A DNA stretch of 64,000 bases. Origin: a virus. Lineage: Duplodnaviria > Caudoviricetes. Both the position numbers and the translations under genes were made by a program. Below are positions 1 through 64,000 of this stretch, piece by piece; position 1 is the stretch's first letter, and every line of letters starts with the position of its first letter. Under the pieces are notes generated by a model. That model was given only the letters and a program-made list of their open reading frames with translations, ran no database searches and was not told where the DNA came from. The stretch is from positions 1-64,000 of the IMG/VR virus record IMGVR_UViG_3300017911_002158; one strand, 5' to 3'.

Positions 1-642
1 ACCGCAGTAAAGGCTCTTATCTCTTCTGGAGCTATGGATCACTATAAATACAGTAGAAATAAAATGCTTTTTGAATATAGTATTGCAAGCGACTTAACTA
101 AAAAAGAGTCTGAAATATGTAGAAAATATATATCAAATAATAGTAGTCTCAAAAGCATACTGAGCAGCTTGCTGAAAGACAAGATCACAAGCAGGCGTCG
201 AAATATTGTTGAGAACCATCTTAGGTCTATAGATAATCCTCCTTTTGATCTAGAAGACTCTATAGAATGGATATCAGATAAAGAATATGAACTATTAGGA
301 TATTCCATTTCCTGTTCTAAGATAGATATGTATGATATTTCTCATACAAATTGTACTTGTGGTGAATTTTTAAACAGCACAAAGAAAGATATTGTTATAG
401 CTGGTGAGATTGAGAGTATTAATGTTGTTAAAACTAAAACAGGAAAAAGCAAAGGCTCAGATATGGCTTTTGTTAGCATGTCTGATAATAGTGGTGTTAT
501 AGATTCTGTAATAATATTTCCAGAAGCTTACAGAACTTATCAAAATATTTTATTCGATAATAATGTAGTAATAGTTAAAGGCACAAAGTCTAAGGAAAAA
601 GATAGTCTGATAGCAGAGAAAATATTTATACCACAGGCTTGA
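1..642 (+). CDS. dnaE: DNA polymerase III alpha subunit, C-terminal part (HhH/OB-fold); truncated by window start
   Basis: Frame is open from base 1 (TAVKALISSGAMD...). Motifs EYELLGYSIS, KTKTGKSKGSDMAFVSMSDNSG and IIFPEAY match the DnaE C-terminal OB-fold. Confidence 0.85.
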   Translation, partial: TAVKALISSGAMDHYKYSRNKMLFEYSIASDLTKKESEICRKYISNNSSLKSILSSLLKDKITSRRRNIVENHLRSIDNPPFDLEDSIEWISDKEYELLGYSISCSKIDMYDISHTNCTCGEFLNSTKKDIVIAGEIESINVVKTKTGKSKGSDMAFVSMSDNSGVIDSVIIFPEAYRTYQNILFDNNVVIVKGTKSKEKDSLIAEKIFIPQA

Positions 643-666
643 CAGCCAAGCCTTGAACACTATAAT
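639..666 (+). promoter_or_regulatory. Sigma-70-type promoter for ssb
   Basis: TTGACA (639-644), 16 nt spacer, TATAAT (661-666); AAGGAG RBS before ATG 711. Confidence 0.8.
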
Positions 667-710
667 ACTAAGTGTACGTTACATTTTTGAACTTTTGAAG
701 GAGTTTTGAT

Positions 711-1088
711 ATGAATCAAGTTATTTTACGTGGAAATTTGACAAGAGACCCGGAACTTAGGACTATTGATAATGGAAGTAGATCTATTTCTGTAATCAAT
801 TTTACAGTTGCTGTTTCTCGTGAATACACGAAAGCAAATGGAGTGAGAGATAAGATTGTTTCCTACATTCCTTGTGAAGCATGGGATTCTGGAGCTGAGC
901 TGATTGCTGAGTCTTTCAGAAAGGGCGATCTAGTTTTTGTCGAAGGCTCTATGCGTAATGACAAGTGGGAAAAGGATGGTGTGAAGCATAACAGCATGAA
1001 GGTTAGGGTTAATAATTTCTCTAAGCTTACTAAGCTGAAAAAGAATGCGCATAGCACACAACAAGAAGAAGAAGCAGTAGCATTCTAA
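711..1088 (+). CDS. ssb: Single-stranded DNA-binding protein
   Basis: MNQVILRGNLTRDPELR, KGDLVFVEG, acidic C-terminal tail ending in F. Confidence 0.95.
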   Translation: MNQVILRGNLTRDPELRTIDNGSRSISVINFTVAVSREYTKANGVRDKIVSYIPCEAWDSGAELIAESFRKGDLVFVEGSMRNDKWEKDGVKHNSMKVRVNNFSKLTKLKKNAHSTQQEEEAVAF

Positions 1089-1127
1089 TTTAAATAAATA
1101 TCTAGCACATAGGAGATCTCTAGTTAT

Positions 1128-2735
1128 ATGAGAAAAAAAAGAATATTAATGGTTGGTGAGCATCATGTCGCTAAATCAGGATTCGGCTTATATACTAGAG
1201 AAATCCTATCTAGATTGCATAAAACCGGAAAATATGTTGTTGCAGAATTAAGTTGTTTCAATAATGGTCTTGAATCTTCTTCTGTTCCTTGGAAGGTATA
1301 TCCCAATGCTGTGCCACCAAAACACGAATTAGAAAAACAGTACAACTCTGATGGAGCAAATGTTTTTGGAAAATGGAGATTTGATCAAACAGTTCTAGAT
1401 TTTAGACCAGATATTGTGTTTGATATCAGAGATTTTTGGATGTTAGAATATCAAGCAACATCATTACTTAGACCATATTTCCATTGGGTAGTTGCACCAA
1501 CAGTAGATTCTATTCCACAACAGCTTCATTGGCTACAAACTTTTAGTACTGCTGATATCGTTCTAGCTCACACAGATTGGGCTATTGATTATATGAAAGA
1601 AGTTGGACATAATATAAATGCCATCACTAGTGTTTCTGATTCTGTTGACACAGATGTTTTTTCTCCATTAAATTATTCACTAACTCTCAACAGGGCTCAG
1701 CATTTAATTCCAGAAAATGCTTTTATTGTCGGTTCTGTAATGAGAAACCAAAAAAGAAAACTTATTCCTAATTTGATGGGGATAATAAAAAACTTAAGAG
1801 CTTTTACTGAACGAACAGACATATATCTATATTTACACACAAGCTTTCCTGAAAGAGCTGGCTGGGACATCCCTTCTTTGCTGCAAGAGTATGACGCATA
1901 TAATTTTGTATTGTTTACTTACTTATGCCATAATTGTGGTAAAGCATATGCTTCTCATTGGAAAGGCGATAAAACAATATGCACATTTTGTGGACAAAAA
2001 TCTGCTGCCTTCCCTAATGTTGTAAAAGGATTAACAGATACTCAGCTAAAGAAGATTTATAATTTATTTGATGTTTACATGCAATATGCAATATGTGAAG
2101 GGTTGGGAATTCCACAACTAGAAGCTGCATCTTGTGGGGTTCCTATATGTTCTGTTGATTATAGTGCTATGAGTGAAGTAACAACAAAATTAAACGCAGA
2201 TAAAATATCTTATACTTTATTTAAAGAGTTAGAAACAGGAGCATATAGAGCAGTCCCTAATGATGGAGAAGCTGTTGCCACATTATATAGATATCTGCAA
2301 CAAAACCAAGCAACAAAAAAGCAAAAGAAAAAGGATATTAGAGAAAAAATTCTAGAAAATTATAGTTGGGATAAGACAGCAGAAAAATATATAGAAATTT
2401 TTGATAGTATAAAACCTAAAAATATTTGGGACATGCCTTTATCAGTAAATCCCTCTTTTAAAATAAATAATACTTCTAGTCATAGACAATTTGTTACAGA
2501 CATTGTTAAAAATGTTATTCAAAGTCCACACATATTAAATAGTACATATATACAGAATATGATCAGGCACTTAGATGAGGGTTATATAAATAATGGTGGG
2601 AATATTGTTCCGTTTAATACTGAAATGGCAAAGAAAAACCTAGAGGGACTACTGAATCATAAAGTTTTATTAGAACACATAAGATCAAAAAAGGGTATAG
2701 ATAATTCTGAATTTCTAAAATATGGACAAACATAA
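1128..2735 (+). CDS. GT-B (family 4-like) glycosyltransferase with CxxC..CxxC insertion
   Basis: SGFG N-terminal loop, RNQKRK, EGLGIPQLEAASCGVP (EX7E motif), YSWDKTA; inserted CHNC...CTFC. Confidence 0.9.
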   Translation: MRKKRILMVGEHHVAKSGFGLYTREILSRLHKTGKYVVAELSCFNNGLESSSVPWKVYPNAVPPKHELEKQYNSDGANVFGKWRFDQTVLDFRPDIVFDIRDFWMLEYQATSLLRPYFHWVVAPTVDSIPQQLHWLQTFSTADIVLAHTDWAIDYMKEVGHNINAITSVSDSVDTDVFSPLNYSLTLNRAQHLIPENAFIVGSVMRNQKRKLIPNLMGIIKNLRAFTERTDIYLYLHTSFPERAGWDIPSLLQEYDAYNFVLFTYLCHNCGKAYASHWKGDKTICTFCGQKSAAFPNVVKGLTDTQLKKIYNLFDVYMQYAICEGLGIPQLEAASCGVPICSVDYSAMSEVTTKLNADKISYTLFKELETGAYRAVPNDGEAVATLYRYLQQNQATKKQKKKDIREKILENYSWDKTAEKYIEIFDSIKPKNIWDMPLSVNPSFKINNTSSHRQFVTDIVKNVIQSPHILNSTYIQNMIRHLDEGYINNGGNIVPFNTEMAKKNLEGLLNHKVLLEHIRSKKGIDNSEFLKYGQT

Positions 2736-3813
2736 AAACATCTTATATATAGGACCATATAACGAGGAATCAAATAGGGGCAGAGTTTCTTTAATCAATG
2801 TAAAAGCTCTGAATAAAATAGGACACAGGCTTAAGGCTGTACCGATTTATTATCCAGGCGAAAAAAACAAAGAAACTCCCCAGGATCTCTTACCATTAGA
2901 AAATAATAATCTAGAACATTATGATATTTGTATACAGCATTGTGATCCGATGCAGTATTCATTTAATAATAACATAGATAAAAATATTGGTATATACACA
3001 CCAAATAGCGTCACTTCTGAGCCAATTATTAATACCAGAATGGCATTGCTAGATAATATTATTGTTTATTCAAAAAAAATATATACTCAACTTCCACGGA
3101 TATTGTCGCAACATATTCTTAATAAACTTAGATATTGTCCTAAATATATAGATCTTGATTATATTATCAATTATAAAAAAGAACTACTAGATTGGACAGA
3201 CAGCCAAAGATACTACTTTTATTCTGAATTAGAATTTACTGAAGAGTATGATTGGGAAAAATTGATTTATGTATATCTAACAAGCTTTATGAATAAAAAT
3301 GCTGGGCTGATCATAAAAACAAAAAACATTGCTGATGAAGAACAAGCTAGTTATATTACTAATAAAATTAATAATATAGCTATGTATGCTAATATCAAAC
3401 CAAATAAAGATAATATGCCCAAGATATTAAATGGTGTTTTTGATGAAGACACTCAAATGAGAATCTATAACTCTATCCACTGCTTTATAGACTGCGGAAG
3501 AAATTATGACTATAATAATAATATCCTGGTTGCAGCAGCCCTGCAAAAACGGATAATCTGCAATTCACAATTATCGACATCAGATTTTTTTCCAGAAATG
3601 TATAAAGTAAATGCTATAGCATGTAATGTTAATTATAGTTTTAATAACGATTTATTATCTTCTTCAATGTATGAACAACATTATTCCATGGAATGTAATA
3701 GCCTAAAAGAAACTATGAATTTAGCATATGATAATAGATATTTAAAAGAAAAAATTAGTTATGAACAATTAAAACCATACGATATATCTAATATTAATAA
3801 TTTATTATGCTAG
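2722..3813 (+). CDS. Degenerate glycosyltransferase-like protein (GT-B remnant)
   Basis: NILYIGPY and YDICIQH N-terminus resemble phage GT4 proteins, but there is no intact EX7E motif. Confidence 0.55.
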   Translation: MDKHKNILYIGPYNEESNRGRVSLINVKALNKIGHRLKAVPIYYPGEKNKETPQDLLPLENNNLEHYDICIQHCDPMQYSFNNNIDKNIGIYTPNSVTSEPIINTRMALLDNIIVYSKKIYTQLPRILSQHILNKLRYCPKYIDLDYIINYKKELLDWTDSQRYYFYSELEFTEEYDWEKLIYVYLTSFMNKNAGLIIKTKNIADEEQASYITNKINNIAMYANIKPNKDNMPKILNGVFDEDTQMRIYNSIHCFIDCGRNYDYNNNILVAAALQKRIICNSQLSTSDFFPEMYKVNAIACNVNYSFNNDLLSSSMYEQHYSMECNSLKETMNLAYDNRYLKEKISYEQLKPYDISNINNLLC

Positions 3814-4301
3814 TAAATAATATATTACTAAAAAATACTAATGCTGATATTAATATACTTTATTCTCACTCAGATAATAAAGCATTTATCAAATTATTAA
3901 AAAGTATTTATGGATCAAATCATATAGCCCTATTAGAAGAGTCTGTCTTTGCTCATAAAAGTATTGATTTAATAATATGTAATAATAGATTAGATATTCT
4001 CGAAGGATGTCTTTCTTTATGTAATTATTTACACGTACCATTATTAATAGTTGAACATAAAATTAAACCTGAGCATTTGCATATTAGTCAAATAATATCT
4101 CCTAATATTACTCATCATACTGTTGCTATTAGTAATGAAATAGCTAGATCATGGGGTGTCGAATCTTTTAATGAAATTATTGATATAGACATTACCGATA
4201 CAAAAAGCATTAATAGCTGGAAAAAGACTATTGATAATAAAACAAAAAAGCCATTTAAGATTATTACCCAAAAAACTTTAGAAACACAACATCATGAATA
4301 A
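3807..4301 (+). CDS. Hypothetical protein, glycosyltransferase-like fragment
   Basis: Overlapping operon gene; IDLIIC and LHVPLLIVEH resemble the GT-B N-domain. Confidence 0.4.
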   Translation: MLVNNILLKNTNADINILYSHSDNKAFIKLLKSIYGSNHIALLEESVFAHKSIDLIICNNRLDILEGCLSLCNYLHVPLLIVEHKIKPEHLHISQIISPNITHHTVAISNEIARSWGVESFNEIIDIDITDTKSINSWKKTIDNKTKKPFKIITQKTLETQHHE

Positions 4302-4719
4302 AAATATAGCAATATTAATAGATGAAGAAATAGAATATCCAAAAGATTACCAGTGTTATTTAATAGATGATATAACAGAAATAAAAACGGAATATGAAAA
4401 TATTTACATAGGAGATCTTATAGATTATATCCCTATAAACCAGGTAAAAGAAACCTTACAAGAAATAATAGATAAATTAGTTAAAAACGGTAGGCTTTCC
4501 ATAAAAGGTCCAGATATTTTGCAGCTGTGTTGGTATTGTTCTAAACTCAATCTTGATGTTAATAAGTTTAGATATATCGTATATCAAACTGGCAGAAAAT
4601 CATGTTATTCAATGGATGAAATTATTCTAATACTTAGTAATATCCCAGGAATAAGTATAGAGTCTGCTTCTTATGTAAATCTTTATGAATACTCCATAGT
4701 AGTGAATAAAAATGAATAA
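4294..4719 (+). CDS. Degenerate SAM-methyltransferase-like protein
   Basis: DLIDYI..LQEIIDKLVKNGRLSIKGPD resembles the class I MTase C-terminal half (L.PGG.L.I..PD); no GxG motif I. Confidence 0.45.
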   Translation: MNKNIAILIDEEIEYPKDYQCYLIDDITEIKTEYENIYIGDLIDYIPINQVKETLQEIIDKLVKNGRLSIKGPDILQLCWYCSKLNLDVNKFRYIVYQTGRKSCYSMDEIILILSNIPGISIESASYVNLYEYSIVVNKNE

Positions 4720-5413
4720 AATTAGTTTTGTTATCACATCACCACATTATGACGGTGGTATAAAATCAATAGGCTCAAAGTGCATATATAGCCTTAAAAA
4801 GCAAACAATTATAGAGAAACAATGTAAGGCAATAGAGAAGTATTGTAAAAATACTGACTATGAAATTATATTTGTAAATAATGTCGATCACCACAAAACT
4901 AGTAAATTTTTAGAACAGAAAAAGCTAGATATTAAATATGTTTATTTAAACCAAAAAAACATTAACCACTCTGGTTGCTTTCTTAAGGGTTTACAACTTG
5001 CCAAGTACGACACAATATTTAATATAGAATGTGGCCTAATACTCTCACACTACGCCATATCAGATATTTTAAAAAATAATCTTGATTGTGATATCAATGT
5101 TGGCTGTGTGGGAAATAAGCATAAGCAAAATATAGACCTAGAAATTGGATGCATAGTTCAAGACAATCAAAATATCAATAATATATTTTTTGGACTAGAT
5201 AATAAATATATTGGAATCACCTGCATAAATGAAAGATCTAAACAATTCATACTAGAAAATTTTACGATAAATAGAGATAAAAATAAATATCTATTTGAAA
5301 TCATTAATGCTTGTGTTGCTAAAAATTTTGTTTGTAAGAAAACAGATTTAAAAAGCAAAGACGTACATCTAATTTTTAATAAAAAGTCACTACAACAATA
5401 TATAGGTGTTTAA
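4712..5413 (+). CDS. Degenerate sugar nucleotidyltransferase (GT-A/NTP-transferase-like)
   Basis: GGIKSIGSKCIY..KQTIIEKQ resembles G.G.RM..PK.L..TI.E.Q with key residues lost. Confidence 0.5.
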   Translation: MNKISFVITSPHYDGGIKSIGSKCIYSLKKQTIIEKQCKAIEKYCKNTDYEIIFVNNVDHHKTSKFLEQKKLDIKYVYLNQKNINHSGCFLKGLQLAKYDTIFNIECGLILSHYAISDILKNNLDCDINVGCVGNKHKQNIDLEIGCIVQDNQNINNIFFGLDNKYIGITCINERSKQFILENFTINRDKNKYLFEIINACVAKNFVCKKTDLKSKDVHLIFNKKSLQQYIGV

Positions 5414-5821
5414 ATGACCAATACACACAATGTGAGTAAGCCGTATATTTCTAAAAGTCTAGGAATAGCATGTTCTGTATTTTCTTCTGATAGTTATGAA
5501 AGTAAGTGCTTTAAAGAACTTCTGCAATTAATGATGGATGATGACTTTAAGAAAAGTTTTAACTATGCAATTTATTGCGATGACTTTATGGTTAAAGCTA
5601 ATATGTTTATGCCAAGATTTCATATATACTATTTGAATAGTGAAACCAAAGATATTATCATAATGGATGAACATCTAATCGACCTGCCTCAAGTGTATAA
5701 TCATCATCGATATTATATATATGATAATCAAGAACTTTTTGAAAAATTTGAAGAAAAATATGATAATGTAGCACATATTAAATCTATTAAGGATATAGAC
5801 AATGTATCAACAAATGAATGA
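5414..5821 (+). CDS. Hypothetical protein
   Basis: Tightly packed 135-aa ORF in the operon. Confidence 0.6.
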   Translation: MTNTHNVSKPYISKSLGIACSVFSSDSYESKCFKELLQLMMDDDFKKSFNYAIYCDDFMVKANMFMPRFHIYYLNSETKDIIIMDEHLIDLPQVYNHHRYYIYDNQELFEKFEEKYDNVAHIKSIKDIDNVSTNE

Positions 5822-6587
5822 TATAAATAAAAGAAAACTTCTTCACAAGTTATATGTAGAAGAAAAGAAATCTTTTGGAGAAATAGCAGCACAATATGAC
5901 ACCTATCCTAATAAAATCAGAAGGGATGCAATTAAGTTTAATATTCCCATTAGAAATAAAAAAGAAGCGCAAAAAAATGTTTTGCAGCTGGGTAAGGCAT
6001 CTCATCCGACTAAGGGAAAAATAAGAACAGAGGAAGAGAAAGACAAGATTTCATTAGGTGTTTATAATGCTTGGGAAAATATTTCTGAACAAGAAAGAAA
6101 AAAAAGAAAACTAGATAGTAAAAAAAGATGGGATAATCTTGACGATAAAACTAAACAAAATATGCTACACTCTGCACATGTGGCCATTAGAAAATCTAGC
6201 GTAGAAGGTTCTAAACTAGAAAAGTTTTTATTGGCTAGTTTGATAGAAAATGGATTTAGGCCCGAATTTCACAAAGAGGAAATATTAGCTAATACTAAAT
6301 TACAAATAGACATTTATGTTCCAGAGAAAAATGTAGCAATAGAAGTTGATGGACCTTCTCATTTTGAACCAGTGTGGGGCCAAGACTCATTAAATAAAAA
6401 TAAGAAGTATGATGAGAAAAAAACAGGATTGATACTTGGCAAAGGCATGAAGCTGATTAGAATAAAACAGACAAACGACTATTCTAAAGCAAGAGCTAAC
6501 ATGCTTTCAGAAAAATTAATGCAAACACTAAGGACCATTGATAAATCAAAGGATAAACTATTTCACATAGAGGATAATAATGAGTAA
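5802..6587 (+). CDS. Vsr/DUF559-type endonuclease with HTH and NUMOD3-like DNA-binding motifs (free-standing homing endonuclease-like)
   Basis: HPTKGKIRTEEEKDKIS (NUMOD3-like); SKLE..IDIYVPEKNVAIEVDGPSHF..GMKLIRI. Confidence 0.75.
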   Translation: MYQQMNDINKRKLLHKLYVEEKKSFGEIAAQYDTYPNKIRRDAIKFNIPIRNKKEAQKNVLQLGKASHPTKGKIRTEEEKDKISLGVYNAWENISEQERKKRKLDSKKRWDNLDDKTKQNMLHSAHVAIRKSSVEGSKLEKFLLASLIENGFRPEFHKEEILANTKLQIDIYVPEKNVAIEVDGPSHFEPVWGQDSLNKNKKYDEKKTGLILGKGMKLIRIKQTNDYSKARANMLSEKLMQTLRTIDKSKDKLFHIEDNNE

Positions 6588-7254
6588 AAATAAGAAACCC
6601 AGTATTAATGATATTGAATGGACAGATTACGTTTTGGAGCTTCTTTCAGATGATGAAAAGATCAAAGGAAATCCAACAACAGATGGATTAAGAAGAATTT
6701 TTGAAGTAGCTATGAACTGTTCTATTACAGAATCATTGTCAGAAGTATGCCAGTCTCCTGACCCTAATAATGGCAATAGGGCCACTGTGGTGCATTCTCT
6801 GACCTATATTTTAAAAGATGTCAGTCAGGATAGCCCTTTTAATACCATCACCGTAAATGGGGCAGCAGATGTTTATTGGGGAAACTGTGATAAAATCTTT
6901 AGAAACCATCCTGTGGCGGTTGCAGAAACTAGAGCAGAAGGACGGGCATTAAGAAGAGGCTTAAGACTTCGCAAGGTTGTGGCTGCTGAGGAAATTGCAG
7001 AAGAAATAGAAGATGATATTGATGGACATAACGCTGGAAAGATTTCCAACAATCAGTTAAATTTTATGGACGTTCTTTGTAAGAGACTAGACATTAATGC
7101 CGCTAAATATTTAGAAAGTATGGATTTGTCAGTAGATATTGATAAACTTGACCATAACAATGGTGTATCTATTATAAGACAGTTATCTAGTTATCAACAG
7201 GATACTAGCAATATACCCGAAACCATCTTAGGATATGAGGAAGGCTGGAAATGA
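6580..7254 (+). CDS. Putative Rad52/Sak-like single-strand annealing protein
   Basis: ATVVHSL..GAAD..AVAETRAEGRALRR helix resembles the Rad52-fold signature; lies in the replication module. Confidence 0.5.
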   Translation: MSKNKKPSINDIEWTDYVLELLSDDEKIKGNPTTDGLRRIFEVAMNCSITESLSEVCQSPDPNNGNRATVVHSLTYILKDVSQDSPFNTITVNGAADVYWGNCDKIFRNHPVAVAETRAEGRALRRGLRLRKVVAAEEIAEEIEDDIDGHNAGKISNNQLNFMDVLCKRLDINAAKYLESMDLSVDIDKLDHNNGVSIIRQLSSYQQDTSNIPETILGYEEGWK

Positions 7255-7568
7255 AAGCATCATATAAAGTAAGCGATACATTACAATTCGAAGTTGAAGG
7301 CGAAGGCCAAAAAGAAATTTTTAAGGAACTATCCTCTATTCAAGAAATCTTTGGTGAATCAGAATGTGGTATGTGTAAAAATACCAATCTTAGATTTGCT
7401 GTAAGAACAGTAGAAGATAATGAATATTATGAACTTAAATGCACTAAATGCGGAGCTTCTCTTGCGTTTGGTCAACATAAAAAGGGAGGAACTCTTTTTC
7501 CAAAGCGTAAAGATGATAAGGGTGAATATATGCCCAACAGAGGATGGTATAAATGGAAGGGCAATTAA
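7251..7568 (+). CDS. Zinc-ribbon protein
   Basis: CGMC...CTKC. Confidence 0.7.
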   Translation: MKASYKVSDTLQFEVEGEGQKEIFKELSSIQEIFGESECGMCKNTNLRFAVRTVEDNEYYELKCTKCGASLAFGQHKKGGTLFPKRKDDKGEYMPNRGWYKWKGN

Positions 7569-9181
7569 TTGAAATAGGAAAACCATTCACTGTAAAATTT
7601 ACCAAGCCTATTTTAAATCCTTTGAATCAGTGGAGAGTTTTTAGTCAAAAAGGATTGAGTGTTGGGGTTAGTAGTTCTCCTCAATATCCTGGACTAAGTA
7701 TATTAGGAAGTACAGCAACAGACCCAGAACAATTACAAAAAGATTTTGGGTGTTGTTGTAATCCGTGTAGGGAGGTTTTTACTGATTTGTATTTTGATAT
7801 TAATGCTTACCATCTCTGTAATAGAGCCCATTTTGATTTATATGTGCTAGATTATCAAGCAACCAATGATAGTGATGGTGGTCTATTCTACATATGGATT
7901 GGTCATGCTAATGTAAATAGTGCTAAAGACAACCTTCAGAACTCACCCAACAATGGAAATGCTCCAACCATAAATGATTATGACTATTTCATGGTACCAG
8001 AAAGCACTTTGGCTATTGCTAATGCAGGAAAAACAGCAGAACAATGTTGTGAGATGCAGTTTATACTTTGGCCTTCACCTTTTCCCTCTAGACTGTTTTT
8101 AACAGATGAATACATCAGGGTAACAAATGACGATTTTTCTTATCCTATTCAGGGGGAAATGTACATAAAATCTGTAGGCAATGTAACATTAGATCAAAGA
8201 GAATTCGAAAGTGTTCATACTAATATAGCATACGCAACCGTTAAAACCCCAGCAGATGATGATGTTAATACATGTGATTTTGTTGGGCGGATCCCTCGTC
8301 TAAACCAAGGCCCATCTCAAGGCGAGAAAACACCAGATGGTTGTTGTGTGTTACTAGGAGAGGCAAATCTAAATCCTGGAAGTGCAGTTAGTCTAAACTT
8401 GTGTGGAGGTTGTGTCGGATGCAAAACGCACAAGGAAGTCTTTGGTAGCAGTGAGAGTCTGTCGGTGCGATGGGGATTTCAGCACACTGTCCGTTCCAAT
8501 CGCGGCGACATACTATTTCCCCACGACATTCTACCGCAATTTGATAGTGGCTTAATAGGACCGCTTGAGAGTCCGTCTCACACGATAGATGTCGGTAAAC
8601 ACAGATACGAGTACTCGATGTCTGCGACGATCCAGCAATCGCACCTCAGGATAGTTTGTGCGGTATCTCCCAACCAAGCTCCAAATTTTCGAACAACGCC
8701 TGGGCAAATACTTATCGCGTTTAGCGAGTACGCTTGCCAAACATACAACACTCTTACTTTTAACGGCGAACGAACCAATGCCAATAACACATTAGTCGTG
8801 CAAAACCAACATTCCCCCGTTGCTGGTGGCGAAACGAGATGGGAGTTTGTTGGCGCAAGATTACACGGACAACGAGTACCCGCAAGCGTCTTCAGGCCAG
8901 CCGCTACTAACAACTCGGTTTGGTACCAAGTACCTGGGGCCTACGCTAAGGAGTCAACGCTTATAGGATACCCTGGGGCTTTCCCGTACAGCGCAAATAT
9001 GAACGTTCGCCATTCAGACGCTACGGGGAGGGGGGCTGCGCAATGGGAGACGTTTTTCGTAGATTTTACAGTAATAATTTACGACGTATACATCACGAGC
9101 ACAGGGCGATCTGTCGGCCTCTATCACGTTGGCCCAACAAGTCCTGGAACAATAAGACCAACTGTTTTAGTAGGCCATTAA
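7553..9181 (+). CDS. Cys-rich hypothetical protein with GC-rich (swapped) C-terminal half; possibly virion-associated
   Basis: GCCCNPC, QCC, GCC and CGGCVGC motifs; visible GC rise after about 8400. Confidence 0.6.
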   Translation: MEGQLIEIGKPFTVKFTKPILNPLNQWRVFSQKGLSVGVSSSPQYPGLSILGSTATDPEQLQKDFGCCCNPCREVFTDLYFDINAYHLCNRAHFDLYVLDYQATNDSDGGLFYIWIGHANVNSAKDNLQNSPNNGNAPTINDYDYFMVPESTLAIANAGKTAEQCCEMQFILWPSPFPSRLFLTDEYIRVTNDDFSYPIQGEMYIKSVGNVTLDQREFESVHTNIAYATVKTPADDDVNTCDFVGRIPRLNQGPSQGEKTPDGCCVLLGEANLNPGSAVSLNLCGGCVGCKTHKEVFGSSESLSVRWGFQHTVRSNRGDILFPHDILPQFDSGLIGPLESPSHTIDVGKHRYEYSMSATIQQSHLRIVCAVSPNQAPNFRTTPGQILIAFSEYACQTYNTLTFNGERTNANNTLVVQNQHSPVAGGETRWEFVGARLHGQRVPASVFRPAATNNSVWYQVPGAYAKESTLIGYPGAFPYSANMNVRHSDATGRGAAQWETFFVDFTVIIYDVYITSTGRSVGLYHVGPTSPGTIRPTVLVGH

Positions 9182-9185
9182 CCTA

Positions 9186-9240
9186 ATGAACCTTGGCGAC
9201 CACCTAGAACGCGGCCTGTCCGCTGTTAGAATTAAAAAAC
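9186..9240 (+). pseudogene. Probable truncated small-gene remnant (MNLGDHLERGLSAV...)
   Basis: GC-rich start just after the previous stop, then an abrupt return to AT-rich sequence; the rest of the ORF is antisense to the 9278-13114 gene. Confidence 0.4.
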
Positions 9241-9277
9241 CAACAAGCCTATTGAATACAACCCAGATGATAAATTA

Positions 9278-12200
9278 TTATACAGGTGTTATACATTTCC
9301 TTAATAACGGACTCCATACTAGACCAGGAGGACAATTTCCAGGGTCAGGGACATCTGGCGGCACTGGATCAAGAGGATCGTCGCTCCCAGGATAATTTCC
9401 TGTACAATCAACAATAGGTATACTAATCATACATGGAGCACCCCATTTATTAACACTATCATAACCTAGCACCTGGGTTCCTCCAGCACTACTTAAATTT
9501 TGTCCGAATAATTCAGATATGCTATATAAAGCAGGTTTTCCTTGTGGGCCAAACCCATACAGATAACCGTCTTGCTGCTGTATTGGCTGACCAACGCCAG
9601 GTGAAGCAGAACAGCCACCAGAATTGCCTTTTATGAAGCTGTCAGAATGATTAAGAACAATATAATCAGCACCAGCACCAAAATGATATGCAACAATATT
9701 AGCTCCAGCAGGAATGCCTTCTCCTATAAAATCATGAACTGTAATTATTCCACCAGGAATATTTTTATTATAAAAGCCAGGAACATTTCTAACACTAGCA
9801 GTAGCCCTTCCTCCAGGGAATAGATCATCTTGTAATGTTCCGATAACAAGAGATGCTGATGGTGGAGAAACCCAAACAGCTCTTGCCGCATCCCACCTTA
9901 AGTCTATAGGTCCACATGGCCAGCTAGTAGGATTTGCAAGCCAATTATTATTAAACGATCCTCCTCCACCACCAGGAACAGGATTTCCATCAGTATCATA
10001 TCCCCAAGAATGTAATAAAAGCGGACCTCTCAGTGCTGCCGCTCTGAATGCTGTTTGTTGATCTCTAAAATTAGCTTGAGTTAAATTAGCAGCAAAAGTA
10101 TTAGCTGGAACACTTCCAAAACTAATATATTCTGTGTAAAAGCCCCTACTATTTCCAGCTCCTCCAAAATTGCTCATACTTGCACTAGTAGAGTATGGAT
10201 TTAAGTGTATGTTTTGTATTGGTAAAATTTGCTGTCCGCCTATTGGTGGAACTCTTGGTTTTGTTGCATTTAAAGGATAGTTATTGATGGCATTTCCTAA
10301 TGCTGGAGTAATGTTTGGCATATAGCTAGAACTAGCAAAAGGACTTGTTACAACAGGACTAAAAATCATATCAAGACTAACTATAGCATATTTTTCATAA
10401 TTGTCTCCATCCTGAAAATAATCGCTGGTATATTTTTTATCTATCCCAGCTTCTATCCTACCAGGAAAACCACCATCAGGATAACTCATAATCAAAACAT
10501 TATTTAAACTACTAGAAGAAGCACTTAACGGAACGCTAGCCTGTTCAAAGAATTTCTCCCTAACACTACCAAAAGTTCTCATACCTTGAGAAAATGCTCT
10601 TATTGTGTCAAAATTTAATTCTTTTAATATATTAGCATTTGCTCGTCTTGCTGAAATATTAAGTTTTGTATAATTATTAAGAGCTTCAGCACTTTGTCCA
10701 AATTTTTGTACATATGTTTGAAAGTTATATGTCGTTGTAGCCCCACTACGATCTATTTTATAAACTATGCTACTAATAGTTGGTTCATATTCCATATTCC
10801 TTTTTGGTGTTTCTGCTACTGTCATACTACCAGACTCATATTTATTACGAGTTTTCAAAGCATCAACAGCAATACGGTTACCAGCCGTATTCATATTAGC
10901 ATAACCTCCATATGTCCAAGGATTTAAATCTTCTATAATTTTAAAGTCAGTACCACCATCAGTTGTGGGGCTCAAGTTACCTATAAAATGAGAATACCAC
11001 GGACCATAATTAACAACATTACTTTTCATTGGAATGGCTATTCTATCGAATCTTCCTGCTGCTAGTGTTTCTTTAAAAACATTTGTATAACTATAATCAG
11101 TAGTGCCACCAAATCGGCTAAAACCATTAGCGTCTCCAACAAGCAATTCCAACATTCTTAATCCCATATTATTTGCTCGTGGAGGGCCGTAAAATCTTTG
11201 AGGGATCATATTAGGCATTTTTATAAGTATGCCAAGAGTATTTCCATTATCATAATTATAACACTTACCATCAACTTCAGCCTTGGTAAATATGTGTGTA
11301 CCTGCTGAAATCCAATCTCCTTGTAAACTAGTAGGATCAAATACAAAACTTCTGTTATAAGGCCCCATAGTTCTGTCCAAAGAGTCTCCATTTCTTATTC
11401 CACAGAAACATGTAACCTTTCCGCTGCCATCTCTAAATGCACTAAAATCATTTAATCCCAATGGAGGATAAGCTTGACTGTCCCACCATCCAGAATCGGT
11501 GGGTTCATCTGCCATAAAAGCAGAAGATCCTTGACCTAAAAATATTCCTGTTCGTTGGGTATTTCCTGTTAGATCAAATGCACAAGTTGGTTTTGGTAAC
11601 AAACACATATAATATTTACCATAATATGAATCATAAAAGTTTTTTATCCAAGCATAACACAATTCTTCGTAGACTAATTCTCCAGCACTTTTTTTTGTGG
11701 TAAATTTTACAGCCTCGACGCAAGCTTGAGAAACTGTGTGTGTATCCCCACCAAAAGAACTGGCCACTTTACTATAGGCGGTGAGCCAATCTATCCCAAG
11801 ATGATTCATACAACTACGAGACAGACTGTTTGGATTTAATATACCATAAAGTTTCCATGTTGCAAGAGTGCCTGTTGCTAATAATTCTGCCTCATTTAAC
11901 ATATGATAATCAAAAAAACCACCAAACCCACTAGTAGACAAACCTATTTTTAATGTTTGAACATTGATACGAACATTAAAACCAGGACCATACGCTAATA
12001 TTGGCCAATTATTATCGTCAAACCCTAATACAAGTGCAGCACTATGTTCTCTATCGTTAGTTTCTCTTCCTGCGCTCTGATATTGGTTTGGTAAATACAT
12101 TTCTTTAATATAGTTTACTTTTGAACCTATTACAACTCTGCGTGTTTTTTCATTTTTAAATTCTGCGCCTATAGAATAATCTAAAAGAGTACCCTCGGCG

Positions 12201-13114
12201 TCAGCAGCATTTATCATATTCTGGATTATTCCAAAAGTTGTCTGTCGTTTTTTATCTATAAAAGATATTAGTATATTGTTTCCAGCTGGAGTATGAAAAG
12301 TCCAATCGTATCCAGCCTCTTCTGCAACATTGTTAAGTAACTCTAATAATGTCATTGTTTTAGCGCTAGTGCCAACATATGGAATTTCTGCAGCTATATC
12401 TCTAAAACTATTTACCCATATGTACAGCGGATATGAAGCTGTATTAAACCAAGATGGAGGATAATTTACTAATGCTTGTAATATGTTATAGTATGTTGTA
12501 GTTCCTTGCCCAACTTTTCCACCAGTGTGAGCGCCAAAATAATTACAATTACCAATATCTGGTAAAACTTTACCATAATTAGTCTGGTTAGCAGTTTCAC
12601 CAACATTACTTAGTATCCTTCTCCCCCAAGACTGGTATTCTAAAGGTCTATGTACATTTTTAGCGTTCCAAGGAGTAGGTCGAACAATAGTTGCCACCCC
12701 GCCAGCCATAACATAGTCTGTGGTGCCACTCCATTCATTAAGACAAATATCATATCTAGCAATAGCTTCTTTCATATCCACAATATCTATTTTTGTTTTT
12801 GGTCCAGATTTATTATAAGTATGAATTACGCTTTTAATCATACCTCCAAAACCAAAATCATCACATTTAAAGATTACTACTCTTCCTACAGATTCTACAG
12901 TGTTTAGGTGGATACCAGATAGCTCTATAGAAAGAGTGCTGCTTTGATCGCCAAGACCTAAATTACAAGTAAAGCCAATAATTTTCTTATGTGGATCATC
13001 TGGTCCTGTTTTATCTCCTAAAACCTTCTTTGGGGCAGTTGGGGCGGAGGGCCAAGAGTTTGCCCTCTCAACATAAGTAAAGGTATATTGTGGAGCAATA
13101 GATTGACATGTCAT
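9278..13114 (-). CDS. Large tail-tip/hub-like structural protein (1278 aa)
   Basis: Last gene of the tail module. N-terminal FTCNLGLGDQSSTLSIEL..FGFGGMIK and LLELLNNVAEEAGYDW resemble Tal/hub proteins. Confidence 0.55.
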   Translation of the reverse strand: MTCQSIAPQYTFTYVERANSWPSAPTAPKKVLGDKTGPDDPHKKIIGFTCNLGLGDQSSTLSIELSGIHLNTVESVGRVVIFKCDDFGFGGMIKSVIHTYNKSGPKTKIDIVDMKEAIARYDICLNEWSGTTDYVMAGGVATIVRPTPWNAKNVHRPLEYQSWGRRILSNVGETANQTNYGKVLPDIGNCNYFGAHTGGKVGQGTTTYYNILQALVNYPPSWFNTASYPLYIWVNSFRDIAAEIPYVGTSAKTMTLLELLNNVAEEAGYDWTFHTPAGNNILISFIDKKRQTTFGIIQNMINAADAEGTLLDYSIGAEFKNEKTRRVVIGSKVNYIKEMYLPNQYQSAGRETNDREHSAALVLGFDDNNWPILAYGPGFNVRINVQTLKIGLSTSGFGGFFDYHMLNEAELLATGTLATWKLYGILNPNSLSRSCMNHLGIDWLTAYSKVASSFGGDTHTVSQACVEAVKFTTKKSAGELVYEELCYAWIKNFYDSYYGKYYMCLLPKPTCAFDLTGNTQRTGIFLGQGSSAFMADEPTDSGWWDSQAYPPLGLNDFSAFRDGSGKVTCFCGIRNGDSLDRTMGPYNRSFVFDPTSLQGDWISAGTHIFTKAEVDGKCYNYDNGNTLGILIKMPNMIPQRFYGPPRANNMGLRMLELLVGDANGFSRFGGTTDYSYTNVFKETLAAGRFDRIAIPMKSNVVNYGPWYSHFIGNLSPTTDGGTDFKIIEDLNPWTYGGYANMNTAGNRIAVDALKTRNKYESGSMTVAETPKRNMEYEPTISSIVYKIDRSGATTTYNFQTYVQKFGQSAEALNNYTKLNISARRANANILKELNFDTIRAFSQGMRTFGSVREKFFEQASVPLSASSSSLNNVLIMSYPDGGFPGRIEAGIDKKYTSDYFQDGDNYEKYAIVSLDMIFSPVVTSPFASSSYMPNITPALGNAINNYPLNATKPRVPPIGGQQILPIQNIHLNPYSTSASMSNFGGAGNSRGFYTEYISFGSVPANTFAANLTQANFRDQQTAFRAAALRGPLLLHSWGYDTDGNPVPGGGGGSFNNNWLANPTSWPCGPIDLRWDAARAVWVSPPSASLVIGTLQDDLFPGGRATASVRNVPGFYNKNIPGGIITVHDFIGEGIPAGANIVAYHFGAGADYIVLNHSDSFIKGNSGGCSASPGVGQPIQQQDGYLYGFGPQGKPALYSISELFGQNLSSAGGTQVLGYDSVNKWGAPCMISIPIVDCTGNYPGSDDPLDPVPPDVPDPGNCPPGLVWSPLLRKCITPV

Positions 13115-13126
13115 AATATTTCCTCA

Positions 13127-16100
13127 TTAATTTATGCATCTGTCTGATGTGATAACCTTATTCTGATATGAATCAAAAATGATATTTACAAAAATATTTG
13201 TATTTTTAGTAATGTTAATGGTCCTTGTTTGTTGATAAAGATATAGGTTCCTTAAATCATTTTCTTCCGGAACAATATTATATACACCAGGAGGCAATTG
13301 GATTAAAACCGAACGATCATGAAACACTTTATTGTAACCATAAGGACCAGTAACTCTAAATCGTATTTTGCCAGGAGTGGTTTGTATAGTTAAGCTGTTA
13401 GTGTACGATGTATTTGGAGATATTTCATATACACTTGTATTAATAATAATATCAGGCTGATTAGGTGTTACATCTGTAGATGGTGGATTTTGTATACCAG
13501 GCATTGCTTCGCCTGGATTTGGTGTTTCAAGTAAATTGACTAGATTCAATAAAATATCTCCATATTCAAAATTCAATATTTCTGCAGTAGTGTCCAATTC
13601 ATTTATAATAAAGTCTAATGCAGATACATAGAAGTAGTCATAGTTTGTATCATTAATTTTTTGTAATTTATTTCCATATACATCTCTTATCTTTACTATA
13701 TAAACTCCGTAAGGAATTTGCGATGCATCAAAAACATCTAAAGCATTATTATTGTAATATAATTCAGTAAGACACTTACTTGTTTGGTCATAAAAATAAT
13801 AAGAAATACTAAATTCTGCATATGCTCCTTGGGGAACTATTGTTATAGATGCACTATGATCGTAATATTCTGTAGCCTTTGAATACATATTTTCTGATAA
13901 GCCAAAACTATTTAAGGCCACAAGAAAATTCTTATTTTGCACAATTTCAACCTGGGAGCTATTGCAGTCAAAGTCTATACTCTCTATGCTGTCTGATCTT
14001 AAATTTTGAGAAGTCTTTGGATTGTTTAAAAAGTCTATTCTATACATAAATCCAGCATTGTATTTACCATATAAGTTTGATGTTTGCATAACACTACTTT
14101 TGACATCCAAGGAAACAAAATCTCCAATATCAAAATCATAATTAAATAACCCTATTGCATAATTATGTTTATATTGTGCTGTATTCAGGTCTGTAGTTAA
14201 TACAGATCCCTTAAGTAATTTAATAGTATTAATATTGTTGTTGATTTCAGTAACAATCTTGATTTTACTTCCATCAGGAAGCAATAAATAAATTGATGAA
14301 TTAAGTATATCTATATTTGTATCTGTTAAATCAAAACCCTGATAAATAGACATGGTATAAAACCAATCAGAATTATTAAGTCCTAAAAATTTAATATTTA
14401 ATATTGAATATGTTTCACAGCTAATTGAAGCATTTAATACTTTTCTATCATAAATGACTCCATTAATTTCTAAATGAATATCGCTTTTTTCTGTAAGATT
14501 TGATATATAAGATAGTAAACTAGTATTATTTACTATCATTTTATATGGAATAAATAAAGTATCTAATATTGGTTGAGATATCGTATAAAAACCCTTGTCT
14601 ACAGGACTATCATGAGATGATGTGACTTGAGCAGACATGGGCTCGATATTTAAAATAGTTTGCTGGGAAGTTATGAAAGAACATCCAGAAGCGTTTACAA
14701 ATTCAAATAGATATTCTCCAGGATGTAATTTATTTTTAAAGTCATAATAGTATATCTGTGGATTTGGATTATTAAGTCTGACCGATTGATTTCCACTTTC
14801 ATCTACAATTATATTATTTAACCTATCTATTCTATTTAAAATAGACGTATCATATTTATCAAAACTATATGCTAAACTACCAATTTCTCCTGTTGTAGTA
14901 TTATATATATTAATTTGATATGGTCCAACTCCATGAGATATATTGAATTGAAAACTTTCTGTGGTATTATCGTATATCAATGGTGGGGTTTGTGATTCAT
15001 ATTCAAAAATAGAAACATCAGGAAAATTAAAAGAAATATCTTCTCCAGAATATACGCATCCAGCACTATCTGTAATAGTGACACTTCCAGTATTGCTTTG
15101 AAAAACATTTAAAATAGTAGAAAATCCAGATCCAGATGGAACAACATTTCTACTCGTTCCATACGATACATTATATGGCGGAACTCCACCAGACCAAGTA
15201 ACTGTTAATGTGCCAGAATTATCGCATTGTTCAATATTTGCAATAGTAGACGTTATTTCTAAATTAGATGTACTGCTAATGGTATACGCTATGCCTGTTA
15301 AAGGAATATATCCTCCATATACATAGCCAGAATAATTGCCTGCTGGTAAACTATTAACAACTAGGCCACGAAATCCAGTAATTGCACTATCAGGTAAATT
15401 GTTCCATATAATAGATAAAGGAGAAAGCAAATTGCATTCTGTAATATCTTCATCGCTTCCAGTGTAATTAATATCTATAAATATTCTGCCATTAGTATTT
15501 CCTGGACATGTAACGGTATCAATATCAGCATCAATCACAATATCGCATTGAGCAACATCTCCTAATGTTACAATAAAATTACCACTTCCGCGTAAACCAC
15601 TACTATCAACACCTACAACAATTCCAGTGTAAGTGCTTTTGGTATCAAAGTCTAAAGCTATCCCACTATTAAAATATAAATCTCCCACATTAACAGAGGA
15701 TGATGCTTCTGAAGGTACGCTATTAATATCTAATGTAAAATATTCACTATCCGAGCCAGTTAAATGGTATGCTACAGACGATATCTCTTCATCATAAGCA
15801 TAAACATCTGTAATCTTAAATGATCCAGCATTAGTATTGGTGGTTTCTGGTATTGTTAATCCCGTTGGGCTAAATGTTATAATGGGAGCTTCGTTAACAT
15901 CTCTAACGATAACAATAAGATATCCTCCATATAGATCCGTAGTACTTGTGGTTGGTCTACCAGAAACATATATATCATATCGATTTTGTGTTTCATAATC
16001 TAATTGAGAAAATTGTCGTAAATGTATCTCTGGTGTCAGAGTAGAATTGTCAACAATTGTAAATAGATCTAATGCAGAACGGAAGTCGCCTCCTGTATAT

Positions 16101-19100
16101 CTTACATCAAAAACCGCCATAGGATCTTCAACATTGACGCTCCAGCTTAAATCTGCAAGTTTGATGGAGGATGTGTCGGTGTCTATATCTTCATCAATAT
16201 AGACTATACTGGGCGAAACCCTTATTCCTGTTGGCTCATAAATATCAAGAACATTAATAATAAATATACCAGTGGCAGAATAAACATCTGTAGTATTTCC
16301 AGCACCAATAAGCCCTGTGATAGTTTGTTGTGTTTCATAATCAAATGCCTTGCCAGGAGCTAGTGTTAAAACTCCGCTATTGGTAGCTAGATCATAATCT
16401 ATACTAAAATAATTAGCATCTGCTCCAATCAATTTAACAAAATTTCCTATATTTGTATCATTATCAATTAAAATAAAGTCTGCTAATTTTAATCCTGTGG
16501 AAGGAATTATATAGTCTTCATATATTCCCGTAATGCTTGGAGATACAATAACAGAAACAGGAGGATCATCTGTAAGATATAAACTCCAATCTGTAGATGC
16601 AGTAAAGGTTTCTCCGCTTTTTGAAGCTAATAAAGTTATATCATATTGTTGTTTATTCTCAAAATCAAAAACAGTGCCAGCTTTAACATACAAAATGCCC
16701 TGCTGAGTGTTATTATCAAAAGTGGTAGTGAAAACATGTTGATCTGGACCAGCGATAGTAATAATATTATTATTAGTCAATTCTGTATCTACATCTGTAA
16801 CACTAAAAGTTGCTACTTGTATTCTTGAAGTGGTTGGAGTATTAACATTAATTGTGCCACTATTAATTGGAGATATACTAATATTTGTTGGTTTTTCATC
16901 AATATCTATTACTGTTAATATAAAAGTATCAATAAATGGAGTGCCGCCAACATATGGATCAACACCTGTTATATATCCAGTATATAAAGATTTGGTTTCA
17001 TAATCTATCGCAATGCCTTCTTTAACATATATGGTGCCACTGCTTCCTGATATACTAATGTCAAAAATGCTTCCATCGCCTAAAGATGGATCAAATCCCA
17101 TCTGGGTACTACCAGCAAATTCATCGTCTGCTAATGAAAATGTCCCAATCTCTACTAATCCTGTTGTAACTTGAATTGGCTCAAATTCAATAACTGTTTC
17201 ATTTATAGACAAATCGCCACTTATAGTAATCCCTGTAGCAGAAACGGTTGTTGTTGATAAAGCCATTAAATGGCCACTAGGAATACCAGTTTCATAAGTT
17301 AAGCTTGGCATTAAGTAAAAATTATGAGATTGGTCAATATTATCACCGAGACGATCAAGAACAATAATGTCATGATATGAACCCATAGGTAATGAAGTAT
17401 CAAAAGAATATTCTTCATAGGTTCTATCTAAATCATTAAAAGCATATGCTTTATTATTGTTTTTATCTAGTAATAATGTTCTATATTCATTTGGACAACT
17501 TGCTACTATAGATATTTGTCCAGATAACGGGAAAAGAGTAGATTCAGGTGTTTCAAAATATGGATCGTATACTCTTTGATATCCAGTTATATCATTTGAA
17601 CACCATAATATTTGATCATTAATCAGTCTACTAAGTCTGCGATATTCAACATTCGTCGCTGTCTGTTTAATGCCAAGTTCACTTGTGTGATTGTCGTATG
17701 CATATAAATAACTATTATTGGTTCCAGTATTTACTAGAGATATAGCAACAATCTCTCCAACAGTTACAATATCTGTTCTATAATTTAAATAACTATCTAA
17801 ATGTAGACCAGAAGTTCCAGACAGTACAAACTCCCCACTTACAATTTGATTATTATTAATATCTAGTAATAATGGATAATTCCCTGTATTTGTCTCATCA
17901 TAATTATGATCAATGGCAAAAATATGATATGTTCCAGTACATACAGAAATATCAGAATAACTACTAGCTATATAGTTATAAACAGAATTTCCCCAACAGC
18001 TATAATTAACAAATTTAGGTATAATAGCTATATTTTCTGGTAATTCTGCAGAAACATTTGAACTTATAGATGTTTCTGTTAAAGTATTTAAGTTATATTT
18101 TATATACTCTCCGCTACCAATTATGAGATAGTCTTGATTTGATTCGTCAAGCCTAATGATTCTACGAATATTAGGATTAGAACCCGTAAAAGGAACACCA
18201 GTATAAATAAATTCGCTTGATGAAGTATCATATACAAAAAATGAATCAGGGGCAGAACTGTATCTAGATAAAATATATCTAGGACTATCATTTGTTTTCC
18301 ATCCAACTACCTCTGAAAGTCCTGTTTGTACTGGATGTTTAATACCACTTAAATTTTCTTGCCCATATGTATATAAATAATAATAGTCATCATTTGATGA
18401 CAATGGGGTGCCACTAATTTGAGGAGCTATAATGAATTTATAAGCTCCAAATGGTTCAAAATATGATGATTCAACATTTCCAATGCCACCACTAAAAGGA
18501 ATATATGGACCAATACCAGTTGCAAAAGTATCTAGTGGCTCCCCTACAAATGCTTCAACATACATGTTCGTCGATTCTATACCACAACACACTCTGTTTG
18601 TAACATTAATTGGGTTATACCAAATATTTGAAAATCCGCTAATTGAACTATTGCTAGTTATTGCAAGTGAAGTATCGATTTCTATTCGTAAATAATATTC
18701 ATTACTAAAATCTATTGATAAATCATCATCGCTGGAAGACCAGGAATTAGCATAAAGAATATGGCAATTCTCATTACATCCTTCGTTATAATCGATTGCA
18801 GCAGCTGGTCTCAAGTGTCCAAGTGTTATCCTGGATGATGTATTAAGATTAGATGGAATGTTGCTAATATTATTTATAACATAAAGAGATGCGAGCCCTG
18901 GTTGACCTATGCGGATATCAATTTGTCCAGTACCAATATTACTACCATCGTTAGCGACTAGATAAGAACGAACATGATTAACATTTCCTACTCCATTAGA
19001 GTTAAACGTAACAGATACATTGCCATTTCCTAAAACGGTAGTAGGAGATATGGTATATTTTGAAGCAAAATCACCCTGAATACTAAGATTCATAGTCCTG

Positions 19101-19609
19101 TATTCGTCTGTTATATCGTCATCTGAAACAGATACATAAAATGTCGTTGAAGACCCTGAGCACAAAGTATCTAGATATTTATTTTCAACTACAGGCACTT
19201 CATCATTTATGTCATATAGCACAAAATCGGTCGTTCCTTCACAATCAGGACCAATTGTTGCTGTTACACGCCAGACTGTAGAATATTGATCGATACCATG
19301 AATTTCATAGTCTAAGTTTGCTCCTATAGGAATATAAAATTGATAATAACCATTACCAATATTTCTTACGCTTATAAATGGAGGCAAACCATTAACTAAA
19401 AAACTACCGCTTCCACTAGCATATGCTGTTCCTAGTATTCTCTCACTAGTTGTAATCCCTTGTTCAGCTATAGTGTCTCCACCTGGTATTTCTATAGTAC
19501 AATATGCACCATTTGATAATATTTCAAAATCAAAATCTTTTTCATCCTGATTATCAGAATTTAAAATTTTATTATATAGTTCTTTATTTTTATTGTTGTC
19601 TATTGACAT
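13127..19609 (-). CDS. Cadherin-repeat and SprB-like-repeat virion adhesin (2160 aa)
   Basis: Repeated LDYE/IDYET/FDFEN/FDYET/LDYET/LDFDT and DINDE/DIDEKP/DVNEAP calcium-site motifs; SGGVPPY, ITDSAGC and VNASGC SprB-like motifs. Confidence 0.75.
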   Translation of the reverse strand: MSIDNNKNKELYNKILNSDNQDEKDFDFEILSNGAYCTIEIPGGDTIAEQGITTSERILGTAYASGSGSFLVNGLPPFISVRNIGNGYYQFYIPIGANLDYEIHGIDQYSTVWRVTATIGPDCEGTTDFVLYDINDEVPVVENKYLDTLCSGSSTTFYVSVSDDDITDEYRTMNLSIQGDFASKYTISPTTVLGNGNVSVTFNSNGVGNVNHVRSYLVANDGSNIGTGQIDIRIGQPGLASLYVINNISNIPSNLNTSSRITLGHLRPAAAIDYNEGCNENCHILYANSWSSSDDDLSIDFSNEYYLRIEIDTSLAITSNSSISGFSNIWYNPINVTNRVCCGIESTNMYVEAFVGEPLDTFATGIGPYIPFSGGIGNVESSYFEPFGAYKFIIAPQISGTPLSSNDDYYYLYTYGQENLSGIKHPVQTGLSEVVGWKTNDSPRYILSRYSSAPDSFFVYDTSSSEFIYTGVPFTGSNPNIRRIIRLDESNQDYLIIGSGEYIKYNLNTLTETSISSNVSAELPENIAIIPKFVNYSCWGNSVYNYIASSYSDISVCTGTYHIFAIDHNYDETNTGNYPLLLDINNNQIVSGEFVLSGTSGLHLDSYLNYRTDIVTVGEIVAISLVNTGTNNSYLYAYDNHTSELGIKQTATNVEYRRLSRLINDQILWCSNDITGYQRVYDPYFETPESTLFPLSGQISIVASCPNEYRTLLLDKNNNKAYAFNDLDRTYEEYSFDTSLPMGSYHDIIVLDRLGDNIDQSHNFYLMPSLTYETGIPSGHLMALSTTTVSATGITISGDLSINETVIEFEPIQVTTGLVEIGTFSLADDEFAGSTQMGFDPSLGDGSIFDISISGSSGTIYVKEGIAIDYETKSLYTGYITGVDPYVGGTPFIDTFILTVIDIDEKPTNISISPINSGTINVNTPTTSRIQVATFSVTDVDTELTNNNIITIAGPDQHVFTTTFDNNTQQGILYVKAGTVFDFENKQQYDITLLASKSGETFTASTDWSLYLTDDPPVSVIVSPSITGIYEDYIIPSTGLKLADFILIDNDTNIGNFVKLIGADANYFSIDYDLATNSGVLTLAPGKAFDYETQQTITGLIGAGNTTDVYSATGIFIINVLDIYEPTGIRVSPSIVYIDEDIDTDTSSIKLADLSWSVNVEDPMAVFDVRYTGGDFRSALDLFTIVDNSTLTPEIHLRQFSQLDYETQNRYDIYVSGRPTTSTTDLYGGYLIVIVRDVNEAPIITFSPTGLTIPETTNTNAGSFKITDVYAYDEEISSVAYHLTGSDSEYFTLDINSVPSEASSSVNVGDLYFNSGIALDFDTKSTYTGIVVGVDSSGLRGSGNFIVTLGDVAQCDIVIDADIDTVTCPGNTNGRIFIDINYTGSDEDITECNLLSPLSIIWNNLPDSAITGFRGLVVNSLPAGNYSGYVYGGYIPLTGIAYTISSTSNLEITSTIANIEQCDNSGTLTVTWSGGVPPYNVSYGTSRNVVPSGSGFSTILNVFQSNTGSVTITDSAGCVYSGEDISFNFPDVSIFEYESQTPPLIYDNTTESFQFNISHGVGPYQINIYNTTTGEIGSLAYSFDKYDTSILNRIDRLNNIIVDESGNQSVRLNNPNPQIYYYDFKNKLHPGEYLFEFVNASGCSFITSQQTILNIEPMSAQVTSSHDSPVDKGFYTISQPILDTLFIPYKMIVNNTSLLSYISNLTEKSDIHLEINGVIYDRKVLNASISCETYSILNIKFLGLNNSDWFYTMSIYQGFDLTDTNIDILNSSIYLLLPDGSKIKIVTEINNNINTIKLLKGSVLTTDLNTAQYKHNYAIGLFNYDFDIGDFVSLDVKSSVMQTSNLYGKYNAGFMYRIDFLNNPKTSQNLRSDSIESIDFDCNSSQVEIVQNKNFLVALNSFGLSENMYSKATEYYDHSASITIVPQGAYAEFSISYYFYDQTSKCLTELYYNNNALDVFDASQIPYGVYIVKIRDVYGNKLQKINDTNYDYFYVSALDFIINELDTTAEILNFEYGDILLNLVNLLETPNPGEAMPGIQNPPSTDVTPNQPDIIINTSVYEISPNTSYTNSLTIQTTPGKIRFRVTGPYGYNKVFHDRSVLIQLPPGVYNIVPEENDLRNLYLYQQTRTINITKNTNIFVNIIFDSYQNKVITSDRCIN

Positions 19610-21165
19610 TGAATAAATTCCCTTGTAATACTATATTTATATCTAGATTCATTTGTAACTTCAGAAATCATGATATAATTGCCATGATTTATTTGGTAAA
19701 AACCCCCTACCTGAAGCATTTCTCCACTAACTGCGTCTTTGATATCTTGTACACGAACACCAGAAGAAATGAAAACAGGTAGCTTATCAGCACCAACACT
19801 CTGCATAAGACATCCATTAGGAATATCAGCCTGAACAGTAATCTTATATCTTGGCGCGCTGGTTGATAAACTGGTATATGACAATGAAGGATAATTAAAA
19901 GGCCGATTAGGAACAATATGTTCAACCCTACCAGTAACAGCTGGTCTTTCCTCATATTGACTAGTTATTTTAAATCCCAATAAATCATATTTATTTTTTT
20001 CCTCATATGTCATTTCAAAATCTATTTTACCTGCTGTCGGAAATTCAACAATTCTACTACTAGTCATTTTATAGCAATTTGTTTCATCAAAAGTTCTTAA
20101 ACGAGCGATACCACCGCCAGGGGTTCCAGGTGTTCCAGGTGTTCCAGGGACTTCAGAAGCTGAGCCATCGTCTTCAGAACATGCATATAATAGAGATCGA
20201 TCTCCTGTAAGAGGATAATAAACATAACTCTTAAGAGCATTGTATGTGTCTTTAGCGTTCTCAAAGGAATCGTTATCACTAGTAAATATTTCTTTATTGC
20301 TATTAACTCCTAAAATAGAACCTTTTATCTTAACAGTACCATAGCCTGTTATTTGATCGTATTCTTCTGTTTGTGAAAAATCAATTATTGCCTTATTTGC
20401 AGCAGTTTCCTTTGGAAATATATATAATTCAAAACTAATAGATCCTCCAGATGCTCTTAGTGTTTTTTTTGTATTAGTTGGATAAATCTCAAAATCAGAT
20501 CTATCCATTGCTAATTCATTAATTTTCTTACTTTCAACATAATAACTAGCCATGCCCTCCAAAAAAGAATTAATCTTTGCTTTATGGTTTGTGCTACTAG
20601 AATCACATAGATCGCTGTTATATAAACCAACATCAAGCTGCACATTAAATTTTCCATAATTTTTGATAAACTCACCATTATTATTAATATAAAATTCACT
20701 CATATCACTAAAATCAGAAGAAATAGTTTCTGAATATGATTTAATTATAGTAGACTTATCAAAATAGCTATCAAATGGAATGTTACTAACATGTGGTATT
20801 AATTTTTCTTTTTTATTATTTTTAGTAAGCTCAATAGTTATCGTATAGTTAATGTCAAAAGAACTTCCAGCAGGAGATGCATTAGCATCTATAATTCTAC
20901 CAACAGACCCATCGATATTTTCTAATGTTCCTATATTCAAGCACGATGAATCTAGATTAGTTAAATGAATAGTTGCACAACTACCTATCCTTGCTGTAAG
21001 ATCTTCAATAATCTCTTCATATTTTTCTTTATCTTCAGCATGATGTGTTCCCGCAATCTCTATAGTGAAATATCCACCAATAATATCTTTACCAAAATAA
21101 AAAAATGTTGGAGTGATATTATAACTAGGAGATGGAACAAAATTCAAGCCTCCGATACTGATCAT
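19600..21165 (-). CDS. Tail-tip structural protein (paralog of 21188-22642)
   Basis: Downstream of the TMP; shares the ISIG N-terminus and GR..YTI.(I/L)E segment with its neighbour. Confidence 0.55.
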   Translation of the reverse strand: MISIGGLNFVPSPSYNITPTFFYFGKDIIGGYFTIEIAGTHHAEDKEKYEEIIEDLTARIGSCATIHLTNLDSSCLNIGTLENIDGSVGRIIDANASPAGSSFDINYTITIELTKNNKKEKLIPHVSNIPFDSYFDKSTIIKSYSETISSDFSDMSEFYINNNGEFIKNYGKFNVQLDVGLYNSDLCDSSSTNHKAKINSFLEGMASYYVESKKINELAMDRSDFEIYPTNTKKTLRASGGSISFELYIFPKETAANKAIIDFSQTEEYDQITGYGTVKIKGSILGVNSNKEIFTSDNDSFENAKDTYNALKSYVYYPLTGDRSLLYACSEDDGSASEVPGTPGTPGTPGGGIARLRTFDETNCYKMTSSRIVEFPTAGKIDFEMTYEEKNKYDLLGFKITSQYEERPAVTGRVEHIVPNRPFNYPSLSYTSLSTSAPRYKITVQADIPNGCLMQSVGADKLPVFISSGVRVQDIKDAVSGEMLQVGGFYQINHGNYIMISEVTNESRYKYSITREFIQCQ

Positions 21166-21187
21166 ATTTTTCTTTCTATCTTTCTGA

Positions 21188-22642
21188 TTATGGATATTGT
21201 GTAATTTTTAATGAACAAGAATTATAGTCTTTTACATTAATATTATAGCTAGTAATAACACCACTACCCTGCAATATATCTATGCCACTAAAAACTTGTT
21301 TGGCTTTATCGATAAGACTGATATCAGCCTTTTTATAAATATTTGTTACATCTATCGAATATTCATAATAGTTGCTTTTATATGTATTCATGTCTTGTAC
21401 AATATAACCACTAATATTCCATCCAGGAATTTCATTAACAACTTTAGAAGCACTATGTCTATTAATATTATAATCTACTTTATATCCCAGAGTATCACAG
21501 TTGCCTATGTTTTGTGTTGTTTGTTGTATATCTAAGGTTGCAGAGTTGTCACTAATATTATTTTCTAATGTTATGCTTTTTGTATTATAACATCCAATTT
21601 GATCGAATATTGGAGGATAAAAACTCTCAAATATACATGGCGCATCACGATTTAAATTAACATAAGGAAGATCCTGTGATACTCCACTTAATTTTTCTTG
21701 TGAAATAAAATATTGCATTAAGTCATAAGCAGCATTGTAGCTTTCGTTTGACAGACTAAATGTTTTGTTTTTATTTTGAAAATACTGTGCATTATTTACA
21801 ATACCTTCAGGTAATCCTGTCACAGTATACGCTGCTGTGCCACTCGATCTGTATTGGATATCTCCTTGTGGTCTTTTAAATGTAATTCTATAAGAACGGT
21901 CCCTATAATTCATAAGGTTATTTTCAGATTTTGAAATTTGCTCATCAATCAATAGTACTCCACTAGCATCTGGTGGAAATAAAAGAGTTTTAACTGTTAA
22001 TGATTGCGAACCGTCCGAGGCAGAGCTTTTATTTATAGAATTTATTATATAGAAATTGTAATTTGAATATACGGACCCTGGTATTACTCTTGCCTTTTCT
22101 TCCAAGACCTTGTTGGCATTTTCTATACCGTCACAAGACACCTGCAAACTATAATTATATACAATTGGTTTATTATAATAAATATTTTTTTTTGATGAAG
22201 ACACAGGGATTTGTATTCCTGTTATATCATAAGGGTAATCTATACTCTCTGTTTCTGTTAAAGAATATATTTTGTATTCAGCAAGCCCTGAATATGAGTC
22301 AATAGTTGTTATATCGCCAACAGGATAGGCTTCTAGTACTATGGTGTAAATAAATTGATTAACAAAATCAGAACTGGGATCTGAGCTGAGAGATTTTACT
22401 CTTCCAGTCGTACCACTATTTCCTGGGTATGATAACGCTACTGCTGAGCCATTCAAAAGTTCTATCAAATCATTGTATAGGCCAAGCAAATTGCCAGTAT
22501 GATCTGAATAAAAAACAGTATCCGTAATACTAACAGTATCTATTCTTCCTATGTCATTATCATCAGTATCTTTTTGATATTGAGCACTAATATTTATTGA
22601 TGGTCTATAAAGATCAATATCTCCAATTGATATACTATCCAT
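21188..22642 (-). CDS. Tail-tip structural protein (distal-tail-like; paralog of 19600-21165)
   Basis: Position after the TMP and fibre; beta-rich; similar to its neighbour. Confidence 0.55.
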   Translation of the reverse strand: MDSISIGDIDLYRPSINISAQYQKDTDDNDIGRIDTVSITDTVFYSDHTGNLLGLYNDLIELLNGSAVALSYPGNSGTTGRVKSLSSDPSSDFVNQFIYTIVLEAYPVGDITTIDSYSGLAEYKIYSLTETESIDYPYDITGIQIPVSSSKKNIYYNKPIVYNYSLQVSCDGIENANKVLEEKARVIPGSVYSNYNFYIINSINKSSASDGSQSLTVKTLLFPPDASGVLLIDEQISKSENNLMNYRDRSYRITFKRPQGDIQYRSSGTAAYTVTGLPEGIVNNAQYFQNKNKTFSLSNESYNAAYDLMQYFISQEKLSGVSQDLPYVNLNRDAPCIFESFYPPIFDQIGCYNTKSITLENNISDNSATLDIQQTTQNIGNCDTLGYKVDYNINRHSASKVVNEIPGWNISGYIVQDMNTYKSNYYEYSIDVTNIYKKADISLIDKAKQVFSGIDILQGSGVITSYNINVKDYNSCSLKITQYP

Positions 22643-22660
22643 AATATAATCCTTGTTATG

Positions 22661-25612
22661 TTATACTACATATATGTTACCGCTAATCGTCAATGGAGAA
22701 TTGGCATTAACATAAAATAATCCGCTAGGAGTATCGTGTCTAACACTCCAAGTAACTATTCCACTTGTCACACCTGTATTATTTGTTAGTCCGCTTGTAT
22801 AAGCAACTCCATTAGGATACCAAATCTTAAAAGGAAAGCCTAAATCACAGTCAAACGCATAAGTAAAACCTTTATATAAATATAAATCAGGAGTTTCATC
22901 TAGTCCAGCTCCCTGTGTACCTGCGCCACTAAATATAATCGAGTTTGTACCAGTATTAGTTAAATAAAAGGTCAGTTTTGGATTAGCATAATCAGCAGAA
23001 GTAATATAACCAGTATCATTAATTAAATAACTAACATTATCGATACCACTAGCAAGATATCCAGTGTCATTTACTAATATACTAATATTATCTCCACTAT
23101 GCACAACATCTGTTAATATTCCTGTTACCGATCCGCTATGTGTACTTAATACTAATTCTCCAGAACCATCATAAGAAATGCCAGTAACATATGCTTCTCC
23201 TGTTATATATCCAGCATCGTTTACAAAAATACTAACATTATCACCACTTGATGCAGCCTCAAAACCCCCAAAGCTGGGAGTTCCTTCAAAATTAATAGTG
23301 CCAGTAGTATCGAAAGTAATATAGCTACCTGTAATAACAACTATATTATTTTTAATATATGTAGTATTGTGTCCTGTAGCAACTACATCATTACCTAAGA
23401 TATGAACTCCAGAAAAAGCCGATGTATTACCTTGCCCAATAATGTATACTCCATTATTATCTACATTATTTTGGTATCCTAAAACGGTAGAATTATTGCC
23501 AGAAACATCATTATTAACTCCAACTATGCTAATATTTTCGCCGTATAAACCGTTGTTGTAGCCGACTACAGCAGAATATAAACCGCTATTGCTGTTAGAA
23601 GATCCAACAGTAGTTGAATAGTTTTCGTCTATAGTATTAGAATTGCCTACGACAACAATATGGTCATTACCAGAAGTTGTAAGCTCATTATTATAGCCAA
23701 CAATAGTATTTTCACCACTATTATTAGATGCAATATTAGACAATCCGATCACTGTAATGTTAGCACCATCTCCAGTAATTGCTAAGTTTGAACCTATAAA
23801 GACTGAATTATCTATGCCAGAAAGATTAGAGATATTAACATTGTTTGTGCTCATGCTCAACACATCTTGTTGCACACCAGACTCTAACACCCTAACAAAA
23901 AATCTTGTGTTCTCATTGGAGTCCGATGGGTCTATAACTCTGACGCCATATGAAACGCCAGTGACAGCATTGCCAGAAGAATTATTAAATACAATACTTT
24001 GTTTGTGTTCTGTGCCAGATAATGATATTCTTGTATTAACAACATTAAAATCTGTACCAGTAGAATCTATATAAATACCCGCTCTTTGTTGCTGATCATA
24101 TTTTATTTTAATATAGTTGTTGTCATTGCCAATTAAATATGTGCTATTAGTACCAGTAATATCTGCTCCAGAACCACCAATTAGCCATATGTGAGATCCT
24201 GTGACAGTATGTGCTGTGCCTATTGCCCCAGCATATGAACCACTTTCAATAGTATTTTGATGACCAATATTTATACTACTAGTGCCACAATTTGTACTAT
24301 AATAACCGACACAAACATTGTCTCCTTTATTTGTGTTATTGGCACCAATTATTAATCCTCCAGAAATTGAATTATTTGGTCCAATCTGGATATCTGAATA
24401 TGTTAAAAGACTTACTATTTGTAGTGTTCCATTATTATTAACTAATAATTTAACCAATCCTTCTTCTGATCCGTCTGTTTCATCTGAAGCTTCAGAGATG
24501 ATTCTAGCATAAGTAATATTTTCGTCAGCGCTATTGCTGCCAATAAAATCAATTCTGCCTATGTCTAAACCCTCAGCAAAATCAGGGTCGTTGTTTTGAA
24601 AAGAAAGTGTTGGTATAGATCCACTTGTGGATGTGCTAATTGTTATGCCTTCAATTCCCGTGGTACTAATGTTAAGCAGATCAGATGGTGAATTAGTATT
24701 AATACCAACACTATTAGATGATCCGTCAACGAAAAATGTATTAGAAACCCCATTGGAATTTATAGTAAAATCTATATCTCCAGATTGAATATTAAAAACA
24801 GATCCTGATTCACTAATTTTTACTGCGGCTGTTGATTCTCCACTACCACCAATCCATAAATAATCATCATTATAAAAAAGACCAGCATCATATCCTAGCA
24901 CACCACCATCTGCTAATTGGACTGCTCCATCTGGACCACTAGATGCTGCAGCTTCAGAAATTGGATCTAGTACGATCCAGTTGCTATTTTCTATATCAGA
25001 TATTATTCTAATAAAATCATTCTTTTTACTTAAGGAATATGTTCCTGTTCCATCAATAGTGTCTGTGCCGTCTGCATCAAGAGTAACAGCATCAGTTCTT
25101 TCATTTTCGGAACCGCTTAATGAAGTGATAGTAAGACCTATCACAACAGAGTCTGTTGTAATTTCTGGTAAGGATAAGGTAAGATTTCCAGTAGCATCTA
25201 TAAAATAGGTGCTATTTACATTGGTCAAACCAGTACTACTATTGATTCTTTCATAATTACTGTAATTATTATTTGGCGCTACCACATCGATTGTTACGGC
25301 ACCATACGAAGCAAGAATATTGACCTTGCTATTGTCTCCTTGGCTTGATGATAGTGGTGTTTCTCTATTAAATTGATATAAGCCACCACCCAAAGCAGTT
25401 AAATAACCAATACCGTACTCATAAATACTAGTTTCATTAGCTACAACAAGACTGTAAGCGAATCTTTCTTGTGAGCCAGCTGTTGTATTGACTAAAGAAG
25501 AAATAGAATTATAAGAGGAAACATCGTTAACATTAAAATTTCCTACCCCATAATCTGTTACAGAAGCTGGTGCAGATGCTCGATATCTATAATTAAATAT
25601 TTTATTAGCCAT
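22661..25612 (-). CDS. Tail fibre/spike with YadA-head-like beta-roll repeats and C-terminal cupredoxin-like domain
   Basis: About 14-aa repeats (NTIVGYNNEL, STTVGSSNSN, SAVVGYNNGL, STVLGYQNNV); VGINTNSP; SGDNxSxxxNDxGY repeats. Confidence 0.7.
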   Translation of the reverse strand: MANKIFNYRYRASAPASVTDYGVGNFNVNDVSSYNSISSLVNTTAGSQERFAYSLVVANETSIYEYGIGYLTALGGGLYQFNRETPLSSSQGDNSKVNILASYGAVTIDVVAPNNNYSNYERINSSTGLTNVNSTYFIDATGNLTLSLPEITTDSVVIGLTITSLSGSENERTDAVTLDADGTDTIDGTGTYSLSKKNDFIRIISDIENSNWIVLDPISEAAASSGPDGAVQLADGGVLGYDAGLFYNDDYLWIGGSGESTAAVKISESGSVFNIQSGDIDFTINSNGVSNTFFVDGSSNSVGINTNSPSDLLNISTTGIEGITISTSTSGSIPTLSFQNNDPDFAEGLDIGRIDFIGSNSADENITYARIISEASDETDGSEEGLVKLLVNNNGTLQIVSLLTYSDIQIGPNNSISGGLIIGANNTNKGDNVCVGYYSTNCGTSSINIGHQNTIESGSYAGAIGTAHTVTGSHIWLIGGSGADITGTNSTYLIGNDNNYIKIKYDQQQRAGIYIDSTGTDFNVVNTRISLSGTEHKQSIVFNNSSGNAVTGVSYGVRVIDPSDSNENTRFFVRVLESGVQQDVLSMSTNNVNISNLSGIDNSVFIGSNLAITGDGANITVIGLSNIASNNSGENTIVGYNNELTTSGNDHIVVVGNSNTIDENYSTTVGSSNSNSGLYSAVVGYNNGLYGENISIVGVNNDVSGNNSTVLGYQNNVDNNGVYIIGQGNTSAFSGVHILGNDVVATGHNTTYIKNNIVVITGSYITFDTTGTINFEGTPSFGGFEAASSGDNVSIFVNDAGYITGEAYVTGISYDGSGELVLSTHSGSVTGILTDVVHSGDNISILVNDTGYLASGIDNVSYLINDTGYITSADYANPKLTFYLTNTGTNSIIFSGAGTQGAGLDETPDLYLYKGFTYAFDCDLGFPFKIWYPNGVAYTSGLTNNTGVTSGIVTWSVRHDTPSGLFYVNANSPLTISGNIYVV

Positions 25613-25621
25613 AACTTATTC

Positions 25622-28600
25622 CTATGATAATGTTATTGATGACGATAAGGATGTTGTATTAAATCCAGGATTATCCTGGGCAAGTGCTGTTGCCAAACTA
25701 CTAGTAATTAAAGCAGCAAAACCTTGAAGTCTTGCTTCTATAGCTTCTAAGCCTGCAATATTGACAGTCATAGGTTGCACAGCAATAGATCCTTGTACAT
25801 TAATTGTGCCATTAATTTGCATACCTTGAACAGCTGCTATTAATTCATCGGTTTTGGCTGAAAAACTAGTTACTGCATTATTAAACCTGCCAAAAGAACC
25901 TCCAAGCGTTTGGGCTGTAGTTAATAGTTGTTGTGCTCCATCATTAATTACACCAAAATCTAATTGTGATAATGTTAGTACAGCTTGTGTTAGTGGTCCA
26001 GCGAAAGTACCAAAACTTGTTACACCATTAGTAAATGTCGTAAAATCTATCTGTTGCTCAGCTCCTCCTCTTCCGGTTAATGTATTTGCACCAGTTGATA
26101 AAGCTGATGTTAGAGTTTCCATTTGTCCAACTAAGTCATAAATTGAACTATTAAGATTTGATATTCCATCAAAAGAAGTTCCTATTTCTTGCGTAGGAGC
26201 AGTTATTGGTGATGCTATATCCATTGGTGTTGGCATTGTTGAAATATCTGGTATTGCTTCTGGCGTTACTTTAATATCTCCAGTAATTCTTAGTTCTCCA
26301 TTGCCAGCAGCACTAATGCCTATACCTCCATCAGTACCATCTGCTGCGTATGTTATGCCATTTTTAACCATTCCTCCACGACTTCTATTTAAAGCTTTAA
26401 GAAGTCCTTTATTTCTTCTGGTGGCTTCTGGATTCATAACCATTTCACCGCGACTAAGCATAGCGGGATATCTGTCTGTTCCTTCTGCAAGTGCTTGAAA
26501 ATCTCCAGTAGCTAACCCGCCAGAGGAAAAATATCTAAATCTTACAGGACCATTGCCATTTGGTGAAAATATACTGGCATAGTCTTTTTCATTACTTCTA
26601 GGATCTCCATATCCACCAGTAGGACTATTTACTACAGGTCTATTTGCTGCATCTAAACCAAATCCGTATTCTGTCATTTTCCTGCGTATTTCATATTCTC
26701 TACTAGATGGGTCTAATTGACCACTATCAACCATAGACTGAAGCCCTCTTTTACTATCATGATAAAGGTCTTTAATTTTGTCACTAGGGCTAACATATCC
26801 AGCAAATTTATTTCCAGCATAATAATTTTCATAAAGAGGATCGGTATTTATCATATTGGTAGTAAAACCACCACTAGCAAGATACTTAGGTTTAACAACT
26901 CCACCAGAAGACATAAATCTAAGTGCTCTCTTTAGTATTTCGTCTGGAAGAACAAATTCTCTTTCTTGATTCCTTGAATTTTGATAAAACCGAGACTGAC
27001 CTCCCTCTTTACCAACGTTGTATTTTTGTAGTTGCTTGGTAGGAACATCAACGTAATATGTTGGTAACTTTGCAAGTTCTTCTGGACTGTTCATATTAAT
27101 ATAAGAACTTAATTCTCTCGGAGCATCGGTAAACCATCTACCAGCAGCTTCTGGCGGGTTTGTATCGAACATGTCCCCCATGGTCTTGGATTGTTGTATT
27201 TTTTTCTGCCATTCTGCAAATGAAATCTCTTCACCGTATAGACGTGCTGTTTTAGGAGGCTTATAGTCTCTAGCGGTCTCACCAACCCTGTATAATCTTG
27301 TCATTCCTTCTGGTGTTTCTGGTAGTTGCTCTATATTAGACATCATTTTACCAAAATACTTATCTGCAACAGTGGGTGTTGGTGGCCCAAATGTTTTTGG
27401 TGGTCGTGGTGGTGCTGCAGGTGCGGCAGGTGGAGGTGGAAGTTCGATACTGGCCCTTGGTGGTTTGGTTGCGCCAGCATTAATCTGTGGTTTAGGTCTA
27501 GTTGCTGTTGGAATAAAATCTGTTCCAGTACCCCCGAAACCTTGAGGTTGCTGAACCTTAAACGGAGCAGTACCAGGAATAGGTTCTAGTCCAGTTGGCT
27601 TAGCGGCTGCTTTTGAACTTGTTGTGCTAAGTCCTGATTCAGGAATAATGTCGGTAAGCTTAGTGGTCGCAGGCCTTGTTCCAACAGGGATACCCCTACT
27701 AACCGGAGCGGCTCTTGTTGTGAAGTCTAATGGACTAAATCCATATTGTCTGGGGTCTATCTCAATTCTTCTTCCAGAGGGAGCTTTGCCCTGTGGTGAT
27801 GTTGGCCCTATGAATTCGCCTGGGTCTTTAGCTGTGATTTTTGGTTTTGGTGTTGCTTTTGCCGCTCGTGCTGCTGCTGCCTTTTCACTTGTTTTTAAAC
27901 TTTGTAATGCTGCTTTTTGTGCTCGTGGAGACAGATTAGGCCAAACATCTGCTAATCCAGAATTTTGAACAATTTTTGGTATTCCTGCTGTCTGTGGTTT
28001 ATTGGTTGGTGAGGTTTCTGGAGACTTGACCTGTGGCTTAGACCTAGGTACTGCGCCACGACTACCGCTACCTCTAGTGGAAGGGCCAGTAAGATCAGGC
28101 AATGGAAGTCTAGTATCAGTATTTTGTCCTGCAGTCTTTAATGCGTCAAGTAAAAATCCTTCATCTCCAGTCATAAGTGTAGACCTAATAGCATCATCAG
28201 CTATTTCTGGATTAACTCCTTGTCTAACAAGACTTCGAAAAACTTGATTTTGCTGAGCTAGGCGAGTTGCATTATAAGTCTCTCTTTGTGCCGCCCCTTG
28301 AGCAAAGGCTCTGGCAAATTTACCAGGCTTAAAAAGCTGCTTACCTAAAGCTGGATCTAAGAAACCACCAACAAGTGCCATACCAGGACTACGTTGTTTT
28401 ATTTCCTCCTTTTGTTCATATATATCAGGAGCAACTGATTGTAAAACAGCATCTTGGGCCAAGCTAGTAGCATACCCAGCAGCTCCTCCAATACCTAATG
28501 TGGCTAATAATCCTAAAGAACCACCTCCACTAAAAGGAGCAAATCCTACAGCAGCAGCAGCGACAAGGGTTGGCACGACATTTTCTGCGGCCCCAACACC

Positions 28601-31600
28601 CAAAGCGGCAAGGCCATCCAATGATTCCTTACGACCAGAACCTTGTCTTGGAGTAGTAGTTCCTCTGCGACTCTTTATTCTTCCTCGTGTTCTTGGATTT
28701 TGTGCGGCTATGTTTCTTCTAATTTCATCTAGGGCATTTTGGTTTTTTTCTTCTTGTGTGGGCTGTTGAGCGGGGCGCTTTGGTCTTATTATGTATTTTT
28801 CAAATTCTTTTGGATATTTATCTCTTAAAGATTGAATCTCTTCACTGCTATATTCTGTTTGATAAAAACTGGTTGGTAATCCAGCTTCTCTATCTCTAAC
28901 AAACCTTAGAAATTTTTGTTCTGTTTGTGCTTGCGCTTGAAATTTGACTAAATCTTCAATTTTACGTTTACCTTCAATTCTTCTTGCAACATATTCTGGT
29001 CCGTATAACTGTTCTAATTCTGGTATATTTAATTCTGCAATTGGACGAGCAAAAGTTTCTTTAAGTTGTTCTCTTCTTCTATTATAATCATCTTGTGATT
29101 CTCCGTCTATTTTATATGCTTTATATTCTTTTCTAGTTACAGAAAATGGTTGATTATTTTCTTTGATTTCTTGTTCTTGTTTTCTTTGTTTCTGTAGCTG
29201 TATTCTGTTTGATACTTTTTCTCTTAGTTGTTCTTCTTTTCTATTTTCTTCCTGTTGTTTTATGTCTCTTTCTTTAGATTTTTCTAGTCTAGCTTTTTCT
29301 AATTTTTCTTCTTCTTTTTTTCTTTGCGCTAATCTAATCTCTTTTCGTGTAGTTAATTCTCTATCTATTCTTTCTTTTCTAGACCTTTCAATTTTGCTAT
29401 CTTTAAATTTTTGAAATTCTAGATTATACCCAGCACTACCAATAGGATATTTTTTAGCTGCTTGAGTTTTATAGAAATCTGAATATAATTGTGTTTCTGG
29501 ATCTGGTACTCTAACAGGACCAGCAGGAACAGCTACTCTTCCATCTTCTGTAATGCTTCTCTCTCTTGATTTTTGTCGCTCTAGATTGCGTTCTCTTATT
29601 TTTCTATTTCTCTCTTCAGTGTTTTGGAAAAGATTTCTTTCTCCAGTTTTAGGATCTATGCCATATTTTCTAGCTAGAATATAAATTCTTCTAGGATCAT
29701 TAGTTGATTGAATAAGTTCTTTTTCTTCTGAGTCTGGTAAATCTTTTAGTAATTTTTGTTTGATGCTTTCAGGACTTTGAACGCCGATTTGTTTATAATA
29801 ATCCTTACGATAAGCTGCTTGTTTGTCCTTTATTTGTTGACCATACATCAACAAATAAGCTTGTTTTTTACGTTCAAAATCGATTCTTTGTCTAATTTGT
29901 TTTTTAACTTGTATAGGTAATACCTTTTGAACACCCATACCATATCGTTGTTTATACCAAGCATAAATTGATTTTGGGTCTATATGACCTCCTTCTGGAG
30001 CATATGCAACTCCATTATCAAATGAAGGTGTTCCTCCGTTATTAATTTGTTCTAATAAACCCCTATTCTTTTTAGTTGCTTTAGCATTAACAACAAATTC
30101 ACCCCTGGTTAACATCGCAGGGATAGTATCTGTTCCTTTGGGTTTCATCTCTACATACTTACCCTCTGATGCATATACTATGCCGCCAGACTGCCTATTA
30201 ACAACCCCTCCAGCCCCTCCAGGCTGCCTATTAACAACCCCTCCAGGCTGATTAATTGGTCGTTGTCTTGGGGGTGGTTGCACTGGAGGCTGATTAGGTA
30301 ATCCTGGTATATTATTGATAGCATTTGTAAGATTAACTATACTATTATTAAGTGTCTGATTTGCTTGAACTAAAAACGTTGTGGGCTGAATAAGTTTGCC
30401 TAAAGCGGTATTTGCCTCTTCTTGTATATTAATAGCTCTGTTATAAACATTAATAGCTCGTTTTGTTTCATTATCTTGACCTCTCATTTCAGCAAAAGCT
30501 TGCTCAAACATTGGACCCCAGGTCATGTCGCCCATTAATCCGGTTTGTTCCAAGAAACTTCTAAGTACTGTTTCATATCTTTCATTAAATGCCTTGTTGT
30601 TATCTCCAAAAAAAGCTTTAAGTTCTTTTAGCAAGCTTAAAACATTACCTTTTTGATCTGCTAACGCTCCTGTTCCAGCTCTTGCGATATCAAGGGCATC
30701 TCCTCCTTGCATCGCAGCTTGGAACATAGCCTGTTGTGCAGCAACACTATTTTGTAGTGTGAGCTGTCCTCCAGATATGATATTCTCTAAATCAGCATAA
30801 GTTTGTCTAATTTGTCCAAATTCTTCTGGTGTTGATGTTGCTAGCTTTTCGCCAAAACTTAATTTTTCTTGCGCTCTTGCTTGTATTTCAGAAATTCTAT
30901 TAAGAGCTGCATTAGCTATTTCTGTACTGTTTGCCAATGCCTCAAGTCCTGCTCTATTTTGAGCTAGTTGTAAATCTAGCTCTGCTAATGATTGAGTAAG
31001 TCTCTTAAATTCTTCATTTCTAGAAACATCTCCACTAATAGCATCTCTTCTTGCTACAATTTGTTCTCTTTGTTTAAGTCCTCTTTGTAAATTCTGGAAT
31101 AGTTGTTGAACATCTGTAACTCCACCAGTTTGTTGCGCAACACCAGCTAGAGTGTTACGAATAATATCATTCAGCCCTATTGTTTCTCCACGAGCTTCTC
31201 TAAGTCTTAATGATCCTTCTCTTCTTATATCAGCAGCCCTATTGAAATATTCTCTTTGTTGTAATACTGCTTCTGTTATTTCTTGGATTGCTTGTGAATA
31301 TCCTTTTTGAGCACTAGAAAAAGTATTAGATGCCTGTATCATTACTTCCAAAGCACCTTTGAACTGTGGAAGTTCTGAAACTATTTCTTGTACTCTTTCT
31401 CTTATTTTTGTATCCGGTGCACCTTCACCTAATTCTCCTTGCGCTTTTGTAAATGCTGCACTAAGTTGTTGATCTATGGCCCGTTCAACATCCGCCCCAA
31501 GATTCATGCCGCTAAACATGTTTCTTATTCCAACCCCAATCGCCTTTAATGCTACTCCTCCTTTCTTACCGCTAGATAGTATGCGGTCAGTAACGGCTGC

Positions 31601-34600
31601 CGCATCATCCTCTATTCTGGTACTGGCTAATGCAAGTTGTCCTATTCTATTTCCCTTATCTCCTAATAATGGTGCTACTTTATTAATAGTACTTTCAACT
31701 GTTGCATCTGAAAATGCTTTTGGGTTTTCTAACACATTTTTCATAACAGTATTATCATAACCAATTCTTGTTTTACCAAGAGAAGCAGATAGTGCGTCAC
31801 TAGCTCTTGCAAATCTAGATTCAGTATTACTAGCAACAACTTTGAATGCCTGCTCCATGCTATTAAACAGTTTACTAAACATTACTTGTAACATGTCTGA
31901 TTCAGTTTTGGCCTGTCTGGCATTTCTATCGGCAACAGCACCAGAAAGCCTAACAGTAAGTTCTCTTCGAACCTCTTTATTGATTATGGCTTTTCCAGCA
32001 TCGCTATCCTGACCCCCAGCTTCTCTAACTCTTCTGGCTACTTCTGGATCGTCTAAAGCTATAGAGGCTCTTTCTGCTTCGCCTAGATTTTTAAATATCT
32101 GATCTATGCTTGCTCCTTTACTAATATCAATCTCTGCTTTTCTTAATACTATATCAGAGAACTGTTTATATGAGTCTGCTGTTTTTTCATAAAGTGTGGC
32201 AATTTCCTCTTCAACTTTTTTATTAAATCCAGTTGGATCAAAAGCAGCACTAAAGAGACCAGTAAAACCCTCTCTACTTCTAACTCTATCTACTGCAAAT
32301 TGCCTTTCTCTTTGAGATCTATCTAGAGCATCTTTTGCTCCTTGACTTAAATTAGCAGACTCTTTAAATCCTGAGAAAATACTAGCTAATAAATCAGTAG
32401 TACCAAATAAACTGTTCATAATTTTTTGAGCATCGTCAAAACCCTGTGGTAAAGAATATGTTCTTTGTTCTTGTAAGTCTTCTCGTCTTTGTATTGAGCT
32501 AACACCAGTTTCTACTGATCTTTTAAAGGCATCCGAAGCTGCTTTGTTTACAGCTTTAGAATAACTCTCTAATGCTTCACTAGAAGAGTCCAAAGATTTT
32601 TCAAGTTGCTTACTAGTGCTTTCTAATTCAACGTCTTTAAGGCTATTCCCCCATGCTCTAAGAACAGCGTCTGCTAAGCTAAATCCAGCAACAACAATAC
32701 CTAAATTACGAGCAAATTTTTGACTTACTCCAGGAATCTGCCTTAAACTCTCAAAAGTAGCTATTCCAGTAGCCGCACCGCTAGCAAGTCCTTGCAAAGC
32801 AGTATTCGTTGCCTTTGTGGTTGCAGTAGTATCTCCTATTGCTGATTCAAATGCAGTAACAGCTGCCTGGGCTGCTAATAATGCACCAATAGTGCCAGTT
32901 CCAGCACTTTTTACTGGTTCAGCTATTCTTAATCCTTGCCTTCTCCATTGACGATCTGATGGATAGCCACCCCCTCGCAAACGAACAGGACCAACAGCGC
33001 CACCCTTATTAAATCCTATCTTATCTGCCTTGTTTAGTCTGTCTAATGTTTGTTCTCCGAGAGACCTAGCGGCCTTTTCATTAATTACATATTCACCAGG
33101 AGTAAGTAATGCATCTACGGTGTCTCTACCACTAATAGGACCACCAGTATTTGCTCTTTTTGTTGGTTTAAAAGTTTCTCTAAAGTCAAATCCTCTTTTC
33201 TTAGCTCCTCTCAACGCACTCTTCGGAGCAATCTTTTTAGATCTTCCTTCAGCTTGTAACTCTTGTTTTTTCTTTTCGTCAAGCTTTCCTGTATTATATG
33301 CAACAAAAATTTGACCAGCATTAATATTTTTATCAATACCCATAGTATTAGATAATACATTTTGCTTTTTTCCTAGTTTATATCTTATAAGTTTGTCCAA
33401 TAATTCTGGGCCAGGAGTAAATTCTGTTCTATTTCTTACTTCTATTGGACCATATCCAGGCGCAACGACATCAACAGGAGCATTACCTCCTATCCATTGT
33501 CCTCCTAATGTAGCAGCAACTCTTTTTTCAAATTCTGTATTGCCAATTTTTGGAGATGCATCAATAGGTATTGATCTGATATTAAAATTAATTTCGTCTA
33601 AATCATTAATTCTTTCTCCATCACGATATTGTTGTGAGGTTCCTGTTCTAGTAATTCTATTTCTAAGTGATACGCTACTAAGTTGTTCTGCTCGTACCGG
33701 ACCTCCACTATTATATTCAGGAAGTTTGCCAGTACGATTAACTCTTTCTAAGGTATCTCTGCCAATAGCTTTTACAGCAGCTTTTCTAATGACATATTCG
33801 CCTGGGGTTAATGCTGCTTCGACAGTATCATTGTTTCCAACACCAGGAACAAAACCACCAGTATTAAACCCTAAACCTTTCTTAAATCCTCTAGCAATAG
33901 AAGGAACACCACCAAGAACTTTAGCGGCACCAAGAGCAGCTAATGCTGGGATAATTGGCTTTACGGCATCAGCCACCTTAATCAATGCACTAGCAAGATC
34001 AAGACTTAATTGAATAAATTGTCTAAATTCTGATGTTTCGCCAATGCTTCTGATAAGAGCATCAAATTCTTGTTGTACTTTAGATATTTTAACAGCCAGG
34101 GTATCTTGTCCAAGAGCAGCATCTCTAGCTAAAGAACCAGAACCCTGTTGTGCTACATTTAATGCTTGTTGGGCAGTGGTGAACTGCTGAATTAATGGGA
34201 TAACCTTGCCAACCTGACGGAAACCGCCGAGTTCTTCTACAATACCACTAAACTGTAATGATCTTGGGTCAAGACTACGTAAGCCCTTACTTAATTGTTC
34301 AATTGCTTTGTATGGGCCAATAAATTTACCTTCTAGATCAGTGAGAGTAACACCAAAAGCCTCTAATGCTGCGATAGTGTCTTCTCTTTGTAAACGAGTA
34401 AAAATAGTTCTTAAACCAGTAGCAATAGTTTCTGCACCTTCACGAGTCGTAGCTCGAACACTAGTAAATACGGCCAAAAATTCATTAAGAGCATTTGTAC
34501 CTTCGCTCACCCCCTGACTAGCGGCGGCAAACACACCACCAGCACGCTGAACAGCAGTAATAAGATCACCAGCTTCTACTGCAAAACTGCCAGCAACAGC

Positions 34601-35245
34601 ATTAATACTACCAAGAGCAGATTCTAGTTGGTTTGTACTAATGCTAAACTGTTTCATTAAGGCAATGCTACCTTCAACAGTTTGATTAATATCATTAAAA
34701 GTAGGGGCTAAAGTAGTCAGAGATAAAGCTCTCAATGCTTTTTCTGTTTCTCTAGCACTAAGACCAGCTTGACTAAGAGTAACAGCAACTTCAGCTAAAG
34801 AAGAGCTACTTGCGCCAAGAGATGTAGAAAGATTAGTAATCTCAGCAGACAATGCAGATAAAGACGACTTACTTGTATTTGTCACCTGAGCAATTCTAGT
34901 TAATTGTTTATCATATTCAATAAATTTCTCTAATGATTGTTGCGTTGCTCTAGTAATAGCATAAAACCCAACAGTGGCGGCAGTAAATGCCCCGAATCGT
35001 TTAACGGCTAAACCTGCAGATTTGCCAAATTTTTCCATAGCATTTGCAGCATCATCAGCACTAGCTTTTACTTGTTTAGATTGCTGACTAATACCTTGTA
35101 ATGCTCTAGCTGTCTGAGGAGATACCTTAACATTAACATTGGCCTGAATATTGCTGAGTTGTTTTTGTATGTTATTTACAACATTATTAAGATTTTTTGG
35201 ACCTTGAAGATTTATCTGTACAGTTAAATTATAAGGTTTTGCCAT
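25622..35245 (-). CDS. Tape measure protein (3207 aa) with inserted cargo domains
   Basis: TP901-type N-terminal core (LSQAGLSA, AVFTSVRATTREGAETIATGLRTIFTRL, GGFRQVGKVIPLI); four DTxxAxLxxGExV-type motifs; follows the tail tube and chaperone genes. Confidence 0.92.
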   Translation of the reverse strand: MAKPYNLTVQINLQGPKNLNNVVNNIQKQLSNIQANVNVKVSPQTARALQGISQQSKQVKASADDAANAMEKFGKSAGLAVKRFGAFTAATVGFYAITRATQQSLEKFIEYDKQLTRIAQVTNTSKSSLSALSAEITNLSTSLGASSSSLAEVAVTLSQAGLSARETEKALRALSLTTLAPTFNDINQTVEGSIALMKQFSISTNQLESALGSINAVAGSFAVEAGDLITAVQRAGGVFAAASQGVSEGTNALNEFLAVFTSVRATTREGAETIATGLRTIFTRLQREDTIAALEAFGVTLTDLEGKFIGPYKAIEQLSKGLRSLDPRSLQFSGIVEELGGFRQVGKVIPLIQQFTTAQQALNVAQQGSGSLARDAALGQDTLAVKISKVQQEFDALIRSIGETSEFRQFIQLSLDLASALIKVADAVKPIIPALAALGAAKVLGGVPSIARGFKKGLGFNTGGFVPGVGNNDTVEAALTPGEYVIRKAAVKAIGRDTLERVNRTGKLPEYNSGGPVRAEQLSSVSLRNRITRTGTSQQYRDGERINDLDEINFNIRSIPIDASPKIGNTEFEKRVAATLGGQWIGGNAPVDVVAPGYGPIEVRNRTEFTPGPELLDKLIRYKLGKKQNVLSNTMGIDKNINAGQIFVAYNTGKLDEKKKQELQAEGRSKKIAPKSALRGAKKRGFDFRETFKPTKRANTGGPISGRDTVDALLTPGEYVINEKAARSLGEQTLDRLNKADKIGFNKGGAVGPVRLRGGGYPSDRQWRRQGLRIAEPVKSAGTGTIGALLAAQAAVTAFESAIGDTTATTKATNTALQGLASGAATGIATFESLRQIPGVSQKFARNLGIVVAGFSLADAVLRAWGNSLKDVELESTSKQLEKSLDSSSEALESYSKAVNKAASDAFKRSVETGVSSIQRREDLQEQRTYSLPQGFDDAQKIMNSLFGTTDLLASIFSGFKESANLSQGAKDALDRSQRERQFAVDRVRSREGFTGLFSAAFDPTGFNKKVEEEIATLYEKTADSYKQFSDIVLRKAEIDISKGASIDQIFKNLGEAERASIALDDPEVARRVREAGGQDSDAGKAIINKEVRRELTVRLSGAVADRNARQAKTESDMLQVMFSKLFNSMEQAFKVVASNTESRFARASDALSASLGKTRIGYDNTVMKNVLENPKAFSDATVESTINKVAPLLGDKGNRIGQLALASTRIEDDAAAVTDRILSSGKKGGVALKAIGVGIRNMFSGMNLGADVERAIDQQLSAAFTKAQGELGEGAPDTKIRERVQEIVSELPQFKGALEVMIQASNTFSSAQKGYSQAIQEITEAVLQQREYFNRAADIRREGSLRLREARGETIGLNDIIRNTLAGVAQQTGGVTDVQQLFQNLQRGLKQREQIVARRDAISGDVSRNEEFKRLTQSLAELDLQLAQNRAGLEALANSTEIANAALNRISEIQARAQEKLSFGEKLATSTPEEFGQIRQTYADLENIISGGQLTLQNSVAAQQAMFQAAMQGGDALDIARAGTGALADQKGNVLSLLKELKAFFGDNNKAFNERYETVLRSFLEQTGLMGDMTWGPMFEQAFAEMRGQDNETKRAINVYNRAINIQEEANTALGKLIQPTTFLVQANQTLNNSIVNLTNAINNIPGLPNQPPVQPPPRQRPINQPGGVVNRQPGGAGGVVNRQSGGIVYASEGKYVEMKPKGTDTIPAMLTRGEFVVNAKATKKNRGLLEQINNGGTPSFDNGVAYAPEGGHIDPKSIYAWYKQRYGMGVQKVLPIQVKKQIRQRIDFERKKQAYLLMYGQQIKDKQAAYRKDYYKQIGVQSPESIKQKLLKDLPDSEEKELIQSTNDPRRIYILARKYGIDPKTGERNLFQNTEERNRKIRERNLERQKSRERSITEDGRVAVPAGPVRVPDPETQLYSDFYKTQAAKKYPIGSAGYNLEFQKFKDSKIERSRKERIDRELTTRKEIRLAQRKKEEEKLEKARLEKSKERDIKQQEENRKEEQLREKVSNRIQLQKQRKQEQEIKENNQPFSVTRKEYKAYKIDGESQDDYNRRREQLKETFARPIAELNIPELEQLYGPEYVARRIEGKRKIEDLVKFQAQAQTEQKFLRFVRDREAGLPTSFYQTEYSSEEIQSLRDKYPKEFEKYIIRPKRPAQQPTQEEKNQNALDEIRRNIAAQNPRTRGRIKSRRGTTTPRQGSGRKESLDGLAALGVGAAENVVPTLVAAAAVGFAPFSGGGSLGLLATLGIGGAAGYATSLAQDAVLQSVAPDIYEQKEEIKQRSPGMALVGGFLDPALGKQLFKPGKFARAFAQGAAQRETYNATRLAQQNQVFRSLVRQGVNPEIADDAIRSTLMTGDEGFLLDALKTAGQNTDTRLPLPDLTGPSTRGSGSRGAVPRSKPQVKSPETSPTNKPQTAGIPKIVQNSGLADVWPNLSPRAQKAALQSLKTSEKAAAARAAKATPKPKITAKDPGEFIGPTSPQGKAPSGRRIEIDPRQYGFSPLDFTTRAAPVSRGIPVGTRPATTKLTDIIPESGLSTTSSKAAAKPTGLEPIPGTAPFKVQQPQGFGGTGTDFIPTATRPKPQINAGATKPPRASIELPPPPAAPAAPPRPPKTFGPPTPTVADKYFGKMMSNIEQLPETPEGMTRLYRVGETARDYKPPKTARLYGEEISFAEWQKKIQQSKTMGDMFDTNPPEAAGRWFTDAPRELSSYINMNSPEELAKLPTYYVDVPTKQLQKYNVGKEGGQSRFYQNSRNQEREFVLPDEILKRALRFMSSGGVVKPKYLASGGFTTNMINTDPLYENYYAGNKFAGYVSPSDKIKDLYHDSKRGLQSMVDSGQLDPSSREYEIRRKMTEYGFGLDAANRPVVNSPTGGYGDPRSNEKDYASIFSPNGNGPVRFRYFSSGGLATGDFQALAEGTDRYPAMLSRGEMVMNPEATRRNKGLLKALNRSRGGMVKNGITYAADGTDGGIGISAAGNGELRITGDIKVTPEAIPDISTMPTPMDIASPITAPTQEIGTSFDGISNLNSSIYDLVGQMETLTSALSTGANTLTGRGGAEQQIDFTTFTNGVTSFGTFAGPLTQAVLTLSQLDFGVINDGAQQLLTTAQTLGGSFGRFNNAVTSFSAKTDELIAAVQGMQINGTINVQGSIAVQPMTVNIAGLEAIEARLQGFAALITSSLATALAQDNPGFNTTSLSSSITLS
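30191..30246. repeat. 23-bp direct repeat (CTGCCTATTAACAACCCCTCCAG x2) inside the TMP
   Basis: Copies at 30191-30213 and 30224-30246; encodes GGVVNRQ twice. Confidence 0.9.
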
Positions 35246-35258
35246 AATTTATTCCCTT

Positions 35259-35297
35259 AAAACAAAAGACACTATACCAAGAAGGTATAGTGCCCTT
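35259..35297 (-). terminator. Intrinsic terminator-like hairpin upstream of the TMP
   Basis: CACTATACC-5 nt-GGTATAGTG stem (35270-35292) followed on the minus strand by TCTTTTGTTTT. Confidence 0.65.
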
Positions 35298-35326
35298 GTT
35301 GAAAAAATACTAAGTTACCAATACTG

Positions 35327-36202
35327 CTATGTTGACAATGCTTCAGAATCCTCCTGGGATTGTTTTGATGTCTTTTTTTTAGGTTTCTCATTTGAAGCAA
35401 CTTCTTTTTCCATAGTAATAGGTTTGCCATCATCATCCAGGAATGGCTTAAATTCAACGACATAATCGCCTTCATCGTCTACCCTGTTGCCGTCTTTATC
35501 GACATATTCACCATTGTCATTAATATATCGACCATTCTCATCAACAAGCCTACCCTCTGAATCTGTGAATTTACCTTGTTTGTTAATAAATCTTAAGTTT
35601 TCGTCAACAAACTTATATTCTTTAAGAAACTTATTTTCAGGCAAACTTTTCTCATAATCATCATCTAATCCATATAGTTTTGATGCCAATATTTGTGCTG
35701 CTTTAATAGCAATAGGATCTGCTGATTTATTCAAATATTCTTCATAATTTGCAAAATAAGCTTTCTTACTGTCTGAATACACCAAACAAACAGATACCAA
35801 GTAATTAAATCTAGCATTATCAGCCTGTCCTTCTGCGGTATTGTTGTCCAAATTAGTTCTAGAGCTAATTAATTCTCTTAGTTCATCTCGTAGATTTCTC
35901 ATTTCAAGAGCGATGGATTTAGCTTTTTGTAGGCTAATTCCACCCTTAGCTAATGATTGCTCGTTACCTAAAAGCTGATGCTGAATAGTATTCATTTTCA
36001 TCTCTTTTTGATCATCCCATAATCCCTGTTCTTTTAGTAGATCATTTAGCCTGCCTCGGACAATACAGCCTGATTTTACAGCATCCGAGAAAGCCTGGTT
36101 ATAAACCTTTTGCGCCTCTCTTTGGTCCTTAAAAGATGGAGACTTAATAAGAAATTCTGTTTTATTCCCATCAATTTCCATAACAAAAGAATCTTCACTC
36201 AT
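35327..36202 (-). CDS. Putative tail assembly chaperone with DxxG repeats
   Basis: AAGGAG RBS before ATG 36202; directly upstream of the TMP; DSEGRLVDENGRYINDNGEYVDKDGNRVDDEG. Confidence 0.55.
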   Translation of the reverse strand: MSEDSFVMEIDGNKTEFLIKSPSFKDQREAQKVYNQAFSDAVKSGCIVRGRLNDLLKEQGLWDDQKEMKMNTIQHQLLGNEQSLAKGGISLQKAKSIALEMRNLRDELRELISSRTNLDNNTAEGQADNARFNYLVSVCLVYSDSKKAYFANYEEYLNKSADPIAIKAAQILASKLYGLDDDYEKSLPENKFLKEYKFVDENLRFINKQGKFTDSEGRLVDENGRYINDNGEYVDKDGNRVDDEGDYVVEFKPFLDDDGKPITMEKEVASNEKPKKKTSKQSQEDSEALST

Positions 36203-36215
36203 AATATTTTTCTCC

Positions 36216-36527
36216 TTATTTCTTTGAATTGACACATTTCATAGTACATGATTCTGTATATGCTACATTTGATCTATTTTCATTTTGTATAAATTTTCTT
36301 AAATCTGTTAAAGCTGCTCTCATTTGAAAATTACAATGGTCCAATATGTCATCCCTCAAGTCTTGCCAAATCTGTCTGTTATCTGATTGCTCAATAGAAA
36401 TCATCTCCTTATTATGTCCCCATGTAAAACCCAAATAATCCTCGATTCTTGCTAAAGATCCTATCATTGTTGTTTGAAATCTTTTTTCTATAGATAGAGC
36501 TAAGTATTCTACTTCTTCTGGTTTCAT
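36216..36527 (-). CDS. Hypothetical protein (tail assembly region)
   Basis: Overlapping operon gene. Confidence 0.6.
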   Translation of the reverse strand: MKPEEVEYLALSIEKRFQTTMIGSLARIEDYLGFTWGHNKEMISIEQSDNRQIWQDLRDDILDHCNFQMRAALTDLRKFIQNENRSNVAYTESCTMKCVNSKK

Positions 36528-37573
36528 TTATTTGGTACTCCTTGTTTTTGATTTTGATAAATCTTAGACTGTATTTCCTGTTTAATGAAAGGAATATCCC
36601 TCCATTTCATAGATTCTCCTTCTTTTAGTCCGTTGTTACGAACAGCAGAAACTAACTGTTTTCCTCTATGGTCATTCAAATCGTCAATAGCTGCTGCTTC
36701 CTTCTGGTCTCGTGTAATAACGTACACGAACTCGTGACCACCTACTTTACCCCGAACTTTGTCTAAAGCCTCATTTTTTTTCTTATTGTGTTTATTCTTT
36801 TCTTTTTGATATAAAAACCATCCGTCTAAAGCATCAGGGTCAGATATTATTTCTTCTTCTGGACATTCTGGATGCTGTCTAACATTATCATACATTTTTT
36901 GTAAAGAGAGTAGATTGGCCTGATCGTCATTAAAATGAATAGAAGGACCAAAAATATTGTCTTGACATAAATATCTTTTCCATGCATCGGACATACATAT
37001 TGCTCTTAAGTCTTCTGCAGTAATCTGGTGTTTTTCTATTTCATTAGCAATGCTTTTTAAAAGTACAGGATCCATTTTGTAGTAATCTTTTTCAAATACT
37101 GGTCTACCGTCTAGAGTTAATGTGCATTGAGATATTAAGAACTGATTTTTAATATTTTTAGCAAAAAAATCTAAAGTTAAATAATCTAAGCTGTGTTTTT
37201 TAGAGAGTAGTTCATTTTGATAATCTCTAAGAACTTTAAGCTCAGTTTTTGCCTCTTTGTTTATAGTATCATTTGAATAGTTTTGATATAATCTAATTTT
37301 TATTTTATTTATATGTTCTTCTATTCCATCTAGCTTTTCTTGTTCTTGATGAGACCATATTTCATTATGAATCAATATTTTTTCTAGTTGTGCAGAATTC
37401 AGGTATTCTGTGTCAAATCTAGAATCCTGCATTAAAGAGACATAAAGCTGTTCTGCTTCGTATTTCTTTTGAATGTCTGGATATATAATTTTATATTTTT
37501 GATCATTTACTCGTATTTCAAAATATCCTGTAATAATACGATAAAATTTTAGATCTGTTAAGTAATTATCCAC
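36524..37573 (-). CDS. Hypothetical protein, possible tail assembly chaperone
   Basis: Lies between the tail tube and TMP; helical and charged. Confidence 0.5.
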   Translation of the reverse strand: MDNYLTDLKFYRIITGYFEIRVNDQKYKIIYPDIQKKYEAEQLYVSLMQDSRFDTEYLNSAQLEKILIHNEIWSHQEQEKLDGIEEHINKIKIRLYQNYSNDTINKEAKTELKVLRDYQNELLSKKHSLDYLTLDFFAKNIKNQFLISQCTLTLDGRPVFEKDYYKMDPVLLKSIANEIEKHQITAEDLRAICMSDAWKRYLCQDNIFGPSIHFNDDQANLLSLQKMYDNVRQHPECPEEEIISDPDALDGWFLYQKEKNKHNKKKNEALDKVRGKVGGHEFVYVITRDQKEAAAIDDLNDHRGKQLVSAVRNNGLKEGESMKWRDIPFIKQEIQSKIYQNQKQGVPNK

Positions 37574-38437
37574 TTATTTAAGCTCTATTATCCTTTTTAG
37601 TCCATTTAGAAATCCACCGGGAGAGAATAAACCAGATTCATAGTAATCATATGTTGATTTATAAGTATAAGAAATTTGTTGAATATCTCCATCGACTGTT
37701 GCCCCATCTAAACTTATGTTTTCTAAATATCCACTAGGAATTCCTCCACTAGCAGCAACTTCTGGGCCTTCGCAACCATCATACACACCACTTCCTTTTA
37801 ATGCATAGTTTTTTAATGTTTGACTATTTGGAATTCTTGTAACTGTTGAGCTAGTTTCTATTGGATATTTTATACAAATATGAGTAGGTGGTGCTATGCC
37901 AGGACTATATAATAATTCTCTATTAATTGAACAAGACGATTCAAATGCTGTTTGTCCACTTTCTAAAATCCCTGTATAACAAGCTCTTGTTGCTCCTATG
38001 TCGCTGATTCTCCCTGTTTCATCTGGAGGAGAAGAGAAAGATCCAGATTCTATATTTGTATGGCCTAGTGACATGTATGTTATTATCTTTTGACCAAATT
38101 GATCTGTAGATATGCTACTTTTTGTTCCTGCTAATAGACATCCACTAAATATGATATTTCTATAAGAATAATCTTCCGACCATCTCTGTATTTCAATTAT
38201 TCCAGTACTATTAAACAAAGCACAGTCTTGAGGATATATAAAAGAGCCATCGCTCAAGCTAGTTATATCAATAGTTATATTTTTTGCTTTGGAAATGACA
38301 TGTTCAGTTCCAGTATTGTGTATAGAAACAAAATCTAGTCCAGTATCACCTTTTACGGCTACGCTCTGGACTAGACTTTGTGTTACGCCATCAATCTTGA
38401 CAGAAACTTCATGAAATTGATAACAATATTGACCCAT
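37574..38437 (-). CDS. Tail tube paralog (minor tube protein)
   Basis: Collinear similarity to 38460-39359 (VQSV vs AQSV, SGCLL vs TGCYL, YPIET vs FPFEV, ISYTYKS vs TTYTYTT). Confidence 0.7.
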   Translation of the reverse strand: MGQYCYQFHEVSVKIDGVTQSLVQSVAVKGDTGLDFVSIHNTGTEHVISKAKNITIDITSLSDGSFIYPQDCALFNSTGIIEIQRWSEDYSYRNIIFSGCLLAGTKSSISTDQFGQKIITYMSLGHTNIESGSFSSPPDETGRISDIGATRACYTGILESGQTAFESSCSINRELLYSPGIAPPTHICIKYPIETSSTVTRIPNSQTLKNYALKGSGVYDGCEGPEVAASGGIPSGYLENISLDGATVDGDIQQISYTYKSTYDYYESGLFSPGGFLNGLKRIIELK

Positions 38438-38459
38438 AAGCTATCTACCGCTTAAGAGA

Positions 38460-39359
38460 TTAGGCTAAACTTTCTGCAACATCAAGAGTGTTATAGGTAG
38501 TATATGTATAAGTCGTACTAGCATTACCACCACCAGTATCACCACCATCTTGAGCAACAGCGCTTAGTCTACAGCCACTCATGGTAAATGTATAGCCTGG
38601 ATCTGCTGAATCTTGATTGCTATCACACACATAAACGGTAATGGTTTGTTGGCTTGGTAGATCACCAAGACCAGTACAAGTAACACCATCAAGATTTACA
38701 ACACTTGTGTCAACTGTAGTGTTAGCAACTGTAAATTCTACAGTAACTTCAAATGGAAAGTTTGCAAAACGATGGTATGGTCTAAAATTACCTAGTTTAA
38801 ACATAGCCTCTCGTCCAAGGTCGGTGCTAATGCTAATATTTGTAACATTTTCTGACTCATGCACACCGCTCCAACTCACATGATGACGATATGCATTGTC
38901 TGCTGCTGTTGCAGTTGGTGGGTTAACAGTACCTTCGGTGCTCTTATTATCTGTAATCCAACTAATTTCTTCTGTAGCAAATCCATCACTTGGGAAGGTG
39001 TAAGAAAGACTACTAAGGTAACAGCCCGTCATTGTTGTGACAGTTTGCGAGCCAGTCTCTAGAGCAAGCGCAGATTCATCTGTGTTACTGGCCACAACAA
39101 TAGGAACACGAGTATCTCCGTAACTTCCAACATTTCCACCGCCCATAAGGCCAAACATAGTGGAATTGCCATCCAAATTCTTGCTGGCTGTAATTGTGAC
39201 TTCACCATCAGTAACAATATTGTCATAAACAGCTAGTCTACCTAGCTGGAAAGCTTGTTCTAAGCTATAATTAATGCTAATACCAACGCTTTGGGCACCT
39301 TCTACAGTAGTGCCACTTACACTCAAGCCTTGGGAAGCAAAGTAAACTCTATTGGCCAT
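38460..39359 (-). CDS. Major tail tube protein
   Basis: S/T/G-rich beta protein after the neck genes, with a GGAG RBS and late-promoter motif; duplicated xxLG motifs (AFQLG, MFKLG). Confidence 0.75.
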   Translation of the reverse strand: MANRVYFASQGLSVSGTTVEGAQSVGISINYSLEQAFQLGRLAVYDNIVTDGEVTITASKNLDGNSTMFGLMGGGNVGSYGDTRVPIVVASNTDESALALETGSQTVTTMTGCYLSSLSYTFPSDGFATEEISWITDNKSTEGTVNPPTATAADNAYRHHVSWSGVHESENVTNISISTDLGREAMFKLGNFRPYHRFANFPFEVTVEFTVANTTVDTSVVNLDGVTCTGLGDLPSQQTITVYVCDSNQDSADPGYTFTMSGCRLSAVAQDGGDTGGGNASTTYTYTTYNTLDVAESLA

Positions 39360-39410
39360 AGTATTTTCTCCGTTTTTGAAAGGGTAAACGTTATTATTAA
39401 TTACACTAAA

Positions 39411-40379
39411 TTAGGAATTTTGCAATAAAATTAGCTCATTAGTCATTTCTATTGTTGATCCGTATAATTCAATGCCATAAAACTGCATATCTGAAACAGT
39501 AATATTTTTAAATCTACATGTCATCCACTTATAGTCAGTATTTGATAGTATTTGATCATATTCTAATCCACTAGGATTTATGCTACCATCAAAATTTAAT
39601 CGATAAGTTCCTGATTCTACTAATTTATTCAGATCATAAAGATCTATAGTTCTAGTGCTTTGTCTGTTTAAAATGTCATTAATTTTATCTCTGTCAGATT
39701 TATTTTCAGCAATTACATGCAATAAAATCTTTTGATCAGAAATTAGACTGTGATCTCCTAGTCTCCAGGGGGTATTTTTGCTTCTGTTAACAGACTCCAC
39801 AATAATAGTGGGAAGTTGTGTGCGATGTTCAGAAGGAATAGCAAAATCTCCGCTAGTAAAATAGTTATTGCTAAAATGAGATGGATCAAAGGATTTTTGT
39901 TGTAAACTTTTCCATATTGGTGATTTATTGGCAACTTGCACATCAAATAATTTATAACTATATGATGCTGTTACTTTAGAAGTTCGTGAAATTTCTTGAT
40001 CAAAAAGGATAGAGCCTTCTTTATAGTTGATAGTATATCCTATGGTAGAATTTCCGGTAGGAGATGGATAAAAAGAACTTCCAGAAACACCACTTACTGT
40101 AATACCACTAAAAGAAATTGGGCTATAATCAACTCCAGTCACATTTTCATAAATCCAATTTTTTCTAGGAGACTGCCATAGGGTATAATCTGTATAATTA
40201 TCATTCTCAAAAGGTCTAAGCTCGCTCATATTCGAACCATAAAGATTAGATACAGACTCATGAACATTTCCAAACGCCCCTATTTTCAATAGACCATCCT
40301 CTAGAAAAGAAACAATATTGTTTTCTAGTTGTGTCGTTAAAGTATTAGCGCTATATTTATCTATGCCTATAAAACTCAT
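39411..40379 (-). CDS. Neck/tail-terminator-like protein
   Basis: ATGA overlap with the upstream gene gives a start at 40379; QLPTIIVE motif; lies before the tail tube. Confidence 0.55.
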   Translation of the reverse strand: MSFIGIDKYSANTLTTQLENNIVSFLEDGLLKIGAFGNVHESVSNLYGSNMSELRPFENDNYTDYTLWQSPRKNWIYENVTGVDYSPISFSGITVSGVSGSSFYPSPTGNSTIGYTINYKEGSILFDQEISRTSKVTASYSYKLFDVQVANKSPIWKSLQQKSFDPSHFSNNYFTSGDFAIPSEHRTQLPTIIVESVNRSKNTPWRLGDHSLISDQKILLHVIAENKSDRDKINDILNRQSTRTIDLYDLNKLVESGTYRLNFDGSINPSGLEYDQILSNTDYKWMTCRFKNITVSDMQFYGIELYGSTIEMTNELILLQNS

Positions 40380-41023
40380 AGTGTTTGTTTCACGATCTTG
40401 TTCATGTATGATTCTATTTCTGGTAATGCAGAATCTACGCCTCTTGTAATCCAATTATCTGATTGTGTGCCAGCAAATTCTGGTGGCACTCTATAAACAG
40501 CAGATTCTCCACCAACCATAATACCCCTGCCAGTTCTAGATCTAGGATCTAATTTGGGTAAATACCTATATCCTATAATTACACTATTTTGGCCTTCTAA
40601 CAGAAGCCACCTAAGCCAATCTATTTTCGATCCATTTTCTGTGGTATAAACACCAGCATTAGAAGATACTATTTCACTAAAGTCTTCTTTAATCATATTC
40701 ACAATAAAAGTTGCCTCAATAGAGCTTCCCTTAGTTTTTGCTTTAGATATTTTTATTTGAATATCGTCTAATTCTGATAAAATTGCATCCACTACAGAAG
40801 TATTTGCCAGTCCAAATTGATTGCGTAAAGAACCAGATTTTAATGATATATATTCTGGTTGACTTCTAATGTTCCTTATAACTATATTTCTAATCTCGGT
40901 CTCGGCTACATTTAATTTTGTAAATAAATTTGTATTAATGGATTTAGCAATACTGTCTAAGATATATTTTTTAAAATTATCAATATTGCCAAGAAGTTTG
41001 GAAAAAATTTTGATATTACTCAT
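40376..41023 (-). CDS. Neck/tail completion protein
   Basis: Position in the neck cluster; WLRWLLLEG and PPEFAGTQSDNWITR. Confidence 0.5.
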   Translation of the reverse strand: MSNIKIFSKLLGNIDNFKKYILDSIAKSINTNLFTKLNVAETEIRNIVIRNIRSQPEYISLKSGSLRNQFGLANTSVVDAILSELDDIQIKISKAKTKGSSIEATFIVNMIKEDFSEIVSSNAGVYTTENGSKIDWLRWLLLEGQNSVIIGYRYLPKLDPRSRTGRGIMVGGESAVYRVPPEFAGTQSDNWITRGVDSALPEIESYMNKIVKQTL

Positions 41024-41526
41024 CAGGCCATTTTCCAGTAAGTAAACAGATAATCATTACTGCCCAATCCTATTGGTTGAGGTTCTGAATCTCTGATGTA
41101 CTCATTAGATGGAATGTATCCTATACTTGTATCAACTATCAAAGTATTAGCCTTTTGTATCTTTTGTAGATCTATAAATTTAGAAATGGTTTGTATCATA
41201 CCTTCTGGTATATTAGTATTTGTATTAAAATTAATCCATTTTTTATAATCATGAATAACTAATAAATCTATTGTATCTTCACTAATATTGTACTTAAATC
41301 CGACACCGTTGCAAACTGGGCATAATTGACCGTAAGGAAAATTAATATCTCCTCCTGTTTTATATCTTCCACTAGATTTTCCAGTAATAGGATCTATTAT
41401 ACAGTTCGGGCATTTACTTTTCTTTTTATCTTTAGATATCAGTTTACATGGTAAAGATAGACCATTTTCTCCAAACATAGAATCTATCTGATCTTTAAAA
41501 AGCTTTTTAAATGTAGAGTTAATCAT
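41023..41526 (-). CDS. Head-closure/stopper-like protein with Zn finger
   Basis: CPNC...CPVCNGVG; neck cluster. Confidence 0.5.
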   Translation of the reverse strand: MINSTFKKLFKDQIDSMFGENGLSLPCKLISKDKKKSKCPNCIIDPITGKSSGRYKTGGDINFPYGQLCPVCNGVGFKYNISEDTIDLLVIHDYKKWINFNTNTNIPEGMIQTISKFIDLQKIQKANTLIVDTSIGYIPSNEYIRDSEPQPIGLGSNDYLFTYWKMA

Positions 41527-41930
41527 TAGCTATCCGATACAGTAGCAATGCCTTGAATAATTTTTTGAGTATTTCCACCTGAAGAAATAAGCCTAATGAA
41601 ATAATATTGATTACCTAAAGGAATTCTGGATGTGTGTTTAACTGGAATATTGATAGTTACTCTGGCAGTGTCATAGTCTATATCTATCATTCTATTTTGA
41701 GTAGATAAAAATAATAAATCTACATTACTAGTAGAAGATGATCTAATTGCCATATTTATAGAATAGCCATCTAGATCTGCTGCTGCACTATTGTATTTTA
41801 AATCAAATATCATAGTAAAAGTTTGACCTCTTACTATAGAAATATTATTAGAAGAAGATAATAGGCAAGATCCACCAGGATCTGTATCTGGAAAATCTAT
41901 AACATTAATATTAGTAATACAAAAAGCCAT
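41526..41930 (-). CDS. Small beta-sandwich virion protein (BppU-N-like), paralog of 52864-53271
   Basis: ISIVRGQTFTM..DLDGYSINMAIR. Confidence 0.5.
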   Translation of the reverse strand: MAFCITNINVIDFPDTDPGGSCLLSSSNNISIVRGQTFTMIFDLKYNSAAADLDGYSINMAIRSSSTSNVDLLFLSTQNRMIDIDYDTARVTINIPVKHTSRIPLGNQYYFIRLISSGGNTQKIIQGIATVSDS

Positions 41931-41937
41931 AATTCAC

Positions 41938-42477
41938 CTAGCTGTAAAATCTGTCGATACCACCGTTTCGAGAAAGGCCACCATAATAAGAAGTAAGATT
42001 GGTCGGATCAAATTTATTGCCAACAAAAGGACTTAGCACTGCCTGTACAACACTTGGATTACCAATTTCAAATTCTTGGCGAAGTTGTGAATACATTCCA
42101 CAAGGGCCAACATCTAAAAGATCTTTGTATCCTTTTAAGTTTCCAGCAACATGCAAGGTTGCTGATGCAAGGCTGGTCTTAATGCCCTCATTTACAGCTT
42201 TTGTTCTGTATGTGCTTTGATCCAAAATACAAGCTGCTTTGAGGGCTACCAGAGCAATAAAGTCATTATCATTTACGCTATCAGAAGTTGGATCAGGAGT
42301 TATACTGATATTTACAACATCAACACTATAATTAGTCGAAAAAGAAACTTCACGAAGAACATTTTGAGCAGCAACTGTTACTACCTGAAGCATTCTATCG
42401 TCAGAGTATGTTGGATTAGAGTCAAGATCATTAATCCAAACCCTAGTAATAATAGGAATTTCTAATTGCCATGACAT
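41938..42477 (-). CDS. Head-tail adaptor/connector
   Basis: RVWINDLD..YSDDRM helical N-terminus typical of adaptors; first gene of the neck cluster. Confidence 0.6.
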   Translation of the reverse strand: MSWQLEIPIITRVWINDLDSNPTYSDDRMLQVVTVAAQNVLREVSFSTNYSVDVVNISITPDPTSDSVNDNDFIALVALKAACILDQSTYRTKAVNEGIKTSLASATLHVAGNLKGYKDLLDVGPCGMYSQLRQEFEIGNPSVVQAVLSPFVGNKFDPTNLTSYYGGLSRNGGIDRFYS

Positions 42478-42528
42478 ATTTTTACCCTCTTGACTTGAAA
42501 ATCTAAAGTAATATACACCATATACTGA

Positions 42529-45111
42529 TTAGCTAATAAAATAAAGAGTATTAGGGTCGTACCCTGGCCCACCGCTAGAAATAGCTAGGTTATCATAGCC
42601 ATTTTGGCTAATAGAGACAATATTAGTAATTCCGGTAGCTTCTGTCATTCCAGAAATATCTGTCTGAATACCACTAGCATCATCAGCCCAAGATAAGATA
42701 CCAGATCCATTAGTTTTTAATACCTGATTAGCACTACCATCTGTAGTTGGAAACTTGTATGCGTTGTTGAATGTAATAGCACCACTATCATTACCATCAA
42801 TCTTAAATTGTCCGTTATTGCCTTGAGGATTTGCACCGCTACCATCAGTATCAACAGCAACCGAAAACTGTGTCCTGTTGGCATTGTTGGTGTTGTCAAA
42901 AGCAAACGCACCACCTACAAGTAGTGATGTGCCATTATAGTATTCGTGGTTACTTCTAAATAGATAATCACCTGCTTGTACAGCAGCAGGCTCAGCAGCT
43001 GTACCTCTATATCTTCTTGTTCTTATATCTGGAGCATCAGCACTATCATTGTACTGCTCCATACGAATCTGTGCTGTTTGAGCACCTTCGCCTCTCATAT
43101 GTAATGTTACTTCAGGAGAGGTTTGGTTAATACCAACATAGTTGTTGTTTGGGTCAATGGTAAGTGTACCGTCACTTTCAATACTACTTCCATCCGAACC
43201 TACAATTAGTAATTCGTTAGCAGTACCCAGTGTAATACCAGAAACCCCATCTAAGTGGTTAAGTTCTGTGGCTGTTGCTGTAACTGCTGTTCCACCATAG
43301 TAGAACTGACTAGCACTAAATGTTCCGTTAACGTCTAGTTTGTAGGCTGGTGAAGCCGTACCTATACCAACATTAGTTCCATCGTCATAAATAATACCAC
43401 TAGTTAAACTATCACTATCTGCCCACTTGGAAACATAATTAGCTATGCCAGTACCGTCTATGCCTCCTCCGCCTGCTGCTGTAGCATCATCAGCCCAAGA
43501 TAAGACACCACTTCCATTGGTTTTTAATATCTGATTAGCACTACCGTCTGTGGTTGGGAATGTGAATGCGCCGCCAATAGTAAATTCTTGACCTTTCTTG
43601 CTGAACACTTTGGTCATATCATTTGCAGTATATCCTGCATCAACACTGGATTGCTCACTGTCTTGAGCTGTGTTCACAGTAACATTGTCTTTTTGTGAAC
43701 TGGTTCTTGGAATAACTTCCATATCAACTGTAACAGTTCCGTAAATTGTGGCTAATGTTTTGAATGCAAAAATAAATCCTGCTGTGGTTGTTTCTTTGGT
43801 CCACAGTTGAGGATCTATGTATCTACTACCGTTGTATTCTTCATCATAGGTTATAGTCCAGTTAAGGTCTGGTAATATGGTACTTCTCAATGCGGCATTA
43901 AAATAAACTGTATGAGTTTCACTAGCATTTTGAGCCGTCATACGACCAACCACTTGATAGTTTTGGCTGTTGGCGTCTGGTATAATTGTTACTACTTTTT
44001 GATATTCACCGTTACTAAAGTAAGTACCAATTGAACCACCAGTGTATATCTGGTTAAACTTCATTATGTTTGAATTTTGGAACTCAACAGTATTGTATGT
44101 TGCTGTTCCTATGATGCTTAAATCTGTAAATGTACTTGAGAATGTTAAGTCACCACTTCCATCAGTTTGTAAAAACTGTCCAGCAGTGCCGTCTGAGGTT
44201 GGAAAGGTAAATGCTCCGTTTACTTGTAATGTTGTAAAGTTGCCGCTGCTACTGGGAACCCAATAATTTGTAGCACTATTATATTGTAAAAACTGACCGT
44301 CCAGTGCTCCTGTAACAGAAACATCGTGATTATCGTTTAAATGTCCATAACTACTAGGACGTACAAACATTTGACCGTTACCATTTCCATTGCCAGGATC
44401 CAAAACTATAGCAACAGAAATACTGTGTTTAGGTTCTATTTTTGTTAACTTACCAGATGCCGTAGGGTGAACATAAAGGATATCTCCAGCGTTCCAGATC
44501 TCATCTCCAACAGCATAATTAGAAGAAGATCCATCTAGATCCATATCATGTAAATGTCCAAAATCAATAACATAGCCATTATTGTTGTGATTAACATTCT
44601 CCAATATCACACCCATAAATCGAATTTCACGAATACTACCATCTGCCACATATTTATCTGGGGTTATCAATCCATTAGAGTGAACACCTGTAGCATATAC
44701 TACTTGGCCTTTGTAAAGAGTATTCCCTGTTTTGTTTCTCACTCTAAAATATCTATGTTCACCAATGTGAATAGTACTATTATCAGTTAAGCCAATATCC
44801 ATTGTTCCTTCAGTATCGTCCCAACTAATTTGTCCTTGACTAAGCACAGACTCATTATCAATATTAAATGAAATAGTGTCAAAATATCCGCTAGTTGCTG
44901 TAATATCACCACTAATAGAAATATCTCCACTGCCACCAATATTATTAGAATTTAAATCTAGATTACCACCAAGTTGTGGATTGGGGTCTTCTATTAAGCC
45001 AGTAATATATCCAGAACCACCATGATTACCCCAATCGTATGCTTGCTTCCATTGTTTAGAATTTCCATCAGATGATGTTTGTAAGCTTTGTTCAAAAAAA
45101 CGATATGACAT
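42529..45111 (-). CDS. Fibre protein (860 aa), modular
   Basis: PQLGGNLDLN, VGIGTASP, and three FPTxDGxAxQxLxTxGSG modules. Confidence 0.75.
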   Translation of the reverse strand: MSYRFFEQSLQTSSDGNSKQWKQAYDWGNHGGSGYITGLIEDPNPQLGGNLDLNSNNIGGSGDISISGDITATSGYFDTISFNIDNESVLSQGQISWDDTEGTMDIGLTDNSTIHIGEHRYFRVRNKTGNTLYKGQVVYATGVHSNGLITPDKYVADGSIREIRFMGVILENVNHNNNGYVIDFGHLHDMDLDGSSSNYAVGDEIWNAGDILYVHPTASGKLTKIEPKHSISVAIVLDPGNGNGNGQMFVRPSSYGHLNDNHDVSVTGALDGQFLQYNSATNYWVPSSSGNFTTLQVNGAFTFPTSDGTAGQFLQTDGSGDLTFSSTFTDLSIIGTATYNTVEFQNSNIMKFNQIYTGGSIGTYFSNGEYQKVVTIIPDANSQNYQVVGRMTAQNASETHTVYFNAALRSTILPDLNWTITYDEEYNGSRYIDPQLWTKETTTAGFIFAFKTLATIYGTVTVDMEVIPRTSSQKDNVTVNTAQDSEQSSVDAGYTANDMTKVFSKKGQEFTIGGAFTFPTTDGSANQILKTNGSGVLSWADDATAAGGGGIDGTGIANYVSKWADSDSLTSGIIYDDGTNVGIGTASPAYKLDVNGTFSASQFYYGGTAVTATATELNHLDGVSGITLGTANELLIVGSDGSSIESDGTLTIDPNNNYVGINQTSPEVTLHMRGEGAQTAQIRMEQYNDSADAPDIRTRRYRGTAAEPAAVQAGDYLFRSNHEYYNGTSLLVGGAFAFDNTNNANRTQFSVAVDTDGSGANPQGNNGQFKIDGNDSGAITFNNAYKFPTTDGSANQVLKTNGSGILSWADDASGIQTDISGMTEATGITNIVSISQNGYDNLAISSGGPGYDPNTLYFIS

Positions 45112-45113
45112 TA

Positions 45114-45428
45114 TTATGCTCCTGAAATGATATTATTTTCAGCGCCCAATTGCATTACATATCCAATCAGTGCGGTCATGGCTGTTTGTAAATTAGTGTC
45201 TGTGTCGGACTTTTCCAACATATTCTCAACCCTGACCCACTGGCCATTTCCGGGTTCTAGTTCTGCTACGCCATCAAACATACCGTATTTGTGTAGTTTG
45301 ACTTCGCCCGTAACGTCGCCGTTAGGATCAGGAGCGCGAATAACGATCTCTTCAATCCAAACTCTGTCATAAGTTTTAGCAGGAATGACCGCTGGATCAA
45401 CTGCATTTAAAATTGGTAAATCTGCCAT
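45114..45428 (-). CDS. Small fibre-associated protein
   Basis: AAGGAG RBS; within the fibre cassette. Confidence 0.6.
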   Translation of the reverse strand: MADLPILNAVDPAVIPAKTYDRVWIEEIVIRAPDPNGDVTGEVKLHKYGMFDGVAELEPGNGQWVRVENMLEKSDTDTNLQTAMTALIGYVMQLGAENNIISGA

Positions 45429-45450
45429 ATTATTCTCCTTATTTAGAAAT

Positions 45451-46383
45451 TTAGAATTTGTTTTTATATCTAACTATTACTATACCGCTACCACCAGCAG
45501 AAGCAGCATGAACACCACCTCCACCACCACCGCCAGTATTTGCTGCGCCAGCAGTAGAGGATGAAGTAGAAACATGATTCTCGCCATCTCCACCACCACC
45601 CAAGCCTCCAGAGCCAGATCCAGCAGTCAGATAAGATTCTCCATCAACTTTACCGCTAGCACCACCACCACCCCCAGCATAATAAGTAGCTGTGCCATTT
45701 ATTGAAATTTGAGAACCATCTCCACCATTTGGTGGTGTTGTTGTCGATGTGCCAGCCGTACCAGCCGTACCAGCACCACCACCTCCTCCTGTATTCCTTG
45801 GATTATCTCCAGAGTTACCTGAATTAGCACCATTGTTTCCTTGTCCTGATGTGCCAGCCCCTCCATAAGTATTAGGCCAAGGACCAGCATTGAAACTAGC
45901 TCCACCACCACTACCTCCAGAACTGCCGTTGTCTCCTCCTCCAGCTCCACCAGCACCTCCACCAATTGCTACAAAGACACTGCCAATAGAAGAATTTGAA
46001 CCATTAGTATTTACTGCTCCTCCAGCGCCTATAGTTACACTATAAGTTCCTACTCCAAGACTTGTAGTGTTTTGATTATATATCAGACCACCGCCTCCAC
46101 CGCCCCCGCCACGACCACTACCTCCACCGCCTCCACCAGCAACAACTAAAATGTCTAATCCATCAGCGCCTAATGTTTCGATAGTAAGTGTTCCATTTGT
46201 TGTAAAAGTATGAACTGTATAATCTCCATCATAAGTTACAGTCCCGCCAGTAGCCGATGTAACTTGTGGCCATTTATCTTCTTGAAGGTATTTACGAACT
46301 TCTTCTAAAGCGAACATTCCGCTAGCACTAGTTTTGCTAGGCGTAAGATAAGCCCCGATAGTTCTATTAACTCTTCTTAACAT
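45451..46383 (-). CDS. Glycine-rich virion protein
   Basis: ATGGTVT..YTVHTFT, LVVAGGGGGG, ANTGGGGGG, GGSGIVIVRY. Confidence 0.85.
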   Translation of the reverse strand: MLRRVNRTIGAYLTPSKTSASGMFALEEVRKYLQEDKWPQVTSATGGTVTYDGDYTVHTFTTNGTLTIETLGADGLDILVVAGGGGGGSGRGGGGGGGGLIYNQNTTSLGVGTYSVTIGAGGAVNTNGSNSSIGSVFVAIGGGAGGAGGGDNGSSGGSGGGASFNAGPWPNTYGGAGTSGQGNNGANSGNSGDNPRNTGGGGGAGTAGTAGTSTTTPPNGGDGSQISINGTATYYAGGGGGASGKVDGESYLTAGSGSGGLGGGGDGENHVSTSSSTAGAANTGGGGGGGVHAASAGGSGIVIVRYKNKF

Positions 46384-47570
46384 TAAGGCAATCCTATTTT
46401 TTGTTTTAAGTAATCTGCTACCTGATTAACTTCAGTAGATGAAAGACCTCTATTGTAGACCAGAAAAGAATTAATTTGACCATACCACGCAGAATATGCG
46501 CCACCATATTGATTACTCGATCCAAGATCTATTGCGGTAGTGGTAAGATTTAAATCCGAAGCAGTAGCTGTATCTATAGCTACCTGCGTTCCATCTTTAT
46601 AAATTCTTCTTGTGCTGCCGCCTGTATCTCTTTGAAAAGTCCATACATGAAATTCAAGATTATCGGCTGTTGATGGAGTATATGTCATTCTATAATCACC
46701 GGATAAACCATAACCTTGATCAAAGTATATAACTCCATCAGTCCAGGGATGGTGCGCTGTAATACCTCTATTGTACGTTGCGTTGCTACTATAAAATTTA
46801 AAAGATTGACTCTGGGTATACGTTATTACACAAGAAACTAAAAAAATAGTATATCCACTTGTGTTATTGATTCCAACACTATTAGAAGCTGGCCCAGTAC
46901 ATCTTCTGCCATTACACCAAAAACTTGGCACTTCTGGTCCTGTAGAACCATAAGCACCATACCCCCAGAGATTATGGACGGGACCATATGTTCCATTTGC
47001 CCAAGTAAAATCATTATCGTTTCCACTAATGTCATACCAATCATTACCGCTACCAGAATAAGAATTTGTATCTCCAGCATCTAAATGTATTTGAAGGCCG
47101 TCTGTAATTAAGGATTTGATCCACTGTTCTTGTTGAGGTACACTCCCCATCTGATAAACACCGCCCTTTGGGAGAAGGATAGACGAGGAACTAGAAGCTG
47201 TATAATTTCTAATATAAATATTTCCTATCCAACTATAACTACAAGCACCTACTGTTTCCCAAGCTGTTCCATTCCATCTAGTATGGTAATTATCGCCACA
47301 GCTTGTATAATTACTTCTGCCGTCGCCCTGTACCGTTCCCCAGCTATAAATTTTCCCCCTATTATTTTCCCACTCTAAATCTGCAATTTTCTCAAGAGTA
47401 GCGGTATCCCACGCCAAACTCATTGGATTATGTCTTAGCCCTGCATATCTTATTCCTATCTCATGAGGATTGGTATTGCTATATGTACTGCTATAAGAAT
47501 AGTAGTCAAAATCTAGAGTAGAATCAGGTCTTAATCCTATTGTATTTGCTGGCTTCCAAACAACACTCAT
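46383..47570 (-). CDS. LamG/concanavalin-like lectin-domain virion protein
   Basis: GLQIHLDAGDTNSYSGSGNDWYDISGN, RIYKDG, LVYNRGLSSTEV; TAATG overlap gives a start at 47570. Confidence 0.8.
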   Translation of the reverse strand: MSVVWKPANTIGLRPDSTLDFDYYSYSSTYSNTNPHEIGIRYAGLRHNPMSLAWDTATLEKIADLEWENNRGKIYSWGTVQGDGRSNYTSCGDNYHTRWNGTAWETVGACSYSWIGNIYIRNYTASSSSSILLPKGGVYQMGSVPQQEQWIKSLITDGLQIHLDAGDTNSYSGSGNDWYDISGNDNDFTWANGTYGPVHNLWGYGAYGSTGPEVPSFWCNGRRCTGPASNSVGINNTSGYTIFLVSCVITYTQSQSFKFYSSNATYNRGITAHHPWTDGVIYFDQGYGLSGDYRMTYTPSTADNLEFHVWTFQRDTGGSTRRIYKDGTQVAIDTATASDLNLTTTAIDLGSSNQYGGAYSAWYGQINSFLVYNRGLSSTEVNQVADYLKQKIGLP

Positions 47571-47941
47571 TAGGTAGTTTCCTCGTATGAACACACAACA
47601 CTAATATCTCCACTAGCACTAGCTTGAACAGTCAGTCTCCTATCTTCTTCTAGCCATATATAAGAATCTGCGGCTAATAATACTACAGTGGCGTCAGCTG
47701 GTACACTAATAGTATTTGCAATTGCATAGCCACTACCAGTAGTAGCTGAATCATACCATTTAAGACTAATATCAGCAGCAGTAGAACCATCGATATTTGC
47801 AGCATATAATGACTGCACTCGTATTGTTTTATTAGAACTAGCGGCATTAACAAGAATGTTTGTTTCACTTGTAGAATTCAAAATCAATCCTGTGGTTTTG
47901 GGATATATAGATGATGGGGAAAGCATATTGGGGGCAGCCAT
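47570..47941 (-). CDS. Small virion protein (fibre cassette)
   Basis: MAAPN..ANIDG..TISVPADAT..SYEE, a pattern common in aquatic phage structural proteins. Confidence 0.65.
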   Translation of the reverse strand: MAAPNMLSPSSIYPKTTGLILNSTSETNILVNAASSNKTIRVQSLYAANIDGSTAADISLKWYDSATTGSGYAIANTISVPADATVVLLAADSYIWLEEDRRLTVQASASGDISVVCSYEETT

Positions 47942-47942
47942 T

Positions 47943-48554
47943 TTATTCTCCTATATTAATAATATCTAATTCTTGTTCGTTTGTTGCGTTTAATATTTGT
48001 TTTTTGAGAGAGGCATACTGATCGCTTAAACCTGATCTAAATTGACCATATCCAAGCATTAATTGTGTCATAGTAGCAAGGTCTAAAGTGTGAGCGTTTT
48101 GGTCTGTGTCTATAACATCAATAGTCTCAGTAAGACCAAGGGCCACACCTTCTTTTAGTAATACGAAAGCTCCCGTTAGCAAGGAAACATCATCAACAGA
48201 TGCTGCCAAATACCATCCCTCTGGGGTTTGCCAGCCAGTTTGGAAAAGGTCGTTATAATAGCTGTCTAGCTGTAATAGTTTGGCTGATTGTAATTCTTCA
48301 AATGTAACTACAGGAAGCATAGACTCTAACAAGGCTTTCTTTTGGTCGATATCTTCTTGAGTAATTTCTGTAATCTCATAACCAGCTAATAATAAAATTT
48401 CAGGATCGTTTGCCCATTGTTCTGGATCTGTTCTGGTTGAACCATCAGGAAGTCTAACTCGATATGGCAAGGTATTTACTATCTTTCCGGTGCTAATCAC
48501 CCTGTAGTATGGTGGACTACCGAAAAATGTAAGTATATCATTTTGATCTGGCAT
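47943..48554 (-). CDS. Fibre-assembly/DUF4376-like protein
   Basis: LPYRVRLPDGSTRTD N-terminus; C-terminal LKKQILNATNEQELDII. Confidence 0.55.
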   Translation of the reverse strand: MPDQNDILTFFGSPPYYRVISTGKIVNTLPYRVRLPDGSTRTDPEQWANDPEILLLAGYEITEITQEDIDQKKALLESMLPVVTFEELQSAKLLQLDSYYNDLFQTGWQTPEGWYLAASVDDVSLLTGAFVLLKEGVALGLTETIDVIDTDQNAHTLDLATMTQLMLGYGQFRSGLSDQYASLKKQILNATNEQELDIINIGE

Positions 48555-48563
48555 ATTTTTTCC

Positions 48564-51500
48564 CTATCTAAATATTAGACTATAAATATAATTCGAAGAA
48601 CTTGCAGCGCCTTGTTGGTCTTGCCAAGTTAAAGCTCCGCTACCATTAGTTACTAGTACTTGATCAGCAGAACCATCTGTTGTGGGGAAAGTAAAATTTC
48701 CATTTATATTGAGTTGATCTATCTTTGCGTTTCCATCAACTGTAAGTCTGTAACCAAGACTTGGAAGACCAGTACCAATAATGGTCGTTCCGTCCAGATG
48801 TGTTTCGCCATTAACATGAAAATCTCTGTCTGGAGAAGAAGTTTTGATTCCAACTCTATTAGCACTAGCATCTGTAAATAGTAAATATTCGTCAGTATTG
48901 CTCTCTACTCTAAAATCAACATTTCTTTGTTGCTGATTAACGACTATTTCTTTGCCAGCAACAGCATCTAATTCAATAGCGGCGTTTTCTGTGTAACCAG
49001 AGCTGCCATATACTAAAATTTGATTAGAGCCATAATTACCACCGCCCCTTATATAGACTCTACCCGTTGTGCCTTTGGCACTCATTAGGGTGTTTGTACC
49101 TTCGCTAATCATCATATAATCAGATGAGCCTGTCATACCGACGTGTGTTATTCCTTGATATACATCGCTTGTTGAGTATGCCATATCCCCAAATAATAGA
49201 CCATCATTGCTATCGCTATCCTTAATCAGCGCCATACCACCGCCAGTCGGATAACGAATGTCTAGTTTTTCTGATGGCGAAGCCGTCCCTATACCAACCT
49301 TATCGTTATTGGCATCAACATACAGTAAGTTATCGTCGTTTTCGCCCTTAACTTGAAAGTCAATATCATTTCCATCTTCATTAAATACATTTACAGAATT
49401 GCCAAAAATAGAAACATTAGATCCATCGGTAGATGTAAATGTTGTGGAATAATTTAAAACATTGGATGTCTCAAGTAGTTGCATACGGATGTTGCCGTCT
49501 ACGCCAAACTGCATATATGAAGCTGTAATAGAGTCTGTTGGATCTACTTCGATAACTCCAGCAGTATTAAACGATCCAAGCTTAAGTTCATTGCTGCTAG
49601 ATGTGTCTCGCAAAATTAATTGGTAGCCCTCGTCTGTAATAGAGACAGAGCCACCAGACACAGAAAAATCTCCAACAACATGCAACTTGGTTGCTGGCGA
49701 AGCCGTACCTATACCAACGTCGCCGCTTGTTGTTAAATACATATAGCCAATATTGTTAGCTCTAAATTCTAAATTATGATTGCTTTCTGTTCCTAAGATA
49801 CCAATGTTTCCAACGCTATAGGCTTGTTGTTTAACAACTACAGAACTGTCTACAGACTGTATTTTTACACCAGCGGCTTTAGCTTGTATAGTACCACGAA
49901 CATCTAGTGTGGTTTCTGGCGAAGCAGTCAATATGCCAACCCTGTCTTGGTAATCCACCCGCATTACTTCAGAGTCATCAACATTAAAAGTAATGGCAGA
50001 TCCACCAGCGCCAGAAAATATATCTGCATTCAGCTCTAGTATCCCATTATTTTTTGCTGTAATGTACGATTCGTTAGTGTCTTGCCCCATAAACATTACA
50101 GCGGGATCAACACCAACACCCCTAATAAATAATCCATCTTCATCGAGATCAGAGTTTGATGTTTTAACATATAGTTTATAAGTTGGATCACTTTGTCCTA
50201 TGCCAACAGTTTTCTTGTTTGCGTCTGTTTGGAATAGATGTGTTTCTCCGTCTCCCTCTACCCTAAAGTCATAGTTTCCACCTAAATCATTAAATACTAC
50301 ATTACCGTTCTCAACGTTCAGTTTTTCAGATGGTGTGGCCGTCCCTATACCAACCCTACTATTAGATATATCTACATGAATAGTACCATCTGCAACTGCT
50401 TGATTACTTGAATTACCTACAAACAATCTGCCCTCATTTAAGTTAGGGGTAGCGTTGGTACGACCAGCGCCCATGACTTTTATAGAGCCAGCAGAATTGT
50501 CTCTTCTTGTTACTTTAGCGATTTTTTGTATTTGCGAAGACTCGCCAGTAGGAGCAGTTTTAGTTAGTACGCCAGCAGTATTACTAACATAAAGTTCGTC
50601 TCCCTCATCCCAATCTGGAGTATCTGTATCTATGTTGTAAAGCGAACCAAAAGTAATAATATTTACATTTGCGTTATTGTTTACAGTTTCAGCGGCTATG
50701 CCAAAAGCTGGCATTTTAGAAGAATCATTAGCGTCTGCTTTAGAAACAACAGTTTTATTGCCTGATATGCCAGATATATAAACTACGTCGCCCTTAGTTA
50801 ATGCTTCACCAGCTTGGGCTGTAAAGTATATAGCGCCTCTTAAATTACCAATAAATTGGTTGGCTTCAACATCTCCATCTATTGTAATGTTACCAGTACC
50901 AACTATGTCATAACCGTTAAGGTCTAAGTTGCCATCTAGCTGGCCGGATAATGAAAAATTACCAGAAGTAATATATCCTGCGTCATTATTTAGAAAACTT
51001 ACATTATCTCCACTGTGAATAATATTATCTAAAATACCAGTAATACTACCGCTATTTCTAGACAAAATCAAAGAGTGAGTGCTGGAATTGTAAGTTATAC
51101 CTGTAACAAAAACATTTGTATCCACAACGGTTTCTGTGGAAGTAGTTATTCCTGTGATATGACCATAAGGATCAACAAAAATGTCTTGAACATAGGTTCT
51201 ACCGCTTTCATTTATTCCTGTACCGTTCACAGGGATGTGATAATTTGTACCACTAACTAACACACCTTCTAAATGCCCGGTAATGGTAATACTATCATTT
51301 CTTTGCAATATTAAATTATTATTACCACTATCAAATGTCAATCCTGTAATAAAAGTATTTAACCCCGTCTCAGTATAGCCTGTTATGTATCCAGCATCAT
51401 TATTTAGAACACTGATATTGTCCCCAGATACTAAATACCCACTTGTAGAATGGTCACCCCAGCCATAAGAGTCATTCCAATTGGCTATATCTCCAGTAGA

Positions 51501-52862
51501 TATTGTATATGCTGGAGAGCCTGTGAAAATAGGATCTGTTTCTGTGAATCCTGTTATATAACCAATATCATTATATAAATGACTTACATTATCTCCGCTA
51601 ATAATAACTCCACTTAAAACACCAGTGACTGTTGAGCTATCATTATTTTGTAATACTAATTCATTATTACCGCTATTAAAAACTATATTAGTAGCATAAG
51701 TATCTGTATTTATGCCAGTTCCAGAAGCTAGTGCTGTTGACACTCCTGTAACGTGTCCATATGTATCAAAAAGTAAGTTTTGAATAAAAAAAGATCCACT
51801 ATTTGATGTGTCTGAAGCTGCAGAAACACCTATATGAGATCCGCTAAGAGCATATAATCCACTATTATTTAAAAACCCTATATAATCACCACTATGTAAA
51901 ACAACGCCAATATCTCCGGTTAGAGATGCTCCATCATTTCTGCTTAGAACAATTTCTCTTTGTTGGGTAGAATAAATTATTCCTGTTATAAAGGTATTTG
52001 TATCCTCTGGAATATTGTCTATTTGATCTTGTAGATATCCGGAAACAGAATTTAATTCGCCAGTTGTAGCATATTCAGATAAATCGCCTGTATGAACAAC
52101 ACCATTCAATATGCCTGTAACGCTACCAGACTGATGAGTAAGAACTAATTCACTAATAGAAGAATTATATGTTATTCCAGTTATATAAATATCAGAACCA
52201 GAAACTATGCCAGTACCACTAGCTGTAGCAACAACAATTCCGGTAATATGGCCATAATTATCTAATAAAATATCTTGAATAAAATTTTGACCAGAATTAT
52301 CTGAGCTAGAAGCAGCATTAATGCTCGGATGATAATCTGTTCCAGATATCAAAACCCCAGAAATAAATTCTAATGCAGAAGCTGACGAATTCACAGCAAC
52401 TACTTTAGAATTATTGCCACTAAAGGTTGATGGAGTATCTGTGAGATCTAAAAACGTTGACGCTCCTCCGCCTATGCCTGTACCAGTTGCATATGCAGAA
52501 TTTATACCAGTGATATGTCCATATTGATCTAGAAAAATATCTTGAATAAATAGATTCCCATCATTGTCTACAGAAGATGCTGCAGAAATAGTTGGATGAT
52601 CTATGATGAAGTCTGTGGTAATGACTAGATTTATATCGTTAACTTTTTCTATAGTTATAGAATTAGTACTTGAAGCACTGTCTACAGATGTAGTTATTTC
52701 GATAATATTTTTTGTGGTTTCTGCTGTTCCTGCTATCCCTTGTTCTATTTCCAAAAAAAATTTATCTTGCGAAGAGCTACTAGTAAAACTATCAGCAGTA
52801 CTAGTATTTACATCAATAATATATTTTTCAGCTTCAGAAACCTCTATTGTAAAGGTAGCCAT
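48564..52862 (-). CDS. Long modular fibre protein (1432 aa)
   Basis: Repeats DxYGHITG, SGDNxSxLNNDxGY, VGIG(T)xSP, DF(R/Q)VEG; C-terminal FPTTDGSADQVL. Confidence 0.8.
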   Translation of the reverse strand: MATFTIEVSEAEKYIIDVNTSTADSFTSSSSQDKFFLEIEQGIAGTAETTKNIIEITTSVDSASSTNSITIEKVNDINLVITTDFIIDHPTISAASSVDNDGNLFIQDIFLDQYGHITGINSAYATGTGIGGGASTFLDLTDTPSTFSGNNSKVVAVNSSASALEFISGVLISGTDYHPSINAASSSDNSGQNFIQDILLDNYGHITGIVVATASGTGIVSGSDIYITGITYNSSISELVLTHQSGSVTGILNGVVHTGDLSEYATTGELNSVSGYLQDQIDNIPEDTNTFITGIIYSTQQREIVLSRNDGASLTGDIGVVLHSGDYIGFLNNSGLYALSGSHIGVSAASDTSNSGSFFIQNLLFDTYGHVTGVSTALASGTGINTDTYATNIVFNSGNNELVLQNNDSSTVTGVLSGVIISGDNVSHLYNDIGYITGFTETDPIFTGSPAYTISTGDIANWNDSYGWGDHSTSGYLVSGDNISVLNNDAGYITGYTETGLNTFITGLTFDSGNNNLILQRNDSITITGHLEGVLVSGTNYHIPVNGTGINESGRTYVQDIFVDPYGHITGITTSTETVVDTNVFVTGITYNSSTHSLILSRNSGSITGILDNIIHSGDNVSFLNNDAGYITSGNFSLSGQLDGNLDLNGYDIVGTGNITIDGDVEANQFIGNLRGAIYFTAQAGEALTKGDVVYISGISGNKTVVSKADANDSSKMPAFGIAAETVNNNANVNIITFGSLYNIDTDTPDWDEGDELYVSNTAGVLTKTAPTGESSQIQKIAKVTRRDNSAGSIKVMGAGRTNATPNLNEGRLFVGNSSNQAVADGTIHVDISNSRVGIGTATPSEKLNVENGNVVFNDLGGNYDFRVEGDGETHLFQTDANKKTVGIGQSDPTYKLYVKTSNSDLDEDGLFIRGVGVDPAVMFMGQDTNESYITAKNNGILELNADIFSGAGGSAITFNVDDSEVMRVDYQDRVGILTASPETTLDVRGTIQAKAAGVKIQSVDSSVVVKQQAYSVGNIGILGTESNHNLEFRANNIGYMYLTTSGDVGIGTASPATKLHVVGDFSVSGGSVSITDEGYQLILRDTSSSNELKLGSFNTAGVIEVDPTDSITASYMQFGVDGNIRMQLLETSNVLNYSTTFTSTDGSNVSIFGNSVNVFNEDGNDIDFQVKGENDDNLLYVDANNDKVGIGTASPSEKLDIRYPTGGGMALIKDSDSNDGLLFGDMAYSTSDVYQGITHVGMTGSSDYMMISEGTNTLMSAKGTTGRVYIRGGGNYGSNQILVYGSSGYTENAAIELDAVAGKEIVVNQQQRNVDFRVESNTDEYLLFTDASANRVGIKTSSPDRDFHVNGETHLDGTTIIGTGLPSLGYRLTVDGNAKIDQLNINGNFTFPTTDGSADQVLVTNGSGALTWQDQQGAASSSNYIYSLIFR

Positions 52863-52863
52863 A

Positions 52864-53271
52864 TTAAGTAGTACATTCTAGTAACGTATTAGATTTACTA
52901 TATCGTTTAATAATATCAATAGTGCCGTATAAAATTCTAATTATATATTTACCACCATCCGTATAATGATCATCGTCTGATTGAAGCTCAAAATCATACT
53001 TAGCGGTAGAAAAATCGTAACTATTTGTTACATCTGCTGGTAATTCAAATTTCACTGTACCAGAATCATCATTTACTATAGTAAAGTTATACAGAGATGG
53101 ATCTGTATTTTCTGTGGTAAAAGTTGTGGTTGTTCCGAGATTGGTGGTCCAAATAATTCTGGCACACCAACCACGAATATCTACAGGATTATTATTGGCG
53201 TCTTTATAAATAACTGTCATCCTGAAAGAAGAGCCTTGTTCTATACTAAAATCATATTGACTAGCTGCCAT
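52864..53271 (-). CDS. Small beta-sandwich virion protein (BppU-N-like)
   Basis: GGAGG RBS before ATG 53271; YDFSIEQGSSF..PVDIRGW..YDFEL..RILYG. Confidence 0.6.
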   Translation of the reverse strand: MAASQYDFSIEQGSSFRMTVIYKDANNNPVDIRGWCARIIWTTNLGTTTTFTTENTDPSLYNFTIVNDDSGTVKFELPADVTNSYDFSTAKYDFELQSDDDHYTDGGKYIIRILYGTIDIIKRYSKSNTLLECTT

Positions 53272-53325
53272 TATTTGCCTCCTGTGGGGTCTGGCCAGAT
53301 TATATAATAGTATACACAATCCCAT

Positions 53326-53356
53326 AAAAAAAGGGCTAGCAAGTGCCAGCCCTTTT
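53326..53356 (-). terminator. Rho-independent terminator after the major capsid gene
   Basis: Minus strand AAAAGGGCTGGC-ACTT-GCTAGCCCTTTTTTT. Confidence 0.85.
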
Positions 53357-53381
53357 CTACTAGGAAGTAGTTCTCAGACAA

Positions 53382-54395
53382 TTAGAGAGAACCGAGGATG
53401 ACTCTGCGGTTGTCTAGAACAGCAAAGCCTTGCTCTGCCCAACCGTAGAAACCAGCTCTCTTCTGTCTGTGAAGCGAATCGTCTTCGAAGATTTGAACTT
53501 CTTGACGAACTGGCATCACAAAAGAATCTCTCTTGCGTAGGTCTAGACCAACGACAACTTCGGTATTGTGATCAGTTGGCATGGTGCCACTTAGTTCATT
53601 GGAGTAGAATAGTTGATACTCCTGACCACTACCTAGTTCGTCTAGGTCATGTAGATTAACGCCAAAGATTCTATTGACACTGCCATCAGCAGCTGTGTAG
53701 ATCTCACGACGAGTAACTTCGTCAACTTGATCAACACCCCAGTTGCGAATGTCCTCCATGGCTTCTGGAGAAACATATAGGTCTGTTAAGGCACCTCTAT
53801 TGTTTGAAGTGCTATTACCACCGCCATTACGACGCATAACAGTCTTCATGAGGCTAACAAGACGCTTAGTGAACTGACCGTTTTCAGCATCTCCATCATA
53901 AACAACGATGTTGCGATCAACACCAGCTGCTAATAGGGTATGCCAACCGTCGTCGTTCATCTTCTTAACGAACTGGGCTTCCATAACTTCCATAGCACGA
54001 CCAACAACATCCCAACGAGCATCACGGGCATACTTTAAGAGATAGTCGATGCTGGCACCAATGTCATAGGTTGGAACCATGACATAGTCGCCTTCGACAT
54101 GACGCTCTGGAATATATCCGTGATTTGGAATGGTATAAGCAACAAAATCTTTTTCAGTGCCAGGAGCAAGAAAATCCAATGGAAATTCTGGAGTGGCACT
54201 TTCTGATAATCTAACTGGCTCGAAAATGCCATCTAGAATATCTCCATTGAGAACACCTTGTCTTAATGGGAGTTCTAGAGCTTTGGCAAACTGTGCGTTA
54301 GCTTCTAAAGACTGATTCTTCTCTGCTGAGCCAGAGCGCATTAGAAGATCAGTAAGTTCTTGAGAAGGCTGAAATTTATCGTAAGATGCTGACAT
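53382..54395 (-). CDS. Major capsid protein (HK97 fold)
   Basis: Follows the protease/scaffold and decoration genes and precedes a terminator; biased codon usage; C-terminal GFYGWAEQGFAVLD. Confidence 0.85.
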   Translation of the reverse strand: MSASYDKFQPSQELTDLLMRSGSAEKNQSLEANAQFAKALELPLRQGVLNGDILDGIFEPVRLSESATPEFPLDFLAPGTEKDFVAYTIPNHGYIPERHVEGDYVMVPTYDIGASIDYLLKYARDARWDVVGRAMEVMEAQFVKKMNDDGWHTLLAAGVDRNIVVYDGDAENGQFTKRLVSLMKTVMRRNGGGNSTSNNRGALTDLYVSPEAMEDIRNWGVDQVDEVTRREIYTAADGSVNRIFGVNLHDLDELGSGQEYQLFYSNELSGTMPTDHNTEVVVGLDLRKRDSFVMPVRQEVQIFEDDSLHRQKRAGFYGWAEQGFAVLDNRRVILGSL

Positions 54396-54414
54396 TGTTT
54401 TTTTCTCCCATTTA

Positions 54415-54870
54415 TTAGACGTTGATTGAAACTTTAGCGTAACCGTCGGAATCTTTAGCGCTTAAGAACTGACCAACAGCAACTGCGCCAGTTTCTTGAG
54501 TAGCACTAATATTACCGCCACTATGAACATAAGCGACTTGACCAGCGGCTGGATCGCCATCAATGTTATTAGTAGTGACTTGACCATTTCTTAGGACAGT
54601 AACTTTGCCGCCCTTTTGTACTTCGTCTTTGTGCCAGTTAATGTGTTGTCTAGTTAGATCAAGATCTACAACATCATTAAGTAATACTCCGACAGGATAT
54701 GCACCGCTTGGATTGCTGGCATATGAGACAACAGCATTAGCATCGTCCATAGCAACTCCAACACCAGTTGAAGCTGTTGAAACAGATACTACGCCTCCTC
54801 TAGTACCAGTTGTACTCATGAAAAATGAGATATCAGTAAGTAGTTCGATACGATCAGGTTTTAGAGCCAT
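54415..54870 (-). CDS. Capsid decoration/cement protein
   Basis: Between scaffold and MCP; PAAGQVAY..G and VGQFLSAKDSDGYAKV beta-tulip-like pattern. Confidence 0.7.
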   Translation of the reverse strand: MALKPDRIELLTDISFFMSTTGTRGGVVSVSTASTGVGVAMDDANAVVSYASNPSGAYPVGVLLNDVVDLDLTRQHINWHKDEVQKGGKVTVLRNGQVTTNNIDGDPAAGQVAYVHSGGNISATQETGAVAVGQFLSAKDSDGYAKVSINV

Positions 54871-54872
54871 TT

Positions 54873-55628
54873 TTATTCTCCCTTATTTAGTTTTTTACCG
54901 AGTCTAGAATAAACAAAATCAATTAAAGCCGCGCTAGTTGTGTTGGCTTCAGAATTATCTTCACCACCAACAGTAAGATCTAGAGCTTCGGTCTCTTCAA
55001 CCTCTTCTAAAATCTCTTCTGTTGTATCAAATTCATTTTCTGCTTTTGATTCTTTTTCTTTTTTCTTATCTAAAGCTTCTTTGAGGGCTGGAGGCATAGC
55101 TGCTTCAGCTTCTTTTTCCTCTTTTTTGCCATCATGTTCTTTAGCCATTTTTTTCTTCATCATAGCAATTACTGAATCAAATGCTTCGTCATCCAGAGCA
55201 TCATAAGCAGCAAGAGACTCTTCAATTTCTGAGGCTTCAAATCCACAGTCAATCAAAGAGGCAGTTCTTTTTGCCATTAGTTCTTTGTTTTTCATGCCCT
55301 TGATCTCGTCTTTCATCTTCTTCATTGTTGCTTCTGCTTCATCAAGCTTTTTCTTGTCTTCTTCTTTTTCTGCCATATACTTTTTCATAGCAGCTTCAGA
55401 TTCTTCAAGCTTAGATTGTAGCTCTGCAATGGTAGCAACTTTATCATCAAGTTCAGCTTGAACCTGTTCTAAAGATGGACCTTCAGTTTGTTCGGTTTCA
55501 GAAACTTCTGTGACTTCTGTAGCTTCTACAGGTGCCTCAACGGTTTCTGTAGTTTCAGCTTCACAAGCAACGACTTGCTCTTCTGCAACTTCTTCAGGTT
55601 TAATTTCTAATTCTTCTTGTTTGCTCAT
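54873..55628 (-). CDS. Nested in-frame scaffold protein (MSKQEE..., 251 aa)
   Basis: Internal GGAGG (55637-55641) 8 nt before in-frame ATG 55628, with a GGTGTA motif at 55671-55676. Confidence 0.65.
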   Translation of the reverse strand: MSKQEELEIKPEEVAEEQVVACEAETTETVEAPVEATEVTEVSETEQTEGPSLEQVQAELDDKVATIAELQSKLEESEAAMKKYMAEKEEDKKKLDEAEATMKKMKDEIKGMKNKELMAKRTASLIDCGFEASEIEESLAAYDALDDEAFDSVIAMMKKKMAKEHDGKKEEKEAEAAMPPALKEALDKKKEKESKAENEFDTTEEILEEVEETEALDLTVGGEDNSEANTTSAALIDFVYSRLGKKLNKGE

Positions 55629-56459
55629 TATACAAGCCTCCACAGTATGAGTTTCTATGTAATCTAATGATACACCTTTATTTTCAGAAATAACGTTTTT
55701 TATTTGATCTTTTTTCATATCATCAAAATTGTCCAGTTTAGTCTGTAGTATAATACTATTAACATTTGCTGGTTTGTCAACATAGCCTTTACCACTAAAA
55801 GTAATATTTCTTAATACTCTACCAATTTTATAATTGTCTTTTTGTCCAGTTCCACCATAAGCTTTGAGGTATTTTGTTAAATATGCGCTATCATTATCTC
55901 TAGCAACAACTTTATAAGAACCAGTAGCAGGATCAGTAATGCCATAATCAAAATTATCGAAATAACATTCCATGCTTACATATTTAGTGCCTTCTTCGAT
56001 GGAGGCGATTAATTCTCTGGTTCTCTCTTTAAGTTCAGGATCAGTATATGCTTTGTAGATAACTGAGCCAGTTAAGATATGGAAATTCTTTGGAAGGTTT
56101 TCTGATGGTGTGTTCTTATCTATAAGAATACCATCCTCTGTAATAGGATAATTAGATATAATATGTCCTACTATAATTTTTTCATCATGATTTAAATTTG
56201 TAGGTTTATGCTCTGGTGTTTCTTTGGCCTTCCAAACTTCTTCTGGTTCAAAAATATCATCATTTTTATTCCAATTAGAAGAAACCAGAATTGACTGAAC
56301 ATAATACATATCGGTATCTTGTATAGATGCAAGAGCTTTCATCTGTTTAGAAATAGCATCTACACATAACGGTTCTGCTACAGATGCAAAAGACAATGAT
56401 TTATTGCCTATAATACTATCTGCTACTCCATCATCATATTCTTGTTGAAAAATTTGCAT
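54873..56459 (-). CDS. Prohead protease-scaffold fusion
   Basis: GGAGG RBS before ATG 56459; NKNDD, LNHD, VSMEC and DKPAN protease motifs; acidic coiled-coil C-terminal half. Confidence 0.75.
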   Translation of the reverse strand: MQIFQQEYDDGVADSIIGNKSLSFASVAEPLCVDAISKQMKALASIQDTDMYYVQSILVSSNWNKNDDIFEPEEVWKAKETPEHKPTNLNHDEKIIVGHIISNYPITEDGILIDKNTPSENLPKNFHILTGSVIYKAYTDPELKERTRELIASIEEGTKYVSMECYFDNFDYGITDPATGSYKVVARDNDSAYLTKYLKAYGGTGQKDNYKIGRVLRNITFSGKGYVDKPANVNSIILQTKLDNFDDMKKDQIKNVISENKGVSLDYIETHTVEACIMSKQEELEIKPEEVAEEQVVACEAETTETVEAPVEATEVTEVSETEQTEGPSLEQVQAELDDKVATIAELQSKLEESEAAMKKYMAEKEEDKKKLDEAEATMKKMKDEIKGMKNKELMAKRTASLIDCGFEASEIEESLAAYDALDDEAFDSVIAMMKKKMAKEHDGKKEEKEAEAAMPPALKEALDKKKEKESKAENEFDTTEEILEEVEETEALDLTVGGEDNSEANTTSAALIDFVYSRLGKKLNKGE

Positions 56460-56473
56460 TTTAGCCTCCAAAT

Positions 56474-58588
56474 TCAAGCATACACCATAGAATAGAAATA
56501 CGCCTTTAATTGTTTATAATCATCAGTAGTTAAGTCTTTGTCTATGCTAGATTTAATTTGTTTAGAAAACTGATTATATTTATTTATAGTGTTTTGATTT
56601 TGAGATGACTTAATCTTTTCTTTAATAAGTTCACTAGTAACATTGTCTAAAGGATTAATACTAAATAAGATAGATGTCTTAACATTGTCAGCTGTTTCAT
56701 ATTCTGACTGAGAAAGGCTTCTCATATTCTTTTTATTAAAAAACTCTAAGAATACAGGATTTACAATATCTGATATTTGTTCTTGTAGACCTAATGCTTT
56801 CATGATTAATGAGGCACCAGTCTGTGGGGCAAATTCTTTTTGTTTTCTTGGCTGGCTATCTTTAGAAGTTTTTGGTCTACCTTGACCAGATACGCCCTGA
56901 ATATCTTTTTTGGGAGCAAACTGACTTTTTAGTTCCAGCATTGTTTTTTCATTATTATCATTAGGATTCAGTTCTAGTCCCACTTGACTAGGAGTAGCAA
57001 TCCCTAATTGTAATGCTACCTTTCTTAGGTTGTAATCATTAGTAACATATGGTCCAAGCTTAGATTCTGTCTTGTTTTCTCTTTCTACTCGTACATTTTC
57101 TAGCTCAGGATCAGCACCAAATCTCTTTTGCACAAATTCATTGGACACAATATTACGATCTGCCAATTGAATGATCAATGCTTTTTCTGCTTCTTCATTG
57201 CTTAGATCCATGTTATCAAATTCTATTTTTGCAGAATACCTGAAGCCCATGACCTTTTGGATCATGTCTAGTTCTTCTTGCCAAAATCTTCTTAAAACAT
57301 CTCTGCCATATTGTAATCTTTGTGTTAGAGTTTTTAAGCTGATAAAATTATTGGTAGTACCAGCTGCTCCGTATGTTCCAGTTAGGGTTGGAGGAATGCC
57401 TAATCCAGCATATACATTATTGAGATGCGGAGTATATTTTGCCTCACCAAGAAATTGATGAACATTAGTATTGCTCTCAATCAACTCAATATCTGGACCC
57501 CAAACAATATCCATTGTACCACCGCCTACATTATTCTGTAAAATAGAAGCAAGCTTTGAAGCTGCTGCTTTGGTAGGTGCAATTTTATGGTCTAAATTAC
57601 CGAGCTTAAATATTCTAGTATTTGAAATAGCTCCATCAAGTGCTGCCATATCCGCTAGCTTCAATTTTTCTAAGACTGTAATATCATCCATGATGCTATA
57701 CATCATTGGAAATGCCCAAGTCTGCCAGTCATCCTTTTTGTAATGACTAACAATGACTTTATCAGGATCTAAGAAATATGGTTTTTTAGTTTTGGCTGCT
57801 TCAATTACCTCTGGAGGCAATTTAGAAACCATAAACTTTTCTGCATCATTTTTGGGAGAATTAATGATCTTACGAAGGTGTGCAGGAAGTTTCAAACCAT
57901 AAGCCTTTTTTCCGCCAACAAAAGAAGCTAGCGGACCAGCAGCGATTTCAATATACATAGGATCAATAAATGTATATTTCCAAGGGATTTCTTTGGCCCC
58001 AAGAGATGTAATTTCTTTACGAATATCTCTATCTGTAAAATCTGCAGCATTAGCTTTATACATATCTTTAATTGATCTGTTAGTAAGCTTTGCTGTTCTT
58101 CTTGTCATTACGACATTTCCTATGCGATATAGATTATTTAAAAATCTTTCGCTACGATCTTTTCCATTAACCTTTTTAAACCAATTCCTGTAAAATCTTT
58201 CTATTCTTTTATTAGGATGAGAAACAGTAATTCCCTGAGCAGCAAAATCACCCATAAGATCGATGACATTTTTAACTAATCCTACTCTTTGATAAATAAA
58301 TTCTGCTCTATTTAATACTGCATATATTTGATTAGGAACAGCTTCGTGAGGACGATAGTAATCATAGTCTGATTTGCTAAGTCCTGGTCTACTGGAAATA
58401 TTAGGTAGTAGATTCGAGAAATCTTGTCTATTAGATATTCTGCCAGTTCCAGCCTTGGCATGATGAATACCAACGTATTCTTCTAAAGATCCTGCGCTAG
58501 CACTCAATGCTTCTTGTTGACTAGCCTCATTGTCTCCCCAGAAAACAAAAGGAGTTTCTAGGTTCTCATTATTATTATTTTGTTTCAT
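56474..58588 (-). CDS. Portal protein
   Basis: Between terminase and protease; VGLVKNVIDLMGDF, VYAGLGIPPTL, GRP motif near the C-terminus. Confidence 0.8.
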   Translation of the reverse strand: MKQNNNNENLETPFVFWGDNEASQQEALSASAGSLEEYVGIHHAKAGTGRISNRQDFSNLLPNISSRPGLSKSDYDYYRPHEAVPNQIYAVLNRAEFIYQRVGLVKNVIDLMGDFAAQGITVSHPNKRIERFYRNWFKKVNGKDRSERFLNNLYRIGNVVMTRRTAKLTNRSIKDMYKANAADFTDRDIRKEITSLGAKEIPWKYTFIDPMYIEIAAGPLASFVGGKKAYGLKLPAHLRKIINSPKNDAEKFMVSKLPPEVIEAAKTKKPYFLDPDKVIVSHYKKDDWQTWAFPMMYSIMDDITVLEKLKLADMAALDGAISNTRIFKLGNLDHKIAPTKAAASKLASILQNNVGGGTMDIVWGPDIELIESNTNVHQFLGEAKYTPHLNNVYAGLGIPPTLTGTYGAAGTTNNFISLKTLTQRLQYGRDVLRRFWQEELDMIQKVMGFRYSAKIEFDNMDLSNEEAEKALIIQLADRNIVSNEFVQKRFGADPELENVRVERENKTESKLGPYVTNDYNLRKVALQLGIATPSQVGLELNPNDNNEKTMLELKSQFAPKKDIQGVSGQGRPKTSKDSQPRKQKEFAPQTGASLIMKALGLQEQISDIVNPVFLEFFNKKNMRSLSQSEYETADNVKTSILFSINPLDNVTSELIKEKIKSSQNQNTINKYNQFSKQIKSSIDKDLTTDDYKQLKAYFYSMVYA

Positions 58589-58635
58589 GTTTTTCAATAC
58601 TATTGCAATGTAATTGGTTTATGAATATTTACACC

Positions 58636-60669
58636 TTATTTTTGAATTCCTAGATAAATATCGTCATTTGCAGCTTTAGTAAACCACTCTGGTCCTTTAT
58701 ACATTTCAGAATCTTTGCTCTTAACCATATCCTGAGCACTTCCTCCTATTACATTATATTCAGGATCTACTAATTGTAAATCTAATTGTCTAGCTATCAT
58801 ATTAGAAATTAAAAGAGAACTATATCTATCTTTTCTTAATTTACCCTTTTTACCATGTGAACCTTTAACGTCCGGGGTATCCCACCTGTCTCTAGCCCCC
58901 ACCCCACTACTGGTTTGAGTCATAACTATGGTTGTAAGTTCATTTTTTAATTCTTCGATCTCTACAATGCATTCACTTAAACTGTCGTATAAGGGATTAA
59001 GATCTGCCTCTAAGATGTTCTTTCCTTCTTTTTCTAATGCTAAGCCAATGCTTAATGAATCAAATCTAGGAAAAATAAGTTTTTTATCTTCAAAGTCTTT
59101 TCTTAATCCATGATTAGCACCAGCCAACCAATCGAACTTTGCAAATTGTATCAGTTCTAGTATGTGTAATCCTACCTGATTATCAGTAGGTTTTGCTTTA
59201 TCATAATCTATAATTGGCCAAATTAAACTTTCTCCTTCTTGTAGATTTTTTGGATCATGCAAAGCTTCTTCAATTGCAACTCCACCGCCCTGAGCATCAA
59301 CACCTATACTAATAACATTAAAAGCTTTCATTAAGTTTCTTATTTTTCTGGCACAGAAACTATAGAAATCATGATCTTCAGTTAGTCCTGTTTTTTGTCT
59401 TTCTCTAAAGTTGCCTCTGTTAGTAGTCCAGCAATATACTAATCTTCTATGATCTTTATTTAGTTCTATTACTGTAATGCTAAAATTATCTTTTTCACTA
59501 GCAGGATCAACACCAATAATATATTGCTTATTAGGATCTCCTTTGATAGTAGGATCAAAATTAATCTCTCCGTCCAATCCAATAATAGGATTCTTTTCAT
59601 TACATGTGCAGCTTTCTATAAGGCTGCGCTTAAAGAAGCCTTCACTATCGCTAGTAAAACAAGCAGCATATTCCATTTGATAAATACCATTATGAATAGT
59701 AGCTTTTGCTCTAGCAACCTGCTTATCATCCATAAAGCCTTTAGGTATCATCTCATATGGAATCCTGATAACGCTATAATCTTTCCAATTAAAGTTTTCA
59801 GGAACAGGCCCACCAAAAATTTCTTCTAATTCTCTAGTATCCCCCTTGCTTTCTACAATAGCTTTATATCTTCTCCAATACTGAGCAAAATGCTTAAAGC
59901 TGTAATCAGCAGTTCCACTAATAATAGCTTGATTGCTTTTCTTCACCATTAATTCATCCATCTCTGGCGTCCATATGCCAGCTTCTTTCATGGCCTTTTT
60001 CTTAGCCTCTGCCTTCACGTTTTGTATGGGGCTAGCACTAACAGCAGCGAAGCCTGACACAACTGTTTCGTAGATGTCAGGACTTATTGATGCAAATTCG
60101 TCTGCAATAATAATATGGGCACGAAGACCTCTAATTTTATCACCAGTTCCTAATGGAATAGCAACTGCCCAACTTTCGCCCAGACGCATCGTACAACGAT
60201 CTACATCTCGTCTAGGACCATCACTAGCCCCATTGAATATGCTTCGAATAATGTCGCTGTTACGCCACAAATTCTCCATATATTCAAATATAATTTTACT
60301 CTGTCGAAATGCACTACCTACTATAACAATCTTACTACCAGGAACAAACATGCATTTAAGCATCGCATACATGCCTAGTATAAATGACTTACCAAAACCA
60401 CGACTTGCAATAAACATAGGAAATGGTCTGTTCCAAAATTCCTGTAGGATTGCTACTTGTATAGGATGTAGTTCTATTCCGAATAAACTCTTGACAGTAA
60501 ATCCAAAGTAGGTAGGATCTGTCATTATTTTTAATAGATGAGCATCTGGATTTTCAATATCATATTTGGATCGCCCAATCATAAGATTGCGATCTATTAC
60601 TAGCTTGCTGGTATCGCCCAGACCTAACCATGCTTCATCGAATTTTTTATTTTCTATTTTGCTGCTCAT
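58636..60669 (-). CDS. terL: Terminase large subunit
   Basis: Walker A ASRGFGKS, Walker B IIIADE, RNase H-like IIGVDPA and KDRYSS. Confidence 0.92.
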   Translation of the reverse strand: MSSKIENKKFDEAWLGLGDTSKLVIDRNLMIGRSKYDIENPDAHLLKIMTDPTYFGFTVKSLFGIELHPIQVAILQEFWNRPFPMFIASRGFGKSFILGMYAMLKCMFVPGSKIVIVGSAFRQSKIIFEYMENLWRNSDIIRSIFNGASDGPRRDVDRCTMRLGESWAVAIPLGTGDKIRGLRAHIIIADEFASISPDIYETVVSGFAAVSASPIQNVKAEAKKKAMKEAGIWTPEMDELMVKKSNQAIISGTADYSFKHFAQYWRRYKAIVESKGDTRELEEIFGGPVPENFNWKDYSVIRIPYEMIPKGFMDDKQVARAKATIHNGIYQMEYAACFTSDSEGFFKRSLIESCTCNEKNPIIGLDGEINFDPTIKGDPNKQYIIGVDPASEKDNFSITVIELNKDHRRLVYCWTTNRGNFRERQKTGLTEDHDFYSFCARKIRNLMKAFNVISIGVDAQGGGVAIEEALHDPKNLQEGESLIWPIIDYDKAKPTDNQVGLHILELIQFAKFDWLAGANHGLRKDFEDKKLIFPRFDSLSIGLALEKEGKNILEADLNPLYDSLSECIVEIEELKNELTTIVMTQTSSGVGARDRWDTPDVKGSHGKKGKLRKDRYSSLLISNMIARQLDLQLVDPEYNVIGGSAQDMVKSKDSEMYKGPEWFTKAANDDIYLGIQK

Positions 60670-61114
60670 TGACTCTTTTCATTATGCTAATTGCTAGTGC
60701 CATTGCGTTTTCTCTATTACCACAAAAATGCGTTTGTATGCCATATATGGTATTAATTTCAGTTATATATTTTAGCAGATATAAGGGTGTGATACGAAGG
60801 TTTTTCCATAATTTTGGGGGTATGCCACTATTGCGGGGAAATTGTAATATGTCATATAGGTCAAATTCAAATAGTATATGTTTATGGGGATATCCTGCCA
60901 TTCGGTCTAGTACGTCTTTAAATCTTTTTTCAGTTATATTATTGGACACTTCATTGACGCTACTTTTACGCTCAATACATAATAGGTTCTCAAGGCCCGC
61001 TATGCTATAATCGCCCGTGTCTAATTTCGCCTTGGTTATATTAAAGTTATCATTAAAGTCCCACGGTTTCTGTTCCCTGGTATCTACGATAATGTCGAAG
61101 TATTTATTTTTCAT
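60647..61114 (-). CDS. ERCC4-domain nuclease
   Basis: IIVDTREQKP..LDTGDYS..IERKS. Confidence 0.88.
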   Translation of the reverse strand: MKNKYFDIIVDTREQKPWDFNDNFNITKAKLDTGDYSIAGLENLLCIERKSSVNEVSNNITEKRFKDVLDRMAGYPHKHILFEFDLYDILQFPRNSGIPPKLWKNLRITPLYLLKYITEINTIYGIQTHFCGNRENAMALAISIMKRVNEQQNRK

Positions 61115-61374
61115 GATTGTTTGGCCGCCACGATTTTAAAAAACAAAGGAGCATAGCCATCTTCATTTCCATGAATAAAATTATGATGTCTGCGGCATAA
61201 AGTAATTCCATTATTAGGATTAAATCTTAAGCCAGGATAATCGCTCCATCTTCTTATATGATGCGCGTTAAGATATTTTTTACCTCCACACTTTGGCCAC
61301 TGACAGGTATATCTGTCCCTCTTGTATACTTGGGCCCGCCAGTTCTTATAATTGTTATCAATCGGACGAGTCAT
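61111..61374 (-). CDS. HNH endonuclease
   Basis: RDRYTCQWPKC..AHHI..NGITLCRRHH. Confidence 0.9.
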   Translation of the reverse strand: MTRPIDNNYKNWRAQVYKRDRYTCQWPKCGGKKYLNAHHIRRWSDYPGLRFNPNNGITLCRRHHNFIHGNEDGYAPLFFKIVAAKQS

Positions 61375-62182
61375 GTTTACTTACCGCCTCTGGAGTTAAG
61401 AATGGCATATCCGCACTTTTATCTTGATATACATGAACATCTTCTAAATCATCAATATGTTTTCTGACACTCATACTCATAATTTCCATTTGACGACCTT
61501 CGGCCTCTCGTATCTTTTCGTCCTCCAACATGCGAAGCAAACCTGTCCAACTACTTTTGCCGTCCTCGATTCTTTTGATTCTTTGTTCTCTAGTGGCTTT
61601 GAGATCTTTGCTTATTTTTTGTTGTTCTGCAAGGAGTTTGGTATATTCGTTTGTATAAGATGTGATGCTATTGCGGGCGAAACTTAATTGGGTTTCTAGA
61701 TTGGTTAAGTATGCATTATCACGGTCTTCTTCTTGTTTTAGGTATTCGTCGTCTACCATCTTTTGAATTCGTTCAGTGTCTGCTATGTGGCGTTTGCGCT
61801 CTTTCATAGATCGGTTGATAAGAATGTCTATAGTGATAAATTGTTTAATTTGTAGTTCCTCTGCTGGTAACACATCTTCCCGGAATTGTTTAATAAGGCC
61901 GATCCATGTGTCTTCGAAATATTTTAATTCTCCAGTATCAGCGTCAAACTGACGTTCTATTTCGCTCCAGAAAGTTTTTTTGTGAAGTTTGTGTCTTAAG
62001 TATTTGGTGTCTTCGTCAGAGTCTTCTTCTCCTGCTAGTAGATGGTTGTCTTCTATAAATCTTTCTATAGGAGCAACGCTTCTGTTTAGATACTCTGCTA
62101 TTTCTTCAACACTGTCTTTTTTAAAGTGATCACGAATATGTTTTTGTTCGCTAAGACTTAGCTGGCCTCTTTTTTTACTCAT
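61358..62182 (-). CDS. Hypothetical helical protein, candidate terminase small subunit
   Basis: N-terminal HTH (SVEEIAEYLNRS) plus coiled coil; upstream of terL. Confidence 0.4.
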   Translation of the reverse strand: MSKKRGQLSLSEQKHIRDHFKKDSVEEIAEYLNRSVAPIERFIEDNHLLAGEEDSDEDTKYLRHKLHKKTFWSEIERQFDADTGELKYFEDTWIGLIKQFREDVLPAEELQIKQFITIDILINRSMKERKRHIADTERIQKMVDDEYLKQEEDRDNAYLTNLETQLSFARNSITSYTNEYTKLLAEQQKISKDLKATREQRIKRIEDGKSSWTGLLRMLEDEKIREAEGRQMEIMSMSVRKHIDDLEDVHVYQDKSADMPFLTPEAVSKHDSSD

Positions 62183-62810
62183 AACTATTTAGTATCTCTT
62201 TAATGTTTTGCAGAAGAAGGGAGTTATACTTTTTGGGGATCTTTTGTCCATAAAGAATCATAAGGTAATATTTACGAAGTTCTACTTTAATGTGGGGATC
62301 TATCTTTTTTAATATTTCTTGGTTTTGTATACTAGAGATAAAATCTAATTCAGGGTTTTGTATACTCTCTGCTTTTTCTGTGTGGCTAACCTGCATAAGG
62401 TTCTTTTTGTTGTTATTTTTAACGTACCAATTATTGTATAGGGTGCAATTAGTTTTACAGTTGAACTGGGTGCATTGACTAGTGCTTTTTGCATAGTCTT
62501 TGTCATAAAACTCGCAGGTGCTGCAAGGAAGATCTGGTCTTTGATATTTGTCTCGTTTGAAATTAAAAAGACGATTGCGAATGTGGGTCCAAAGAAAATT
62601 TTCTAGGGGTTTGCTAGTGTCATAATTTTCTAGTCCTTGCAAGGCAAAAATGTATGCTTGCTGTTTCATATCTTCTATGTCATGATAGCCAAATCTAAAT
62701 TTATGAAGCAGCTTGTAACAGATTTTATCTATAGTTTCAAGAAAGTGTTTCTCTGTTACTTTGTCTAAGATCATCTTTTCCTTGGGTTTCTTCTTGGTTC
62801 GTTGTGCCAT
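62175..62810 (-). CDS. Phage sigma factor (sigma-70 region 2) with Cys-rich insertion
   Basis: DIEDMKQQAYIFALQGLENYD..LENFLWTHIRNRLFNFKR; followed by CSTC..C..C..C. Confidence 0.75.
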   Translation of the reverse strand: MAQRTKKKPKEKMILDKVTEKHFLETIDKICYKLLHKFRFGYHDIEDMKQQAYIFALQGLENYDTSKPLENFLWTHIRNRLFNFKRDKYQRPDLPCSTCEFYDKDYAKSTSQCTQFNCKTNCTLYNNWYVKNNNKKNLMQVSHTEKAESIQNPELDFISSIQNQEILKKIDPHIKVELRKYYLMILYGQKIPKKYNSLLLQNIKEILNSYE

Positions 62811-62922
62811 CTAGTAGCTCCGCTATGCTTTTTCCATCGGGCAGATGCAGTTCAGCCTCTGATGGATGAGTGTCTGGGTTTCCTGTTACTTTAAGTGATG
62901 ATGCTGCGAAAATATGGTCCAT
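62737..62922 (-). CDS. Small acidic hypothetical protein
   Basis: CAGGAG RBS directly downstream of the promoter; overlaps the sigma gene start. Confidence 0.5.
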   Translation of the reverse strand: MDHIFAASSLKVTGNPDTHPSEAELHLPDGKSIAELLDGTTNQEETQGKDDLRQSNRETLS

Positions 62923-62951
62923 AGTTTCTCCTGCAATAGTATTATAATGGT

Positions 62952-62979
62952 ATTATAGAATCTATACACCAAAAGTCAA
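62952..62979 (-). promoter_or_regulatory. Sigma-70-type promoter with embedded GGTGTATA late motif
   Basis: Minus strand TTGACT-16 nt-TATAAT. Confidence 0.7.
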
Positions 62980-63064
62980 GTTTCATTAATATGTGTATCT
63001 TAGTGTTAATCTTTATGGTTTAGGTATTACATTTTAGGATAGTTGGGCTTGCTATGTTAGTACC

Positions 63065-63226
63065 ACCCCCCGCAATTTGGGGGGTACCCCACCAATGGGG
63101 GGGAAATGAAAAAACCCCCCTAGATAGGGGGAATATCACAACACGATACCCTACCGATAAGGGGTGCAGCAAAATGCAATGCAAAATGCAAAAAACGATG
63201 CAAAATGCTACACCTACCAATGGGGG
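63065..63226. repeat. Array of C-run/G-run palindromes and GCAAAATGC repeats
   Basis: ACCCCCC-GCAATTT-GGGGGGT, CCCCA-CCAA-TGGGG, CCCCCTA-GA-TAGGGGG, CCCT-ACCGATA-AGGG, CCTACCAATGGGG; GCAAAATGC x3. Confidence 0.8.
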
Positions 63227-63276
63227 ATACGATACGAAAAACCCTATTTTTATAGGCTCAAAAATTTTTTTCCGAA

Positions 63277-63292
63277 TGGCACGCCGATTGCA
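63277..63292 (+). promoter_or_regulatory. Sigma-54 (RpoN) -24/-12 consensus
   Basis: TGGCACGCCGATTGCA matches TGGCACG-N4-TTGCW. Confidence 0.65.
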
Positions 63293-63340
63293 CTATATTC
63301 TGGCATGGAAAACGGAAGAAAAAAAATCGAAAAAAATCTC

Positions 63341-63368
63341 TTGACGATTCAAGATTCGATGCTAAACT
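63341..63368 (+). promoter_or_regulatory. Sigma-70-type promoter with extended -10 and upstream A-tracts
   Basis: TTGACG-16 nt-TAAACT, preceded by TG-N; A-tracts at about 63319-63336. Confidence 0.6.
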
Positions 63369-63409
63369 TCCGATATAGAAAACAGACCTTTACTTTGGAG
63401 ATTGAAAAA

Positions 63410-63562
63410 ATGGAATTGGAAATTGTGACCGTTTACGTTTCGGATTGCTGCGGTGCATATCTTGATGATGCCCACGTTCAACATGGCATCTGCCACGATT
63501 GCGGTGAGCATTGCGAAATTATCACCGAAGAATATCCTGCCACCCCCGTTTGTGGGGGGTGA
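63410..63562 (+). CDS. Small Zn-finger protein (50 aa), probable early gene
   Basis: GGAG RBS; SDCCGA...GICHDCGEHC. Confidence 0.7.
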   Translation: MELEIVTVYVSDCCGAYLDDAHVQHGICHDCGEHCEIITEEYPATPVCGG

Positions 63563-63611
63563 AAATAGAATAGACTGCCGATAGACTAGACTAGTTCGCC
63601 ACCACCATAGG

Positions 63612-64000
63612 ATGAAAAAAATGTTCACGCTTACCGATCTAGCAGAAATCAAAACGGAAATTTTCGGAGACCGTCAAGAACTGTACAGCGTAGAAAAAAA
63701 TGCAGTCAGTTTCGGATTGTCTCTTTTGAGCAATCTCGACCGGGGAACCGCTTGCGAAAAATACTTGTGTCGCACAATGAACGCCCACGGAATCGACGCC
63801 ACCCATATGGGGGGTTCGGGCAATAGTAACGATATGTCCCTCTATGTAGGGGGTCGCATAGTCCGGGGTGAGAGCAAGTCTAGTCTGTTAGGCCCGCAGT
63901 CAGGGAAGTACTACTTTATAGGGGTCAAGCCAGAATTGTTTGACATTCTGTTTTTCTGCTTTGTTCACCCCACCAAAGGGGTAGTCGTCAAAACCGCTAG
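63612..64000 (+). CDS. PD-(D/E)xK restriction-endonuclease-like protein, truncated by window end (absent from the ORF track)
   Basis: Manual translation MKKMFTLTDL...RGTACEKYL...NSNDMSL...RGESKSS...FDILFF shows an E, D, ExK arrangement. Confidence 0.6.
   Translation, partial: MKKMFTLTDLAEIKTEIFGDRQELYSVEKNAVSFGLSLLSNLDRGTACEKYLCRTMNAHGIDATHMGGSGNSNDMSLYVGGRIVRGESKSSLLGPQSGKYYFIGVKPELFDILFFCFVHPTKGVVVKTA

Follow-up and report, generated by a model that had tools for sequence, protein, structure and literature searches.

Tape measure proteins (TMPs) are usually regarded as rulers that carry, at most, a wall-degrading motif. The TMPs of TM4 and other mycobacteriophages contain embedded peptidoglycan-hydrolase motifs, which, in contrast to the inserts described below, act on the cell wall. 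To our knowledge, the delivery of a cytoplasmic enzyme by a TMP has been shown experimentally in one case only, namely that of phage P23-45.

The gp96 protein of P23-45 (also of P74-26, G20c and TSP4) is a TMP of 5,002 aa to which a virion RNA polymerase, acting in the cell, is fused (PMC10770324). Its polymerase is an N-terminal two-barrel enzyme of demonstrated activity, and the protein additionally contains a metallopeptidase domain. The polymerase is optional among related phages, since G18 and phiFa are without it (PMC10770324). As for phage lambda, its TMP, gpH, is cut in a Gly-rich region to give gpH* and gpHC, with only T5 and lambda having been examined in this respect (PMC12617516). 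Multidomain cargo with shuffled domains and ADP-ribosyltransferase (ART) or nuclease effectors, delivered with the DNA, is also represented by the polyvalent proteins of phages and conjugative elements (Iyer et al. 2017, PMC5512222), T4 Alt and the MuF-VIP2 ART fusions (PMC7302621). These proteins are packaged in the head and linked to the MuF, portal or head module, and a zincin-like peptidase is often present in them; the description of polyvalent proteins makes no mention of TMPs (PMC5512222). Literature searches found no ART fold or PD-(D/E)xK fold within a TMP.

In the window, i.e., the whole analyzed stretch of 64,000 nucleotides from an uncultured phage known from an IMG/VR record alone, region 25622-35245 of the minus strand is a single unbroken ORF of 3,207 aa. 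A first-pass annotation, made from the sequence without database searches, had designated its product as a TMP, and this was borne out by the matches with Pfam PhageMin_Tail (PF10145; 79.3 bits at a cut-off of 33.2, aa 134-328) and with several PHROG tape-measure families (phrog_28, E 2e-31 in the search of PHROG profiles). According to the gene order, the gene is the largest in the tail block. In addition, the Kyte-Doolittle scan detected hydrophobic segments at aa 410-451, 785-867 and 2211-2242, and the composition indicated a long low-proline core. Judging from its sequence, the ORF product is the tail TMP of a large long-tailed phage. Its N-terminal region is 47-78% identical to that of 15 IMG/VR loci, and among 50,697 phage records, megablast with the gene as query gave no match. 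For the ten neighbouring genes, Pfam indicated no family, and the PHROG searches with neighbours were mostly empty. The non-helical inserts announced by the first reading are present in the protein (insert B, hairpin, Pro-rich stretch, ART fold up to aa 2778 and the segment 2794-2897; Table 1).

Table 1. Features of the tape measure protein and its gene, from the N- to the C-terminus.
Feature	aa	Position in the window	Strand	Remarks
TMP gene		25622..35245	-	3,207 aa, one open frame
Conserved TMP N-terminal region	1-445	33911..35245	-	Ends in hydrophobic stretch 410-451
Module M1	446-521	33683..33910	-	FNTGG edge, DTVEAALTPGEYV core, YNSGG edge
Insert B	522-678	33212..33682	-	Predicted PD-(D/E)xK nuclease fold; E573, D592, E602-V-R604, D617-K618
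Module M2	679-755	32981..33211	-	ANTGG edge, DTVDALLTPGEYV core, FNKGG edge
Hydrophobic segments and core	756-1640	30326..32980	-	Hydrophobic 785-867, then low-proline core, presumed helical ruler; collinear in relatives
Tandem 33-nt (11-codon) duplication GGVVNRQ[PS]GG		30182..30244	-	M3 N-edge; family D11, 94% identity
Module M3	1677-1749	29999..30217	-	RQSGG edge, DTIPAMLTRGEFV core
Segment D	1750-2200	28646..29998	-	40% K/R/E/D; partly conserved among relatives
Hydrophobic hairpin	2211-2242	28520..28615	-	Kyte-Doolittle scan
Pro/Ser/Thr-rich linker	2401-2618	27392..28045	-	17% proline; ends in PPPPAAPAAPPRPP leader (27398-27439)
Cassette H	2619-2778	26912..27391	-	Predicted divergent ADP-ribosyltransferase fold; R2650/R2653, T2706, S2757, E2763
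Orphan module N-edge FMSSGG-VVKPK-YLASGG	2777-2793	26867..26917	-	47-nt match to closest relative
Segment I	2794-2897	26555..26866	-	Insert between YLASGG and YFSSGG
Module M4	2898-2968	26342..26554	-	YFSSGG edge, DRYPAMLSRGEMV core, RSRGG edge
C-terminal region J	2969-3207	25625..26341	-	Conserved in relatives

The protein was also reported at first reading to carry four copies of a repeat unit. The pattern D...A.L[TS].GE.V indeed matches it exactly four times, at aa 473, 708, 1706 and 2924 (33791-33829, 33086-33124, 30092-30130 and 26438-26476, respectively), within the ranges given before. These units are the cores of a module of ~70 aa, in which an aromatic-x-x-GG edge is followed by the core D-T-x-P-A-x-L-T-x-G-E-F-V (a beta-hairpin) and by a pair of short helices, with another GG edge at the end. 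In an alignment of 32 modules, columns G, D, A, L, E, V, L, N and G are invariant, and the edge glycines occupy invariant or near-invariant columns. A profile of such units gives the four TMP copies E values of 1e-19 to 1e-26, and they can therefore not be ascribed to chance. A presumed likeness of the core to the Ser motif of LexA and signal peptidase was dropped; the D-T residues are absent from the lambda copy of the core. Pfam searches with the 32 modules, with individual TMP segments and with the TMPs of three relatives (G001, G003 and G004) yielded nothing except PhageMin_Tail, so that the module has no Pfam family. Complex prediction for three module copies gave a score of 0.29 (mark 0.42), which carries no weight either way.

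A series of short motifs ending in GG had been listed as well, and FNTGG (33854-33868), YNSGG (33701-33715), ANTGG (33140-33154), FNKGG (32999-33013), FMSSGG (26900-26917) and YFSSGG (26516-26533) were found where expected. At least eight of the 11 listed motifs are conserved N- or C-edges of the four modules, and two more, FMSSGG and YLASGG, together form an orphan copy of a module N-edge. GG dipeptides are mildly enriched in the TMP (34 observed, 24.8 expected; Poisson p ~0.05), and, as far as these patterns indicate, the GG motifs matter by position, not by dipeptide count.

The module extends well beyond the window. The profile of 32 modules matched lambda gpH at 732-785 (E 0.002), inside the cleaved gpHC piece, and gp16 of the mycobacteriophage Douge (PDB 8ZDO), which shares with the window TMP the presence of internal copies, two in this case (963-1028 and 1411-1464). 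The tblastn searches located the module in the annotated TMPs of 45 and 73 phage records, the hosts of which are unrelated, and it is present in the TMPs of numerous cultured phages, those infecting Gordonia, Corynebacterium, Burkholderia, Nodularia and other hosts included. By these matches, the module is a widespread TMP unit that is not peculiar to cargo-carrying TMPs, and the conservation of its core across distant phages points to strong purifying selection. In lambda gpH, a hydrophobic Gly-rich stretch precedes the module, as it precedes M1 here (aa 410-451); gpH differs in that its single module lies close to the C-terminus and that enzyme inserts are lacking, and its region ~690-817 is not resolved in structures (8IYK).

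The relatives of the phage encode TMPs of 2,361-6,899 aa with 3-7 modules each. They keep the modules and swap the intervening sequence, which supports the earlier proposal that exchange takes place at the GG motifs. Among the related TMPs, the points at which homology breaks off are concentrated at the modules: of the homology endpoints, 48% fall no more than 15 aa from a module compared with 13% at random (maximum 19% in 1,000 trials), a statistic that is inflated because HSP endpoints tend to halt trivially at conserved islands. Nucleotide identity with the closest relative (80%) stops exactly at the end of M2; further on, M3 and M4 stand out as islands in which the identity with the same relative reaches 82% and 88%, respectively. 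The homology shared with three relatives breaks off at aa 1744-1745, in M3. At the DNA level, a swap is seen in a slot between two conserved 47-nt flanks, which is occupied by cassette H in the window and by an unrelated 170-aa cassette in the closest relative. The upstream flank, the leader at the linker end, is 87% identical and precedes the different cassette in this relative; the downstream flank encodes the SSGG motif and is 81% identical to the N-edge of the relative's last module.

Other segments behave similarly. Segment I, compared with the closest relative, is an insertion bordered by a duplicated Y-x-x-S-G-G edge; it is common to two relatives and missing from others. Cassette H is missing from nine close relatives and also from the whole records of five relatives, and it directly adjoins a module in two other TMP fragments. 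These observations suggest that the modules act at least as recombination joints. A search for DNA direct repeats flanking cassette H found none that were convincing, the 33-nt tandem duplication at the M3 edge being the only notable repeat. A rise of the GC content to 0.44-0.51 at the cassette was rejected as a sign of transfer, because the amino-acid content of the Pro/Gly/Ala-rich stretch explains the rise.

As for insert B, 3D modeling with the AF2 program shows a core (pLDDT ~85) with the order alpha-beta-beta-beta-alpha-beta. The best structure match was FAN1/VRR-nuc (Z 5.2), followed by Hjc (Z 4.2), with FokI, Vsr, Cas4 and CdiA-CT also in the list; nearly all rows with Z >=2 were PD-(D/E)xK or splicing-endonuclease folds, and VRR_NUC was second in the Foldseek ranking (E 0.6). 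Residues E573, D592 and E602 show no variation among 10 sequences, nine close relatives included. The initial PD-(D/E)xK-like assignment is accordingly supported at the level of the predicted fold, with conserved catalytic-type residues. The canonical Lys position is occupied by Arg604 in this lineage and by Lys (E-x-K) in the relatives G001 and L016; because of this replacement, insert B may be inactive or may only bind DNA. No Pfam, PHROG or PDB-sequence match was obtained for the insert, and its stand-alone homologs were limited to two fragments on contigs <2 kb, which leaves mobility of insert B unsupported.

The AF2 model of cassette H has a pLDDT of 85. About 40 of the 50 rows of its VIA list belong to the ART superfamily, with the best Z only 4.4 and Foldseek E >0.1; these rows include IcmQ, RES, TreX, PltA, ParT, pertussis toxin, LT, DT, DarT and PARPs, and a pre-ejectosome chain of cyanophage A4 is also listed. 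The same ART families were recovered in the Foldseek list, where most of the named rows belong to this superfamily, as well as in the Atlas-shape and BFVD lists and by the language-model lead. The LYRVG strand contains R2653, the RWFTD strand contains T2706, and E2761-R-E2763 opens the EFV strand, the R-S-E assignment following from the sequence and the order in the model, not from residue-level superposition. Among 15 members of the H family, R and T are >=90% conserved and E2763 is invariant, with E, D or Q in most members at the first position of x-x-E. An ART-like domain, likewise called at first pass, is thus predicted at the fold level for aa ~2590-2780, with conserved catalytic-type residues. 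The structure matches of both inserts are weak (Z <=5.2 for B and <=4.4 for H; Foldseek E >0.1), and the predicted folds rest on the consistency of the match lists and on the motifs, no single match being strong.

The region ~2590-2780 corresponds, in an end-to-end alignment, to the full length of a family of small stand-alone phage proteins (150-220 aa). By this alignment, cassette H is a small phage gene that has been fused in frame in its entirety, together with its Pro-rich leader, and the small phage proteins of the H family appear to form a new ART-like group. Cassette H gave no Pfam or PHROG match, and the PDB sequence search with the H-family profile gave none either. The hhalign comparison of the H family with an ART-PolyVal protein encoded beside one distant homolog indicated no relation (probability 0.1). 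Neither a macro-domain nor a second copy of cassette H was found in the phage record.

The reading that we prefer, with a probability of roughly 0.6, is that the TMP consists of a conserved backbone and four joint modules bracketing swappable cassettes, two of them with enzyme folds, which are delivered to the host. Two inserts have predicted nuclease and ART folds, and the tail therefore probably carries ready-made predicted enzymes into the host. The TMP would fill the tail lumen and be expelled ahead of the DNA, so that the cassettes would reach the envelope or cytoplasm of the host in pre-made form. With the hydrophobic hairpin and the Pro-rich linker upstream of it, the ART domain may be placed across the inner membrane, and it may then modify a host target in the manner of T4 Alt. 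The modules could perhaps also serve for docking or processing, as in lambda gpH.

With P23-45 gp96, the window TMP shares its giant size, transmembrane segments, an in-frame enzyme domain (acting in the cytoplasm in gp96 and recognized at the fold level only here) and cargo that is optional among relatives, namely cassette H. The window TMP differs from gp96 in its predicted nuclease and ART folds, the absence of a peptidase motif and the repeated joint module that brackets the cassettes. With polyvalent proteins, T4 Alt and the MuF-VIP2 fusions it would have in common the multidomain virion cargo, the type of effectors, the shuffling of domains and, presumably, delivery with the DNA. Its carrier, in contrast, is a TMP of the tail block, with no HExxH and no peptidase family match, which places it outside that class; by analogy, it would resemble a polyvalent protein in function and is not classed as one. 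The window would add a TMP with predicted toxin-type ART and nuclease folds. In the light of the comparative evidence for the exchange of such cargo, cassette by cassette, at a conserved joint, the tail lumen resembles a general and evolvable pathway by which ready-made proteins for takeover or anti-defence could be delivered.

The first-pass annotation had interpreted the TMP as a cargo polyprotein. From this interpretation, the TMP itself, the two folds and the GG edges as exchange points stand, while proteolysis and an effector role are retained as proposals. That the GG-edged modules are proteolytic sites, and that cutting during maturation or after ejection frees the nuclease-like and ART-like domains, seems to us unlikely. 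The Gly-rich region in which lambda gpH is cut lies just upstream of module 732-785 in gpHC, every cassette of the TMP ends in aromatic-x-S/T-G-G, and HExxH occurs beside modules in some relatives (P0026, aa 3363; G002, 4106 and 4569), all of which would suit such processing. However, the TMP itself has no HExxH and no recognizable protease, and no protease was recognized in the neighbouring genes searched. Moreover, gp96 of P23-45 works as a TMP fusion, its paper reporting no release by cleavage, and a strongly conserved folded unit of 70 aa exceeds the needs of a cleavage signal.

Improbable too, in our estimate, is a purely structural role, in which insert B grips the leading DNA end, the ART fold is a dead spacer or interaction domain, and the modules are contacts with the tube, chaperone or hub. 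Cassette H is optional, being found in none of the close relatives and in none of five whole records, and it belongs to a family of free-standing phage proteins, both of which speak against this role; the conservation of its R, T and E positions across 15 members suits an enzyme better than a spacer. In line with the structural role, insert B lies in the head-proximal quarter of the TMP, contact of TMPs with the DNA end in the tail has been reported (Douge paper), the motif of insert B shows the Lys-to-Arg change, and the insert is conserved across the close lineage without full stand-alone homologs, as a structural part would be. Pseudo-ART domains also exist, and TASOR and IcmQ are present in the match list of cassette H.

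A broader and still more doubtful idea is that the GG-edged module serves processing or release in TMPs universally, marking the cut in lambda gpH and, when repeated, making giant TMPs into polyproteins that release their cassettes before phage gene expression. The module, without a Pfam family, adjoins the unexplained gpH cleavage region in lambda; if the idea were true, this long-unexplained cleavage would gain a sequence determinant, and the tail lumen would be an effector delivery system with plug-in cargo. It is very improbable that the modules and inserts are mere by-products of repeated duplication and fusion, by which ruler and tail would grow longer, and that their content is irrelevant. 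The range of TMP lengths among relatives (2,361-6,899 aa), the fresh tandem duplication of 33 nt at the edge of M3 and the low-complexity, charged or Pro-rich character of much of the variable sequence are in line with such an origin, but two inserts are confidently predicted to fold as globular alpha/beta domains with conserved catalytic-type residues, such domains do not lengthen a ruler as helices do, and the module core is under strong purifying selection in distant phages.

As for the C-terminal region J, its aa 3066-3206 are 59% identical to the corresponding sequence of the relative G001. Since the TMP C-terminus sits in the hub in lambda (PDB 8IYK, PMC12617516) and in Douge (PDB 8ZDO), region J is presumed to be docked in the tail tip.

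The reverse-strand frame at 25622-35245 is a single ORF of 3,207 codons with no interruption. Its product scored above the curated cut-off for Pfam PhageMin_Tail and matched several PHROG tape-measure families, in agreement with the first-pass annotation as a tape measure protein (TMP). The source of the window is a 96-kb IMG/VR virus record with an estimated completeness of 68%. Megablast of the TMP gene against 50,697 phage records found no cultured phage close at the DNA level, and most neighbouring genes had no family match in Pfam or PHROGs; a gene resembling that of a major head protein lies upstream on the same strand. Alignments and structure modeling showed a TMP with conserved joints, carrying two cassettes with predicted enzyme folds and conserved residues of catalytic type.

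Four copies of a D-x3-A-x-L-[TS]-x-G-E-x-V unit had been noted in this protein; all were recovered by regex and profile searches, each as the core of a joint module of ~70 aa (profile E 1e-19 to 1e-26). The module comprises an aromatic-x-x-GG N-edge, an extra hairpin GG-[IV]-[IV]-Y-A-x-x-G (later copies only), the core D-T-[VI]-P-A-[ML]-L-T-P-G-E-F-V, two short helices and a C-edge GG; its AF2 model contains a hairpin and two helices (pLDDT 60-70). When 32 modules from the studied TMP and its relatives were aligned, nine columns, edge glycines among them, were invariant, and therefore at least 8 of the 11 GG motifs listed in the first-pass annotation are module edges. FMSSGG and YLASGG represent an orphan module N-edge. 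GG dipeptides are barely enriched in the protein (34 observed vs 24.8 expected). The near-perfect 33-nt tandem duplication preceding M3 (11 codons, GGVVNRQPGG / GGVVNRQSGG) suggests that slippage occurred recently at this module edge.

Features of the TMP and its surroundings (aa, TMP residues; nt, window positions)
Feature	Position	Remark
Hydrophobic stretch	aa 410-451	directly before M1
Module M1	aa 446-521	regex match at aa 473
Insert B	aa 522-678	nuclease-fold domain
Insert B motif	F572-E573	invariant
Insert B motif	V591-D592-V593	invariant
Insert B motif	E602-V-R604-N-R	invariant
Insert B motif	D617-K618	invariant
Module M2	aa 679-755	regex match at aa 708
Hydrophobic stretch	aa 785-867	
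33-nt duplication	nt 30182-30244	directly upstream of M3
Module M3	aa 1677-1749	regex match at aa 1706
Charged segment	aa 1750-2200; nt 28646-29998	450 aa, 40% K/R/E/D
Hydrophobic stretch (hairpin)	aa 2211-2242	
Pro-rich segment	aa 2401-2618	17% proline
GC peak	nt 27400-27700	up to 0.51 vs about 0.35 window-wide
Segment I	aa 2794-2897	
Module M4	aa 2898-2968	regex match at aa 2924
Downstream tail-region protein	nt 13127-19609	2,160 aa

None of the 32 module copies matched a Pfam family, and a literature search found no paper naming the module. Among PDB sequences, its profile matched lambda gpH (residues 732-785) and two internal sites in the TMP of mycobacteriophage Douge, and tblastn matches to it coincided with annotated TMPs in phages that infect Gordonia, Salmonella, Corynebacterium, Burkholderia, Brevundimonas, Nodularia, Streptomyces, Acinetobacter and others. 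Given these similarities, the module is a widespread, general TMP element. In lambda it sits in gpHC, the piece removed by a cut in a glycine-rich region (PMC12617516), and follows a hydrophobic stretch, as M1 does. Residues ~690-817 of gpH are unresolved in the cryo-EM maps (PMC12617516), and the resolved part of the Douge TMP is only its last 42 residues (PDB 8ZDO). Through the lambda parallel, cleavage at the joints becomes testable rather than likely. The C-terminal ~140 residues of the studied TMP are kept in relatives and, by analogy with Douge and lambda, should dock in the tail tip.

Related TMP N-termini were detected at 15 IMG/VR loci. The full ORFs of the relatives encode 2,361 to 6,899 aa with 3-7 modules apiece, some of them in complete 190-230-kb genomes. 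The extremely long TMPs, with 4-7 modules each, measure 6,899 aa (L019+L020, G003:C1:64577-85277; 192-kb record), 5,078 aa (L018, G002; 230-kb genome with terminal repeats) and 4,356, 4,352 and 3,956 aa (L021, L022, L017); Pfam domains beyond PhageMin_Tail were absent from the three long TMPs scanned. The four-module plan is common to nine closer relatives, with 582 to 1,863 aa between M3 and the last module. Homology with the studied TMP stops at aa 1744-1745 (M3 end) in three relatives. It restarts at 2899-2906 (M4 start) in three relatives and, for two, at FMSSGG (2769-2779). Across 17 TMPs, 48% of long-HSP endpoints lay 15 aa or less from a module vs 13% at random, conserved islands biasing the figure upward.

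At the nucleotide level, the closest relative locus, L030, is 80% identical from nt 1 to the end of M2 (aa 755), beyond which M3 and M4 form isolated identity islands (82% and 88%). Of two 47-nt stretches, the leader (PPPPAAPAAPPRPP) shares 87% identity and the edge (FMSSGG-VVKPK-YLASGG) 81%. The slot between these flanks holds cassette H in the window and an unrelated ~170-aa cassette, common to two other relatives, in L030; across relatives, at least five different cassettes precede the last module. The edge is continuous in L030 (KPKY-FSSGG-LASGDF), whereas in the window segment I separates YLASGG from YFSSGG; segment I is thus inserted between two copies of the edge. As judged by sequence alignment, the homology endpoints, the swap between conserved edges and the duplicated edge show that cassettes were exchanged at conserved joints. 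This supports the proposed role of GG motifs as module-exchange boundaries, for which alignment of related TMPs had been suggested as a check. Zincin-type HExxH motifs were seen in one relative's cassette (P0026, aa 3363, about 95 aa upstream of the last module) and, away from that slot, twice in the G002 TMP (L018; aa 4106 and 4569); by motif, these are candidate in-cis peptidases. The studied TMP has no HExxH.

As for insert B, a regional search found it in nine closer relatives (48-67% identity); the third of its motifs reads E-x-K in two more distant ones. The AF2 core (pLDDT about 85) has the order alpha-beta-beta-beta-alpha-beta; its helix carries the Glu, strand 2 the Asp and strand 3 the E-x-R. 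When 48,161 chains were compared by VIA-align, scores were low (Z 5.2 or less), the list nonetheless being almost purely PD-(D/E)xK: FAN1/VRR-nuc, Hjc, NucS, FokI, MspJI, Cas4, Can1/2, CdiA-CT, Vsr and the related splicing endonucleases. Foldseek returned noise except VRR_NUC at rank 2, and a language-model lead pointed weakly in the same direction. The PD-(D/E)xK fold proposed earlier is accepted as the predicted fold of B, with no activity assigned because of the Lys-to-Arg change (R604). Stand-alone homologs were not found.

Cassette H (aa ~2590-2780) was compared with 1.84 billion representatives by exhaustive phmmer. About 15 small proteins (124-217 aa, 37-51% identity) aligned nearly end to end with TMP residues 2590-2780, Pro-rich leader included, and those with usable context were located in phage contigs. 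Two longer matches are TMP fragments in which H directly adjoins a module; a third, P0020 (1,597 aa), is unclassified, and the adjoining gene (L027:5192-6043) encodes a Pfam ART-PolyVal domain with no sequence relation to H detected by hhalign. In the family alignment, G-R-W, Y, D-x-P, S and E-F are invariant, and R-x-x-R and T-D nearly so. The AF2 model (pLDDT 85) gave uniformly weak structural scores (VIA Z 4.4 or less, Foldseek E above 0.1) with consistent match lists: in the PDB, IcmQ, RES toxins, TreX/TreTu, PltA, ParT, DarT, Scabin, pierisin, pertussis, LT, cholera and diphtheria toxins, many PARPs and a cyanophage A4 pre-ejectosome chain; in the ESM Atlas shape search, RES and DUF3990; in BFVD, phage ARTs and a PARP catalytic-domain protein. 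The top match of a feature search was Tox-ART-HYD1. The R-S-E pattern is fitted by R2653 (strand 1), T2706 (strand 2) and E2761-x-E2763 (before strand 5). Cassette H is probably a divergent ART-superfamily domain (roughly three chances in four), the fold agreeing with the ART-like domain first suggested; the accompanying membrane hairpin and Pro linker also have counterparts in the table. H occurs once in the whole record of the window and is absent from those of five relatives. Stand-alone H-family genes (L024:8001-8570, L028:8001-8654; 150-220 aa, Pro-rich leader) lie in phage contigs, either closing a series of small early-type genes or directly preceding an HNH gene and larger genes.

TMPs are ejected ahead of DNA and form channels (Douge, PDB 8ZDO; lambda, PMC12617516), and P23-45 gp96, an RNA polymerase fused to a TMP, transcribes pre-early genes in the cell (PMC10770324); from this we infer that the cassettes would arrive in the host as ready-made proteins. 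The ART cassette, which is C-proximal, would exit the tail early, and the hydrophobic hairpin and Pro-rich linker upstream could place it on the cytoplasmic side. The nuclease-fold domain, which is N-proximal, would exit last, beside the DNA end, and may equally be a DNA-end holder.

Wall hydrolases embedded in TMPs are known. Virion-delivered ARTs (T4 Alt, MuF-VIP2; PMC7302621) and polyvalent proteins (PMC5512222) are head-packaged, whereas the cargo carrier here is the TMP; the polyvalent-protein paper never mentions TMPs (PMC5512222). In P23-45 the fused enzyme is a polymerase, whereas the present TMP has predicted ART and nuclease folds. No published ART or PD-(D/E)xK fold in a TMP was found in a literature search; in the 14 papers where both terms co-occur, neither stands in the title or abstract.

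The charged segment, with long E/K/R runs, may be a single-alpha-helix spacer or a nucleic-acid binder. The GC peak falls in a Pro/Gly/Ala-rich part of the TMP and is probably explained by amino-acid composition. In keeping with a separate cadherin entry of the first-pass annotation, the counterpart of the 2,160-aa tail-region protein in L030 (L030:26217-30005) has Laminin_G_3 and a faint Cadherin match on record.
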